Part shown: one piece after another, positions 1 to 41,412 of the stretch | Position numbering within the stretch: the stretch's first letter is position 1 | How the letters are laid out: each line of letters opens with the position of its first letter | Assembly (NCBI GenBank): GCA_047631715.1 | Contig: JBLICC010000002.1 | Span: 1-41,412, forward strand | Length of the DNA stretch: 41,412 nt | Source: Alteromonas naphthalenivorans | Lineage (GTDB): Bacteria > Babelota > Babeliae > Babelales > CAIQNR01 | Reading direction: 5' to 3' | Notes under the pieces: model-generated | The model's input: only the letters and a program-made list of their open reading frames with translations | Told to the model about the DNA's origin: nothing | The model's database searches: none | Program-made: the position numbers and the translations under genes

Positions 1-444
1 AAACCACTCTTTAAGATCTTTTTCTATATCTTTTTTCTTTAATTCTAGCTTTGCTAAATTATTCTTATGATCAAGAGTATCTTCAGAGTCACTTGCTAAT
101 AATTTATTTGCTTGTTTAATTTGGCTATCAATTTCTTTAAGATCTTGTTCAAAAGGCTTTCTTCCTGAATGAGCAACTTCTAACTTTTTATCAACTTTAG
201 AAACTTTACTAAGCATTTCACTTTTTGAATGTATTATACCAGTTATTAAAGAACCATCTATATTAACACTCTTTACCTTCTTGCCCTCAACCATATTCAT
301 GAATTGCGAGTATTTTAATTCTTCTTTAGTTCGAGTATCATCAACAAGTTTTGTTAAAATAACAAGACTCAATAACATCACTACAACAACAATAAGAATG
401 TTGCGAGGACCACCCGATCCAAATGTGTTTTTCTTTTTTTTCAT
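1..444 (-). CDS. Membrane-anchored protein, N-terminal part only (gene runs off the window start); tentatively FtsH-like
   Basis: Absent from the ORF track because the window edge cuts it. The reverse strand from ATG 444..442 reads MKKKKNTFGSGGPRNILIVVVVMLLSLVILTKLVDDTRTKEELKYSQFMNMVEGKKVKSVNIDG... This is a basic N-terminus, one TM helix and a YSxF..V..GKVK.V.I.G pattern typical of the start of FtsH. The AAA and protease domains would lie outside the window, so the family call is tentative. Confidence 0.4.
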   Translation of the reverse strand, partial: MKKKKNTFGSGGPRNILIVVVVMLLSLVILTKLVDDTRTKEELKYSQFMNMVEGKKVKSVNIDGSLITGIIHSKSEMLSKVSKVDKKLEVAHSGRKPFEQDLKEIDSQIKQANKLLASDSEDTLDHKNNLAKLELKKKDIEKDLKEWF

Positions 445-518
445 AAACTCCCTAGGCAATTTTCGGCTTTAGTACCAGAATGTCCCGTTCTATTTTCCCC
501 ACGATCTTGTTAGTATAT

Positions 519-535
519 AAAAAGGGGCAACCCCT
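519..535 (-). terminator. Possible intrinsic terminator after tolB
   Basis: Short GC hairpin GGGG-CAA-CCCC (524..534). On the minus strand it is followed by a T-run (the A-run 519..523 on plus), 14 nt downstream of the tolB stop. Confidence 0.35.
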
Positions 536-548
536 GTCGACCATTTAG

Positions 549-1820
549 CTATGCTTTGTGCGAAAAGCACGAGTAGTTGATAGACCATGAAGGATAGCTG
601 CAACGTTGAGAGGTAGAAGTTAGATAACGCCTGTTTCCTGTTAAAAGGCTTTGGACCGCAATTCTTTTCTGTTTTCCTGATTCATACGAAAAAGCCAAAT
701 AATTACCACATGGAGACCAAGAACATTCTAATTTATGACCATGATCAAACGTTACCTGTTTCTCTTGCTTAGTTTTAAAGTCATAAATCATAACTTGCGC
801 AGTTCCTCCATGCATTTGAGAGTAAGCAACTTTATGCGAAGGAATAGAATAATTTGGATTAAAACAAGATCCCCCAAAACTTAAACGTTTTAAAGATCCT
901 CGTTTTCTTTTAAGACGATAAATATGAGGACGCCCTTGTTGATAATCCGAACAGAATATAACATCACCATTTTCCATAATAGTAGGAGAAATATTATTAC
1001 CATCATTATGTGTTAAACGTGTATACACAGGTTTTTTACTCTTTTTAGTTTGACCATAAGAATAAATCTGAGTACTACTTTTTTGAGATAAGCACATAAC
1101 TACTTCGTTCCCATCTTCAGAGAACGCGGGCAACATATTAAGTCCGTCAAAATCAACTGCTACCTGTTTTTTACCCTGTAAATTTGTTGCCATTAATCGA
1201 ACATTAACCGGCGTGTATTCAGAATATAATACTAATGGATTTTCTGGATCATTATTCCAACGAGGAGCTACTGCTGCACTTTTTATATGTACTAAAGGTC
1301 GAGATGCTTTACCATTATAATCAGCAATACAAATCTGCTTATTACCAGCCTCTTCTTTATAATACGCAAGCTTACTAGAAAAAAATCCATTTTCTCCGGT
1401 CAATACTGGCAAGCATGCATCTGCCAAATTATGCCCCCAGCTACGAGGACTCGCTGCTACATAAGAAATTTTATATCCATTAAGCATTTTTGCTTTTCGC
1501 GTATTATACACACGCAGTTCAGACACTTTAGCTTCTGGATTTTCTGTCACAAATAATGCAACCGTATACCCTTGCTTATGCAATTCTTTTATATCGTGCT
1601 TACTCTGTATTGCATCTTTCTTTATTATTCCTACATCAAACTGATGCGTAAATTCTAAATCGTTCTTAACAATAGCACAGGCTTCTTCAAGAGCCTTACT
1701 TGTTCCTAGAGATACTAATGCTAGTTTTGTTTTTTTTGCAGTTTTAGCACCTACTTGAATATTTATTTTTGCATTAATTGTTGTAAGAGTTAACAACATA
1801 AAAAAAAGTTTTTGCTTCAT
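549..1820 (-). CDS. tolB: Tol-Pal system beta-propeller protein TolB
   Basis: 423 aa with a signal peptide (MKQKLFFMLLTLTTINA). It has a TolB N-terminal-domain-like region followed by repeated beta-propeller blades (PxWSPDG-like motifs: APRWNNDPENP, SWSPCGNYLAF). It sits directly downstream of tolQ-tolR-tolA. Confidence 0.85.
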   Translation of the reverse strand: MKQKLFFMLLTLTTINAKINIQVGAKTAKKTKLALVSLGTSKALEEACAIVKNDLEFTHQFDVGIIKKDAIQSKHDIKELHKQGYTVALFVTENPEAKVSELRVYNTRKAKMLNGYKISYVAASPRSWGHNLADACLPVLTGENGFFSSKLAYYKEEAGNKQICIADYNGKASRPLVHIKSAAVAPRWNNDPENPLVLYSEYTPVNVRLMATNLQGKKQVAVDFDGLNMLPAFSEDGNEVVMCLSQKSSTQIYSYGQTKKSKKPVYTRLTHNDGNNISPTIMENGDVIFCSDYQQGRPHIYRLKRKRGSLKRLSFGGSCFNPNYSIPSHKVAYSQMHGGTAQVMIYDFKTKQEKQVTFDHGHKLECSWSPCGNYLAFSYESGKQKRIAVQSLLTGNRRYLTSTSQRCSYPSWSINYSCFSHKA

Positions 1821-1830
1821 ACTATTCTTT

Positions 1831-2745
1831 CTATGGTCTAAATGCGATTTTTATTGCTTTGCCCCAAACCTGACGCGGGAACTTAATTTCTTCTAAAGCT
1901 TCTTGTACTGCAACATCATAAATAACAATATCCGACAATGTAATAACTTTGCTTTCTATCAATTTTCCATCCCAACCAACAGTTACTTGCACCTCACTTG
2001 TTACATCTTGATGTACTCCAATAGGTGGCTCCCATACTTCTTGTACAGCTGCCTGTAACACACTTTCTAACTCTATACCTCTGAGTTCTTTATGCGTTAC
2101 ATAACGTACGTTTTCTTCTACTTGCTCTATAACAGGATCAAGTTCTTTTATATCCGAGTTACCCTGATCTAATACGGGTTTTTTATTAAGTTCATCCCGA
2201 GTGGATGCGAGTTTATGAGCATTTGTATCGAGGGACTCAGCTGTCTTCTCTTCTTGTTTTGCGACTTGCTCTACGGGCTTAACTACAGGCTTTGGTTCTT
2301 CTTTTTTTTCTATTATTTTTTTTTGCTCTTGCTTGATTATCTTCTCTACTGGTTTAACTACTGGCTTTGGTTTTATTGCTTCAACAACTTTCTTTGCTAT
2401 TACAGGCTTAGGTTTAGGTTTTAGCACAACTTTCTTAACCTGTGCCAACTGAGTAACTTGTTTTTTTTGTACTATTTTTTTTGCCTGTTTTCTAACACTT
2501 ACTCCACCACTTTTTGTAATACGTTTTAAAGCTTTAAGTTTTTTAGCAGACAATGGTAATAACCGCACAATAACATTATCTGGATTATGTTTTGCATGTA
2601 CTTTTAGCAACAAATCGTGTTGGTAATCCTTGTACATAAAAAACAAACCAAAACAAAGTATTGCGTGCGTTAATACCGAAAGAATAGAAAGCTTAAAAAG
2701 AAAAGAATGTTTCTTAGGTAATCTTTGCTGTAGCCAAAGCAACAT
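1831..2745 (-). CDS. tolA: TolA/TonB-like envelope-spanning protein (TM anchor, Lys/Pro/Glu-rich spacer, TonB_C-like C-terminal domain)
   Basis: N-terminal TM helix (FLFKLSILSVLTHAILCFGLFFMY), then a long KPKP/KPV/EEK low-complexity spacer and a compact C-terminal domain. Its position after tolQ and tolR supports the call. I prefer the start at ATG 2745 (GGGAG RBS 6 nt upstream) over the track start at 2763. Confidence 0.7.
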   Translation of the reverse strand: MLLWLQQRLPKKHSFLFKLSILSVLTHAILCFGLFFMYKDYQHDLLLKVHAKHNPDNVIVRLLPLSAKKLKALKRITKSGGVSVRKQAKKIVQKKQVTQLAQVKKVVLKPKPKPVIAKKVVEAIKPKPVVKPVEKIIKQEQKKIIEKKEEPKPVVKPVEQVAKQEEKTAESLDTNAHKLASTRDELNKKPVLDQGNSDIKELDPVIEQVEENVRYVTHKELRGIELESVLQAAVQEVWEPPIGVHQDVTSEVQVTVGWDGKLIESKVITLSDIVIYDVAVQEALEEIKFPRQVWGKAIKIAFRP

Positions 2746-3145
2746 AGCGCACTCCCGACACATGCTTTATTTTATCTACAAGCTCAAGAACTTTACCATA
2801 ATGCACGGCTGTATCAGCTTTTACAAAAACAGTTCTGTCTGATTTTTTACCTACTTGTTTTTTGAGTTGATCAAGAATATCTTTTTCTTCTACAAGTTTA
2901 TCGTTAAAAGAAAATTTACCTGATTTATCTATAGCAACGGTAATTTCTTGTTCTTTGCTTTCGTCAATTTCTTTCATATTTCCTTTAGGCAATTCAACCT
3001 GCAAAGCGTTTTCTTTTTTAAGCATAGGTGTGGTTACCATGAAGATAATTAAAAGTGTAAACGCAACATCAATCATAGATGTAAGGTTGAGCTCAGGAAA
3101 CGATTGTTCCTTGTGACGCTTTCTTCGATAGTGTCGAGACTTCAC
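2714..3145 (-). CDS. tolR: Biopolymer transport protein ExbD/TolR
   Basis: 143 aa with the ExbD/TolR signature start ...PELNLTSMIDVAFTLLIIFMVTTP and a periplasmic domain. The start is GTG at 3145, preceded by GGAAAGGAA. It overlaps the tolQ 3' end by 53 nt. Confidence 0.85.
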   Translation of the reverse strand: MKSRHYRRKRHKEQSFPELNLTSMIDVAFTLLIIFMVTTPMLKKENALQVELPKGNMKEIDESKEQEITVAIDKSGKFSFNDKLVEEKDILDQLKKQVGKKSDRTVFVKADTAVHYGKVLELVDKIKHVSGVRYVALATAKIT

Positions 3146-3830
3146 GAGTTTCCTTTCCGTCTATAAATACCTTTTTAACAATAACTGCTAAACGATCAGA
3201 TAACTGATTTAACTGATGCTCAATATCACCAACTTGTTCACGTAAAAAGTAATACATAATTGATACAGGAATCGCCACCATTAAACCACCAATAGTAGTC
3301 AAAAGAGCTTCTGCAATACCTGGTGCAATAGTTGTAATATCGGCTGATTGTTTTTCACTAATACTAATAAAAGAATGCATCAATCCCCACACAGTTCCAA
3401 ACAATCCCATTAAAGGAGATACTGCAGCGGTAACAGACAACATAGATAGATATGAGTTTTCTTGATGCACCATATCATCTATAACAGATAAACGTTGATC
3501 TTCAAGAGTGTTTTTGTCGCTCTCTGTTATTAGACTTTTGTCCTCAAGAAGCTCTTTAGTTGCATTCAATTGCTCAGCTAATAAATGCCCTGGGAATGTT
3601 TTAGTGTTTGCATTAGCAAGGTTTAAAAGCTCTTCGAGAGAAGATACTTTTTTTGCTTTTTTAAGCACATCTTTAAGTTGTCTTTGTTTAATAGTAAGAA
3701 GTACCGTTTTATATAAAATAATGGTCCAACATACAATAGATGCCACCAATAGCGTACCTAATACTATTTTGGTCATACCATCTGCTTGGGCTAATAAGTT
3801 CCAAAGTGAGTTGCCTAAAAAGAGTTTCAT
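3093..3830 (-). CDS. tolQ: MotA/TolQ/ExbB proton-channel protein
   Basis: 245 aa with three TM segments and the conserved C-terminal core (GLFGTVWGLMHSF...IAPGIAEALLTTIGGLMVAIP). GGGAGAAAG RBS before ATG 3830. Confidence 0.85.
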   Translation of the reverse strand: MKLFLGNSLWNLLAQADGMTKIVLGTLLVASIVCWTIILYKTVLLTIKQRQLKDVLKKAKKVSSLEELLNLANANTKTFPGHLLAEQLNATKELLEDKSLITESDKNTLEDQRLSVIDDMVHQENSYLSMLSVTAAVSPLMGLFGTVWGLMHSFISISEKQSADITTIAPGIAEALLTTIGGLMVAIPVSIMYYFLREQVGDIEHQLNQLSDRLAVIVKKVFIDGKETREVSTLSKKASQGTIVS

Positions 3831-3881
3831 ACTGCTTTCTCCCTAATTAACGTTAAATTAAGCTCCTAGTCTAACCGATAT

Positions 3882-4658
3882 TTATACCAAAACAACTTCG
3901 CATGTCTTGTTTGCATTGTAGGCTTGAGCCTTAATTGTTTGGATAATATCTGCTGGCAAGTCTTGTGATATAATTAACGTCTTTAAATTAGGTAAATCTG
4001 CAAAAGCATTTTCCTCTACTTTTTCGATAGGATTATGAGAAAAATCTATAACCTCTAAATTTGACACCTTTCGATTAGCATCATCTTTTTCTGTACGAAT
4101 ATCAGCAAACATATTTCCCTGCAATCGCTTAATTTTATTATGCGCAAAACTAATATGATGCAACAATCTAAGATCATCTAATACATCTTCTTTAAGCGTT
4201 CGAATATCGTTATGGTCAAGCATAATACCCCACACACCAGTTAAATGCTTAAACGTATCATCTCTTAAATCGCGGATGTTATTATGCGACAAATAGATCC
4301 ATTGCAACGATTGCAAACTATCAAATGCATGCGGATAAATATGTTTAATTTTATTATGCGTAAGTTTTATAAATTCGACTTTAGTAATATCGTTAAACGT
4401 ATGCTTCTTAAGCTCTTTAATATGATTATGAGAAAAATCAATAATACGCACAGGCTCAGTCTTTTTATCGACAATAGGCTTTAAAAGCTTGCTTAAATCA
4501 TCAGGTAAATTTTTTATTTTTCTGTGTGTAATTTCTAGTATTTTTTGATTGCCTGATCCAGAAACAAAGCTCTGCAAGCGATTTGTGGTAAATTCAAAAT
4601 TCTTTGCCTGCATTGTGCCCAGTACTGTACACAGCAAGAGCATGGTGATTTTCTTCAT
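3882..4658 (-). CDS. Exported leucine-rich-repeat (LRR) protein
   Basis: 258 aa with a signal peptide (MKKITMLLLCTVLGTMQA). About 7 typical 24-residue LRRs (LxxLxLxxNxIxxLxxxxF), e.g. IDFSHNHIKELKKHTF and IYLSHNNIRDLRDDTF. AGGGGGA RBS. Confidence 0.8.
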   Translation of the reverse strand: MKKITMLLLCTVLGTMQAKNFEFTTNRLQSFVSGSGNQKILEITHRKIKNLPDDLSKLLKPIVDKKTEPVRIIDFSHNHIKELKKHTFNDITKVEFIKLTHNKIKHIYPHAFDSLQSLQWIYLSHNNIRDLRDDTFKHLTGVWGIMLDHNDIRTLKEDVLDDLRLLHHISFAHNKIKRLQGNMFADIRTEKDDANRKVSNLEVIDFSHNPIEKVEENAFADLPNLKTLIISQDLPADIIQTIKAQAYNANKTCEVVLV

Positions 4659-4750
4659 TCTTAGTCCCCCTAAAAAATATTAAACATCATGCGTTTAAGC
4701 TTAGCAAACAAACTCTTTTAAAAGCAACAGTAGCAACTATTGAGCAATAA

Positions 4751-4780
4751 AAAAGCCCTGGAAATTTCCAGGGCTTTTTT
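4751..4780. terminator. Bidirectional-looking intrinsic terminator
   Basis: AAAAA-GCCCTGGAAATTTCCAGGGC-TTTTTT: a perfect 9-bp palindromic stem flanked by an A-run and a T-run. It lies between the 4793..5161 gene and the LRR gene. Confidence 0.7.
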
Positions 4781-4792
4781 AATTTGATAAAC

Positions 4793-5161
4793 TTATTTTA
4801 ACTCAGGCTCAACAAGCTGTTTCTCTACTTTAAGCTTAACTTTAAGTTCTTGTTCTGCACGCTCAAAATACTCTTGAGCTGTTAAATTTATATGCCGCTC
4901 AAGTCTTTCTTCTGATAAAAGTTCAAGCTCTTTTAAAGTACAATCATAATTATTTTTTGCTTTACTTCTCATTTGATCTTCTTCTGAGTACTTTTTAAGT
5001 ACTTGTTTTTCAAAAGTATTAAATCTCGAAAGATCACAATCAAAAGGATCTGTATATTTAGACACTATAGTAAAGCGAACTAAACGAGTTATAGGTGAAA
5101 CTCTTTCCGAAGCCATTAAAAAAACTGGCGTTAACAATAATAATAAATTTTTCTTATTCAT
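4793..5161 (-). CDS. Hypothetical exported protein
   Basis: Signal-peptide-like start MNKKNLLLLLTPVFLMAS followed by a charged helical remainder. I recognise no family. The ATG at 5161 overlaps the cca stop (ATGAATAA), which suggests translational coupling. Confidence 0.5.
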   Translation of the reverse strand: MNKKNLLLLLTPVFLMASERVSPITRLVRFTIVSKYTDPFDCDLSRFNTFEKQVLKKYSEEDQMRSKAKNNYDCTLKELELLSEERLERHINLTAQEYFERAEQELKVKLKVEKQLVEPELK

Positions 5162-6572
5162 GCTTGCCATCCAATTTTAATCGTTTTTTTAATTCTTCTT
5201 TATCAATAATGCCTTCTTCTATCTGAATCTTATATGCTTTTGCAAGTAACTTGCCTAGCGCTGGACCTGGGTCAACAATGCCTATTAAATCTTTGCCCAT
5301 CAAAACTGGTGGTTCAAATGTTTGGTCAACACCATATTTTTTTGCTTGTTCTAAAAAAACTTCTATCAATTCTTCGGGACATGTTGCAAACGGCGCTTGC
5401 CTGTCTGGGTTTCTACCGGATTTATCACAATAAGCTAAACGTGTTAATTCTTGAATGTTAGTTTCTGGAGCAAGTTTTTTTGCCAAACGCTTATATGCTG
5501 GCGACTTTGCATTATTTTTTATAAATGCCACAGGCATCATATGATAGCGCACAAGTTTTAGAATAGTATCTTTAATCTTTTGTGTATTAATCACTCGATC
5601 TAAAAAGGTTGCTGCAATCGGAACACCTTGCACATCATGGCCAAGCGATCGTATTTTGCCATCTATTATTTGTGTTGCAACTGCTTTACCAACATCATGG
5701 CACAACCCTGCAAGCACCATAATTAGTTTGTCTTCATCAGTTTCATACTCAAGACATACAGCTGCATCCATAGCCTGTTTTGAATGCTCATATACATCGC
5801 CTTCTGGATGCCATTCGGGATCTTGTTCGATACCAATTGTTGCATGTATCTCTGGCAATATATCTTTGAGCCTATCTGTATCGCGTAACCATTGAATACC
5901 AAGCGATGGCTTTATGCCTTTAATACATAATTTTTCGAACTCTTGAACAATACGGTCTTGAGAAATATCACTCAAATCCATAGTTCTACCTAACTCATAC
6001 AATTCTTTATCAGGCGTCATTTGAAATCGACCAATAAACTGCATAACTCTAAAGTAGCGCAACGGATCTTCTATAAACAATTGCTTATCTGGCACACGCA
6101 ATATGCCTGCTTGTAAGTCTCGCAAGCCATTAAACGGATCTTGCAACTCTTTGGTAATCATATCGATAGCCATGGCATTAATAGTTAAATCTCTACGTAG
6201 TAGTGCTTTTTCTAATGGCATATGAGGATCGAACTCAACCTTTGGTTTTCTACCAGATGAATCTACACGTGGAATCGACCAGTCAACATCAAGACCATCA
6301 ATACGTAAAACACCAAATGCTTTACCTACTAAACGTACATTTCCAAACTCTTTTAATATTTGCTCTAACTGATTGATTGCAAGTCCATGTACTTCGATAT
6401 CAATATCTTTAGCTGGCTGCTCACGTAAACAATCACGAACAACTCCGCCTACAAGCAATGCACGACCTTTTGATTGATCAAGACGTTCAACAATTGCTTT
6501 GACTAAAGGTAATGTGGTAAAAACATTGTTTATAGCTTTGTGTACATTTTCTACAACTTTTGTAGACTTCAT
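5154..6572 (-). CDS. cca: CCA-adding tRNA nucleotidyltransferase with C-terminal HD domain
   Basis: 472 aa. PolyA-polymerase/CCA-head motifs (LVGGVVRDCL...KDIDIEV, RRDLTINAM) plus an HD-domain motif (GLCHDVGK). Confidence 0.85.
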   Translation of the reverse strand: MKSTKVVENVHKAINNVFTTLPLVKAIVERLDQSKGRALLVGGVVRDCLREQPAKDIDIEVHGLAINQLEQILKEFGNVRLVGKAFGVLRIDGLDVDWSIPRVDSSGRKPKVEFDPHMPLEKALLRRDLTINAMAIDMITKELQDPFNGLRDLQAGILRVPDKQLFIEDPLRYFRVMQFIGRFQMTPDKELYELGRTMDLSDISQDRIVQEFEKLCIKGIKPSLGIQWLRDTDRLKDILPEIHATIGIEQDPEWHPEGDVYEHSKQAMDAAVCLEYETDEDKLIMVLAGLCHDVGKAVATQIIDGKIRSLGHDVQGVPIAATFLDRVINTQKIKDTILKLVRYHMMPVAFIKNNAKSPAYKRLAKKLAPETNIQELTRLAYCDKSGRNPDRQAPFATCPEELIEVFLEQAKKYGVDQTFEPPVLMGKDLIGIVDPGPALGKLLAKAYKIQIEEGIIDKEELKKRLKLDGKHE

Positions 6573-6607
6573 GGAATTAAAGTTCCTGTTTGATAAAAAG
6601 GATTATA

Positions 6608-7405
6608 ATGAAATATTCAGTTCGCACTCTTTTACTTCTCTCTCTGTGTACAACATACACGATTCAAGCATCAATACTTGATACTGTAAAATCTTTTTGG
6701 GCAACTAACAAAGAAATCATCTCTAAAGAACAAATTCTTACGCCTAACAGCACTTTTCGCATAGAAAACACCCGTGGAAACATTTCTATTAAAACCTGGA
6801 AACAAAACAAATTTGTTCTAGAAGCAGTTAAAAAAGGTTCTCCAGAAGCAGTTGCAGCTACAGACATCAGCACCAAGTATACCGAAAATGGCGCAACTGT
6901 AAAAACTGTACAAGCCGACTCACAAACAAAATGCACCGTTGATTACACAATTTTAATTCCACTAACAACAACCGTAACTCTTGCACACACCGATCATGGC
7001 AACATCACAATTAAAAATACCGAACAACCTGCAAAAGCCCAAACCTACAAAGGTTCTATAATTTGCCAAAACGTTACTAATTCAATACATGCAAACACTC
7101 GATCTGGTAACATTAAAATTCATGCAAAAAAACTGGATAAAAACCATAAAATATTAGCAGTCAGTGGACGCGGAAATATTAAACTTGAACTTCCTCCAAA
7201 AACTCCAGCATCTCTCTATGCAAAAGCTCAAAAAGGAAAAGTTTCTAGTGATCATCCAGTTGTTCTTGCTCAACGCCCAATGCAGATTACTCAAAAAACT
7301 ATGGCTAGTTTGCGACGAGATATTCAAGGTAAAATTGGATCTATCGAAGGCGTAACAATCAAATTGCACACATCAAGCGGAAATGTAAGATTGGTTGAAG
7401 CATAG
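6608..7405 (+). CDS. Exported beta-helix-like repeat protein (DUF4097-like putative adhesin)
   Basis: Signal peptide MKYSVRTLLLLSLCTTYTIQA. Repeated G-N-I-x-I/L strands (GNISIKT, GNITIKN, GNIKIHA, GNIKLEL, GNVRLVE). I chose the ATG at 6608 with its AAAGGA RBS over the TTG at 6590 used by the track. Confidence 0.6.
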   Translation: MKYSVRTLLLLSLCTTYTIQASILDTVKSFWATNKEIISKEQILTPNSTFRIENTRGNISIKTWKQNKFVLEAVKKGSPEAVAATDISTKYTENGATVKTVQADSQTKCTVDYTILIPLTTTVTLAHTDHGNITIKNTEQPAKAQTYKGSIICQNVTNSIHANTRSGNIKIHAKKLDKNHKILAVSGRGNIKLELPPKTPASLYAKAQKGKVSSDHPVVLAQRPMQITQKTMASLRRDIQGKIGSIEGVTIKLHTSSGNVRLVEA

Positions 7406-7430
7406 GATTTGTAGATAGGTTAGTTAAATT

Positions 7431-7503
7431 TGGAGCTGAGCGGGTTCGAACCGCTGGCCTCATGAATGCCATCCATGCGCTCTACCAACTGAGCTACAGC
7501 CCC
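7431..7503 (-). tRNA. tRNA-Ala (anticodon GGC)
   Basis: The reverse complement GGGGCTGTAGCTCAGTTGGTAGAGCGCATGGATGGCATTCATGAGGCCAGCGGTTCGAACCCGCTCAGCTCCA folds as a cloverleaf. It has the G3:U70 Ala identity pair, anticodon loop AUGGCAU and T-loop GTTCGAA. No encoded CCA. Confidence 0.9.
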
Positions 7504-7592
7504 AATGATTGTCTCTTGAAAAAATTACAGTATAGTTAAGTGTAAATTATCGTTTACAATTTGCAACAATCTTTACTTTTTTAGGAGACGCT

Positions 7593-9392
7593 ATGAGAAA
7601 AAATCTTTATCTTTTATTCGCATTGCTCATTCCCGCTGCTGTTCAACCTTATACTATAAGCTCTGAGCAGAAAGAGATCAATCCGACAGAAACAGAAATT
7701 ACACTACATGTTAATCTTAACCCTTATGAACATATTTACGAAAAGCATATCACCCTTTCTAGCGACAATCCCCATGTTAAACTAAGCAAATGGAAAACTG
7801 ATCATTCTTCAAAAGACAATTACGATAAACGTCTTAAAACTACCTGTAAATCTTTTGGCGAAAATTTTTGTATCAACTCAGTTGTTACGAGAACAACACC
7901 AGAAGCAGTACATGCAAAATTACATGTAACACTTGCTTCTAACCAATCTCCTAATCCAAAAGAACAAACATTTGATCTAAAATTTAAACAATCAAAAGAA
8001 GCAGTAAAAGAAACACCTTCAAAACCACTTGAAATTATTAAAGAGAAAAAAACTACAAAAGTACCATCTAAAGAAGGTGCTACTTTTATGGAAGTTATCA
8101 AAGAGTATCGAGAACAACTTAAGCACACTATTGCTCATACAGATTCTTGGTCTTTACGCCTTCTGGTAGCATTCCTACTTGGATTATTACTCAGTTTAAC
8201 ACCTTGTATTTACCCTATGATTCCTATTACCGTTGGAATTTTACAATCACAAGGTAGCAAATCTATTTTACGTAACTTTTTACTTTCTTGCTGCTATGCA
8301 CTTGGTTTAGGAACAACATTTTCTATCATGGGATTAATCGCTGCAAGTTCTGGCGATGCCTTTGGATCATTAATGGTTAATCCCATTTTTGTAATATGTA
8401 TTGTAACGTTCTTACTCTATTTTGCAGGATCTCTTTTTGGTTTTTATAACCTTTATATTCCACGATTTATGCAAAACAAAACCGATGTATCTAAATCTGG
8501 ATCTGCACTTTCTATCTTTATCTTTGGGCTTGCAAGTGGATCGGTTGCATCACCCTGCTTGTCTCCTGGGCTTGCATTGATTTTGACCATGGTTGCAACA
8601 ATGTCTAGCAAGATACTTGGATTCTTACTTCTCTTTGTTTTTGGTATTGGTATTAGTACTCCACTTATTATTATTGGAACATTTTCTGGTTCTATTAACT
8701 TATTGCCACGCGCCGGCATGTGGATGTTAGAAATTCAAAAAGTATTCGGATTCATGTTAATCGGCATGTGCTTTTATTACTTAAGCAATGTTTTACCGTG
8801 GTATGTAATATTAATTGGTCTTACCTGTTTTACTGCAATTATTGGTTATTATTATTTCTCTTCTGCCCACAAAACAACTGGCCTAAGTAACAAGATCCAA
8901 AACATGATTGGTGTAGTAGCATTAATTATTACGGTTTTCTTATGCATCGAATCGTTCCAAGAAATGTACTATCCACAACTAAATAATGCTTTTGAAAAAA
9001 CCTGGATGACTGATTACAACAAAGCAGTTACCACCGCGCAAAAAGAAGACAAAATGTTGTTCATTGATTTTTGGACACCGTACTGTTCTATTTGCAAAGC
9101 AATTACTGCAACCATCTTAAAGAATCCAAAAGTAACTCAAGTACTTAAAGATAAGTATGTAATTTTATCTGTTGATGCATCTGATTCTTCTGTAGAGCCA
9201 TACAAATCACTTAAGTCTCGTTATGACACTTGGGGTGCACCTAATTTGCTTGTGGTTGACCCTAACGATGGCAAAGAACTTAAACGCTGGCAGAGCGAAA
9301 TGTATGATATGGAAATTGATGATGTTGTTAAAGCACTTAACTTATATAGTGCAAATACTGACAGCAAAGGATTACTAGGTATTTTACCGTAG
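7593..9392 (+). CDS. dsbD: Thiol:disulfide interchange protein DsbD (three-domain: N-terminal periplasmic, TM core, C-terminal thioredoxin)
   Basis: 599 aa with a signal peptide. The N-terminal domain has a CKSFGENFC Cys pair. The polytopic core carries both conserved Cys-Pro motifs (LTPCIYPMIP, SPCLSPGLA). The C-terminal thioredoxin fold has the CxxC motif (WTPYCSICK). Confidence 0.85.
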   Translation: MRKNLYLLFALLIPAAVQPYTISSEQKEINPTETEITLHVNLNPYEHIYEKHITLSSDNPHVKLSKWKTDHSSKDNYDKRLKTTCKSFGENFCINSVVTRTTPEAVHAKLHVTLASNQSPNPKEQTFDLKFKQSKEAVKETPSKPLEIIKEKKTTKVPSKEGATFMEVIKEYREQLKHTIAHTDSWSLRLLVAFLLGLLLSLTPCIYPMIPITVGILQSQGSKSILRNFLLSCCYALGLGTTFSIMGLIAASSGDAFGSLMVNPIFVICIVTFLLYFAGSLFGFYNLYIPRFMQNKTDVSKSGSALSIFIFGLASGSVASPCLSPGLALILTMVATMSSKILGFLLLFVFGIGISTPLIIIGTFSGSINLLPRAGMWMLEIQKVFGFMLIGMCFYYLSNVLPWYVILIGLTCFTAIIGYYYFSSAHKTTGLSNKIQNMIGVVALIITVFLCIESFQEMYYPQLNNAFEKTWMTDYNKAVTTAQKEDKMLFIDFWTPYCSICKAITATILKNPKVTQVLKDKYVILSVDASDSSVEPYKSLKSRYDTWGAPNLLVVDPNDGKELKRWQSEMYDMEIDDVVKALNLYSANTDSKGLLGILP

Positions 9393-9405
9393 TTTTGTAA
9401 AGCGT

Positions 9406-9691
9406 CTCTCGACCCTTCGATACAATTTCTAACGAAATCACTCAGGGTGACTCGATTTTGTGAGTCATACTGAGTGATTTTTTTGTGAAAAGTATAATAG
9501 AGAACGAATTACATACATTCGATACAAATACTCACTAAAGTTCGTATTCACTCAGTATGATTCGATTTTGTTCATCTCGAGTTATCCAAAGATCGAATCA
9601 CCCTGAGTGATTTTGAGTGTAACGAAAAATCTTGAATCATCCTGAGTAATTCCGTTAGGAATTGTATCGAAGGATCGAATGGGTCGAGGGA
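9406..9691. repeat. Composite of nested inverted copies of a ~40-45 nt palindromic repeat family (arms TCAyCCyGAGTG ... TGTATCGArGG)
   Basis: Outer inverted pair: 9408..9457 (reverse orientation) against 9636..9690 (forward). Inner perfect inverted pairs: 9436..9450 AATCACTCAGGGTGA against 9598..9612 TCACCCTGAGTGATT, and 9464..9476 TCATACTGAGTGA against 9549..9561 TCACTCAGTATGA. A further reverse-oriented full copy lies at about 9517..9565. The composite fills the convergent dsbD/hpf intergenic region. Confidence 0.85.
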
Positions 9692-9712
9692 CACAAAATA
9701 AAAATCTCTATT

Positions 9713-10048
9713 CTAGAAACTATCTTTCGGCGTACCTGGATGATTCCGTTTATCAAGTGCCTTGCCTTTATGCTTCTTTAGCTCTTTACCCATAACTTTA
9801 ACGACATGATCAATCTCTTGGTACAAATCTTTGCCTTCTCGACTTGCCATCAAATGAAGGTTCTTTCCATTCAATCTCAACTCAACCTTATGATGCGTAT
9901 TGTTATGATCAGCCTGAAGAACTAAATCAATATAAAGAGGCTCAAGATCTTGGTTCAAATATTTAGTAAGTTTTTCTAGCTCTTTGTTTGCATATTTTTC
10001 AGCTAAATCTGAATGATCCATTCCACGGAACGCTATTCTGATGTTCAT
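9713..10048 (-). CDS. hpf: Ribosome hibernation promoting factor / RaiA family (short form)
   Basis: 111 aa. MNIRIAFRGMDHSDLAEKYANKELEKLTKYL...VELRLNGKNLHLMASREGKDLYQEIDHVVKVMGKELKKHKGK aligns along its length with the HPF/YfiA pattern (I.G....T.AL.....K..KL..Y...V.L........A...V.G..IHA.AEG.DMY.AID...DKL..QL.KHK.K). Confidence 0.8.
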   Translation of the reverse strand: MNIRIAFRGMDHSDLAEKYANKELEKLTKYLNQDLEPLYIDLVLQADHNNTHHKVELRLNGKNLHLMASREGKDLYQEIDHVVKVMGKELKKHKGKALDKRNHPGTPKDSF

Positions 10049-10228
10049 GGCATCTCCTATCTATAAGGTTAAAAACTAATTTTCAAGATAGTTCAAAAAC
10101 AAAAAAATAGAAACATTAAGCTTATCGTAAGCTCACCCCCCCCTACTCTTGAATTAAGCGACCCAGATATGCTATTGTAATAATAAGCTTAAAATTGTTT
10201 TAGGCATCTCTAAAGAAAAGGATAAAGA

Positions 10229-10588
10229 ATGAAAAAGTTATTAATGATCGCAATGTGTTTAGTGTCAACATCTACAATACCAAAAAAAGTTTCAGATAGA
10301 GAACTAAAACAGTGGGAAAATACAGCAAAAAACTATGGAATTAGTGTAAAACATTCTGTTTCTTATTTAGATTCTGGAGATAATGTTGTAAGAGTACGTA
10401 GTATAGATAATACTCCTGTTTCCACTGTTAAGCCTGTCTTAAGCGCAGCAGGAAAAAAAGTAGCTAAAGTTGAAACAGTTTATCGAATCCAACCAATACG
10501 CACAGGTAATGGTAGTTATACAGTAAAGACAAACGGACAAACACAAACAATATATTTCTACGCGCAAGCTGCAGGACACCAAAAATAA
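10229..10588 (+). CDS. Hypothetical exported protein (one copy of a beta-rich module shared with the next gene)
   Basis: 119 aa with a hydrophobic leader MKKLLMIAMCLVSTS. The RBS and leader are nearly identical at DNA level to those of the next gene (10218..10255 against 10625..10662, 1 mismatch). I recognise no family. Confidence 0.55.
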   Translation: MKKLLMIAMCLVSTSTIPKKVSDRELKQWENTAKNYGISVKHSVSYLDSGDNVVRVRSIDNTPVSTVKPVLSAAGKKVAKVETVYRIQPIRTGNGSYTVKTNGQTQTIYFYAQAAGHQK

Positions 10589-10635
10589 CGATAAAGAAAA
10601 CAATAAAAAAGCCTCGAATTAATTAAGGATAAAGA

Positions 10636-11679
10636 ATGAAAAAGTTAATAATGATCGCAATGCTCGTGGCAATAGGAAACCAAGTTGAAGCGAGTCAGGA
10701 TTTGGGCGGTTTAAAGGCCAGTGGAAAACCACCAAAAACAGCTATTATTTCCAGAGTAGAAATTCCACAATATATAAATTATGGAGTAAGTATTAGTAGC
10801 ATAAATGCTAAAATATCTTCTAAAAAAGATCAATTAAATAATATACGCCCTATAGTTAATGCAACACAACCCGGAATTGTTACGGTAAAAACAACTACCT
10901 ATTATAATTTTTCAACTTCAGTACCGTATGTTAAAGTAGTTCCATTAAGCACAGGGACATCATCAAAAACTCCTGTAAATTTTTATGTAAAACAATCTTA
11001 TTCTGTAGGCAATGGTGTATCCAAAATTATTAACAGAACAAACAAAGCTAACGCTACTATTACCAAGAATATGATTAAAGCAACAAAAACTGGACCTGTC
11101 ACAGTAGAAACAACTACCTATTATAACTTCATAGCTGCACCACTTAATCAAGTATTCAGGAATCCTTTAATTAGAAACAGCTCCCGAATAACCCTGCCCA
11201 CTTATATAGATGTTAAACTTAGTAAAGCTGACAAAAAACGTTTTACAATTACTAACAATAATAATGGTTCAAGTACCTACGTTCCTACTGCTCAAATGGG
11301 AACAGTCAATGTAAGCCTTAGATATAATAAAAATATAAATATTAAAGATAAAAATATTAAAGATAAAAATTGGCAGAAATTCCCCGTAAATATAACTTGT
11401 GAGTATGGTTCATGCGCACGTTATCCAATGAAGATTGTTAGAAATAAATCTACTGACTGTATTAATTTCTATTTTAAACTTCAAGAAAATGATGTTTTTA
11501 GTAACCCACGTATTGCTACTTTAAATGTAAAGAAGAATACGATATTAGGTAAACAAGTAGGTTCAGGCTTCATACACAATACAAAAATTCCTAAAGGTCA
11601 GGAAGCTAATAGAGCTTATAGTAAACACTATTTTGAAATAGTTAATTCACCAAAAGAGAAATCTACAAAAAGAAAATAG
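10636..11679 (+). CDS. Hypothetical exported repeat-module protein
   Basis: 347 aa with signal peptide MKKLIMIAMLVAIGNQVEA. An internal duplicated module is present (ATQPGIVTVKTTTYYNFSTS / ATKTGPVTVETTTYYNFIAA). There is a 2 x 15-bp tandem at 11341..11370 (IKDKN IKDKN). No family recognised. Confidence 0.6.
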   Translation: MKKLIMIAMLVAIGNQVEASQDLGGLKASGKPPKTAIISRVEIPQYINYGVSISSINAKISSKKDQLNNIRPIVNATQPGIVTVKTTTYYNFSTSVPYVKVVPLSTGTSSKTPVNFYVKQSYSVGNGVSKIINRTNKANATITKNMIKATKTGPVTVETTTYYNFIAAPLNQVFRNPLIRNSSRITLPTYIDVKLSKADKKRFTITNNNNGSSTYVPTAQMGTVNVSLRYNKNINIKDKNIKDKNWQKFPVNITCEYGSCARYPMKIVRNKSTDCINFYFKLQENDVFSNPRIATLNVKKNTILGKQVGSGFIHNTKIPKGQEANRAYSKHYFEIVNSPKEKSTKRK

Positions 11680-11694
11680 TCAATATATAGAAAA

Positions 11695-11727
11695 GAAAAA
11701 AGCCTCGGGGATTCGAGGCTTTTTTTA
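11695..11727. terminator. Bidirectional intrinsic terminator between convergent genes
   Basis: AAAAAA-GCCTCGgggatTCGAGGC-TTTTTTT (hairpin 11701..11720). Confidence 0.75.
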
Positions 11728-11754
11728 TAATCTAATCAAGAAATAAGTTTAAAT

Positions 11755-12090
11755 TTATAAACTATCTTCAGAAGCATCTGGATTATTTTGTTGATCAAGA
11801 ACTTTTTCATTATGCTTGCGCAACTCTTTGATCATAACTTTAACAACATGATCAGTTTCTCTATATAAATCTGTACCTTTTACAGCAACTATTAAATGAA
11901 AATCTTGCCCATGAAGCTGTAACTCAACTGTGTAAGATTTCTGCTGCTTATCTGGTTGAAAAACAAGATCAAAATAAACAATTTCGTCTTCTGCAGGCAA
12001 AAATTTATTAATCTTTTTAAGTTCTTTATTTGCATATTTTTCTAAATCATCTGAATGATCAATACCAAGAAATACTATTTTAATACTCAT
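11755..12090 (-). CDS. hpf: Ribosome hibernation promoting factor / RaiA family, second paralogue
   Basis: Read from ATG 12090: MSIKIVFLGIDHSDDLEKYANKELKKINKFL...VELQLHGQDFHLIVAVKGTDLYRETDHVVKVMIKELRKHNEK. It is collinear with the 9713..10048 product and about half the residues are identical by eye. The upstream extension in the track (start 12126) is unlikely to be translated. Confidence 0.75.
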   Translation of the reverse strand: MSIKIVFLGIDHSDDLEKYANKELKKINKFLPAEDEIVYFDLVFQPDKQQKSYTVELQLHGQDFHLIVAVKGTDLYRETDHVVKVMIKELRKHNEKVLDQQNNPDASEDSL

Positions 12091-12112
12091 CGAATCGCCT
12101 ATGCATGAAGAC

Positions 12113-12146
12113 AAAAAAAGCCTCAAGTTACTGAGGCTTTTTTTTA
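12113..12146. terminator. Intrinsic terminator after der (A-run and T-run on both sides)
   Basis: AAAAAAA-GCCTCAagttacTGAGGC-TTTTTTTT immediately downstream of the der stop (12151) on the minus strand. Confidence 0.7.
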
Positions 12147-12150
12147 TAAA

Positions 12151-13467
12151 TTAAAAGATCATTTTTCGTAATGCAAACTTAATCGGTACACTCTTAAGAT
12201 CGAATTGCTTACGCATCACGTTCTCAAAAAAGCCTAACTGACTTTCTCCAAACCATTCTGTATGGTTAACATTCAAACGAATGATTGGAGGCGCAGTTGC
12301 AACCTGTTGAACAGAATGCAATTTAAGTCGCTGTCTATTTTTAAACAGTGGCTTTTCGTCTAATCCACCTTTGCAAGTCATAGTAAGCTGTGTAGTAGAA
12401 AAATGGGTGTTGTAACGATCCCATACTTTTCTAATCAACGGCATAATTTTGCCTACGTTGTGTCTTGTTTTACACGAAATAGTCATCATCTCTAATTTTT
12501 TAAGTAAGTAATCGTAAGGCTCTGATTCAAATTCCCATTGGGTTTGTTTTGTATCGTCAATAAGATCGTGCTTGTTACGCAAAATAATAAGCGCTTTACC
12601 TTCTTGAAACACATACCCAGCCAATTTGAGTTCTTGTTGAGAAAGCTCAGCTTCTTCGCCATCAATAAGCAATAATACAATGTCTGCATCGCGTACGGCA
12701 GCAAAAGAACTTTTTACCATCAACTCTTCGATTGTTTCATCTACCGAACGTTTTCTACGTACACCGGCAGTGTCTGTTACCTGAATAGTTTCTCTATAAA
12801 ACTTTATATGATCGGTAATTGCTTCTCGTGTGGTACCTGGCATATCAGCAACCAATGAACGTTGCTTATCTAGCAACAGATTGGTTAACGATGATTTACC
12901 CACATTTGGCTTACCAAGTAGTACAATCTTAAATTCTGGCTTCTCGTCTTTTTCAGATGATTCAGAAGGCAAAAGACGTAAAATTTCTTCTAGCAATTCT
13001 GCAGTACCTGTTCCATGCTGTCCAGAAATCTCAAGAACATTTTTATGCCCAAGACGATGAAAATCAAGAATATTTTCTTGTGTTTTTTTAGTGTCAATTT
13101 TATTGATTGCAAGAATAGTTGGCTTATTAAGTTTATGAACAAATTTAGCCAAAGCTTGATCTTCAGATGTTACTCCAACTTTACCATCTACTACAAAGAT
13201 CACCACGTCGGACGATTCTAATACTTCAATGGCACGTTCACGTACCGCTTCTGTTAAGTAATCAAGACCCTTTTTAAAATCAATACCACCGGTATCAATA
13301 ATTTCAAAAGTTCGGCCTTGCCAATCAACAGAATCGAATACAAAGTCACGTGTTACACCTTCATAATCCAATGTCATGCTTTTAACTGATTTAGACAATC
13401 TATTAAACAACGTTGATTTTCCAACGTTTGTTCTTCCAATAATAACTACTTTGTTACGCTTTTTCAT
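12151..13467 (-). CDS. der: Ribosome-biogenesis GTPase Der (EngA), double G-domain plus KH-like C-terminus
   Basis: Two P-loops (GRTNVGKSTLFN, GKPNVGKSSLTN), two DTGG/DTAG motifs and two NKxD motifs (NKID, NKHD). ATG 13467 is preceded by GAGGGGGA. The start overlaps the dnaX stop by 14 nt. Confidence 0.9.
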   Translation of the reverse strand: MKKRNKVVIIGRTNVGKSTLFNRLSKSVKSMTLDYEGVTRDFVFDSVDWQGRTFEIIDTGGIDFKKGLDYLTEAVRERAIEVLESSDVVIFVVDGKVGVTSEDQALAKFVHKLNKPTILAINKIDTKKTQENILDFHRLGHKNVLEISGQHGTGTAELLEEILRLLPSESSEKDEKPEFKIVLLGKPNVGKSSLTNLLLDKQRSLVADMPGTTREAITDHIKFYRETIQVTDTAGVRRKRSVDETIEELMVKSSFAAVRDADIVLLLIDGEEAELSQQELKLAGYVFQEGKALIILRNKHDLIDDTKQTQWEFESEPYDYLLKKLEMMTISCKTRHNVGKIMPLIRKVWDRYNTHFSTTQLTMTCKGGLDEKPLFKNRQRLKLHSVQQVATAPPIIRLNVNHTEWFGESQLGFFENVMRKQFDLKSVPIKFALRKMIF

Positions 13468-15169
13468 GTTCCCCCTCAACTTCTACAACGGTGCCACCAA
13501 AGGCATCTACTAATTTATTTGCTGTTTTCCATTTATCTTTATCTGTTACATTAACTACTATCGTTTTTTTTATTTTTGGACGCACAAACTTATTTGGCGA
13601 CCCTGCTGCTTGCGGCTTAGCAATTACTTTACCTGCACTACTCGAAACAGACCCTTTTTTAAAATCATCCTGAGTGGTTCCGTTAGGAATTGTATCGAAG
13701 GATCGAGAGTTTTTCTCTACAACCGGTTTAGGCGCCGCACTTTTTTCGAACACCGGTTTAAATTGCACATCTGGACCAAATGATTCTTGTAAGAAACCCA
13801 TCCATGTACTTTTTGTTTCTTTTAACCAGTCTCCAAAAAATGTAGTGTCTTTAGCAAAAGCAACTACCAACTCATTTGTTTGTTCATCATAACTTTTAAA
13901 CTGTGCTTGTTTAAAAATAGAATTTAAAAGTGGTTCGCTCATTTGCTCAACTTTTACAACAAACCCACTCCATCTATTATCTTGTTTACTACTAACTGGT
14001 GCTACTGTAACTGGTTTAGGAGGTACAGTTTTTTTTTGAACCGTAACTGCTACAACTGGCTCTGTTGCATTTTCGGTACCACACATACCAAGTAACATCA
14101 TATCAAGAACACCCTGCTGTGCTGTTGTTTTAAGTAGCAACATTTCGGTGCTATACACTTTTTGTAACCATCCAGTTAACTGTTCTAAAGAACATTTACG
14201 TGCAAATGCAGCAACACGTTCTTTATCTTCGATTGTAACTTGCCGTGCAACACCATATTTTACATACAAAATATTGCGAATTACTTCTTGTAACTTTTGC
14301 CACACTGCCAACGGAGTATAACTATTTACTTTTTTTTCTTGTAAGAAAACTAATAACTGCCCCGGATCACCCGCTATAATCTGTGTAAACAGATCTAATA
14401 AAATTGGTTCAGGTACATGACCAAGTACTCTAAGAACCGCATCTTTAGATACTTTTGCATGAGAAAATCGTACTTGCTCTAACAAGTTAAGCGCGTCTCG
14501 TGCAGAGCCTTCTGTTTCTTGAATAATAGTTTTGAGTGCATTTTCTTCTACACGAATATTTTCTGCTGTGCACACTGCTTGCAAATGCTTAAGCAATGGC
14601 TCAAGACTAATTGCAGGAAAGAACAACTGAAAACAACGAGACCGTACTGTTTCTATAATTTTTTGTGGATCAGTAGTTGCTAACATAAATACTACTGATG
14701 CTGGAGGTTCTTCTAAAATTTTTAAAAAGGCATTAAATGCTGCCTTGCTCAACATATGTGCTTCATCAATAAGATATAAACGCTTGGTTCCCATAACAGG
14801 CAAAAGCGAAGCCGCATCAATAATTTGGCGGACATTATCTACACCGGTATGCGATGCTGCATCAATCTCTATAAAATCTGGATGGCTCCCTGCTGCTATT
14901 GCTTTGCACGACTCACAGTTTAAACATGGAATTTTATGCGATTTAGGATCTTTCCTAAAGGCATCAAGTTCAGCACAATTAAGCGCAGCTGCAAAGATAC
15001 GAGCAGTGGTTGTTTTACCACATCCTCGTTGACCAGAGAATAGATAGACAGGAAAAATCTGATCGAGGTATAAGCTATTTTGTAACATGCGAATAGACAA
15101 ATCTTGCCCAATCACTTGATCGAACTGCTTAGAACGCCATTTACGAGCGAGATTGAGCTGTGTTGCCAT
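13454..15169 (-). CDS. dnaX: DNA polymerase III subunit tau (gamma/tau), DnaX
   Basis: AAA+ clamp-loader motifs: FSGQRGCGKTTTARIFA, the Zn module CLNCESCKAI, DEAHML and the sensor-1 region. I prefer the start at ATG 15169 (MATQLNLARKWRSKQFDQVIGQ) over the TTG at 15253. The C-terminal variable region contains an in-frame repeat copy and an A9 run (see findings). Confidence 0.9.
   Translation of the reverse strand: MATQLNLARKWRSKQFDQVIGQDLSIRMLQNSLYLDQIFPVYLFSGQRGCGKTTTARIFAAALNCAELDAFRKDPKSHKIPCLNCESCKAIAAGSHPDFIEIDAASHTGVDNVRQIIDAASLLPVMGTKRLYLIDEAHMLSKAAFNAFLKILEEPPASVVFMLATTDPQKIIETVRSRCFQLFFPAISLEPLLKHLQAVCTAENIRVEENALKTIIQETEGSARDALNLLEQVRFSHAKVSKDAVLRVLGHVPEPILLDLFTQIIAGDPGQLLVFLQEKKVNSYTPLAVWQKLQEVIRNILYVKYGVARQVTIEDKERVAAFARKCSLEQLTGWLQKVYSTEMLLLKTTAQQGVLDMMLLGMCGTENATEPVVAVTVQKKTVPPKPVTVAPVSSKQDNRWSGFVVKVEQMSEPLLNSIFKQAQFKSYDEQTNELVVAFAKDTTFFGDWLKETKSTWMGFLQESFGPDVQFKPVFEKSAAPKPVVEKNSRSFDTIPNGTTQDDFKKGSVSSSAGKVIAKPQAAGSPNKFVRPKIKKTIVVNVTDKDKWKTANKLVDAFGGTVVEVEGEHEKA
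13664..13708. repeat. Single copy of the palindromic repeat family, located inside the dnaX reading frame
   Basis: ATCATCCTGAGTGGTTCCGTTAGGAATTGTATCGAAGGATCGAGAG is about 90% identical to the copies at 9636.. and 30628... On the minus strand it is translated as ...SRSFDTIPNGTTQDD... within the intact DnaX ORF. Confidence 0.85.
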
Positions 15170-15323
15170 GCCATACTTTCTAGATTTATACCCACTAAAA
15201 TTTAACTCTTTTAGTGTACCCGAGATACCCACTTGCCGCAACACAGGCTCCAAATCTAAGCTTAAATTTATTTAATAACGTTTTATCGGTAATTTATCGG
15301 CAAAATAATTTTTATTACAATAG

Positions 15324-15346
15324 AAAAGCCCTGATTTCTCAGGGCT
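15324..15346 (-). terminator. Intrinsic terminator downstream of rpsB and tRNA-Ser
   Basis: Minus strand: AGCCCTGAgaaaTCAGGGCT followed by TTTTCTATT. It lies 22 nt after the tRNA-Ser 3' end. Confidence 0.6.
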
Positions 15347-15367
15347 TAATTCTTAGAATCTTATTTT

Positions 15368-15456
15368 TGGAGAGAGAGGGATTCGAACCCTCGGTACTTG
15401 TTTCCAAATACACACGATTTCCAATCGTGCTCCTTCGACCACTCAGACACCTCTCC
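15368..15456 (-). tRNA. tRNA-Ser (anticodon GGA), class II with long variable arm
   Basis: Reverse complement GGAGAGGTGTCTGAGTGGTCGAAGGAGCACGATTGGAAATCGTGTGTATTTGGAAACAAGTACCGAGGGTTCGAATCCCTCTCTCTCCA. Features: anticodon stem-loop CACGA-UUGGAAA-UCGUG, a long variable stem GTATTTG/CAAGTAC, and T-loop GTTCGAA. Confidence 0.9.
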
Positions 15457-15462
15457 AAATAC

Positions 15463-16413
15463 TTATTTCTTTGGAGCAGCTTCTTTTTTAGGAGCAGCCT
15501 CAGTAGCTTTTGCAACAGGTTTTGCTTCTGTAGCTTTTTTAGGAGCAACAGCAGGTTTATCTGCAACTTTTGCTTCTACTTTTTTAGGAGCAGCAGCAGG
15601 CTTTACAGGAGCAACTTTTTTAGCAGCGGCAGCTTTAATGTCTGCAGCTCTTTTAGCAGCTACTTCTTTTCTTTCTGCTTTTTTCTTTTCTTGTAAAAGC
15701 TCGAATTCTTTTTCTTCTTCAGCTTTTTTATCTTTTGCAAGAGCAACACCACGTTCTGCAGCTTCTACTAGATAATCAATGATAATGCGAATAGATTTTG
15801 GAGAATCATCATTTGCAGGAATCACGTGATCAATTCCAAGTGGATCTGAGTTAGTATCGATTAATGCAATAACTGGAATACCCATGCATTTAGCTTCTTT
15901 AATTGCAGATGCTTCTTTACGAACATCAACAACTATAATAGCTCCAACTGGCCAGTTAAGCTTTACAATACCACCAATATTTTTTTCTAGACGATCAACA
16001 CTTTTTTGAAAAACGTTAAATTCTTTTTTAGTGTAATGACCACGATCTGATTTTGAAATCACATCTTTAAGATGCAAATACTTTGTTACAGATTTTTTTA
16101 CTTGAGAGTTATTAGTAAGTGTTCCACCAATCCAACGATGTGTAACATAAGGCATAGAAACAGTACCAGCTGCTGCTTTCATGATCTCTTGTGCAGGTTT
16201 TTTAGTACCAATCCACATAACTGTTTTGCCTTCACCAATTATGCTTTCTACAAATTTTGAAGCTTTTTCTAATTGATAAGCAGTTTTTGCAACATTAATT
16301 AAATGAACTCTATTTTTTTGTCCCCAAATATAAGGAGCCATGCGCGGACACCAACGAGAAGATTGATGACCAAAATGTACACCAGCTTTAACTAAATCTC
16401 TAAAATCTATCAT
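15463..16413 (-). CDS. rpsB: 30S ribosomal protein S2 with a ~90-aa Lys/Ala/Pro-rich C-terminal extension
   Basis: From ATG 16413: MIDFRDLVKAGVHFGHQSSRWCPRMAPYIWG..., the canonical S2 N-terminus and core. The tail is KDKKAEEEKE...AAAAKKVAPVKPAAAPKKVEAKVADKPAVAPKKATEAKPVAKATEAAPKKEAAPKK. The GTG start at 16446 in the track is less likely. Confidence 0.9.
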   Translation of the reverse strand: MIDFRDLVKAGVHFGHQSSRWCPRMAPYIWGQKNRVHLINVAKTAYQLEKASKFVESIIGEGKTVMWIGTKKPAQEIMKAAAGTVSMPYVTHRWIGGTLTNNSQVKKSVTKYLHLKDVISKSDRGHYTKKEFNVFQKSVDRLEKNIGGIVKLNWPVGAIIVVDVRKEASAIKEAKCMGIPVIALIDTNSDPLGIDHVIPANDDSPKSIRIIIDYLVEAAERGVALAKDKKAEEEKEFELLQEKKKAERKEVAAKRAADIKAAAAKKVAPVKPAAAPKKVEAKVADKPAVAPKKATEAKPVAKATEAAPKKEAAPKK

Positions 16414-16551
16414 TGAAAATACCTTTTGCAGGGTTTTATCTATCACTTCTCGGCCAGCAATTTAAGCTTGGCCACCCTGATTGAGAGAGTGAGTGTTTGT
16501 AAACAAAATACTCGAATAAGCGTACCAGATCATGAATTTTTTGCAATATTC

Positions 16552-17961
16552 CTAATCAGATACCTCATCTGATCCAATCACCTCTCCATCCTTAATAGCT
16601 TTTTCGAATCGTTTTCCTAAGAAGAAGGCAACTCCAGACCATAGCACAACAATGCCAGTAAAGAAGATACCATGCACATTGCTGGTAACAGCTCCACCCA
16701 CACTTTTTGCTAAGATATTAAAGCTTGAGCCTGCTCCACGAGCTAATTTTTTACCAAACGTATCGATCCATGATTTTGATTTAAACTTCATATCTTTTAC
16801 GGTTGGAATATAAAGCGCTTCGGTTACCGGCTGATTAAATGCATAGTAAATAGCTCTGAGAGCTACAAATGCTATTATTAATGCTCCAGGAGACGGACTT
16901 AGCATCAAATATATAAGCAACGTCCCCATCACCACAGGCATTACCATAAGTGACAAACGTTCTCCTAAATAAGAGATAAGCACACGTGTTCCAAACAAAG
17001 AAATAACAAACCCTATAAAATGCGTATAAAAAACAACTTTAAACAAGAAACAACTTACTCCAGAAATGCTTCCACCTGCATCTTGAGCAATGCCCAAACG
17101 CATGTAGCTTAAAATAGCACTCAATACTTCGTAAAAGAAAACAGTACAAAAAATACCAAAAGCATAGGGATAACGTAGTAGTATCATTAGACCACTAAAA
17201 ATACCTGTTTCTTTTGTTCCTGATTTACTCTGTTTTTTTTCAAATTTATATGCAGCTTCATACCCATGCAAATATTGCCCAGGGACAGTCTTCATCATCA
17301 TATTAATAATAAAGGGAACTGCTAATAAAATTATAGATGATATAACAATTAAAAGTGCATGCAAACGTGTTTCATTTAACCCTACTGAATGACATTGACC
17401 TGAATGAGACAGCAAAAACCATGCTAATCCTGCAGACAGCATGCCGCCCAGCTTTGATATAGAAATAAGAATACCATAATTCTTTTTTGCAGAATCAGGA
17501 GTAGACACTGAGTTTAAGAATGCCCAGAACACGCCCACTACAAAGGATGAAAAGCTCTCGATATAAAAATAGTAAAACCAACCAAAGAACCAATAAGCAC
17601 TATATGGTTTAACTACTTCTGTACCAAGCCCACCATAACTAATAATAATGGCACAGAAAAAACCGAGAATACTATATACCCAAGCACAATAAGAAAGCAA
17701 CTGATAACGACGAACAGTATCAACTAACTTGGCATATAAAAGAACCAATGGAATAAGACCAAAAATCATGAATAATTTAGCATAAGGAATCGCTTCTTTT
17801 CCACCTACGATATTCATGAAGATAGAGTCTTTCAACTCTTTGATAATTGTATAGGAAGAAATAATTGCAAAAAAAGCAGCACTCAAAAAGAAAATCTTTA
17901 ATCGCTCTTTTTCTTCAATTTCCCACAAAGCTCTAAATGTTTGCATAAAACCTATGCGCAT
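16552..17961 (-). CDS. TLC/NTT-family nucleotide transporter (ATP/ADP-translocase family), paralogue 1
   Basis: 469 aa and polytopic. Family motifs: FWAFLNSVSTPDSAKKNYG and LYIPTVKDMKFKSKSWIDTFGKKLARGAGS (compare the Rickettsia/Chlamydia Tlc/Npt pattern LYIP...KYKAK..ID..G.R.GK). AAGGAT RBS. Confidence 0.8.
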   Translation of the reverse strand: MRIGFMQTFRALWEIEEKERLKIFFLSAAFFAIISSYTIIKELKDSIFMNIVGGKEAIPYAKLFMIFGLIPLVLLYAKLVDTVRRYQLLSYCAWVYSILGFFCAIIISYGGLGTEVVKPYSAYWFFGWFYYFYIESFSSFVVGVFWAFLNSVSTPDSAKKNYGILISISKLGGMLSAGLAWFLLSHSGQCHSVGLNETRLHALLIVISSIILLAVPFIINMMMKTVPGQYLHGYEAAYKFEKKQSKSGTKETGIFSGLMILLRYPYAFGIFCTVFFYEVLSAILSYMRLGIAQDAGGSISGVSCFLFKVVFYTHFIGFVISLFGTRVLISYLGERLSLMVMPVVMGTLLIYLMLSPSPGALIIAFVALRAIYYAFNQPVTEALYIPTVKDMKFKSKSWIDTFGKKLARGAGSSFNILAKSVGGAVTSNVHGIFFTGIVVLWSGVAFFLGKRFEKAIKDGEVIGSDEVSD

Positions 17962-18001
17962 CTTAATCCTTTATAGATTTATAACAACTCACATACTACA
18001 A

Positions 18002-18032
18002 CAAAAAAAGCCCTCTAGAAGACTAGAAGGCT
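18002..18032 (-). terminator. Intrinsic terminator after NTT paralogue 2
   Basis: Minus strand: AGCCTTCTAGtcttCTAGAGGGCT followed by TTTTTTT. Confidence 0.6.
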
Positions 18033-18103
18033 AAAATTTTATACGTCACGTATATTGGACGCTCTAAGCGATTTTTTATTATTTTTATATATGTCGTTCT
18101 TTC

Positions 18104-19435
18104 TCAACATATCTGACGATCCTCTTCAATTGCTTTTTTGTGCATATCTGCCACAAATAAAGCTGAAACTATCCACACCCCTACAAGTCCCAGGCAAATA
18201 CCTGAGCTTACCACTACAAAGAACGATTGTAGCATAGGACGGAGCATATGAACAGAGGAACCCACACTTTTTGACAACCTAGAACCAAAACTATCTATCC
18301 AAGCTTTAGCTTTATACTTAGATTCTCGTGTTGTAGGAATATATAATTGCTCTTTAGCCGGCTGATTTAACGCGTAATTAAGCCCTTTTATAGTGACAAC
18401 AACCGTAAGAGCTACCCATAGCTCTGGCATCCACCACACAGCCAATACACCTGCACCCATAAGCATAGGTAGAAGCAATAATGTACGTGATAAGCCCAAT
18501 GCTCTTCCAATGGCTCCTGCACCTAATAATAAACTTATAAGCGCTACACCATTAGCACATATTGCATATTTAAAGAAAAACTCTTGCATAGCTGCACCAT
18601 TGTCTAGCACTTCTGCCGCAAGAATCTTCATATGCAGTTCAAGAACCGTTCCTACAATTTCGTATAAACTAACAATCGCTACAATACCAAGTAAATATGG
18701 TTGAGAAAAAATAAGTTTAATACCTTCAAAAAAACTAGGTGATGATTTTTTGTATGCAGCAGTTTTTTTATCTGAATGAAACCCTACCAATTCAGACTTT
18801 GGAGTCATTTTCATAAAATGATAAATTAAATATCCAATAATCAACATTCCAAGTGCCCCCATCCTAATAATAGGAATCGGACCAAAAGAGTTACTCATAG
18901 TATAACCAAGTAGCGGTCCAAGTACTCCACCAAACTGAGCACCCATTGCGATAATACCAAACCCTTGCTTTGCAGAATCGGGCGTAGATGTATCAGCAAC
19001 AAATGACCAAAACAATGCAACAATAAGTGAGCCAAAACTTTCTACAAACGCATACCAAAGCCATCCTATTGTACGACCTCCATGCGCCACTGTATTTGGC
19101 AACCCGATAAAAGGGTCAGACAACGCGTACGCAAATAATAATGCACCTACTGCATACACAGAACAGATCACATAAAACATTCTGTGACGGGCAAACATAT
19201 CTACCAATTTACCATAGAGCATAAGCAACGGAAATAGAAAACAAAGAGAAAATACTTTTGCATACGCAAGCCATTGCTTGCCAACAACATGTATAAAGAC
19301 GGTGTCTTTGAGTGGATTGATTAACCAGTAGACACCAATAGTAAAAGCAAAGATGAGTGCGAGTCGTATAAACTTCAAACACTCATCTTTGCTTTTGAAT
19401 TTTCCCCACAATATTTGAGCGAGGGATTGTAACAT
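18104..19435 (-). CDS. TLC/NTT-family nucleotide transporter, paralogue 2
   Basis: 443 aa. Motifs FWSFVADTSTPDSAKQGFG and LYIPTTRESKYKAKAWIDSFGSRLSKSVGS. Closest in-window relative is paralogue 4 (shared C-terminal ...KAIE.DR..C). Confidence 0.8.
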   Translation of the reverse strand: MLQSLAQILWGKFKSKDECLKFIRLALIFAFTIGVYWLINPLKDTVFIHVVGKQWLAYAKVFSLCFLFPLLMLYGKLVDMFARHRMFYVICSVYAVGALLFAYALSDPFIGLPNTVAHGGRTIGWLWYAFVESFGSLIVALFWSFVADTSTPDSAKQGFGIIAMGAQFGGVLGPLLGYTMSNSFGPIPIIRMGALGMLIIGYLIYHFMKMTPKSELVGFHSDKKTAAYKKSSPSFFEGIKLIFSQPYLLGIVAIVSLYEIVGTVLELHMKILAAEVLDNGAAMQEFFFKYAICANGVALISLLLGAGAIGRALGLSRTLLLLPMLMGAGVLAVWWMPELWVALTVVVTIKGLNYALNQPAKEQLYIPTTRESKYKAKAWIDSFGSRLSKSVGSSVHMLRPMLQSFFVVVSSGICLGLVGVWIVSALFVADMHKKAIEEDRQIC

Positions 19436-19604
19436 GGATGGTTCCTTATAAAAAAGTTACTCTGTCCATGTTACTGTACCACGTTTACTTAAAAAGAATA
19501 TCTCTAAAAGTTTTTTATTTTTTTCAAAAAAAAAGAGCCATTCCAAGTGGGTCAATATTTAGACCATCACAATAGAATGACTCAATTAGTATTTGTATAC
19601 TATT

Positions 19605-21005
19605 TTACTCGATGATTTCGCCGTCACGAACTAGTTGTGCATTTTTAATACCAACGTATATAGCAACTAACAGCCATACACAAATAACACCAAGACTAAT
19701 TAAGGTACCTGTTGTCATTAAACCTGCAATACTTGCTGCAACATTACCAGAAACAATTAATGCTCCACCAATATTTGCACCAGCCATTTTACCTGCACGG
19801 CCACCAACCATATCAACAAGACCTTTTGCTTTAAACTTAGCGTCTTTTGAAGTTGGAATGTACATCATTTCTTTTACAGGATTATTAACAGCATAAGAAA
19901 CAGCTGTAACAATCATCATTGCTCCAAAAGTTGCCCAGAAAAGATTTTCTGCTGTTGGACCAGTTAAGTAATAGAAGTAAATACCTGTTAAACATGCACC
20001 AAACATAATTGGATAGATTAACAAACAAACACGAAGACCATATTTTTTCATAGCATATGCTGTACCCAACAAAGCCATAAGCAATGAAAGTGAGTTTACA
20101 CACATTCCAAAGATACCTAAGAAACGAGCAAACTCAGCTTTAGGCATAATAACAGATGCTTGATATTTCATTTGCATATCAACAACAACTTTTGCTACTT
20201 CATAAAAAGTTGAAACTACAAATACACCCATTAAGTATGGTTGTGTTACAAGAAGTTTAAAACCTGCAAGTACATCTGGTTTACTTTTTTTCTTCTCTAC
20301 TTTACCACTGGTCATTTCTGAAGCTGGAACAGATTTCATCAAACTTTTAATAGTAAAAATCAAACCACAGATTCCCGCGATTGCAATAAAATACAATGGC
20401 CATGTTGGAAAGTTACCTTTGAAATACATTACTGAAGAAGCTGATATTGCACCAATTTGACCCAATACAATAACAAATGGAAAACCACGTTTTGCTTGAT
20501 CACTTGTTGCACTACTTACCGTGAATGACCAAAAAACAGCCATCATTAAAGAACCAAATGCTTCTGTTGCTAAGTACCCTAAAGAACCAGCAGCACCCAA
20601 TAGCATAGGACCAAATGAAAATGCTTTAATAGCTTCCACACCCAATGTATCAGCACTACAAAGCATTAATGCTACAAATGCAAAAACAGATGCAAAGAAA
20701 GTACCAATAACATAAAATAATTGTTGTTTTTCAAACATATCAATTAATTTTGTATAAACAGCTAATGCACCCATCACAACAAATGGCGAAATTGTTTTAA
20801 GTTTTGCAACCATTGTTGCACCATAACCAATAGGCCAGCCAAATTCTTCTGAAAAAGCAATTTTGTAAATAACATCGTCTTTTACCAAACGCAATAACCA
20901 ATAAGTACCAGCAGTAAACAAAAATGCAACCGCCAAATGCGTAAACTTATTTAACTCTTCTTTTTTTAAATCAGGATAAAAATACTGAATAATACCACTA
21001 AACAT
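19605..21005 (-). CDS. TLC/NTT-family nucleotide transporter, paralogue 3
   Basis: 466 aa. Motifs FWSFTVSSATSDQAKRGFP and MYIPTSKDAKFKAKGLVDMVGGRAGKMAGA. AAGAGG RBS. Confidence 0.8.
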   Translation of the reverse strand: MFSGIIQYFYPDLKKEELNKFTHLAVAFLFTAGTYWLLRLVKDDVIYKIAFSEEFGWPIGYGATMVAKLKTISPFVVMGALAVYTKLIDMFEKQQLFYVIGTFFASVFAFVALMLCSADTLGVEAIKAFSFGPMLLGAAGSLGYLATEAFGSLMMAVFWSFTVSSATSDQAKRGFPFVIVLGQIGAISASSVMYFKGNFPTWPLYFIAIAGICGLIFTIKSLMKSVPASEMTSGKVEKKKSKPDVLAGFKLLVTQPYLMGVFVVSTFYEVAKVVVDMQMKYQASVIMPKAEFARFLGIFGMCVNSLSLLMALLGTAYAMKKYGLRVCLLIYPIMFGACLTGIYFYYLTGPTAENLFWATFGAMMIVTAVSYAVNNPVKEMMYIPTSKDAKFKAKGLVDMVGGRAGKMAGANIGGALIVSGNVAASIAGLMTTGTLISLGVICVWLLVAIYVGIKNAQLVRDGEIIE

Positions 21006-21107
21006 ATATATACCTCTTATGTTAACTAATTATAGTGAAAACCATTTCACCTTAAAATTTTCCATACTACACCCTTTGTTATCTTGGCCGAAAAACTCCT
21101 TTCTTAT

Positions 21108-22451
21108 CTAACACACAATGCGATCTTGCTCAATAGCCTTGGTGTGTTCTTTTCCTATAAATAAAGCAGCCCAAAACCATACAAGAATTAATGCTGCAGA
21201 AAGCCCAAGACTCATCATGGTAAACGTTGCAACTCCCAAGATTGGTCGTAAGGTGTTGATTCCAGATGCGGTACCTTTTGAAAGGCGTATACCAAACATA
21301 TCGATCCAAGCTTTTGCTTTATACTTAGTATCTTTTGATGTTGGAATATATAATTGCTCTTTTGCTGGTTGATTTAATGAGTAATTTATACTCTTACACG
21401 CTACCATTACCATAAACGCAACTCCTAAAACAGGATTCATGTTAACAATAATAGCAGACGCTCCTACCACAACAGGCAATAATAAGAGTGTACGAGCAAG
21501 CCCTAATCTACGAGCTATTCCTTTTGACCCTAATAATACACTAAACACAGCAACTATATTAATACAAATTGCGTATGTAGTAAAAAAGTTAGTTAATGCA
21601 TCACCAGTATATTCTGCCTTTGCAAGCCATTTAAATTGAAAATCTATCATAACAATAACAACTTCATAAAATGCCACCATGGTAAAAATACCAAGCACAT
21701 AAGGACGCGTTGCTACCAAATATAAACCATCTAGAAATCCAGTTCTTGTTTTTTTACCTTTTTCTAAAGCATTCTTGCTTCCATCAAATCCTTTAAGCTG
21801 ATCGCGTGGAGTTGTAAGCATAAAATAATACACACCTACTGGAATACAACAAATACCAACCACACACAAGAGAATAGCTGATCCAGAAGAACTCATATTA
21901 ATAATTATTTTCCCCATAAGAGGAATAATAACACCACCAGTTTGAGCTCCAAATACAATGAGAGAATACCCTCTACGAGCAGATTCAGGAGTAGTAGTAT
22001 CAGCAACAAATGACCAGAAAAGAGCCACCATGGTTGAACCAAAGCTTTCTACAAATAGGTAAAACACCCATCCTAAATAACGATGTGGATCTTCAACAGT
22101 ATTCGAAATGCCCATTTGAGGATCAAAAATAAAGAAGGCAAAACCAATTGAACATAAAGCATAAAAGCCCGAATAACCATATAAAAGCTTATGTCGTGGA
22201 TACTTATCAACTAAATATGAATATATCATCACTGCACATGCCGTAACCAAAATAGAGAGCATTTTTGCCCATGGTTGATATTCTCGACCCACCATAGTCA
22301 AGAAAATGCTGTCTTTAAGTGGCCTAAAGAGCCAATAGACTCCAATGGTAAGCCCAAAAAGAACTGCTAAAATAGAAAATTTCTTTTTTTCTTCCGGACT
22401 TTCAAAGCCGGTAAAAATAGAAGTAAAAAGACTCATAATACTGCTAGCCAC
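21108..22451 (-). CDS. TLC/NTT-family nucleotide transporter, paralogue 4
   Basis: 447 aa. Motifs FWSFVADTTTPESARRGYS and LYIPTSKDTKYKAKAWIDMFGIRLSKGTAS. The GTG start at 22451 is preceded by AAGAGGGG; an alternative ATG lies at 22436. Confidence 0.8.
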   Translation of the reverse strand: MASSIMSLFTSIFTGFESPEEKKKFSILAVLFGLTIGVYWLFRPLKDSIFLTMVGREYQPWAKMLSILVTACAVMIYSYLVDKYPRHKLLYGYSGFYALCSIGFAFFIFDPQMGISNTVEDPHRYLGWVFYLFVESFGSTMVALFWSFVADTTTPESARRGYSLIVFGAQTGGVIIPLMGKIIINMSSSGSAILLCVVGICCIPVGVYYFMLTTPRDQLKGFDGSKNALEKGKKTRTGFLDGLYLVATRPYVLGIFTMVAFYEVVIVMIDFQFKWLAKAEYTGDALTNFFTTYAICINIVAVFSVLLGSKGIARRLGLARTLLLLPVVVGASAIIVNMNPVLGVAFMVMVACKSINYSLNQPAKEQLYIPTSKDTKYKAKAWIDMFGIRLSKGTASGINTLRPILGVATFTMMSLGLSAALILVWFWAALFIGKEHTKAIEQDRIVC

Positions 22452-22823
22452 TTAGATAACCCCTCTTAAAATACTTTTTTTGTACCCTCTATACGTCTTT
22501 ATTCTTCTCTTTATTCAAAAAACATAAAACAAATAATAAGCTAAAACAGGCTCTTAACTTTCTGCCTAATCACAACATATAGAGAGAAAAATTGATTATA
22601 CAAATTGTCTATTATAAATAGAATACTTTTATAAAGGAAGAAGAAAGAATTATACGCTTTTTTCAAAAAAATTCCAGTCAAAAAGTCTCGTTTTTGCATT
22701 TACTAATGGAAAGCTCTCTGCTAGAATAGTAGCAAGGGTTAAAGTTTTACTTAAAGTTTATGGAAAAGATCCCATCAAATAAGCTTAAAGTCAGTTTTTT
22801 TAGCTGAAAAGGGATATGGTATT

Positions 22824-25289
22824 ATGAATATTAAAAACGAACAAAAAGCACCTAAAAAAATTATTGAGCCTATTTTGGAATTGGAAGATCAATTCCTTCC
22901 TCTTTTGCCTCTCAAAAACGTGGTGTTACTGCCAAAGAGCATTTTACCTGTTATTGTAGGCAGAACAACTTCTATTAAAGCAGTAGAAGACGCACTTAAG
23001 GGTACTAAGTCTGTTTTTGTAACCGCACAAAAAGACCCTGATCTTGAGCATCCTAAACCAGATGGTCTTTATACGTATGGTACACGATCAACTATTTTAC
23101 AAGTTATGCGTATGCCTAACGGCTCATTGAAAATCCTTGTTGAAGGACTTAATAGAGCAAAAATAGTTGAATATAAAGAAATGGACGGTTTTACTGGTGT
23201 TGCTTACGAAGATCTAAATACTACCACAAAAAATAAGACCAGCGATTTTGAAGCATCATGGAGAACATTCCAAAAGCTCTATACTGTTTATGCAAAATTA
23301 AATGAAAAAGCACCACAAGACTTAATGACTCTTGGTCAAACTATTGAAGACATCGATTATATTGTTGATACTACTGCGGTACATTTAAATTTATCTTTCG
23401 ATGAGCGCCAAGAAATTTTAGAGATGATCGACTTAAAAAAACGTCTGTTTCGTATCTCTACTATCTTAAAAAAAGAAATAGAAATTTTAGAAATTGAGCA
23501 ACGTATTCGTGGTAGAATTCAAACACAAGTAGAAAAAAACCAACGCGAATATTACCTCACAGAACAGATTAAAGCGATTCATAAAGAACTTGGCCGCGAA
23601 GATCAACAAGCTGAATTCACTGCTCTACGCGCAAAAATTAAAAGTTTAAAACCAACTCAAGAAGCACTTGATAAAGTTGAAAAAGAATTAAAACGTCTTG
23701 AACAAATGCCGCCACTTTCTTCTGAAGCGGTAGTAAGTCGTCATTATATCGATTGGATTGCTTCTTTGCCATGGTCTAAAAAAAGCAAAGATCGCATTAG
23801 TTTAAAACAAGCAGAAAATATTCTAAATAAGTTTCATGCTGGTTTAAAAAAACCAAAAGAACGTATTATTGAATTTTTAGCAGCTAAGAAATTTTCTAAA
23901 TCACTTAAACGATCACCAATCATCTGTTTGGTAGGCCCTCCAGGTGTGGGTAAAACTTCTTTGGCAAGTTCGGTTGCAGAAAGTTTAGGTCGTGAATTTG
24001 TACGTATTGCACTTGGTGGCACAAAAGACGAAGCTGAGATTCGTGGTCATCGTAGAACATACATTGGTGCACTTCCAGGTAAAATTATTCAAGCTATGAA
24101 AAAAGCGAGTACTGTTAATCCAGTTATTCTACTAGATGAAATAGACAAGATGTCTATGGATATTCATGGTGATCCTGCATCTGCATTGCTCGAAGTGCTT
24201 GATCCAGAACAAAACAAAACATTTACTGATCACTTTTTAGAAATTGAATATGATTTATCTCAAGTAATGTTTGTAACAACAGCAAATCATATGGATGGTA
24301 TTCCGTATCCATTATTTGATCGTATGGAAGTTATTCAGCTTTCTGGTTATACCGATGAAGAAAAAGCACAAATCGCCAAAAACTTTTTAGTTCCAAAAAA
24401 CTTACAAGAACATGGTTTAACAAAACAACAATGTAAACTTTCTGATGAAATTATAAAACTTGTTGTTGAAGATTACACAAAAGAAGCTGGAGTGCGTCAA
24501 CTAGAACGTACATTCACTAAAATTATGCGTAAAGTTATTCAAGAACTTTTAGGCTCAAGAACTAAAAAATCTGTAACGGTTACCAAAGAACTTATTGTTA
24601 AATGGCTTGGCAATCCTATTTATAAGAAACAAACATTAAGCACTGGAAAAGATATTGGTCTTGTAACAGGGCTTGCATGGACCGAACTAGGTGGCGATGT
24701 TCTTGAAACTGAAGTGTCTATTTTACCTGGTAAAGGTAACTTGACGCTTACCGGCCAATTAGGCGAAGTAATGCAAGAATCTGCACACGCAGCACTTAGT
24801 TATATTCGTGGACGCGCACAAGAACTTGGCATCCCTAAAACATTTCATGCTAACAAAGATATTCACATTCATTTACCAGAAGGCGCAACTCCAAAAGATG
24901 GACCTTCTGCTGGTATTACTATGTGTACTGCACTTGTTTCTGCATTAAGTAAAAATCCTATAAAATCACACCTTGCTATGACCGGTGAAATCACTTTACG
25001 TGGACGTGTTATTCCTGTTGGTGGTTTAAAAGAAAAATTACTTGCAGCAGAACAACATAAGATAAAAACAGTTATTGTTCCAAAAGAAAATAAAGACGAT
25101 ATTGCAGAAATAGTTAAGGACATTAACCAAGAATTAGATCTCAAAATTATCTATGCATCAACTATGGATGAAGTCCTCAAAGCAGCTTTGGTAAAGAATC
25201 CATTTAAGATAATAAAGACAGTTAAAGCAACTAAGAAAACTAAGACAGCTAAGACAACTAAGAAAACGAAGAAAACAATTAAAAAATAA
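22824..25289 (+). CDS. lon: ATP-dependent Lon protease (LonA) with Lys/Thr-rich C-terminal tail
   Basis: 821 aa. LON N-domain (LPLLPLKNVVLLP), Walker A GPPGVGKTS, Walker B ILLDEIDK, and protease Ser in PKDGPSAGITM with the downstream Lys. The tail is KATKKTKTAKTTKKTKKTIKK. Confidence 0.95.
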   Translation: MNIKNEQKAPKKIIEPILELEDQFLPLLPLKNVVLLPKSILPVIVGRTTSIKAVEDALKGTKSVFVTAQKDPDLEHPKPDGLYTYGTRSTILQVMRMPNGSLKILVEGLNRAKIVEYKEMDGFTGVAYEDLNTTTKNKTSDFEASWRTFQKLYTVYAKLNEKAPQDLMTLGQTIEDIDYIVDTTAVHLNLSFDERQEILEMIDLKKRLFRISTILKKEIEILEIEQRIRGRIQTQVEKNQREYYLTEQIKAIHKELGREDQQAEFTALRAKIKSLKPTQEALDKVEKELKRLEQMPPLSSEAVVSRHYIDWIASLPWSKKSKDRISLKQAENILNKFHAGLKKPKERIIEFLAAKKFSKSLKRSPIICLVGPPGVGKTSLASSVAESLGREFVRIALGGTKDEAEIRGHRRTYIGALPGKIIQAMKKASTVNPVILLDEIDKMSMDIHGDPASALLEVLDPEQNKTFTDHFLEIEYDLSQVMFVTTANHMDGIPYPLFDRMEVIQLSGYTDEEKAQIAKNFLVPKNLQEHGLTKQQCKLSDEIIKLVVEDYTKEAGVRQLERTFTKIMRKVIQELLGSRTKKSVTVTKELIVKWLGNPIYKKQTLSTGKDIGLVTGLAWTELGGDVLETEVSILPGKGNLTLTGQLGEVMQESAHAALSYIRGRAQELGIPKTFHANKDIHIHLPEGATPKDGPSAGITMCTALVSALSKNPIKSHLAMTGEITLRGRVIPVGGLKEKLLAAEQHKIKTVIVPKENKDDIAEIVKDINQELDLKIIYASTMDEVLKAALVKNPFKIIKTVKATKKTKTAKTTKKTKKTIKK

Positions 25290-25312
25290 CCTAATAACAG
25301 GGAGTTTTATCT

Positions 25313-25453
25313 ATGAAGAAAAACATCGCTCTTTTCACATTACTTTGCGTTTCAACACTTGCATTTTTACCAGGATGTTTAGGTAAAAAGAAAGTAGTAA
25401 AAACAGAAAAAGTAAATACTGCAAAAAAATCTAAAGAATTAATCGAAGACTAA
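25313..25453 (+). CDS. Small Lys-rich lipoprotein (46 aa), not in the ORF track
   Basis: ATG 25313 is preceded by AGGGAG. Sequence: MKKNIALFTLLCVSTLAFLPGCLGKKKVVKTEKVNTAKKSKELIED, with lipobox L-P-G-C. A terminator hairpin follows. Confidence 0.55.
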   Translation: MKKNIALFTLLCVSTLAFLPGCLGKKKVVKTEKVNTAKKSKELIED

Positions 25454-25472
25454 ACTCTAGATTATTATTTAG

Positions 25473-25505
25473 AAAAAAGGCAGCTTTTAACGGCTGCCTT
25501 TTTTT
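25473..25505. terminator. Bidirectional intrinsic terminator
   Basis: AAAAAA-GGCAGCttttaacgGCTGCC-TTTTTTT between convergent genes. Confidence 0.65.
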
Positions 25506-25522
25506 ATTAGATTCTATTTGTT

Positions 25523-25915
25523 TTAATACTGACTCGTATCATCAGAAGACTCTGCTTGCTCATCCATCTCAGTATAACGAGCATGTTTACTATCTAAATC
25601 TGTTTGATGGGTTTTCTTACTATGTTTTTTCTTCTTTGAATGTTTTTTAGATTTATGATCGTTGTCATCATCATGACTACCAAAAAGATCTTCTAATAAA
25701 TTAAAAGGTGCTTCTACTGCATGTACAACTGTATTTCCAGTTTGACTCACAGGACCTTTATTACACGAACAAGAACAATTCTTCATCCCACACTTTTTAC
25801 ATACTTTTTTATTATGAGCATGTGCAGCAACTTTTGCTGAATCTTTCCGATGTCTAGCTTCTACACCTGGTGCAGAAACTAACAATGCGATTGTTAAAAC
25901 TAATAACTTTTTCAT
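25523..25915 (-). CDS. Exported Cys-cluster / His-Lys-rich protein, function unknown
   Basis: From ATG 25915 (GGAGGA RBS): MKKLLVLTIALLVSAPGVEA signal peptide, AAHAHNKK, a Cys cluster CKKCGMKNCSCSC, then HDDDNDHKSKKHSKKKKHSKKTHQ and an acidic tail. Low complexity; no family recognised. Confidence 0.55.
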   Translation of the reverse strand: MKKLLVLTIALLVSAPGVEARHRKDSAKVAAHAHNKKVCKKCGMKNCSCSCNKGPVSQTGNTVVHAVEAPFNLLEDLFGSHDDDNDHKSKKHSKKKKHSKKTHQTDLDSKHARYTEMDEQAESSDDTSQY

Positions 25916-26029
25916 ATCTTCTTCCTCCATTTTGTTTACTTTAATTATCACTACTATCCAGCATACAGAAATAGAAGCTCCTAAAGCAACAATTGATTCA
26001 TCCTGAGCTTAAACTTTTTTTATATAAGC

Positions 26030-27637
26030 TTAAAGTGTTGCTTGAATAAATGCCGTAAATAGTGGATGTGGATTGTCTGGGCGGGATAAGAACTCGGGAT
26101 GGAACTGACTTGCAACCATAAATGGATGGTCTTTAAGCTCAACAATCTCTACCAAAGAACCATCTGGAGATTCACCAGAAATAATTAATCCTGCTTTTTT
26201 AAGCTCATCTCGATACGTATTATTAAATTCTAGCCTATGTCTATGGCGCTCTTGAATAATATCATCAGTATTTTTAATATCATAAGCCCACGCAGCTTTT
26301 GTACCGGGAACAAGTTTACACGGATACACACCCAAACGCATGGTACCGCCTTTATTAGTTATATTCTTTTGATCATCCATAAGTGCAACTACAGGAAACT
26401 TGGCCTGCTCATCAAACTCAAACGATGTTGCATCTTCATTAATATGCTCACGAGCAAACTCTATACACATCACTTGCATACCCAAACACAATCCCAGATA
26501 GGGCTTTTTGTTTTTACGTGCCCATCGCGCTGCAAGTATTTTACCTTCAATTCCACGGTTGCCAAATCCACCTGGAACAACAATGCCATCGCATACCGAA
26601 AGCACTGCATCAACGGTATCTTGTGTAAGCTCTTCTGAGTTAATCCACGCAATTTCAACATCACAGGTATGAGCATATCCTGCATGACGCAATGCTTCTA
26701 CTACCGAAATATAAGCATCATGTAACTGCGTATATTTACCCACCAAACCAATAGTAACTTTTTTAGTTGCTTTCATTTCTATATTATCTATAAGCGTTCC
26801 CCAGCTTGACCAATCCGGAGTAGCTGCTTGTAATTTAAGCGATAAACGTTTCTCTAAAAATGTACCTACTCCTTGCTCTTCCAATATCAACGGTACTTTA
26901 TAGGTTACTTTTTCGGTAACCACAGACAATACTTGATCTGCAGGAATATTAGAAAAACGAGCAATCTTTTCGCACAAAGAACGTGCTACTGGATAATCTG
27001 CACGTGCCACTACGATATCAGGAATGATACCTATCGATCGCAATTCTCGCAATGAATGTTGAGACGGCTTTGTTTTAAGTTCTCCCGTTACACCCATATG
27101 TACAAGCCATGCAACATGCACAAATGCAGTGTTATCTGCACCTTCTTCGTATTGCATTTGGCGTAATGCTTCAAAAAATGGTCCTGCTTCTAGATCTCCT
27201 ACTGTGCCGCCTACTTCAACAATTAAAACATCGGCCTTTGTATCTTCTGCTGCTTGCTTGATAGCGTCTTTAATACCTTGAGTAATATGAGGAATAACCT
27301 GAATAGTTCCCCCAAGATAATCACCCTTCCGTTCACGATCAATTACTTTTGCATAAATTTGGCCTGCTGAAACACTACAAGAACGTTGTAAATTAATATT
27401 TAAAAATCGTTCATAATGCCCAAGATCTAAATCTGTCTCTGCTCCATCTTCGGTTACAAAAACTTCTCCGTGTTGATAGGGAGACATTGTTCCAGGATCA
27501 ACATTAATATAAGGGTCAAGCTTTTGAATTCCAATAGCAATGCCACGTTCTTTTAAAATTTTACCAATTGATGCGGCAATAACTCCCTTACCCACAGAAC
27601 TCAATACGCCACCTGTTACAAAAATATATTTTGCCAT
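26030..27637 (-). CDS. pyrG: CTP synthase
   Basis: 535 aa. N-terminal synthetase start MAKYIFVTGGVLSSVGKG and a C-terminal glutamine amidotransferase domain with GLCLGMQ and HRHRLEFN. Confidence 0.95.
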   Translation of the reverse strand: MAKYIFVTGGVLSSVGKGVIAASIGKILKERGIAIGIQKLDPYINVDPGTMSPYQHGEVFVTEDGAETDLDLGHYERFLNINLQRSCSVSAGQIYAKVIDRERKGDYLGGTIQVIPHITQGIKDAIKQAAEDTKADVLIVEVGGTVGDLEAGPFFEALRQMQYEEGADNTAFVHVAWLVHMGVTGELKTKPSQHSLRELRSIGIIPDIVVARADYPVARSLCEKIARFSNIPADQVLSVVTEKVTYKVPLILEEQGVGTFLEKRLSLKLQAATPDWSSWGTLIDNIEMKATKKVTIGLVGKYTQLHDAYISVVEALRHAGYAHTCDVEIAWINSEELTQDTVDAVLSVCDGIVVPGGFGNRGIEGKILAARWARKNKKPYLGLCLGMQVMCIEFAREHINEDATSFEFDEQAKFPVVALMDDQKNITNKGGTMRLGVYPCKLVPGTKAAWAYDIKNTDDIIQERHRHRLEFNNTYRDELKKAGLIISGESPDGSLVEIVELKDHPFMVASQFHPEFLSRPDNPHPLFTAFIQATL

Positions 27638-27794
27638 GTTACTCCCTAGTGAAATTTTTTTATTTATTTTAGCCTAAAAAATTTAATATTTATACTATTT
27701 TTATTAACATTTTATTGCATTGACTCTCTGGGATAGAATACTATCGAAAAAGATATGGAAATAATGATTCTTCTTCTTAAAAGAAAGGTAGAAA

Positions 27795-28076
27795 ATGAAG
27801 AAACTCATGATGGCCCTTGCGATGGTTGCGGTTTTGGTACTTCCAGGTTGCTGCTGCAAAAATAAAGCTCCAAAAGCAAAAGCATCTACACACAAAGTTA
27901 CACATAGTGCAAAACCTGCACATAAGGTAAAGAAGGATGATTCAAAGAAACACCACGACAAGAAAAAGCATGATGCAAAAAAGAAGCATGATGCAAAAAA
28001 GAAGCATGATGCAAAGAAAAAGAAAGCTAAACATGCACATGTAGCAATGGACAACGCTGAAGAACTGTTTGCATAA
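27795..28076 (+). CDS. Small His/Lys-rich lipoprotein with HDAKKK repeats
   Basis: 93 aa. Lipobox LVLPGC after a hydrophobic leader, (KKHDAK)x3, and an RBS-like AAAGGTAGAAA upstream. A hairpin terminator follows. I prefer it to the antisense ORF 27704..28054, whose product is FFFASC low-complexity mirror sequence. Confidence 0.6.
   Translation: MKKLMMALAMVAVLVLPGCCCKNKAPKAKASTHKVTHSAKPAHKVKKDDSKKHHDKKKHDAKKKHDAKKKHDAKKKKAKHAHVAMDNAEELFA
27968..28021. repeat. 3 x 18-bp tandem repeat inside the His/Lys-rich lipoprotein gene
   Basis: GCATGATGCAAAAAAGAA occurs twice exactly, followed by GCATGATGCAAAGAAAAA. It encodes the HDAKKK units. Confidence 0.85.
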
Positions 28077-28100
28077 ACAGCTTCTATAAGATGTTAAAAT

Positions 28101-28125
28101 AGCCATCCTTCGGGGTGGCTTTTTT
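28101..28125 (+). terminator. Intrinsic terminator after the His/Lys-rich lipoprotein gene
   Basis: AGCCATCCttcgGGGTGGCT followed by TTTTT. The T-run abuts the convergent cmk stop codon. Confidence 0.65.
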
Positions 28126-28798
28126 AGTTTTTAATATGTTTTAGAATTGCTTGAACCGATTCTTTGAGCGTCAAATTAGAATTATCTATAGTAATTGCCT
28201 TATCAGGAACTACTAGTGGAGAATGCGCACGATTTTTATCTTGTAAATCTCGTTGCTCTACACGATCCATAGATTGCTCTAAAGAATATGTATTACCCTT
28301 TTTTTCTTGATATGCTTGCCAACGTATAGCCCGAACTTTAAGGGATGCTGTTAAGTAAAATTTATAATCAGCATCAGGAAACACAACCGATCCAACATCT
28401 CGTCCTTCAACAACCACATCATGCGTGTGAGCAATCGCTCGTTGCAAATTTGATAATGCTTCTCGCACAGACGCTTGAGGACTAATTAAAGATACATATT
28501 GGTCGATTACAGGATCTTTTAAAAAATCTGTAATATCTTTATTGTCATACACAATAGAAGGTCCATTAGATGAACTATACAAATAAAAAAAACGTGTAGC
28601 ATCTGTGCATGCAACAAGATCGTCATTTTGAACTGACGTTAAAGTTTGCTTTGTGTAATCATATTGATGCATTAATAAATAGGTAACTGCACGATACAAC
28701 AAACCCGTATTTAAATAATAAAAAGTAAGATTTTCTGCAGTCATACGCGAAATAGTAGATTTACCACTTGCAGCAGGACCATCGATTGTTATAATCAT
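28124..28798 (-). CDS. cmk: Cytidylate kinase
   Basis: 224 aa. P-loop IDGPAASGKST and the overall CMP-kinase layout (NTGLLYRA, VVEGRDVGSVVFPDA). The ATG overlaps the recJ stop (ATGA). Confidence 0.85.
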   Translation of the reverse strand: MIITIDGPAASGKSTISRMTAENLTFYYLNTGLLYRAVTYLLMHQYDYTKQTLTSVQNDDLVACTDATRFFYLYSSSNGPSIVYDNKDITDFLKDPVIDQYVSLISPQASVREALSNLQRAIAHTHDVVVEGRDVGSVVFPDADYKFYLTASLKVRAIRWQAYQEKKGNTYSLEQSMDRVEQRDLQDKNRAHSPLVVPDKAITIDNSNLTLKESVQAILKHIKN

Positions 28799-30531
28799 GC
28801 GTTCTCCTTCGTATTAGCAACATCCATACCCATTAATTCTACTTGAGAACGTCCTTGCCAATGATTTTCTGTTATCTGCACAGCAAGATCAAAAGGCTCT
28901 TGTTCTTGTGCATTAAATATCTCAAACAGCTCTGGTCTGTTAAAAAAGATAACCGGCTTTATAACCCCTTCTGCAAAAACCATACATTTTACATGTAATA
29001 ATTTGAGCAACTGCGGCTTTTGTACCAGCGAAACATTTTGTAAATAAAATACCGGCTGTGCATTTTTTGCACCAAATGGCTCTAAATATTCCATATCTCT
29101 AACAAGCTTAGCCCCAACATCGGGCAACGTAATTGCAGCGTCGCAGAGTAATTTTTGCTGTAAATCCGATTCCGTTAAGATACGATCTGCTCGATCTTCG
29201 AGCGACTGCTTTAAGTCTTGTAATTTATCTTGATCCAGCGCTAGCCCTGCAGCCATGGCATGCCCACCAAACTGATCGAGTAATTCAGAATTTTCTACAA
29301 GCGCTTCAAACATATTAAATGCTTCGATAGTTCTGCACGACCCTTTTGCTTTGCCTTTGTCTGTTAAATGAAAAAGTAAGACTGGTCGACCATATTTACC
29401 CACAAGCCTCGAAGCAACAAGACCGATTACACCGGGAGGCCATTTTTTTCCACCAGCAAGAATGATTTTTTCTTTTGTCAGGTCGATGGTGCCATTTTCT
29501 ATTAACGTTTCCACATCTTCGAATATGGTACGTTCTATCTGTTTTCTAGCCTCGTTGAGTTGATACAAAACAGATCCAATGTGCCGAGCTTCTTTTTCGT
29601 CCGCTCCCAATAAGAAAGCTACACCTTGGCGAGGATCTTCTAGGCGGCCAAGTGCATTAATCTGTGGAGCAATTCTAAAACCTACATCTAACGATGAAAG
29701 CTTAGGACGCGTACATTTACCATTTTCTTTTAGCACTCTTAACGACAAACTATCTTTGGTATTTGCCCATTGCAAACCATAACGTACCCAAAATCTATTC
29801 TCTCCAAGAAGCGGTACCACATCGGCAACCGTACCCAACAATAAAAGCTCATAGGCTTTTTCTGGTAATTTTTTATTTAATTTTTCATACAGCAATGCAA
29901 GAATTTTAAACGTTACCCCTACACCAGCAAACTCTTTAAAGGGATAGTTGCAATCTTTTTGATGCGGATTAACAATTGCATAGGCATCTGGCAATTCACC
30001 ATGCGGTTGATGATGATCGGTAATTATTAAATCGATACCACGTTCTTTTGCTACTTTTGCTTGCTCAAATGCAGTTGTTCCGTTATCAACAGTAATCACA
30101 ACTTTGTAATTATTGTCAGCAGCACGCTTTACAACTTTAGTAGAAAGACCATACCCATCTTTTACACGATGTGGTAAATAAAAATTAACATCTGCACCAA
30201 GAGGTGTAAGTGCTGTCATCATCAATGCAGATGACGTTATTCCGTCAACATCGTAATCACCAAATACTAATATTTTTTCTTTATTTTCTATAGCTTTTAA
30301 AATACGATTAACTGCTTTTTCTGCATCTTTCATAAGAGTTGCAGAAGAAACATCTTTTTGCTCCGAACTAAACAAATAATCTTCTATAGCATCTTTAGTT
30401 ATATACCCACGAGAGTGTAATATTTGAGACAGTGGAATCGAAAGACTAAACTGAGAAGCAATTTCGAGCACTTTTTGTGTGTCTGTCTCTGGAAGTTTCC
30501 ATATATATTTTATGCCCGAAACTGTTTGCAT
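28795..30531 (-). CDS. recJ: Single-stranded-DNA-specific exonuclease RecJ
   Basis: 578 aa. DHH motifs (VFGDYDVDGITS, TVDNGT, ITDHHQP), DHHA1 (GGHAMAAG) and a C-terminal OB-like region. Confidence 0.9.
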   Translation of the reverse strand: MQTVSGIKYIWKLPETDTQKVLEIASQFSLSIPLSQILHSRGYITKDAIEDYLFSSEQKDVSSATLMKDAEKAVNRILKAIENKEKILVFGDYDVDGITSSALMMTALTPLGADVNFYLPHRVKDGYGLSTKVVKRAADNNYKVVITVDNGTTAFEQAKVAKERGIDLIITDHHQPHGELPDAYAIVNPHQKDCNYPFKEFAGVGVTFKILALLYEKLNKKLPEKAYELLLLGTVADVVPLLGENRFWVRYGLQWANTKDSLSLRVLKENGKCTRPKLSSLDVGFRIAPQINALGRLEDPRQGVAFLLGADEKEARHIGSVLYQLNEARKQIERTIFEDVETLIENGTIDLTKEKIILAGGKKWPPGVIGLVASRLVGKYGRPVLLFHLTDKGKAKGSCRTIEAFNMFEALVENSELLDQFGGHAMAAGLALDQDKLQDLKQSLEDRADRILTESDLQQKLLCDAAITLPDVGAKLVRDMEYLEPFGAKNAQPVFYLQNVSLVQKPQLLKLLHVKCMVFAEGVIKPVIFFNRPELFEIFNAQEQEPFDLAVQITENHWQGRSQVELMGMDVANTKENA

Positions 30532-30545
30532 ATTTTCTTTCTATT

Positions 30546-30586
30546 GATCCCTCGATACAACCACCTTTGGTGCCCACTCGGGATGA
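30546..30586. repeat. Palindromic repeat family copy (reverse orientation, divergent central hairpin)
   Basis: GATCCCTCGATACAACCACCTTTGGTGCCCACTCGGGATGA. Both arms are conserved and the centre is replaced by a CACC-TTT-GGTG hairpin. Confidence 0.75.
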
Positions 30587-30627
30587 ACAAATTTAATTTT
30601 ATCTTCTTTAAAAACAAAGTATAAAGC

Positions 30628-30668
30628 TCATCCCGAGTGATTCCGTTAGGAATTGTATCGAGGGAACC
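30628..30668. repeat. Palindromic repeat family copy (forward orientation)
   Basis: CTCATCCCGAGTGATTCCGTTAGGAATTGTATCGAGGGAACC. It ends exactly at the stop codon of the DJ-1/PfpI gene and forms an inverted pair with 30546..30586. Confidence 0.85.
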
Positions 30669-31184
30669 TTAATTTAAAATACTAACTATCGCTTTACCAA
30701 AATCAGCTGCAGCATCAGGACCATTAGCCGTAACTACATTATCATCGACAACTACATGTTCATCTACAAACGTTACGCTATGTGTATCAAATAAAGATTG
30801 TAATTTTTCATCATGATTCCAACCTGTAGCCTTTTTACCTTGCAATAACTCTGCTTGTGCAAGAATTCTCGGAGAGATACAAATGGCACCATATGGTTTA
30901 CCAAGTGTAAAAAACTCAGTTAATAATTTATGCATCAATGGAGTATTAAGATAATCTACAGCTCCAAAACCACCTACTAAAAATATACCATCATATTCAC
31001 GTGGATGAACCCCATCGATAGTAACATCAACATCAACTTTATTACCATCATGTCCGATTGCTTGCCCCGGTTTATCCGAAGCCGTAACAACCTGAATATC
31101 TGCAGCTTCTAATTCTTCTCGTGTAGCAAGATACTCATGCTCTTGAAAATTCTGACTTGCCACAACTAATAAAACTTGTTTCAT
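30669..31184 (-). CDS. DJ-1/PfpI family protein
   Basis: 171 aa. Type-1 glutamine amidotransferase-like fold pattern: MKQVLLVVAS...EY, GIFLVGGFG, and the nucleophile-elbow Cys in YGAICISPRIL. Confidence 0.8.
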   Translation of the reverse strand: MKQVLLVVASQNFQEHEYLATREELEAADIQVVTASDKPGQAIGHDGNKVDVDVTIDGVHPREYDGIFLVGGFGAVDYLNTPLMHKLLTEFFTLGKPYGAICISPRILAQAELLQGKKATGWNHDEKLQSLFDTHSVTFVDEHVVVDDNVVTANGPDAAADFGKAIVSILN

Positions 31185-31274
31185 AAAAAATTCTCCCTCT
31201 AGACTTATAATTGCATCTAGAGAGAGAATATCATCTTTATAGAAAGTATCAAAATGTTACTGAATAGGTAATCT

Positions 31275-33134
31275 CTAAGAACGCTTTGCTATAGTTAAAA
31301 GTGCTTTTTCAATCGCTGGTATTGCAGACTGAGCAATTGCTTTTCCAAGCGCAGAAAGACCATCAACATTTTTAGGAGAATAATCAAAGTTAGCTGTTTT
31401 GCATTCTCCTTTAAAACATTCCTTAAGACTAAAGCCCTTTGGACCTTTTCCTTTTGGATAATCAAGAAGAGAAAGATTAATAATAATTGGACCCTGTTGG
31501 CCTTTAGAATATTCATCAAATACAGTTACCCACTGTGATTTACGTTGTTGATACTTAGGAGATTTTTTGATAATAGGAAAAGGAATATTTCTATTATTAG
31601 CCAATTCTTCTGCTTTTACAAGAGCATCTGAACCCTCTATAATATTATTCGACAAATCAAATGCAATAATAATATCAACATTGCGATCTTTCTTAAGTAA
31701 TGGTAAAAATGGCAAATTACCAGCAAGACCAGCATCTGCAACGGTCCAATAACTTTGATTAGCAGGAATTACAGGATTTGGTTTAACCGCATAATTCGGT
31801 AATTCTGCAGGAAAAACACGAGTATTTTTACCAGGCAAGAAAACTTTAAAAGGAGCACTCCCTAATACCACAAAACTATAAATTTTTGCGGCTAAACCTT
31901 TTACACCAGAAGCATTCTTTTGAAAATCAAAAAACATACGCATACCATCTGCTGCTGATGCATTAAATGCAGATCCAAAAATACCCATAAAGGTTCCTGC
32001 TTCTAATTCAGGAGCAAAATTCTTACTTTCAAAATATGTATGCTTTTTGAACGACGATCCCCCTTTACCGATAAAAGTTCTTCCTGATGCCCAAGTTGGA
32101 ACATATGCTCCTGTTAAAGTCTTCTTATCATAATAATCAAACCCAATTTCATAAGGGGTGACTTCTGCCCAAAGATAAGGGGTTAACTTTGTTTTTTGAG
32201 CCTTAGCCTTAGAGGAAGAAAGAGGCGAAACCATAGTTCCAATAGGCATAGGAAAGGTAGAACAATTACTTTGCTCTATATAATTCTTTGTTTGCGAAAT
32301 AAGCATTTGTTGACGAGACTGAAAAGGGAAATTTGTATCTTTTGGATACTTTTTACGAATCTCCAAATCATCAAAAGCAGCAAATACTGTATGTGCAACT
32401 CTTGCCCCATAGATAGTCGGCAAACTTATTGGAACATTAAACAAAAAAGAACGTGTAATATTATCGTTAACTAATTGTGACTCATGAGGAGCATATTTAA
32501 ATTTCTTTTTAGATAGTTTTGATAAAGATCCTGCATATCTTTTATATCCATCCTTAATTGCCTCAACAGGAGCCCCTAGTGCTCGAGGAAAAGTAAACCA
32601 TGTAGACCCAGAAAGACAGCTTGCATAAGTAACACAATCTATAAATTTATTATCAGTAAAACCTTCATACATACCAAGCGTTCCAATCATTGCACGGTAT
32701 CCACCACCACTTGCACAAATTGCAATAGTTGGAGCTTTTTCACCCAATGCATCCGCTACTTTTTTTCCAAAGACTTGACCTAAAGATTTTTGCACATGAA
32801 CTAAACGCTTTTTTTGAAATTGCACTTCTTGATCACATAAACTTGCAGATGAACGAAGCCGTGCAACAGTTTTATTATTTTTTTTAACCTGGGTTTTTAC
32901 TATTAGATCTGTAGTTAGAGGAAAATTGTCAAAAAGTTTTTTTCTAATCTTCCTACAAGGCTTCACCAAACAATAGCCTTTCCTGAACTGACTTAATACT
33001 GAATGTAATTTAGTTGTAAATGTTGAGTGAGTGAAGCCCTGCACTGTATCAACGAATGAACTACCAGAAGTCAATTTTCCATGAAGCGTAATCATTGAAA
33101 AACACAAGATACCCATAACTATACTTTTCTTCAT
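31275..33134 (-). CDS. Exported eukaryote-type cytosolic phospholipase A2 / lysophospholipase family (PLA2_B catalytic domain) protein
   Basis: 619 aa with an N-terminal hydrophobic leader (MKKSIVMGILCFSMITLHG). The catalytic motifs match cPLA2-alpha closely. ICASGGGYRAMIGTLG matches GSGGGFRAM (oxyanion/Arg). DCVTYASCLSGSTWF matches DCATYVAGLSGSTWY (Ser nucleophile). VADAGLAGNLPFLPLLKKDRNVDIIIAFDLS matches VDSGLTFNLPYPLILRPQRGVDLIISFDFS (catalytic Asp). No C2 domain is present. Confidence 0.85.
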   Translation of the reverse strand: MKKSIVMGILCFSMITLHGKLTSGSSFVDTVQGFTHSTFTTKLHSVLSQFRKGYCLVKPCRKIRKKLFDNFPLTTDLIVKTQVKKNNKTVARLRSSASLCDQEVQFQKKRLVHVQKSLGQVFGKKVADALGEKAPTIAICASGGGYRAMIGTLGMYEGFTDNKFIDCVTYASCLSGSTWFTFPRALGAPVEAIKDGYKRYAGSLSKLSKKKFKYAPHESQLVNDNITRSFLFNVPISLPTIYGARVAHTVFAAFDDLEIRKKYPKDTNFPFQSRQQMLISQTKNYIEQSNCSTFPMPIGTMVSPLSSSKAKAQKTKLTPYLWAEVTPYEIGFDYYDKKTLTGAYVPTWASGRTFIGKGGSSFKKHTYFESKNFAPELEAGTFMGIFGSAFNASAADGMRMFFDFQKNASGVKGLAAKIYSFVVLGSAPFKVFLPGKNTRVFPAELPNYAVKPNPVIPANQSYWTVADAGLAGNLPFLPLLKKDRNVDIIIAFDLSNNIIEGSDALVKAEELANNRNIPFPIIKKSPKYQQRKSQWVTVFDEYSKGQQGPIIINLSLLDYPKGKGPKGFSLKECFKGECKTANFDYSPKNVDGLSALGKAIAQSAIPAIEKALLTIAKRS

Positions 33135-33226
33135 TCCATTCCTCTTTTTTTGTTATTCTCTTATAAAAAATCAAAATAACACAAAAAAGGAATGAACTAA
33201 AAGAATCTAAAGTTAAATATCCTCAA

Positions 33227-34735
33227 TCAGTCTTTTTTCTTAAGTGTTGGAAATAAGATAACGTCTTTAATAGAAGTCGTATTGGTTAAAATCATGGCGA
33301 GACGATCGATACCAATGCCACAGCCAACTGTTGGAGGCAATCCGTATTCAAGCGCACGAACATAATCAGCATCAAAATGCATAGCTTCGTTATCACCTGC
33401 TGCATGCGTAGCTGCTTGTTCTTTAAAACGCTCTTCTTGATCAAACGGTTCGTTTAACTCATTAAAGCAGTTAGAAAGTTCCATGCCACCCATAAACAGT
33501 TCAAATCTTGATACAAAATTTGGGTTGTTAACATCACGTTTAGAAAGTGGAGAAACTTCTACCGGAAAGTTAGTAATATATGTTGGTTGAATCAATTGAG
33601 TTTCTGCAACTTCTTCGAACAACAAAAATAACTTCTGCCCATAAGATGCATCTTTAACTTGAAGCTTTACTCCATGTTTTTTTATTTCAGCATCAATCTT
33701 ATCGATAGAAATATCATCTTCTTTGTAGTTACCATGTTTAAGCACAGCTTGCTTAATACTCATACGATCAAAAGCTTTACCAAAATCAAGCGTGTGTTCA
33801 CCAAACGGAATTTGATCAATGCCACACGATTCTTTAACCACTTTTTTGAGCATATCTTCTACAAAGTTCATCATAAAATTATAGTCTTGATGAGCCATGT
33901 AGAATTCGAGCATAGTAAACTCTGGATTGTGACGTGTAGAAATACCTTCGTTTCTAAAACTACGGTTAATCTCATACACACGTTCAAAACCACCTACTAC
34001 CAAACGCTTTAAGTACAGCTCTGGAGCAATTCTCAAATAAAGATCTGAGTGCAATGCATTATGATGCGTTACAAAGGGACGAGCAACCGCACCACCCGGA
34101 ATAGAATGAAGCATCGGTGTTTCTACTTCCATAAACTCATGGTCTTCAAGATAATGACGTAATCCACTAATAAGCTTTGAACGAACTACAAATTTGTTAC
34201 GACTTTCTTCGTTAGAAATTAAGTCGAGATAGCGCTGACGATATCTAATTTCTACATCAGCAATGCCATGAAATTTTTCTGGTAGTGGATGTAAGCATTT
34301 AGAAAGCAGTGTAGCTTCTGTTGCTTTTAACGTAATTTCACCCGTTCTAGTTTTGAATACTGCTCCCTTAACCCACACAATGTCACCTAAATCTACATTA
34401 TGCTGTAAAAGATCAAACGTTTGTTCGCCAATCACATCTTTCTTAAAATATACTTGTAACTGGCCAGCTCTATCTTGCAACTTTGCAAAGGCGCTTTTAC
34501 CATGCCAACGCAATGCTACAATTCTGCCTGCAACAGTATATTCTTGGTCTGAATCTTCTTTAAATTCATCAAGAACCTGTTTAGAAGTGCTAGAAACTTC
34601 TTTAAATTCAGGCCATGGCTCTATGCCCTGGTCGCGTAATTTTTTAACTTTATCAACCCGAATATGATGCTCTTCTGATGCATCTGGGTTAATGGTATGT
34701 GTATCTTCTACGTTTAGGTTTTTTTCTTTGGTCAT
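33227..34735 (-). CDS. lysS: Lysine--tRNA ligase, class II
   Basis: 502 aa. N-terminal OB anticodon-binding domain (VAGRIVALRWHGKSAFAKLQDRAGQLQVY) and class II motifs (FRNEGISTRHNPEFTMLE, GCGIGIDRLAMIL). Confidence 0.95.
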   Translation of the reverse strand: MTKEKNLNVEDTHTINPDASEEHHIRVDKVKKLRDQGIEPWPEFKEVSSTSKQVLDEFKEDSDQEYTVAGRIVALRWHGKSAFAKLQDRAGQLQVYFKKDVIGEQTFDLLQHNVDLGDIVWVKGAVFKTRTGEITLKATEATLLSKCLHPLPEKFHGIADVEIRYRQRYLDLISNEESRNKFVVRSKLISGLRHYLEDHEFMEVETPMLHSIPGGAVARPFVTHHNALHSDLYLRIAPELYLKRLVVGGFERVYEINRSFRNEGISTRHNPEFTMLEFYMAHQDYNFMMNFVEDMLKKVVKESCGIDQIPFGEHTLDFGKAFDRMSIKQAVLKHGNYKEDDISIDKIDAEIKKHGVKLQVKDASYGQKLFLLFEEVAETQLIQPTYITNFPVEVSPLSKRDVNNPNFVSRFELFMGGMELSNCFNELNEPFDQEERFKEQAATHAAGDNEAMHFDADYVRALEYGLPPTVGCGIGIDRLAMILTNTTSIKDVILFPTLKKKD

Positions 34736-34818
34736 CGGGAGTATACCCTATAGCTACGATTATTTTTATCATCATTAAGCTATCAGTATACTCTCTCCAA
34801 TGTTTTTTACCAAATCAC

Positions 34819-34950
34819 TCAATAATAAGGCATATAACAATTAGCTGGTACTTGTGTTTTAATTTGATCTTTTTGTTCTTGATTAAGTTGATTATTTTTA
34901 AGATATAACTGTTCAAGACTATTAAATCCTGCAAGTGCTTGTGCCTTCAT
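34819..34950 (-). pseudogene. C-terminal remnant of a further LRR-family gene (43 codons)
   Basis: The reverse strand reads MKAQALAGFNSLEQLYLKNNQLNQEQKDQIKTQVPANCYMPYY*. This parallels the last repeat and tail of the 37092..38381 product (AQVFAGLNSLKDLNLGFNQITTQEKQNIIAVIPDCDIEF*). It lies 19 nt downstream of the 696-aa LRR gene and has no upstream repeat array. Confidence 0.6.
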
Positions 34951-34969
34951 TATTTATTTATCAATCCAT

Positions 34970-37060
34970 TTAAAATTTCACATAAGCCTGTGGTAGTCCT
35001 GCTTTAATATCTTTTTGTTCTTGATCAGAAAATGGGAAAAAGTTATTTTTCAAACAAAGACCTTCAAAGTCATATTCAGGTCTCATTTGAACAAAATTTT
35101 CAATCAATGATTCCTTAGTATCACAAATATAATTACTACCAAGATCAACTTTTTTTAATAATTTTAATTTCGTAAAAGCTTTATGTGTCTTTGCAATAAG
35201 ATTATTATTCAACTGAACTCTTTCAAGATTATTATTCCCGTCAAAAACTCCATCAATATTAATAATATTGTTATCATCAAGGCGTAATTCTCGCAAATCC
35301 ACTAGTTCATCAAAAGATTTTTGAATATCACGAATTCTATTATCATTAAGAGTAATATTTCTAAGACTACTTAATCCGTTAAAAATTTCTTTAATATCGC
35401 AAATCTTATTATTATCAAGGTGAAGATATCGCAAATTACCCAATCCATTAAATGCTCCTACCTGTATATCTACAATCTTATTATCATTAAGATAGATCGC
35501 TGCGAGCTTGCTTAAACCCTCAAAAAATCCAGCCTTAATATCAGTAATTTCATTCCTATAAAGATGCAGGCTCTTAAGATTACTTAAACCCTTAAAAAAT
35601 CCCTCAATATCAGTAATTCCATTATTATTAAGATTAAGTTTTTGCAACGCCCCCAATCCATTAAGCGTTCCTACCTGTATATCTGCTATCTTATTACAAT
35701 TAAGTTCAAGCTCTCGTAAAGCACCCAATCCATTAAACGCTCCTACCTGTATATCTGCTATCTTATTATAATTAAGTTCAAGCTCTCGTAAAGCACCCAA
35801 TCCATTAAACGCTCCTACCTGTATATTTGTTATCTTATTATCTTTAAGTTTAAGTTTTTGTAAAATAGACAATCCATTAAACGCTTCTACCTGTATATCC
35901 GCTATCTTATTGCTACCAAGATAAAGCTCTCGTAAAGCACCCAATCGATTAAACACATTTCTCTTAATATCGGTAATTTCATTACTATTAAGACAAAGAA
36001 ATTCAAGATTGCTTAAATCCTCAAAAGATCCAACCTCAATGTCAGTAATTTTATTACCATTAAGACTAAGAGATCGCAAATGACCTAATCCATTAAATGC
36101 TCCTGCTTGTATACCTGTTATCTGATTGTTATCAAATGTAAGCTCCTGTAAAGCACCCAATCCATTAAATGTTCCTACCTGTATATCTACAATCTTATTA
36201 TTACGAAGATTAATTGTTTCTAAATTGCTCAGCCCCTTAAAAGCTTTCTTAATATCTACTATCTTATTACCATTAAGCTCAATTGCCTTTACTTCTTTTA
36301 TACCTTTTATGGCGTTCAGATCATCTAGACTTGTAATATTTAAATTTTTAAGATTAAGTGTTTTATCATAATTGCTAATTTTAGGAATCTTATTTGCATC
36401 AATTAAGTTTCTAATTGACGTTGAAAGCATCTTCCTCTTTTTATAATTATAAATTTTATCAGTATCATTCTTATCTAAAGAAAATAGTGCTGTATTATGA
36501 AGATCATATTTATTATATTTAATTTTCATTTGCCTGAGTATATCCAGCACATAAGCATGATGATGCACATTAGATTCACTATTATTTGGATTATTCAACC
36601 ATGCAATATATAATTTTTCTGCATATTTTTCTGGCAATAAAATTTTTAAAGTATGAAATAAATTTGTTAAAGTAATGCCTTGAAAGCTTAACTCTTCTTT
36701 AGTCACTGGTAATATATAATTGGGATCTTCATAAAGATTAATTGCATGCTTTAAATAATTTGAATGAACTGTAGGCAACGGTATTGGGTCTTCTTGAGTT
36801 ACCTGACCTTCTTCTAAATCTTCTACCATATTCTTTAAGAAAGAAAATAAATCTAAAGGAATTTGCCTTACAATACCATCTGAAGTTTTAACCCATAGTT
36901 TTGATGAAGACTCTACATCTATTACATCAGCTGCAGAATCTGTTTGTTCAACTCGTGGTCGCTTTGCCGCACGTTCTTCTTCTAATATATCTGCTGCTGG
37001 TGCTGCTGCCTGCAAACCAATCATCGAAAATAAACTTAAAGCTCCTAATAATTTCTTCAT
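34970..37060 (-). CDS. Exported Skp1-like (POZ) domain - LRR fusion protein, long paralogue
   Basis: 696 aa with signal peptide MKKLLGALSLFSMIGLQAAAP. The segment KLWVKTSDGIVRQIPLDLFSFLKNMVEDLEEGQVTQEDPIPLPTVHSNYLKHAINLYE...ITLTNLFHTLKILLPEKY parallels the Skp1 N-terminal domain (IKLQSSDGEIFEVD...IKTMLEDLG...[21 protein letters not shown]...TLFELILAANYLDIKGLL). About 18 x 24-residue LRRs follow. GAGAGG RBS. Confidence 0.8.
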   Translation of the reverse strand: MKKLLGALSLFSMIGLQAAAPAADILEEERAAKRPRVEQTDSAADVIDVESSSKLWVKTSDGIVRQIPLDLFSFLKNMVEDLEEGQVTQEDPIPLPTVHSNYLKHAINLYEDPNYILPVTKEELSFQGITLTNLFHTLKILLPEKYAEKLYIAWLNNPNNSESNVHHHAYVLDILRQMKIKYNKYDLHNTALFSLDKNDTDKIYNYKKRKMLSTSIRNLIDANKIPKISNYDKTLNLKNLNITSLDDLNAIKGIKEVKAIELNGNKIVDIKKAFKGLSNLETINLRNNKIVDIQVGTFNGLGALQELTFDNNQITGIQAGAFNGLGHLRSLSLNGNKITDIEVGSFEDLSNLEFLCLNSNEITDIKRNVFNRLGALRELYLGSNKIADIQVEAFNGLSILQKLKLKDNKITNIQVGAFNGLGALRELELNYNKIADIQVGAFNGLGALRELELNCNKIADIQVGTLNGLGALQKLNLNNNGITDIEGFFKGLSNLKSLHLYRNEITDIKAGFFEGLSKLAAIYLNDNKIVDIQVGAFNGLGNLRYLHLDNNKICDIKEIFNGLSSLRNITLNDNRIRDIQKSFDELVDLRELRLDDNNIINIDGVFDGNNNLERVQLNNNLIAKTHKAFTKLKLLKKVDLGSNYICDTKESLIENFVQMRPEYDFEGLCLKNNFFPFSDQEQKDIKAGLPQAYVKF
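35670..35813. repeat. Near-perfect 2 x 72-bp tandem repeat within the LRR array (71/72 identical)
   Basis: Units 35670..35741 and 35742..35813 differ at one base. They encode LRELELN(Y/C)NKIADIQVGAFNGLGA. Flanking 72-bp units are progressively more divergent. Confidence 0.9.
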
Positions 37061-37091
37061 TTGAACCTCTCATTTATTAATTATTAATTCA

Positions 37092-38381
37092 TTAAAATTC
37101 AATATCACAATCTGGAATCACTGCTATAATATTTTGTTTTTCTTGCGTCGTTATCTGGTTAAAACCAAGATTTAGATCTTTAAGACTATTAAGTCCTGCA
37201 AATACTTGTGCATTTAACGTCATAATAATATTATTATTAAGAGTTAAATTATTAAGATTACTAAGTCCTTCAAATATTTTTTCATCTAATTTCTCAATCT
37301 TATTATTATGAAGATGTAACCAATTAAGATCTTTAAGCTCTGTAAATACTTGTTCATTTAATTTCGTAATCTCATTATTACAAAGACTTAACTCCATAAG
37401 ATTATTAAGTCCTGCAAATGCTTGCTCACCTAAGGTCGCTATCTGGTTATTATTAAGATTTAAATACTCAAGATTATTAAGTCCTTCAAATATTTTTGAT
37501 GGTATTATTGTTATTTGATTATTATCAAGACTTAAATAATTAAGATTATCAAGTTCTGCAAATGCTTGTTCGCCTAATGTCGCTATCTGGTTATTATTAA
37601 GATGTAAATCCCTAAGATCATTAAGTTCTGCAAATGCTTTTGGTATTATTGTTATTTGATTATTCGATAAATCAAGTTCTCTAATACTATCAGCAAGATT
37701 TGATATCCCTTCTAAAGAACTAATACTTTTGCCTGATAGATCAAGTTTATTATCTACAATATTAATCTTATGCGCATCGATCAAGTTCTGAATAGAAACA
37801 TGCTTATGTTGACGAAGTGCATGATTATTAATGTTATTAGTATCTTCTTTCTTTAACGCAATTTTCGTATTGAGTAGTCCAAATGGCAAATTCTCCATGC
37901 CTAATCCCATTTGGTTAAAAACTATAAAAGCAGGAGCATGATGGTGCACTTCTTCTTGCATATTTTGAGGATGATTTAACCATGCAGTATAAAACTTTTT
38001 GATTAGGTCTTTTGCATCAAGAAAATCCAGAGCTTTTAGTATTTCTGGTAGCGTAACGTTTTGTTCTTTTTGTTCTTTATCTGTTACTGGTAATTGATAG
38101 TGAGAGTCATGATATACATTAATAGCATGTTTAAGAGGTACTTCATTAACTTCAGGCATTGGAATTGGGTGTTCATCTTCAATTCCTAAATCCTCAACCA
38201 GTCTATTGATGGTCTCAAATATGTTATCTTCAAGATTTTCTGTGCTAAAGGGTAAATGAACTATTTTTCTATCACTAGATACTAATTCGACTACTGAATC
38301 TTTATTAAGAATATCAGCCGCTGCACCGTGTAAACCAATCATCGAAAATAAACTTAAAGCTACTAATAATTTCTTATTCAT
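37092..38381 (-). CDS. Exported Skp1-like (POZ) domain - LRR fusion protein, short paralogue
   Basis: From ATG 38381 (GGAGG RBS): MNKKLLVALSLFSMIGLHGAAADIL signal peptide. VVELVSSDRKIVHLPF...INRLVEDLGIEDEHPIPMPEVNEVPLKHAINVYH...VTLPEILKALDFLDAKDLI matches the Skp1 pattern (V.L.SSD...F........I..M.ED.G.....PIPLPNV....L..V........TLFELILAANYLDIK.LL). About 8 LRRs follow (LDLSNNQITIIPKAFAELNDLRDLHLNNNQIATLGEQAF...). Confidence 0.8.
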   Translation of the reverse strand: MNKKLLVALSLFSMIGLHGAAADILNKDSVVELVSSDRKIVHLPFSTENLEDNIFETINRLVEDLGIEDEHPIPMPEVNEVPLKHAINVYHDSHYQLPVTDKEQKEQNVTLPEILKALDFLDAKDLIKKFYTAWLNHPQNMQEEVHHHAPAFIVFNQMGLGMENLPFGLLNTKIALKKEDTNNINNHALRQHKHVSIQNLIDAHKINIVDNKLDLSGKSISSLEGISNLADSIRELDLSNNQITIIPKAFAELNDLRDLHLNNNQIATLGEQAFAELDNLNYLSLDNNQITIIPSKIFEGLNNLEYLNLNNNQIATLGEQAFAGLNNLMELSLCNNEITKLNEQVFTELKDLNWLHLHNNKIEKLDEKIFEGLSNLNNLTLNNNIIMTLNAQVFAGLNSLKDLNLGFNQITTQEKQNIIAVIPDCDIEF

Positions 38382-38423
38382 TTTAACCTCCATTAAAATA
38401 TCATATTTTTATAACTAAACTTA

Positions 38424-38452
38424 AGTATAGATATTAATTTCTATTTGTCAAA
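38424..38452 (-). promoter_or_regulatory. Near-consensus sigma70-type promoter upstream of the short Skp1-LRR gene
   Basis: Minus strand: TTGACA (38452..38447), a 17-nt spacer, then TATACT (38429..38424). It lies about 40 nt upstream of the ATG at 38381. Confidence 0.5.
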
Positions 38453-38489
38453 AGCTATTATAGGCTTAAATTAATATTTTGAGCTTATT

Positions 38490-39101
38490 TTAGCCAATAA
38501 TTTCTTTATAATTTTGCTCAACCTGTTCCCAATTAACGGTATTCCACCAAGCATCGATATAAGCGGGACGACGATTAACGTATTGCAGGTAATAAGCGTG
38601 CTCCCATACATCTAAGCCTATAATAGGATGAAGACCATTAGAAAGAGGGGTATCTTGATTTGCGGTAGAAGAAACAACAAGCTTGCCATTGTTATCTACA
38701 GAGAGCCAAGCCCATCCACTGCCAAAACGAGATTTTGCTGCAGTATTAAGTTGATCTCTAAAAACATCAAAGCTCCCAAAGACTTCTTTAATTTTATCGC
38801 CAACTGGACCAGTCGGTTCCCCGCCGCCCTTAGGCTGCATGATATTCCAAAAATCTGTGTGGTTTTTTACTCCACCGCCATGATTACGCACGGCAGTACG
38901 AATATCTTCTGGAACAGAGTCTAAATCTTTTAAAAGTTCAACCAATGGTTTATCAAACAGTTCAGGATGTTTTTGTAGTGCTGCGTTAAGACCATTCACA
39001 TATGCCTGTTGATGCTTACCATGATGCAGCTCCATGATTTGTGCTTCGATGTAAGGTTCAAGCGCGCCGTATTCATAGGGAAGTTTTGGAAGTTTGTACA
39101 T
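38490..39101 (-). CDS. Superoxide dismutase, Fe/Mn family
   Basis: 203 aa. [18 protein letters not shown]...[10 protein letters not shown]...[19 protein letters not shown], the canonical Fe/Mn-SOD metal ligand motifs. I do not call the metal specificity. Confidence 0.95.
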
Positions 39102-39152
39102 GATTAACTTTCTTTTTTAGTTTGCGTATTTTTGATTTAGCGTAACGCAAAT

Positions 39153-39431
39153 TTATAGAAAGTATACTTCATCACCCTGTTTTGCTACCTGTAGCTCTTC
39201 TCGTGCAATTTTTTCTTTATAAAAAGAATTATTCTCCCATTCAGAAACTTCTTCTTCTAAAACGGCAATTTCGTCTTTTAAAAATCCAATTTTATCTTGA
39301 ACCTGTTCATTCTCTTGTTGCATTCCCTGTAAAATCCGTAAGCCTTGGGCGCTAAAAAAATAAATACCTACAAAAATAACAATCTCAAACATGAAAAATA
39401 TACGTAACGTATGCCGTTTTGTAATGACCAT
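39153..39431 (-). CDS. ftsB: Septum formation initiator family protein (FtsB/DivIC-like)
   Basis: 92 aa with an N-terminal TM helix and a coiled coil. The conserved C-terminal part is YKEKIAREELQVAKQGDEVYFL. Strong GGAAGGAGAG RBS. Confidence 0.7.
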   Translation of the reverse strand: MVITKRHTLRIFFMFEIVIFVGIYFFSAQGLRILQGMQQENEQVQDKIGFLKDEIAVLEEEVSEWENNSFYKEKIAREELQVAKQGDEVYFL

Positions 39432-39527
39432 TTCAACTCTCCTTCCTTCAAGGTCTTCACACCACTTTTGTTATAAGTGTACGGTAAAGAGATATGAAGA
39501 GTCACGAATTTATTTAAAGGACCAACC

Positions 39528-40985
39528 ATGAAAAAAATTTTCTTGCTCTCTACCCTTCTTTGCATACACTCTCTACAAGCCAACACCATTATCAAATCTA
39601 CACTCAATGAAGTTGAACAAGAAATTGTAAAAATGTCTCAAACCTTTAGCGAAGTGGTAAATCTGATCTACTACAAATATTATAAAAATCTTGACCCCAA
39701 AGAATTACAAAAAGCATTCGTAGACAGCTTTAATAGCTTTGCAAAGCGCGATCCCCACTCAAGCGTACTCGGCCCAGAAGATATGAAAAATCTTCAACAA
39801 AAAATGTCTGGTGAGTTTTCTGGTATCGGTGTAGTGCTACCCGGAGATTTAAAAGATGAAGATGACGAATTCTTACCATTTATAGAAATTGTTCCAGGAG
39901 GCCCTTCAGACAAAGCAGGAATTCGTGCAGGCGACAAACTTATGCAAATTAATGATGAAGTTATAAAAGGCATGAAGATCGATCAGATCATGAACAAGCT
40001 CAAAGGTGAAAAGCATTCCAAAGTAAACCTCAAAGTAATGAGAGAAAAGTATCCAGAACCACTTGATTTTGAAGTTAAGAGAGACATTATTAAAGACGAA
40101 ATTTCGCTTTCGTTCTACCTCCCCGATCAAAATATCTATTACTTACTACTTTCTATCTTTAGCGAAAAATCTGCAAATCATGTTGCCGACACTCTTAAAG
40201 AAGCTCATAAGAAAAAATGCAAAGGTATTATTATAGATCTTCGTAACAATACCGGCGGCCTGTTTGACTCCGCTCTTGAAATTGCTGGTCTCTTCTTGCC
40301 AAAAAACACTCTTGTGGCTGTTACTAAAAATCGTGAACACAAAGTAACCGAGAGCTGGAAGACAAGCAGAGAGCCGCTTCCACTTGCAAAAGGGATGCCA
40401 ATATTCTTTATTGTTAACAATTACACCGCATCAGCTGCAGAAATTATGGCAGGAACACTCAAGATTTATTCCGAAAAAGAAAAAGATCTTCATGTTTTTG
40501 TTGTAGGAACCCAAACATTTGGAAAAGGATCGGTACAAGAAGTTATTCCTCTTTCTAACGACTGCGCATTACGACTCACTACAGCACTGTACTATTTACC
40601 ATTCGATACTTGCATTCAAGGTAAAGGTGTAACCCCTGATTTTGTTATTGAGCCACGATTACCACTCAGTGATACGCACAAATGGATGACCGATACCTAT
40701 GGAAGAGAAAAAGCTCTCAAAGGTTCAATTAAACCACATGATGATAAAGAAGAAAAAAAAGAAGAAAAAAAGAAAAAGAAAGATGACAAAACTCCATGGA
40801 AAGAACAACGTCAAGAAATGCTAGCCAATGATTACATGGTACAAAACACTGTAAGCTTAATCGACATGCTTAATGCAGGAACCAAAGCTCATCCAAGTAT
40901 GGCCTCTCGCCAAGCACAAAAAGCATTTTTAAACGAAAATTATGTGGTTGATCGCAAACTTAACCTACAAGAGATAAAAGAGTAA
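39528..40985 (+). CDS. ctpA: Carboxy-terminal processing protease (S41 family, PDZ domain)
   Basis: 485 aa with a signal peptide. PDZ region (FSGIGVVL...GGPSDKAGIRAGDKLMQINDE), an S41 core with IIDLRNNTGG, Ser in NNYTASAAEIMAG and Lys in GKGSVQ. A Lys/Glu-rich insertion lies near the C-terminus. Confidence 0.9.
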   Translation: MKKIFLLSTLLCIHSLQANTIIKSTLNEVEQEIVKMSQTFSEVVNLIYYKYYKNLDPKELQKAFVDSFNSFAKRDPHSSVLGPEDMKNLQQKMSGEFSGIGVVLPGDLKDEDDEFLPFIEIVPGGPSDKAGIRAGDKLMQINDEVIKGMKIDQIMNKLKGEKHSKVNLKVMREKYPEPLDFEVKRDIIKDEISLSFYLPDQNIYYLLLSIFSEKSANHVADTLKEAHKKKCKGIIIDLRNNTGGLFDSALEIAGLFLPKNTLVAVTKNREHKVTESWKTSREPLPLAKGMPIFFIVNNYTASAAEIMAGTLKIYSEKEKDLHVFVVGTQTFGKGSVQEVIPLSNDCALRLTTALYYLPFDTCIQGKGVTPDFVIEPRLPLSDTHKWMTDTYGREKALKGSIKPHDDKEEKKEEKKKKKDDKTPWKEQRQEMLANDYMVQNTVSLIDMLNAGTKAHPSMASRQAQKAFLNENYVVDRKLNLQEIKE

Positions 40986-40997
40986 CTCCGCCGACCT

Positions 40998-41026
40998 TTG
41001 ACATCTTTGAGCGAATCTATCATACT
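40998..41026 (+). promoter_or_regulatory. Possible sigma70-type promoter
   Basis: TTGACA (40998..41003), a 17-nt spacer, then CATACT (41021..41026). It lies 41 nt upstream of the small ORF at 41068. Confidence 0.3.
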
Positions 41027-41067
41027 ATGATGCCCTAGTATTTGGTAACCCTTATTAAAAGGACTTT

Positions 41068-41199
41068 ATGAGACGAAAACACAAGCAGCGGTTATCCTCT
41101 GCATTTCTGTGTAGTTTGTTTTTTATGTTTGTTTTTATTATTACCGAAAAGAATCCGCCTCGAAAACGAGTCGAGCGTGAGTATCATATGAGAAAATAG
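41068..41199 (+). CDS. Possible small membrane protein (43 aa)
   Basis: MRRKHKQRLSSAFLCSLFFMFVFIITEKNPPRKRVEREYHMRK has one hydrophobic helix between basic ends. A candidate promoter lies upstream and a hairpin terminator downstream. There is no homology support. Confidence 0.3.
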   Translation: MRRKHKQRLSSAFLCSLFFMFVFIITEKNPPRKRVEREYHMRK

Positions 41200-41201
41200 A
41201 A

Positions 41202-41232
41202 TTAAGGCCGTTTAAACGCGGCCTTAATTTTT
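41202..41232. terminator. Intrinsic terminator between convergent genes
   Basis: TTAAGGCCG-tttaaacg-CGGCCTTAA (9-bp stem) followed by TTTTT. Confidence 0.65.
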
Positions 41233-41248
41233 ACTGTATATTACAATC

Positions 41249-41412
41249 TTACTTGCATGCACCACGGCCATCTGCATTTTTTACTTTTTCTAATGCAACC
41301 GATAGCATTACGATTATAGAATGTTTTTTATTTTGACGTGCCATATTTAATGGTGTTTCACCCTTATCATTACATGCATTAATATAAGCCTCTGCTTCTA
41401 GTAACAACTTTG
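41249..41412 (-). CDS. Ankyrin-repeat protein, C-terminal end only (gene runs off the window end)
   Basis: The reverse strand reads ...KLLLEAEAYINACNDKGETPLNMARQNKKHSIIVMLSVALEKVKNADGRGACK*. LLL.AGA.IN..D..G.TPL..A...G...IV..L is the ankyrin consensus. Confidence 0.7.
   Translation of the reverse strand, partial: KLLLEAEAYINACNDKGETPLNMARQNKKHSIIVMLSVALEKVKNADGRGACK

Follow-up and report, generated by a model that had tools for sequence, protein, structure and literature searches.

The dsbD/hpf spacer and the copies in the window

The convergent genes dsbD and hpf are separated by a spacer of 320 bp in the window, by which we mean the whole 41,412-nt stretch of DNA analyzed here. Between positions 9405 and 9690, this spacer holds five full or partial copies of one hairpin repeat in the strand order −, +, −, +, +. 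All five were recovered with R1, a covariance model built from repeat copies and used for the census of the window, and with a search for inverted repeats, in line with the first-pass annotation, which had counted at least five. The features of the region are as follows.

7593–9392 (+): dsbD, left flank of the spacer, with Pfam DsbD_TM and thioredoxin domains
9405–9456 (−): u1, full copy (R1 47.8 bits, E 9e-13)
9459–9502 (+): u2, degenerate copy (R1 12 bits, E 0.12)
9508–9564 (−): u3, diverged full copy with the stem type CATAC/GTATG (R1 23.3 bits, E 4e-5)
about 9589–9630 (+): u4, truncated copy (R1 partial match 9600–9630)
9631–9690 (+): u5, full copy with the 9-nt insertion ATCGAATGG in its outer 3' stem (R1 match 9631–9682, 39.6 bits)
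9713–10048 (−): hpf (ribosome hibernation factor), right flank of the spacer, with Pfam Ribosomal_S30AE

The canonical strand of u1, which is the minus strand, reads GAGTCACCCTGAGTGA-TTTCGTTAGAAA-TTGTATCGAAGGGTCGA. The neighboring u2 is arranged head-to-head with u1, to which it is related by an inverted repeat (I2) of 34 nt at 74%; its 5' arm, GAGTCATACTGAGTGA, is intact and its 3' arm has decayed. The truncated u4 keeps a 5' arm, TCGAATCACCCTGAGTGA, and a hairpin, TTTTGAGTGTAACGAAAAA, with the start of u5 in place of its 3' arm, and forms an inverted repeat with u1 (I3, 25 nt at 92%). The same search returned I1 (63 nt at 78%) and I7 (16 nt at 94%).

The first-pass annotation had described these relations as concentric inverted pairs, and the pairs themselves were recovered. 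The outer pair differs by the indel of 9 nt, seen as GAAGGATCGAATGGGTCGAG within 9631–9690, and the middle 15-mer (9436–9450 against 9598–9612) is perfect. The inner 13-mer, by which u3 matches u2 in inverted orientation, is perfect as well, and its coordinates, given one base off, are corrected to 9465–9477 and 9548–9560. Because any copy on the minus strand inverts any copy on the plus strand, the concentric nesting follows from the alternating orientation and is only one way of drawing the array. The spacer is better described as a BIME-like cluster of two head-to-head doublets and one partial duplication.

Elsewhere in the window, copies had been noted near 13664, 30546 and 30628. The census confirmed these three, located a further credible copy in a TonB-like gene that had been missed, and returned one doubtful match.

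2186–2243 (+): single copy in a TonB-like gene (1831–2763, minus strand; Pfam TonB_2) (R1 34.4 bits)
13659–13710 (+): single copy in dnaX (13454–15253, minus strand) (R1 42.8 bits)
30540–30592 (−): left half of a doublet in the spacer between recJ and a DJ-1/PfpI gene, with the hairpin GCACCAAAGGTG (R1 36.4 bits)
30622–30673 (+): right half of the same doublet (R1 45.7 bits)
40591–40630 (−): doubtful short form without the central hairpin, in an S41 peptidase gene (R1 17.7 bits, E 0.002 on a rough calibration)

In total, R1 found nine credible copies and the doubtful one, which may be a chance match, with five of the copies in the dsbD/hpf spacer. Strong copies number five to seven in the 41 kb, and five of them score 36–48 bits with intact arms. 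The arms named in the first-pass annotation proved to be well above chance, as the pattern TCAYYCTGAGTRA (at most one mismatch) occurs seven times in the window against 0.36 expected, a count reached in none of 100 shuffles. The two copies between recJ and the DJ-1/PfpI gene form a head-to-head doublet. Both intragenic copies lie antisense to their genes in low-complexity linkers and are read through in frame, as SRSFDTIPNGTTQDD within the tau linker of dnaX and as SLDTNAHKLASTRDEL within a Lys/Pro-rich linker of the TonB-like gene. In the source metagenome, the flanks of the contig are covered at about 13x, whereas the repeat arms reach 180–230x.

Architecture and fold of the repeat unit

The canonical unit, (N)TCAY-CCYGAG-TGA-[variable hairpin]-TTGTA-TCGARGG-R, is a two-tier hairpin of about 50 bases (45–65 nt). 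It has a short tag at the 5' end (NNTC-AY), a stem that covaries (CCY/RGG, often longer) and encloses constant loops, and an apical hairpin that varies freely. In 147 copies, the strings TGAGTGA and TTGTATCGAA of the internal loops are nearly invariant, an invariance that is partly fixed by the search pattern with which the loci were gathered. The TCAY tag is invariant among the R1 matches. With its preceding bases, it reads CGTCA or TGTCA in the loci of Bacteroidota and of metagenomes and GCTCA in Dependentiae. The copies in the window keep TCAY, and the two bases before it vary (AATC, GCTC, GTTC, AGTC) more loosely than CGTC. Metagenome loci also contain a short form of 37 nt, GTCAYCCTGAGC-GNA-GTCGAAGGRTGAC, from which a continuum leads up to the long form of the window.

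The fold was assessed on the R1 alignment of 147 distinct copies, in which 89% of all cells form pairs. Pairing reaches 97.9% in the apical helix, where compensatory changes are frequent, and the four inner stem pairs covary (for example, U-A in 98 copies and C-G in 47), while the three outer stem pairs are formed in only about half of the copies. Double-sided changes were observed 365 times, compared with 99 in shuffles, and sliding the structure by 1–3 columns made pairing collapse to 33–54%. The spacer as a whole is predicted to fold at −113 kcal/mol (z = −10.1 against shuffles), in agreement with the long imperfect fold that had been suggested for the block. In contrast, the stability of single units is not exceptional against shuffles (z −0.1 to −1.5 with RNA or DNA parameters), so that the support for the hairpin comes from comparative covariation rather than from stability. 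A ribozyme or k-turn (hammerhead-like CUGA...GAA) was also considered and rejected, as its core does not match, the unit has a single hairpin and Rfam gave no family.

Distribution beyond the window

The repeat is not confined to the window. In a scan with one genome per species, both arms separated by a free gap were found at at least 109 loci in many phyla. The carriers include Dependentiae/Babeliales, Bacteroidota (Schleiferiaceae, Owenweeksia, Lentimicrobiaceae and others), Cloacimonadota, Alphaproteobacteria, Myxococcota, Gemmatimonadota and Ignavibacteria. The covariance model and genome scan proposed in the first-pass annotation bore out a dispersed family, with R1 detecting 172 copies in 100 of the motif-anchored loci. 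The repeat is nearly absent from viral contigs, with two matches in 2.9 million. The Rfam check proposed at the same time matched no catalogued family: at the gathering threshold the window returned tRNAs only, and five motif-rich loci returned nothing at E<1. A search of paper full texts for 12-mers of the arms found nothing relevant.

Turnover among relatives

By its DnaX homologues, the window belongs to the lineage Dependentiae/Babeliales; three further proteins encoded in it had no exact counterpart on record. The window is syntenic with loci of OY968766.1, which have copies at other positions. We compared it with syntenic stretches of two relatives, L194 and L196, whose DnaX proteins are 77–78% identical. 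The dsbD/hpf spacer differs among the three.

L194: 108 bp, decayed doublet resembling u1/u2
L196: 154 bp, one clean head-to-head doublet
Window: 320 bp, five copies

In L194, a decayed copy occupies the place of u1, and u2 aligns with GAGTCTCTCTGGGTA. In L196, the plus-strand copy resembles u4, and the minus-strand copy is nearly identical to the copy at 30540 of the window rather than to u1. In the window, a 32-nt piece at u4/u5, comprising a 5' arm and a hairpin of another subtype, precedes a shared 3' arm. This arrangement, with u4 having no 3' arm of its own, resembles the outcome of unequal recombination.

Two further sites tell of gain and replacement. Between genes for a tRNA and a NUDIX protein, L196 carries a doublet of 165 bp at a site that is empty in L194, so that the repeat moved as a doublet at least once. 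The copy in dnaX is present in the window and in both relatives with different apical hairpins, and is absent from the next DnaX homologues (P0005–P0011), which confines it to the nearest clade. Different apical hairpins at orthologous sites point to recent replacement. Together, the differing spacers, the filled and empty site and the dnaX copy indicate that, over the time in which species diverge, copies of the repeat insert, decay and are replaced. We saw no target-site duplications or defined ends, and therefore no transposition chemistry can be stated.

Association with small GIY-YIG genes

To find recurrent neighbors, we clustered all open reading frames of the motif-anchored loci. The sole specific family that recurred was a protein of 94–98 aa with the Pfam domain GIY-YIG (PF01541); the other recurrent neighbors were generic (ABC ATPases, sensor kinases, AMP-binding enzymes, nitroreductases and secreted proteins). 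By tblastn, nine such GIY-YIG genes were located in eight motif-anchored loci. Each of the nine lies within about 300 bp of a copy; several stand between copies on either side, and those of L056 and L099 are flanked by repeat arrays.

The association was then examined from the side of the gene, with 80 metagenome loci anchored on relatives of the ~95-aa GIY-YIG protein and the family hairpin defined as TCA-N4-GAG...YCGA-N4', where the two N4 are complementary. A family hairpin was found within 400 bp in 62 of the 80 loci, and hairpins lie on both sides of the gene in 35. The density of hairpins is 3.3 per kb near the GIY-YIG gene versus 0.21 per kb further off, a 16-fold enrichment, and R1 matches likewise hug the gene in metagenome loci. 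On a plasmid-class replicon of Methylobacterium bullatum, the order is hairpin, gene, hairpin. The orientation of the copies around GIY-YIG genes is not uniform. The repeat and the GIY-YIG genes are thus associated in both directions of the search, in genomes other than that of the window. The hairpin of u4 in the window matches 17 of 19 bases of the copy beside the GIY-YIG gene in a Dependentiae locus (L041).

Neither the 41-kb window nor the 2 x 21 kb of syntenic stretches of the two relatives yielded a GIY-YIG gene, and none of the top 120 GIY-YIG homologues lies on the contigs of these relatives. GIY-YIG homologues named Dependentiae exist. The genome of the window may encode a cognate nuclease. 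Because the repeats break metagenome assemblies, the nuclease genes sit mostly on contigs of 0.5–3 kb. The repeats also give rise to spurious or extended open reading frames.

The closest characterized relatives of this pairing are found in Ssn (cd10448), a small single-domain GIY-YIG family named by Chenal et al. 2025 (PMC11893778). Ssn binds hairpin repeats, namely the Neisseria NTS (CGTCATTCCCGCG...), NTSvar and a general "SRM", and cuts single-stranded DNA just upstream of the CGTCAT-tagged hairpin in a strand-specific manner, being inactive on double-stranded DNA and RNA (PMC11893778). At least one repeat flanks 71% of ssn genes and repeats lie on both sides of 42%, as in the architecture NTS-ssnA-NTS (PMC11893778).

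The proteins associated with the present repeat match Pfam GIY-YIG only and have no NCBIfam match. With a profile of their clade, the M. bullatum protein scores 113 bits, proteins of the UPF0213 type (BH0048 and a Legionella protein) 74–78 bits, a Sphingobium protein with true SRM-pattern matches on either side 62 bits, and classical SRM-flanked or L027-type proteins 62–65 bits. Judged from these scores, the associated nucleases appear to be a clade of their own, nearer to the UPF0213/YhbQ type than to the classical SRM-flanked protein. Given this placement, Ssn-like biochemistry is an extrapolation for these proteins.

The folded strand and alternative explanations

In 104 of 125 copies, the fold of the canonical strand is better than that of the complementary strand, and G-T pairs outnumber A-C pairs (43 versus 19), indicating that one strand is the folded one. 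Triloops make up half of the apical loops and are mostly of the form C-(G/A)NA-G, which is characteristic of DNA mini-hairpins of very high stability such as d(GCGAAGC). Relative to neighboring genes, 18 copies are sense, 32 antisense, 18 convergent, 14 divergent and 27 genic, with no consistent orientation, and no canonical or U-tract terminators were found. A search for RNA sequencing runs that contain the window or locus L031 returned none. Cis-regulatory RNA was rejected as the main reading because of this lack of an orientation bias and of a terminator pattern. We regard the repeat as a DNA-level element that is probably active when single-stranded.

The strong covariation and the conserved internal loops would also suit a structured RNA, with the units serving in 3' UTRs as stem-loops that stabilize or terminate mRNAs, or else acting as a small RNA or as a motif that binds protein; such roles have been proposed for many REPs. 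The better fold of the canonical strand with its surplus of G-U pairs, the tandem G-A pairs in long apical helices and the position of the block between convergent genes without a canonical terminator agree with this explanation as well. We nevertheless consider it quite unlikely, since the copies have no preferred orientation to the flanking genes, both intragenic copies of the window are antisense to their genes, neither Rfam search (at gathering and at E<1) returned a family, and U-tract terminators were not found. Furthermore, the repeat is tightly linked to a nuclease family whose characterized relatives ignore RNA (PMC11893778). It is also unlikely that the copies are decaying relics without a living partner in the genome, and that homologous recombination and replication slippage between them are all that maintains and rearranges them. 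Such an origin would account for the nuclease gene missing from the window and the relatives' stretches, for the degenerate state of u2, u3, u4 and the dnaX copies of L194 and L196, and for the u4/u5 junction with its resemblance to unequal recombination. Yet five copies of the window score 36–48 bits with intact arms, orthologous sites carry different apical hairpins that imply recent replacement, and one relative has an entire doublet that another lacks; the missing gene has to be read against the fact that the DNA examined is about 3% of the genome.

Mobilization by a transposase is less probable still. The inverted doublets, clusters and intragenic copies resemble REPINs and BIMEs, and HUH enzymes too act on single-stranded hairpins (PMC11893778), so that a classical REP/REPIN mobilized by a RAYT, a tyrosine transposase of the IS200/IS605 type, had to be considered. 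The first-pass annotation had proposed a RAYT as the partner to look for. None was found near any copy, where the GIY-YIG nuclease recurs instead, and no transposase-like family recurred among the about 800 open reading frames next to the 172 copies. The repeat also has no GTAG tag, and CGTC-type repeats are reported to have no RAYT linkage (PMC3733652), all of which makes a RAYT very improbable. As a short and dispersed inverted-repeat element that interrupts genes in frame, the repeat could further be taken for a MITE derived from a DDE-type insertion sequence. This is hardly credible, as we saw no terminal inverted repeats beyond the hairpin, no target-site duplications and no linked transposase, and conservation across phyla combined with a variable stem is not MITE-like.

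Proposed mechanism and its implications

In our opinion, the best explanation is that the repeat is a strand-oriented DNA hairpin of the REP type, belonging to the tagged superfamily that flanks Ssn-type GIY-YIG genes, and that nicking by the nuclease leads to its spread; we hold this to be reasonably probable. In this model, the canonical strand would fold whenever the DNA becomes single-stranded in replication, repair or uptake, and the cognate ~95-aa GIY-YIG nuclease would bind the hairpin and its loops. It may then nick just 5' of the hairpin, near the TCAY tag. Nicking together with recombination between copies would result in spread, replacement and local amplification, mostly as doublets, with copies being tolerated between genes and in disordered protein linkers. 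Binding and cleavage of these hairpins by the nuclease are predicted here by analogy with Ssn.

A bolder version of this model, which we offer tentatively and consider rather doubtful, is a second and independent partnership of nuclease and hairpin. Here, a GIY-YIG clade between UPF0213/YhbQ and Ssn would use the constant internal loops to recognize the two-tier hairpin in single-stranded DNA and would mobilize doublets, some of which would land in the apical loops of other copies or, in frame, within genes. If true, this would be a GIY-YIG-driven, REPIN-like mobile element active in at least six phyla. To our knowledge, GIY-YIG-driven transposition of such a kind has never been demonstrated.

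The Ssn system, described in 2025, is a pairing of tiny GIY-YIG nucleases with their own hairpin repeats. On the model favored here, nicking of REP-type hairpins by an Ssn-type nuclease, such pairing would extend to a hairpin of another structure, to another clade of nucleases and to new phyla (Dependentiae, Bacteroidota and Cloacimonadota). The constant loops and the freely varying apical helix suggest a defined recognition module that is directly testable and could widen the set of programmable, site-specific cutters of single-stranded DNA. It is an old question what spreads CGTC-type REPs that have no transposase, and the filled and empty sites and the replaced orthologous copies described here bear on it.

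Comparison with known systems

The repeat shares several properties with the NTS/SRM hairpins of Ssn. Like them, it is a hairpin repeat with a defined orientation whose conserved 5' tag ends in TCAT or TCAC, it occurs in many copies per genome, mostly between genes, and it is enriched in host-associated bacteria. It also flanks a ~95-aa GIY-YIG gene at similar frequencies, with at least one copy at 78% of the genes and copies on both sides at 44%, compared with 71% and 42% for ssn (PMC11893778). In contrast to the SRM, which has a stem of 7–9 bp and a loop of 3–5 nt, the unit here is two-tiered, 45–65 nt long and has constant internal loops. The published SRM pattern, HGTCWYN(0-2)YYVSBRHN(0-5)WNVSBRGN(0-2)RNCYNB, has no match in the window or on the long and short forms, but does match NTS, the positive control. 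By its scores, the nuclease clade appears to stand apart from a classical SRM-flanked protein of the Ssn type, the phyla (Dependentiae, Bacteroidota and Cloacimonadota) are different ones, and the pairing is described here from sequence.

A second group of relatives is formed by the CGTC-tagged REPs (Di Nocera et al. 2013, PMC3733652). This class includes Neisseria dRS3 and Rickettsia RPE-4 and RPE-6 and has TGTC or CCTC as variants of its tag. Most of its copies form head-to-head dimers, some are located within replication genes, and neither a transposase nor a RAYT linkage is reported for them. The repeat resembles the class in its unpaired tag of the CGTC, TGTC or CCTC type followed by A-T/C, in its head-to-head doublets (30540/30622, u1/u2 and L196) without a transposase, in having copies within coding regions, notably of replication genes (here dnaX), and in its occurrence in Bacteroidetes and intracellular bacteria. 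The four families described there have a simple stem of 8–9 bp and a loop of 4–5 nt, in contrast to the two-tier unit, and, going by the text of PMC3733652, neither this architecture nor the TGAGTGA/TTGTATCGAA loops nor the phylum Dependentiae is among them.

Classical REP/REPIN-RAYT systems and BIMEs are similar in that hairpin units occur in inverted doublets or clusters, a doublet acts as a unit of insertion, and the presumed substrate is a single-stranded hairpin. Unlike these, the repeat has no GTAG tag and its partner is a GIY-YIG nuclease rather than a Y1 transposase; REPs are species-specific, whereas the present sequence is conserved across phyla. Rickettsia palindromic elements (RPE), reportedly described by Ogata et al. 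in 2000, are said to lie in frame in protein genes, where surface and linker regions tolerate them. The two have in common that palindromic repeats stand in frame in protein genes of a bacterium of the obligate intracellular type. RPEs are 100–150 bp long and lineage-specific, whereas the insert here is about 45 nt (15–16 aa) and the family spans phyla.

The view of the first-pass annotation that the repeat belongs to no described family is therefore correct in that it is absent from Rfam, its 12-mers were found in no paper and the SRM pattern fails, and is to be revised in that it bears the hallmarks of the CGTC/TGTC/CCTC-tagged REPs and of the Ssn hairpins. Its dispersal across phyla and its flanking of small GIY-YIG genes elsewhere identify it as a structurally distinct variant of the nuclease-associated tagged hairpins (Ssn/CGTC-tagged REP) and not as a wholly new kind. 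The kind was already known; the architecture and the partner clade are newly described here.

Hairpin copies at fixed and nested sites

In-frame hairpin copy in dnaX, orthologous sites: window 13659–13710; L194 11456–11508; L196 11446–11499
Nested hairpin copy, inverted relative to its host copy: L124 2139–2251
Mechanical ORF start of the second GIY-YIG gene, inside a short-form hairpin: L041 7116–7187

The dnaX copies of the window and of L194 and L196, the syntenic stretches of two close relatives, have identical arms and unrelated apical hairpins (ATTCC..GGAAC versus ACGCC..GGC(T/A)TCC). At orthologous positions, this combination implies that the copy has been replaced or converted in a fixed place, rather than undergoing plain vertical decay. 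In L124, a locus of another genome, a whole copy is seated exactly within the apical loop that closes the central hairpin of a second copy, and true nesting of this kind is also present at loci L005, L086, and L017. Its repeated occurrence in unrelated genomes suggests that the hairpin loop is an insertion target in its own right.

Among the best 120 homologues of the hairpin-linked GIY-YIG nuclease (P0121–P0240), the contigs bearing the genes are mostly just 0.5–3 kb long, as expected if multi-copy flanking repeats break assemblies. The name "tRNA/rRNA methyltransferase", which some sources give to homologues in this set, is probably an annotation error. Copies immediately 5′ of GIY-YIG genes can also give rise to false N-terminal extensions in annotations; in the Dependentiae locus L041, the mechanical ORF of the second gene begins upstream, within the hairpin, and reads VRPELVEG.

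Other repeats and gene content of the window

9713–10048 and 11755–12126: two hpf (S30AE) paralogues
10229–10588 and 10636–11679: two paralogous ORFs of unknown function, N-termini alike
11696–11726 and 12113–12143: two near-identical perfect palindromes, AAAAAAGCCTCGGGGATTCGAGGCTTTTTTT
15463–16446, minus strand: rpsB, repeat-coded part 15463–15750
16552–22451, minus strand: four tandem paralogues, TLC-type ATP/ADP translocases
27934–28026: tandem repeat of 18-nt units, AAGAAGCATGATGCAAAA-like, within a short ORF
34970–37060 and 37092–38393, minus strand: two neighbouring leucine-rich-repeat proteins

The hpf paralogues, which enclose the two ORFs of unknown function, share 73% identity across 120 nt. 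Gene content of this region varies among the relatives: two hpf genes stand side by side in L196, and L194 has a single hpf and an unknown gene of 221 aa. The palindromes, bordered by A and T runs, lie one on each side of the second hpf and look like bidirectional intrinsic terminators.

Repeats also lie within coding sequence. In rpsB, repeated CTTTTTTAGGAGCAGC-type units encode, on the coding strand, an Ala/Lys/Pro-rich C-terminal extension of ribosomal protein S2. The 18-nt repeat codes for a Lys/His/Asp-rich repeat, and its short ORF has no Pfam match.

The translocase assignment comes from Pfam applied to the first and last paralogues. The same four genes are present in L194 and L196, and they fit an energy-parasitic, host-dependent lifestyle. 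Both leucine-rich-repeat genes show periodic DNA repeats of 72 nt (24 aa); proteins of such type are typical effector-like proteins in amoeba-associated bacteria.

Follow-up and report, generated by a model that had tools for sequence, protein, structure and literature searches.

A hairpin repeat lying in frame within the dnaX gene of a Dependentiae-related genome, and the association of its family with small GIY-YIG nuclease genes

A 48-base hairpin repeat is, as judged from the reading frame, translated within the essential dnaX gene encoded in the window, the whole stretch of 41,412 nucleotides considered in the current analysis. The hairpin family to which it belongs is a cross-phylum family and is not confined to the lineage of the window. 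A genomic association of this family with genes for small GIY-YIG nucleases has been shown across phyla. The copy in dnaX is probably the product of a selfish, GIY-YIG-linked hairpin repeat that entered the gene once in an ancestor and underwent later conversion or re-insertion in the lineage of the window.

In-frame copies in dnaX and in other genes

An open reading frame of 599 residues (13454..15253, minus strand) encodes DnaX, with the Pfam assignments DNA_pol3_delta2 (1.2e-39), gamma3 and ATPase lid. Because the alignment of orthologues puts the start at M29, the coding sequence has been taken as 15169..13454 on the minus strand, which specifies 571 residues. The repeat copy of 48 nt corresponds to nucleotides 1461-1508 of this coding sequence and to residues 487-503, with the peptide NSRSFDTIPNGTTQDDF. 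On the coding (minus) strand it reads CTCTCGATCCTTCGATACAATTCCTAACGGAACCACTCAGGATGATTT and can be segmented as CTCTCGATCCTTCGATACAA-TTCCTAACGGAAC-CACTCAGGATGATTT. Neither a stop nor a frameshift interrupts the frame through the copy, so that the initial annotation, which had described a repeat within an intact DnaX frame at 13664-13708, is borne out to within 2 nt. Its figure of about 90% identity to the intergenic copies is a fair one, as the dnaX copy is 95% identical to the copy at 9635-9678 and 82% identical to that at 30626-30669; with 9406-9450 its complementarity is 89%. If up to 3 mismatches are allowed, the dnaX repeat has two matches in the window and none in 100 shuffles. A -1 frameshift site of the dnaX type, considered for the A-rich run after the window copy, has been rejected, as the run is in the wrong frame. 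There is no conserved site of this type because the run is not kept in the related loci L001 and L003.

The insertion site is a variable linker between a folded domain (residues ~398-474 in the 571-residue numbering) and a conserved C-terminal helix. In an AlphaFold model of the 599-residue frame, built with the 22-sequence alignment, a folded domain at residues 426-502 is followed by a stretch of low pLDDT (<50, residues 505-569) that is devoid of secondary structure and contains the insert, and then by the C-terminal helix (572-585). Placed in this way on a structural model of tau, as had been proposed earlier, the insert is predicted to occupy a disordered linker.

Twenty-two orthologues of DnaX have been aligned and a tree has been derived from their conserved parts. 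The homologues for which a source name is available come from Candidatus Babeliales or Dependentiae, and the window is taken as that of a Dependentiae (Babeliales) bacterium. The segment falls in a linker of variable length, extending from FEK... to GSPNKFVR, which has 42-54 residues in the clade P0001-P0008 and 29-35 in the nearest outgroups, P0009-P0011, and varies among more distant orthologues. At the DNA level the motif is intact in the window and, with its position unchanged, in L001 (P0002, GCA_965658655.1) and L003 (P0004), and is half-decayed in L113 (P0003); in the same comparison it is unrecognisable in L114, L115 and L116. The segment is absent from P0005-P0008 of the same clade, from P0009-P0011 and from all the more distant orthologues aligned. 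The dnaX loci of the window and its relatives are syntenic, and three independent assemblies, syntenic here and with uninterrupted open reading frames, share the copy.

On this sequence comparison the polarity of the event has been shown to be a gain in the DnaX linker. The insertion appears to be old rather than recent, at least three species sharing the copy and a fourth having it in decay. The clean insertion of about 15 residues expected in the initial annotation is seen in so far as the outgroups are devoid of the segment, the element itself being ~48 nt or ~16 residues long. The same annotation had raised the case of repeat-free relatives that already possess the segment; this has not been found among the orthologues, since the relatives which carry the segment also bear intergenic copies and hence are not repeat-free, and the outgroups have no segment.

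The peptide encoded by the copy differs between species. In the 5' half of the motif the window reads TTC GAT ACA (F-D-T) and L001 and L003 read TCG ATA CAA (S-I-Q); over TCGATACAA the window encodes S-F-D-T-I, and L001 and L003 encode P-S-I-Q-T. The inner hairpin of the window copy, TTCCTAACGGAA (TTCC-TAAC-GGAA), is the same as that of the window's own intergenic copies at 9641 and 30632, and L001 and L003 have GCC-TNN-GGC in common. As reading frames and inner stems differ between the three species, it is the nucleotide core of the motif that persists and not the peptide. The match of the inner hairpin to the intergenic copies of the window suggests that the copy was converted or replaced in this lineage.

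The window contains six clean copies of the element (Table 1). The in-frame copy in dnaX had been described as single. The dnaX copy itself stands, but a second one has been identified in a tolA-like gene, where it encodes ..ESLDTNAHKLASTRDEL.. in the same orientation as the dnaX copy and, in the 3' half, in the same frame. Among 15 orthologues this copy is common to P0124 (L117) only, and at the site there is a clean gap in the 14 others, the orthologues of the L001 and L003 genomes among them. A gain of the copy in TolA has thus been shown in the orthologue alignment. Filled and empty sites in tolA have diverged too far for a target-site duplication to be defined.

Table 1. Features of the 41-kb window and in-frame copies identified at other Dependentiae loci
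Feature	Position or locus	Strand	Basis or remark
dnaX (DNA polymerase III tau/gamma)	13454..15169	-	Pfam; orthologue alignment
In-frame hairpin-repeat copy in dnaX	13662..13709	-	Repeat comparison; same-site orthologous copies in L001, L003
tolA-like gene (PF13103 TonB_2), tolQ-tolR-tolA-tolB cluster	1831..2745	-	Pfam; gene order
Second in-frame copy, inside tolA/TonB_2-like gene	2192..2234	-	Repeat comparison; clean insertion in orthologue alignment
Intergenic copy cluster between two convergent genes	9406..9690	.	Repeat comparison
Clean copy, 9406..9690 cluster	9414-9450	+	
Near-canonical copy with long loop, 9406..9690 cluster	9519-9560	+	
Degenerate copy, 9406..9690 cluster	~9462-9505	-	
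Degenerate copy, 9406..9690 cluster	~9589-9620	-	
Clean copy, 9406..9690 cluster	9637-9673	-	
Intergenic inverted pair	30545..30671	.	Repeat comparison
Member of 30545..30671 pair	30549-30586	+	Inner stem CACC/GGTG
Member of 30545..30671 pair	30628-30664	-	Inner stem TTCC/GGAA
In-frame copy in MnmE	L067		Pfam domains on both sides
In-frame copy in dsbD-like gene	L081		DsbD_TM split by the insert
Two in-frame copies in heparinase II/III-like gene (Hepar_II_III)	L095		
In-frame copy in unannotated 379-residue protein	L048		

Other copies within genes have been identified as near-canonical copies in long open reading frames of further Dependentiae loci, with flanking Pfam domains. Among the matches listed, 10 of the 53 Dependentiae copies are in-gene candidates, one of them doubtful. 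They represent ~7 independent in-frame events among the 53 copies listed, in both orientations and in several frames, and at least six Dependentiae genes have been entered in their coding sequence. Copies are also found in T9SS C-terminal domains of Cloacimonadota. The same motif is therefore seen in unrelated genes and in both orientations relative to the host gene. The in-frame colonisation of the kind known from Rickettsia palindromic elements (RPE), and the addition of segments to further proteins, which the initial annotation had put forward from the dnaX copy, are supported by the genes concerned: tolA, mnmE, dsbD-like, heparinase-like and one unannotated gene, in the window and at other Dependentiae loci, with several frames in use. 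The predicted read-through peptides of in-frame copies include SFDTIPNGTTQDD and SLDTNAHKLASTRDE.

Anatomy and distribution of the element

In the orientation of the dnaX coding strand the consensus of the element is (c)A-YCY-TCGATACAA-(inner hairpin, 11-20 nt)-(TC)ACTC-RGR-TGA-(CA or GCG), with the core YCY-TCGATACAA-(variable hairpin)-ACTCRGGRTGA. Conservation ends abruptly beyond ~50 nt, and the length of the element is 45-50 nt. An outer stem of 3-5 bp (YCY/RGR) is followed inwards by an asymmetric internal loop that does not vary (TCGATACA / CACTC) and by an inner hairpin that covaries freely. Four of its six reading frames are open. A MITE would have terminal inverted repeats and a target-site duplication; inverted pairs of copies are present here, yet the unit is a single hairpin.

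A two-helix model has been scored on 17 copies, taken from different genomes and aligned without gaps. In this alignment 90.4% of the cells are paired, as against 73% in shuffles, and none of 500 shuffles is as high; double-sided changes occur in 31 cells against 8.1 expected, and pairing falls to 29-45% once the register is shifted. Individual window copies, when folded as DNA by nearest-neighbour rules, form the inner stem only and do no better than shuffles (z -0.2 to -1.5), so that the hairpin structure rests on covariation. Pairs of the G.T type make up only 5 of 387 inner-stem pairs (1.3%), a scarcity that suits a hairpin of DNA better than one of RNA. The core of the opposite strand, CCTGAG...CGAAGG, would presumably close through tandem G.A pairs.

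The element has a short form, a 17-nt hairpin (CCTTCGACAAGCTCAGG) that is commonest in loci centred on GIY-YIG genes, and a long form, to which the window element belongs, with an extra hairpin in place of the loop of the short form. In some long forms (L123, L140) a short form is nested at the loop position. Rfam searches, at gathering threshold over the window and 18 loci and at E-values up to 10 over 9380-9720, returned no family for the element, the only matches being tRNAs, a tmRNA and spurious miRNA hairpins. The cores of hammerhead and other ribozymes, the k-turn, attC, dif and the GTAG heads of REP sequences have also been considered, and by eye the sequences do not fit them.

An exact-pattern scan of 596 Gb, with one genome per species, has identified at least 109 stretches. 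The YCY closure and the inner hairpin, which define a canonical copy, are found in 91 of the 125 matches among those listed. By chance ~170 matches to the loose pattern are estimated for 596 Gb, and ~8 with YCY closure and inner hairpin. The matches listed come from Babeliales/Dependentiae/TM6, Cloacimonadota, Bacteroidota, Myxococcota, Alpha- and other Pseudomonadota, Gemmatimonadota, Ignavibacteria and Desulfobacterales. The core is represented in at least eight phyla and is often multicopy in a genome. An element family is indeed present in the lineage of the window, as had been supposed, but it is not specific to that lineage, and the event in dnaX, shared by at least three species, is not a recent one.

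BLASTN of the 49-nt element against plasmids gave only chance matches of 21 nt, and five matches, none canonical, were obtained in the viral contigs scanned. Full-text literature searches with the motif strings and typical read-through peptides, and with 'Dependentiae' together with 'palindromic', returned nothing relevant.

Association with small GIY-YIG nuclease genes

All open reading frames within 2.5 kb of 69 canonical motif loci among the matches listed have been clustered. No transposase family is present among the clusters around these loci. The recurrent tight neighbour of the copies is a protein of ~95 residues with a single GIY-YIG domain (PF01541, 8e-20), encoded by seven genes in 6 of the 69 listed loci; these 6 loci come from Cloacimonadota, Bacteroidota, Desulfobacterales and TM6. 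The nearest copy is 15-220 nt from the gene for six genes at five loci (L105 with two genes, L092, L103, L024 and the TM6 locus L070), and for four of these genes (both of L105, L103 and L070) a copy lies on either side at a distance of no more than 80 nt. At L055 the sole copy is ~3.8 kb from the GIY-YIG gene.

The association has also been analysed in reverse, in 80 metagenome loci centred on homologous GIY-YIG genes. The generalised core used was NNN-TCGA-N(2-48)-YTC-N'N'N' with complementary closing triplets, and its lazy matching undercounts long forms. These loci contain 214 generalised motifs against ~29 in shuffles, and 160 motifs lie within 300 nt of the gene, in 16% of the sequence, against ~5 expected. 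Motifs flank 64 of the 80 genes, 34 of them on both sides.

Named genomes provide further instances. The Sphingomonas parapaucimobilis plasmid NZ_CP155752.1 encodes an annotated 'GIY-YIG nuclease family protein' together with five short-form copies. In Methylobacterium bullatum (NZ_LR743510.1) inverted long forms lie on both sides of a gene identified by a tblastn match in an unannotated stretch. No copies accompany a Legionella homologue. With the TM6 GIY-YIG protein as query, a search for homologues gave only eight proteins. Flanking nucleases are encoded, for example, at 9737-10018 of LBON01000003.1 and by the L105 genes. Pfam assigns only a GIY-YIG domain to the flanking nucleases, and the closest solved structures are those of UPF0213 proteins; the nucleases may belong to the Ssn class (CDD cd10448) or to the neighbouring UPF0213 group. 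The 41-kb window and the syntenic loci of its close relatives do not contain a GIY-YIG gene.

Probable origin of the dnaX copy and comparison with known systems

Most likely, by analogy with the Ssn nucleases and their NTS repeats, hairpins of this family are recognised as single-stranded DNA by a small (~95 residues) single-domain GIY-YIG nuclease, which is predicted to cut only the TCATCCTGAG...CGAAGGATGA strand. By the same analogy the nuclease could propagate or maintain the copies in trans, from a putative gene situated elsewhere in the genome and not in the window. To our knowledge no one, the authors of the Ssn work included, has demonstrated that such nucleases move repeats. One copy would have entered the disordered, length-variable linker of DnaX in an ancestor of the Babeliales clade. 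Since four of the six frames are open and the linker presumably tolerates extra residues, DnaX would have stayed functional and the copy would simply be translated, its peptide probably being a neutral passenger. The inner hairpin of the window copy would later have been exchanged for the window's own intergenic type through gene conversion or re-insertion, and the same process may have delivered copies to tolA and other Dependentiae genes.

That separate lineages each acquired a dnaX copy of this element type by an insertion of its own at a hot spot is unlikely. The inner hairpins of the window and of L001/L003 do have hardly a position in common and are unequal in length by 1 nt, the window copy has ~15 extra nt upstream, and the nested short-in-long copies (L123, L140) suggest that copies attract further insertions. 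Against this, the 5' extension (AACTCTCGATCC versus AAGTCT-GCTCCC) and both conserved flanks are at the same codon position in the three species, the decaying copy of L113 occupies the same place, and a single gain is more parsimonious on the DnaX tree. The perfect conservation of the core in three species, in a linker that evolves fast, could be taken to mean that the motif is kept in dnaX for a function, as an mRNA cis-regulatory hairpin, a control site of recombination or transformation, or a useful tau peptide, and the NTS repeats of Neisseria do modulate transformation. We consider this very improbable, as the frame of the peptide varies between species, the copy has decayed in P0003 and is absent from P0005-P0008 of the same clade, the A-rich run is not conserved and hence provides no frameshift site, and the motif is also found, in both orientations, in genes unrelated to dnaX.

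Covariation would suit RNA equally, and a number of intergenic copies follow closely on the end of the preceding gene in the 'sense' orientation, which could be read as a structured RNA motif (a 3'-UTR stabiliser, terminator or ribozyme) overlapping dnaX by chance. The lack of an Rfam match even at E-values up to 10, the G.U content of only 1.3% of inner-stem pairs, the presence of copies in both orientations relative to host genes and the tight association with the gene of a DNA nuclease leave this reading with a very slight probability, lower than that of a function in dnaX. Hardly credible is the converse, that the segment is the original DnaX linker from which the intergenic copies arose, or an assembly artefact at a repeat; nothing beyond the shared sequence itself speaks for it. 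Derivation of the repeats from dnaX is excluded by the outgroup orthologues, which do not have the segment, and by the occurrence of the family in at least eight phyla, and an artefact is countered by the in-gene copy in three independent assemblies with synteny and intact frames. A single ancestral insertion of a nuclease-linked repeat is hence the reading retained here.

As a wider and tentative proposal, with the odds rather against it, the CCTTCGA...CTCAGG hairpins may be a previously unrecognised cross-phylum class of repeats of Ssn-type ssDNA nucleases that enters coding sequence routinely in Dependentiae. If so, GIY-YIG/hairpin systems would in general give rise, as a by-product, to palindromes of the RPE type within proteins of intracellular bacteria, perhaps also to those of Rickettsia, and nuclease-linked conversion or selection, not chance, would keep the core in dnaX. 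The copies described here give a second independent example of palindromes translated in essential genes of an intracellular lineage, Rickettsia being the best known so far, and tie in-gene palindromes to a concrete candidate for the agent, namely a small GIY-YIG nuclease resembling those recently shown to cut ssDNA beside their own repeat. A very abundant class of motifs is missed by the published SRM pattern, and this has a bearing on the annotation of repeats, on spurious open reading frames and peptides in metagenomes and on new specificities of ssDNA nucleases. With their variable inner hairpins, the copies at one orthologous site offer a natural setting in which conversion between dispersed repeats can be studied.

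In its behaviour the element resembles the RPE, with which it has been compared by behaviour and size. Both are dispersed palindromic repeats found repeatedly in frame inside intact essential genes of an intracellular bacterium, and each contributes, to variable or surface regions, a peptide segment that is common to orthologues of related species. The element differs in its host phylum, in its size of ~48 nt (~16 residues), in its occurrence in many phyla and in its link to a GIY-YIG gene. RPE are roughly 100-150 bp long, and in view of this difference the element is described as RPE-like in behaviour and not as a demonstrated RPE. Features in common with the REP/REPIN-RAYT systems are the short extragenic palindromes, often in inverted pairs or clusters (9406-9690, 30545-30671), their non-autonomous nature and an enzyme gene, present as a single copy, with repeats at its own flanks. 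The enzyme is however a GIY-YIG nuclease and not a RAYT transposase (IS200/IS605-type Y1, HUH), the GTAG head is absent, and the core is conserved across phyla whereas REP sequences are species-specific.

The closest likeness in architecture is to the Ssn proteins, single-domain GIY-YIG proteins of ~94 residues (CDD cd10448; Chenal et al. 2025, PMC11893778). Ssn proteins cut only ssDNA, next to a hairpin repeat of their own, which is called the NTS in Neisseria and an Ssn-related motif (SRM) in other organisms (PMC11893778). According to the same study, ssn homologues have an SRM nearby in 71% of cases and on both sides in 42%, genomes rich in SRM are enriched in symbionts, Rickettsia and Wolbachia included, NTS repeats modulate transformation in Neisseria, the layout NTS-ssnA-NTS resembles an insertion sequence, and copies of NTS inside genes are rare (2%) (PMC11893778). 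The published search pattern for SRM is HGTCWYN(0-2)YYVSBRHN(0-5)WNVSBRGN(0-2)RNCYNB (PMC11893778). It matches none of the 91 canonical copies among the matches listed, and in the 80 GIY-centred loci it has only two matches, at chance level; beside the associated genes it has none. The element differs from SRM by this mismatch, by its CCTTCGA...CTCAGG core and by the extra inner hairpin, and from NTS by the ~7 independent in-frame events among the 53 listed Dependentiae copies. In other respects the systems agree. Here as well the repeats are hairpins of 20-50 nt with many dispersed copies per genome, they flank a single-domain GIY-YIG gene of ~94 residues on one or both sides (in other genomes, not in the window), at rates of 80% and, on both sides, 42%, they are widespread across phyla and enriched in symbionts, and the complementary strand of a subset of copies starts with a (T)GTCAT leader, like that of NTS. 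Given the same architecture and the unmatched SRM pattern, the element is filed as SRM-like and not as a proven member, and by analogy it would work as an SRM does.

Nested and tandem copies of the hairpin repeat

Nested hairpins have been identified in five metagenome loci (L123, L140, L154, L180 and L189), in which a short-form copy of the repeat (GGGTTCGACAAGCTCACCC) occupies the position that, in a long-form copy, would be taken by the inner hairpin. This arrangement suggests that new copies are inserted into the loops of pre-existing ones. Copies of the motif also occur in tandem. The units in a TM6 genome (L070) lie immediately upstream of its GIY-YIG gene, which one source calls 'tRNA/rRNA methyltransferase (SpoU)', in what looks like a mis-annotation, and each unit of the tandem array in Schleiferiaceae carries one forward and one reverse copy.

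Several GIY-YIG ORFs extend into the neighbouring repeat (C-termini of P0143-P0146; locus L199, 1785-1802), and the C-termini annotated for these ORFs (..HPSTSSG) are therefore translated hairpin sequence. Such read-through peptides are probably contaminants of many metagenomic protein sets.

Coordinates of repeats and paralogous genes in the window and in two other loci
Feature	Location	Strand	Repeat family or content
Two large ORFs composed of 72-nt (24-aa) tandem repeats	window 34970-38393	-	D1-D3, D5, D6
18-nt tandem repeat	window 27934-28026		D7
Two ribosome hibernation factor (S30AE) paralogues	window 9713-10048 and 11755-12126	-	D11
Ribosomal protein S2 gene	window 15463-16446	-	
Four tandem paralogues, ~445-470 aa each	window 16552-22451	-	D4
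3.5 tandem units, 60 nt each	L070 2080-2290 (TM6 GW2011_GWF2_32_72)		one motif copy per unit
Tandem array, period ~331 nt	L026 5700-6900 (Schleiferiaceae OY970262.1)		

Coding repeats and the dnaX-der junction

In relatives, the neighbourhood of the two large repeat ORFs holds LRR proteins. The 18-nt repeat lies within a small ORF and codes for a low-complexity stretch rich in Lys, His and Asp. Ribosomal protein S2 has a Lys/Ala/Pro-rich C-terminal extension of ~90 aa that is built from imperfect repeats (family D10) and differs in length between relatives (300-327 aa).

With its first in-frame TTG taken as the start, the der (engA) ORF shares 26 nt with the end of dnaX (13454-13479). In the five relatives whose locus includes both, the overlap between the called genes is 14-17 nt. 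The two genes may therefore be translationally coupled.

Paralogous gene sets

The S30AE paralogues share 73% identity and are separated by lineage-specific ORFs (10229-11679); this region varies in copy number and inserted genes across the syntenic relatives L001, L003 and L114. The counterparts of the four D4 paralogues in syntenic loci are TLC ATP/ADP translocases (PF03219), as is typical of an energy-parasitic intracellular lifestyle.

Follow-up and report, generated by a model that had tools for sequence, protein, structure and literature searches.

Two tandem proteins with Sec-type leaders from a Babeliales genome join a Skp1-homologous head to LRRs and are candidate F-box-less cullin-1 receptors

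To our knowledge, the bacterial and viral proteins that hijack cullin-RING ligases copy exchangeable receptor parts, namely the F-box, the BC-box/SOCS-box, BTB and U-box/RING. The closest precedent for the two genes described here is the PEX1 family of Protochlamydia, whose members are BTB + LRR putative type III effectors (Domman et al. 2014, PMC4209131). BTB-Kelch proteins have been termed single-chain analogues of Skp1/F-box pairs (PMC3597819). The present genes lie in tandem in the 41,412-nucleotide stretch of DNA that was analyzed (the window), between bacterial sodA and lysS, and both products share the layout of a Sec-type leader, a ~130-aa Skp1-homologous head, a short linker and LRRs. 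The data support the structural reading of a putatively exported single chain in which a Skp1-derived head without an F-box is followed by LRRs. The features of the locus were as follows.

34819..34950, minus strand: 43-aa relic ORF with the last LRR and C-terminal cap motif (…LYLKNNQLNQEQKDQIKTQVPANC…), from the motif scan and ORF list
34970..37060, minus strand: long paralogue CDS, 696 aa, from the ORF list
34970..36421, minus strand: LRR cassette of the long paralogue, with cap TSIRNLIDANKIP, 17-18 LRRs and C-terminal cap (EQKDIKAGLPQAYVKF)
36518..36901, minus strand: Skp1-homologous head of the long paralogue, residues 54-181, from PDB phmmer and motif alignment
36944..36970, minus strand: NLS-like AAKRPRVEQ of the long paralogue, fitting the minimal K-[KR]-x-[KR] pattern
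37001..37060, minus strand: Sec-type leader of the long paralogue (MKKLLGALSLFSMIGLQAAA), from sequence reading; DNA nearly identical to that of the short paralogue's leader
37092..38381, minus strand: short paralogue CDS, 429 aa from ATG 38381, from the ORF list (mechanical ORF start 38393)
37092..37799, minus strand: LRR cassette of the short paralogue, with cap VSIQNLID..KI, 8 LRRs and C-terminal cap (QEKQNIIAVIPDCDIEF)
37800..37898, minus strand: family-specific linker of the short paralogue, ORF residues 166-198, with the conserved 'L..xD...I.NY..R' segment
37899..38297, minus strand: Skp1-homologous head of the short paralogue, ORF residues 33-165, from phmmer, hhalign, AF2 with Foldseek, and motif alignment
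38319..38381, minus strand: Sec-type leader of the short paralogue (MNKKLLVALSLFSMIGLHGAA), from sequence reading (basic n-region, hydrophobic core, small-residue c-region)
38424..38451, minus strand: promoter-like site TTGACA-16-TATACT upstream of the short paralogue, matching the consensus at 11 of 12 positions

Both ORFs were located on the same strand and at the coordinates given in a preliminary description of this DNA. The short gene most likely initiates at ATG 38381, as that description had it, rather than at 38393, because GGAGGT lies 5 nt upstream of this ATG, inside the ORF beginning at 38393. The ATG of the long paralogue is preceded by GAGAGG. Both genes are without introns, and the region is AT-rich (28-30% GC). 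The promoter-like site is a consensus match only, such sites being as numerous in the region as expected from shuffled sequence. The 43-aa ORF is probably the remnant of a third gene from the same Skp1-head/LRR family. Elsewhere in the window, a separate gene at 3882-4658 encodes a head-less LRR protein with a leader.

The assignment of the head was deduced from sequence, profile and structure comparisons. The N-terminal regions of the two paralogues are 38-43% identical, depending on the alignment. When searched against the PDB with phmmer, the short N-terminus retrieved Skp1 chains only (best E 7e-5), and the best matches of the long N-terminus were again Skp1 (E 6e-3). The family profile matched Skp1 with an E of 3.2e-8 across Skp1 residues 3-102, and Elongin C reached only E 0.14 in the same search. 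In hhalign, the comparison with a Skp1 alignment gave 98.4% probability and an E of 6.5e-15 over Skp1 residues 2-142. The AF2 model of the short-paralogue head (pLDDT 88.5, pTM 0.85) contains strands S1-S3 and helices equivalent to Skp1 H1-H7, and in Foldseek against the PDB its top ~40 matches were all Skp1, followed by Elongin C. Against BFVD, the top viral matches were giant-virus Skp1 proteins, although weak (best E 2e-3). The head of both proteins is a true, divergent copy of Skp1, homologous from S1 to H7, and the likeness to the Skp1 N-terminal domain described earlier is thus borne out by the two profile comparisons and by the structure search.

Support from Pfam was divided between the family and the window. 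Skp1_POZ (PF03931, cutoff 21.9 bits) was the sole recurrent family among 16 family members, being found in seven of them (best E 3.2e-9), so that a POZ-fold N-terminal domain matching Skp1_POZ occurs in the family, whereas the window proteins themselves fell below the cutoff, with 17.1 bits for the short N-terminus and 13.7 bits (E 0.072) for the long protein. BTB (PF00651), the other domain proposed for a check, matched neither the window proteins (E<=1) nor the 16 members (E<=0.1). The preliminary description had also reported that the C-terminal helices of Skp1 were not recognizable. This holds for H8, which is absent from the hhalign alignment and is replaced by short turns in the AF2 model; PF01466, the Skp1 C-terminal domain, likewise gave no match in the window proteins at E<=1. 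It does not hold for H5-H7, whose equivalents were aligned at low similarity before the alignment stopped at Skp1 residue 142. The H6 equivalent, 'Y.AWLN.P.N', shows the highest conservation of any family motif and leads into the conserved linker. As the homology reaches through H7, part of the F-box-binding region of Skp1 is retained.

In the models, the linker consists of short strand and helix turns without a long H8-like helix, and no F-box or F-box-like Pfam match was found in the window proteins or the 16 family members. LRR_8 was matched with E values of 7e-41 (short) and 2e-94 (long). The repeat register, with a period of 23-24 residues (72 nt in the DNA), gives 8 repeats in the short and 17-18 in the long protein, in agreement with the 8 and about 18 typical 24-residue LRRs counted previously. 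Several neighbouring repeats of the long cassette hardly differ from one another, a sign of recent internal duplication. The full-length AF2 model of the short paralogue (pLDDT 90.7, pTM 0.83) places a strand regularly every 24 residues, and the LRR cassette is predicted to be attached rigidly to the head as a single body. In Foldseek, the LRRs were closest to LGR4, LRRTM2 and the LIC surface proteins of Leptospira, and FBXL-type LRRs were not among the best matches.

The Sec-type leaders are near-identical, as first noted, having ALSLFSMIGL in common and agreeing at 46 of 47 nt. By eye, n-, h- and c-regions can be made out, in a stereotyped form across the family; nearly all family members have this same leader, as do unrelated accessory proteins encoded in related genomes. 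For the bacterium, the nearest named LysRS relatives are all Candidatus Babeliales and the window encodes four TLC ATP/ADP transporters; the genome belongs to the Babeliales (Dependentiae), obligate intracellular parasites of protists. In Babela, type II was the sole secretion system detected and ankyrins with signal peptides were presumed to be secreted into the amoeba (PMC4378268), and in Chromulinavorax 78% of the ankyrin proteins bear signal peptides (PMC6561590). By analogy with these two reports, we infer cleavage of the leader and an onward T2SS route. The leader in itself proves periplasmic export only, and delivery to the host cytosol is assumed from the other Babeliales. The NLS-like AAKRPRVEQ of the long paralogue is present as described, but its reading as an NLS is weak: the motif is a minimal KRPR, and a comparable stretch, AKRIQVEQ, was seen in just one further member, P0016.

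An exhaustive search of 1.84e9 proteins yielded about 25 family representatives, and the non-family matches were Skp1-like proteins only, including eukaryote-type Skp1 sequences. The suggested search for the Skp1_POZ+LRR architecture was answered by P0010, 46% identical to the short paralogue, in which Skp1_POZ (35.7 bits against the cutoff of 21.9) is combined with LRR_8. Relatives of both genes were found on other bacterial contigs, one of which carries at least nine tandem family copies within 16 kb. Members lacking LRRs and consisting of leader, head and linker also exist. The sodA-lysS slot of close relatives is occupied by differing genes, among them one such LRR-less member. The family is rare and quick to change, with effector-like dynamics.

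In two loci (L002 and L003), a RING-LRR gene lies immediately upstream of a family member. The RING-LRR proteins carry the same leader and, starting at 'SIQ[ND]L[IL]D' and continuing through the C-terminal cap, the same cassette as the family (38% identity, E 2e-31). They also score above the Pfam cutoff for the RING domain, which is of the RING-H2 finger type. This swap of a Skp1-like and a RING head on one LRR cassette is the best evidence for what would be a ubiquitin-ligase role.

We therefore hypothesized that both proteins probably plug bacterial target-binding modules into the protein-degradation machinery of the host. After export via Sec, and then via the type II system used by Babeliales for host-directed proteins, the protein would act in the host cytoplasm as a single-chain, F-box-less substrate receptor. 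Docking of the head on host cullin-1 would involve the cullin's N-terminal repeat and, on the head, the retained S3 'PxP' strand and H5 '[ND][FY]L' helix; the LRR horseshoe would hold a host target for ubiquitination by host Cul1-Rbx1-E2. The groove that receives the F-box in Skp1 would here be filled in cis, by the linker together with the initial, degenerate turns of the LRRs. The logic would be that of single-chain BTB adaptors on Cul3, parallel to the RING-LRR siblings, which would reach E2 directly. The explanation as a whole, in which an exported Cul1 receptor of this kind is encoded by tandem paralogues from a small, fast-evolving Babeliales effector family, is given a little less than an even chance.

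Several points count against this ligase explanation. The 'PxPN' of Skp1 in B3 has been reported as a Cul1 contact (PMC1257465); PxP is kept in most members according to the motif alignment, and may serve as a sequence proxy for a putative Cul1-contact element, but the N is lost in all but one. In the long paralogue, K-I stands in place of Skp1 N108 and Y109, which we take to be Cul1-contacting residues. Further points are the Pfam Skp1_POZ scores of the window proteins, the resemblance of the 'typical' 24-residue LRRs to extracellular receptors rather than FBXL, and the LRR-less members, in which the head may function on its own.

Since LRR-less members exist, one of them in the sodA-lysS slot of a close relative, the head is maintained on its own, which would also suit a decoy or inhibitor that engages the host SCF without forming a working ligase. 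Such a head would either cap Cul1 and so keep host Skp1-F-box modules off it, or trap host F-box proteins with its retained H5-H7 surface, the LRRs serving only to localise or stabilise the protein. In the Skp1-Skp2 structure, H5-H7 form the core of the F-box-binding surface, and the homology extends through these helices. The absence of H8 does not fit this proposal, and the conserved H6 motif and linker, together with the compact model (pTM 0.83-0.85), suggest that the groove is filled in cis. The cassette common to the RING-LRR proteins argues for target recruitment instead, and the decoy was considered unlikely.

An equally improbable proposal is that the proteins are unrelated to ubiquitin and act outside the host cytosol as periplasmic or surface LRR adhesins for host or bacterial envelope ligands, the POZ-fold head serving only for oligomerisation or as a scaffold. 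It draws on the Sec leader, which guarantees periplasmic export only, on LRRs like extracellular or typical LRRs and the Leptospira LIC surface proteins, on the Pfam name of the Skp1 N-terminal domain ('tetramerisation domain') and on the head-less protein at 3882-4658. Against it, the head is specifically Skp1-like and not a generic BTB, as judged from the poor Elongin C score and the lack of PF00651, and the Skp1 signature PxP and H5 motifs are kept. Sister proteins bear a RING-H2 finger, for which we know of no role outside ubiquitin-type ligation. Similar leaders also occur on other eukaryote-like proteins of the phylum that are presumed to be host-directed (PMC4378268, PMC6561590). That the likeness to Skp1 arose by chance or from composition, or that the genes come from contaminating host DNA, can be dismissed as highly improbable and effectively refuted: both window proteins are below the Pfam gathering score and the region is AT-rich, but the independent sequence-profile, profile-profile and structure searches (PDB profile search, hhalign and Foldseek) all single out Skp1 and rule out a chance origin, and the bacterial sodA/lysS flanks, Shine-Dalgarno sequences, lack of introns and relatives on bacterial contigs oppose contamination.

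If the F-box-less receptor explanation is true, a pathogen would have copied Skp1, the invariant adaptor, and joined it directly to a target-binding domain of its own; this would open a distinct route into SCF ligases and provide a compact natural model for targeted degradation without an F-box. The family gives a handle on host manipulation by the Dependentiae, an uncultured phylum. More tentatively still, these proteins may be the first bacterial mimics of Skp1, F-box-independent receptors that bind the cullin-1 of a protist host directly and redirect SCF-type ubiquitination; they would then form one arm of a modular Babeliales design where one LRR cassette is placed on either a Skp1-like (cullin) or a RING (E2) head.

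Among known systems, eukaryotic Skp1 (PF03931 + PF01466) is the top structural match, with homology in both sequence and fold that extends from S1 roughly to H7. The SSDG strand, MLEDLG helix and P-x-P strand are common to both, and 'L..ANYLDIK' of Skp1 corresponds to 'L..ALNFLDAK' here. Identity is only about 25%, and the present proteins are without H8, a PF01466 match or the acidic loop; they are bacterial, with a Sec leader and covalently fused LRRs, whereas Skp1 binds a separate F-box protein. The giant-virus Skp1 homologues (Pandoravirus, Pithovirus, Cedratvirus) are likewise Skp1-fold proteins of amoeba parasites; compared by annotation, the matches are of 137-254 aa and are annotated only as Skp1 or Skp1-POZ. 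The Cul3-specific single-chain BTB adaptors (BTB-Kelch, SPOP) similarly unite cullin adaptor and substrate receptor in one polypeptide, but they form a BTB dimer, use a 3-box/BACK linker and carry Kelch or MATH domains.

The architecture had been described as unlike the known bacterial F-box and U-box effectors. This stands insofar as no F-box was found, but PEX1, with BTB + LRR, is a precedent. PEX1 also combines a POZ-fold head and C-terminal LRRs in one chain, in an amoeba-associated intracellular bacterium, with expansion by tandem duplication and a presumed hijack of cullin-RING ligases. It belongs to another phylum and to T3SS rather than Sec/T2SS, and its head is reported to be a canonical BTB, for which Cul3 is expected, whereas the head here matches Skp1_POZ and never BTB: none of 32 proteins from the profile search had a canonical BTB head, and all LRR-bearing matches showed the motifs of the Skp1-head/LRR family. 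Bacterial F-box effectors resemble the present proteins in combining a eukaryote-like E3-related head with a repeat domain for target binding. They require host Skp1 as a bridge, whereas here, with no F-box detectable, the bridge itself would be mimicked. NEX1a and NEX1b carry alternative heads on one LRR cassette, comparable to the Skp1-like and RING heads here (PMC4209131). The Skp1-like/RING swap independently mirrors the F-box/RING swap reported in Neochlamydia and, if the receptor explanation is true, would represent a clear convergent effector design among amoeba-associated bacteria.

Two paralogous genes lie in tandem between sodA and lysS.

Layout of the gene pair and its surroundings
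38490-39101: sodA, flanking the pair on one side
37092-38393, minus strand: short paralogue, mechanical extent of a 433-aa open reading frame (ORF) in the ORF listing
34970-37060, minus strand: long paralogue, 696-aa ORF in the ORF listing
34819-34950, minus strand: 43-aa ORF (…FNSLEQLYLKNNQLNQEQKDQIKTQVPANC…) between the long paralogue and lysS
33227-34735: lysS, flanking the pair on the other side

The start of the short gene is most likely ATG 38381, as preliminarily described, judging from the GGAGGT Shine-Dalgarno sequence located 5 nt before it. The in-frame codons ATG GAG GTT AAA upstream of this ATG include the GGAGGT, and the spurious N-terminal extension, "ME[VI]xM", is also seen in many relatives of the short paralogue. 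A promoter-like site (TTGACA-16-TATACT, 38451-38424) upstream of the short gene is a strong consensus match, though such matches are no commoner in this region than in shuffled sequence. The long gene begins 31 nt after the short gene and has a GAGAGG of its own. The near-identical leaders reported for both products extend to the DNA, where the leader-coding and Shine-Dalgarno regions (38319-38381 versus 37001-37060, minus strand) were identical at 46/47 nt, while the protein heads that follow are only about 40% identical. This combination points to gene conversion, or to strong constraint acting at the 5' end. The "NLS-like" KRPR of the long paralogue was present but is a minimal motif with a parallel in only one other family member, and it was given little weight.

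The preliminary description recognized a Skp1-like N-terminal domain, and this was upheld, with sequence, profile-profile and structure searches all picking Skp1 rather than returning no significant Skp1/BTB-fold match. With phmmer against all PDB sequences, the N-terminal 186 aa of the short protein matched solely Skp1 chains (best E 7e-5), and the N terminus of the long paralogue gave E 6e-3. The match to Skp1 in the PDB reached E 1.8e-7 with a 3-sequence profile and E 3.2e-8 with a 16-sequence family profile; plant and yeast Skp1 came next in the profile search, then Elongin C at E 0.14. Aligned profile to profile with a small set of Skp1 sequences, the family matched with 98.4% probability (E 6.5e-15), its columns 39-166 falling on human Skp1 residues 2-142. 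Residues 30-233 of the short ORF were modelled confidently with AlphaFold2 from a 9-sequence alignment (pLDDT 88.5, pTM 0.85), and when the model was compared to the PDB with Foldseek, the top ~40 matches were all Skp1 chains, followed by Elongin C; in a viral structure library the best matches were giant-virus Skp1 proteins. Skp1_POZ was the sole recurrent Pfam family (7 of 16 members, best E 3.2e-9), and no BTB or F-box match was obtained for any member checked. The two window proteins fell below the Skp1_POZ gathering score (17.1 and 13.7 bits versus 21.9), and P0010, a family member 46% identical to the short paralogue, passed it with 35.7 bits and also matched LRR_8. The motif-level alignment agreed with the motifs first listed and extended them:

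Corresponding motifs in Skp1 and in the family
Skp1 IKLQSSDGEIFEV; family V.V.TSDG....L
Skp1 TIKTMLEDLG; family TI.NLVEDLG
Skp1 segment ending in ..LKKVI, preceded by 10 letters; family.PIPLP.VDS.HL.HAI
Skp1 TLFELILAANYLDIKGLL; family TLE.LLKALNFLDAK..L
Skp1 LDVTCKTVANMIKG; family EKFY.AWLN.P.N
Skp1 TPEEIRKTFNIKN; family ....IL.QMGLD

The head belongs to the Skp1 POZ family as a divergent representative.

The Skp1 C-terminal F-box-binding helices had not been recognized in the preliminary description. H8 (Skp1 numbering) indeed has no counterpart, but equivalents of H5, H6 and H7 were found by profile comparison and in the model. No motif of the family is better conserved than the H6 equivalent, "Y.AWLN.P.N". 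PF01466 had no match in the window proteins, and since the C-terminal F-box-binding domain of Skp1 was not recovered, the whole protein was not regarded as "a Skp1". The H7 equivalent is followed by a family-specific segment of about 35 residues with a conserved "L...D...I.NY..R", and this linker was modelled as short turns of strand and helix, spaced roughly like LRRs, and not as an F-box-like three-helix bundle. A cryptic F-box in the linker was considered and rejected, as there was no Pfam match and the modelled secondary structure was unsuitable. The full-length model of the short protein formed one confident body (pLDDT 90.7, pTM 0.83) with the LRRs rigidly fused to the head. The linker and the first turns of the LRR region are predicted to fill, in cis, the groove that receives an F-box in Skp1.

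The LRR arrays were as reported, with 23-24-residue canonical repeats numbering 8 in the short and 17-18 in the long paralogue. A 72-nt periodicity runs across the LRR-coding DNA, and several neighboring repeats of the long gene are nearly identical. The solenoid is opened by the motif "VSIQNLID..KIP", and nearly all members end in "Q[KE]..I...VP..C.[VI].[FWY]" with a terminal aromatic residue (e.g., 37092-37145 and 34970-35020 in the window), modelled as a cap helix plus a final strand. The 43-aa ORF downstream of the long paralogue, also called as a gene on Logan contig L001, encodes the final LRR of the cassette together with its C-terminal cap motif and seems to be the remnant 3' end of another, third gene of the family. 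Encoded separately (3882-4658, minus strand), adjoining a tolQ/exbB-type gene, is a 258-aa LRR protein that bears a leader but has neither a Skp1-like or RING head nor the "SIQNLID" cap.

The same cassette was found on a different head. In two independent loci, on contigs L002 and L003, a RING-H2 finger gene lies directly upstream of a family member.

RING-H2 + LRR genes
5911-6981 of L002, a JGI metagenome contig
277-930 of L003, which shares its sequencing run with the Logan contig of the window

Both products matched zf-RING_2 (41 and 36 bits versus a cutoff of 27.3) and carry the same kind of leader as the family. The stretch common to both types runs from exactly "[IV]SIQDL[IL][DN]" to the C-terminal cap, with 38% identity over 234 aa (E 2e-31). 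The two types thus have a single LRR cassette in common, which carries a RING head in one and a Skp1-like head in the other. The known job of a RING finger is to recruit ubiquitin-charged E2, and the simplest reading is that the Skp1-like head also links an LRR-bound target to the ubiquitination machinery.

When 1.84 billion representative proteins were searched exhaustively with HMMER and the head profile, only 32 matched, about 25 of them family members; a word-indexed protein search had shown 1-7 relatives, so the exhaustive search was needed to reveal the family. Pattern-based scans of genome and metagenome contigs for family loci confirmed no relative, and no contig was obtained by looking up the exact sequences of the short paralogue and P0010. 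Below the family members in the HMMER list were Skp1-like proteins, including eukaryote-type Skp1 sequences at E~3e-4. A different protein, P0034 (778 aa; NCBI/ENA/Logan, 336-kb contig), has an N-terminal hydrophobic segment, three tandem Skp1_POZ domains (Pfam, 108 bits), "AANYLDI"-type helices and no LRRs, and may represent another non-eukaryotic Skp1-like family.

Nearly every family member starts with the leader MKKLL..LSL....GLQAA, continues with the head and linker, and then has the "SIQNLID" cap, LRRs in varying number and the C-terminal cap "Q[KE]..I...VP..C.V.F"; some members (P0024-P0026 and P0031) have no LRRs. A true lack of leaders in P0012 and P0014 was rejected, these being fragmented gene calls with intact, leader-bearing copies on the same contig. 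Only a few members have been deposited; their annotation is "hypothetical protein" or, from JGI, "protein phosphatase 1 regulatory subunit 7", the latter because of the LRRs. P0010, P0016 and P0023 come from an NCBI MAG (locus tags ACJAZS_) that contains at least three members and was deposited as "Alteromonas naphthalenivorans", a label that is probably wrong given the Babeliales-type leader and family.

Contig L008 (ENA ERZ25071824, 30% GC) carries at least nine tandem family copies in 16 kb (1-16269), several of them split or truncated, reflecting either frameshifts in a low-coverage assembly or pseudogenization. In close relatives (LysRS 88-92% identical), the flanks are syntenic and the slot between sodA and lysS is filled by other small genes with leaders, one of which is an LRR-less family member. 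The stereotyped leader is also found there on unrelated small proteins (L005 8699-9172 and L007 5929-6366). The slot on the other side of lysS likewise varies among close relatives, its occupants being leader-bearing or eukaryote-like:

Occupants of the lysS-DJ-1/PfpI slot
31275-33134 of the window, minus strand: 619-aa PLA2_B-like (cPLA2/lysophospholipase-type) protein
11530-21208 of L005: array of about seven C2H2 zinc-finger proteins
8073-8624 of L007: ankyrin protein

Both sides of lysS are variable accessory-gene islands, and the family shows the effector-like, birth-and-death pattern expected of host-interaction genes.

The named near relatives of the window LysRS were all "Candidatus Babeliales bacterium" (65-73% identity), with metagenomic relatives at up to 92%. 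The Babeliales, which belong to the phylum Dependentiae/TM6, live as obligate intracellular parasites in amoebae and flagellates. The window (~35% GC) also carries Tol/TonB components, housekeeping genes and four tandem TLC-type ATP/ADP nucleotide transporter paralogues (16552-22451, minus strand), which are consistent with an energy-parasitic intracellular lifestyle.

We tentatively hypothesize, as a possibility somewhat short of probable, that the two proteins serve, once secreted, as single-chain substrate receptors. The leader-bearing proteins would be exported to the host, where the Skp1-like head would bind Cul1 and the LRRs would hold a host protein for ubiquitination. The Cul1 surface, as gauged by sequence proxies, gave a mixed picture. 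At the H5 "NY" (N108/Y109), two residues that reportedly contact Cul1 in 1LDK, most members have [ND][FY] and the long paralogue has K-I. The "PxPN" of Skp1 strand B3 is reported to contact Cul1 (PMC1257465), and PxP is kept in most members and the Asn in only one; no published Skp1-Cul1 contact residues beyond this motif were found in the literature. The retention of H5-H7 and the existence of LRR-less members would also fit a decoy role, with Cul1 blocked or F-box proteins trapped; we consider this unlikely. Similarly doubtful is a non-ubiquitin scaffold or adhesin: the LRRs, which are of the "typical" class, match extracellular receptors and Leptospira surface proteins best in structure, and a leader is proof of periplasmic export only. 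In Babela massiliensis, however, type II was the sole secretion system detected, and for most of the 126 ankyrin proteins a signal peptide is present and secretion into the amoeba is presumed (PMC4378268); in Chromulinavorax, 44% of CDS carry signal peptides, and among ankyrin proteins the share is 78% (PMC6561590). Sec leaders on eukaryote-like proteins are therefore the norm among the presumed effectors of this phylum and do not argue for a periplasmic function. Chance resemblance or contamination is effectively excluded, and eukaryotic contamination was rejected because the genes lie in a bacterial context and have Shine-Dalgarno sequences.

The action proposed for the single-chain receptors is analogous to that of single-chain BTB adaptors on Cul3 (PMC3597819). 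Literature searches for a bacterial Skp1-like effector, PF03931 in bacteria, a "Skp1 mimic" or a Skp1_POZ + LRR architecture found no paper. The closest architectural and conceptual precedent is the Protochlamydia BTB-LRR (PEX1) family, from which phylum and secretion route differ; membership of it was rejected, as there was no BTB match and no BTB-headed protein in the profile search. The view that the architecture is unlike that of all known bacterial effectors needs to be tempered in light of PEX1. In Neochlamydia, a shared linker plus LRRs carries either F-box or RING/U-box heads (Domman et al., PMC4209131), the same design as the head swap seen here, and the family expansions resemble those described in Parachlamydiaceae (PMC4209131). 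The proteins were accordingly placed with the eukaryote-like modules by which protist-associated bacteria hijack cullin-RING ligases, with a predicted ligase role for which the concept has close precedents.
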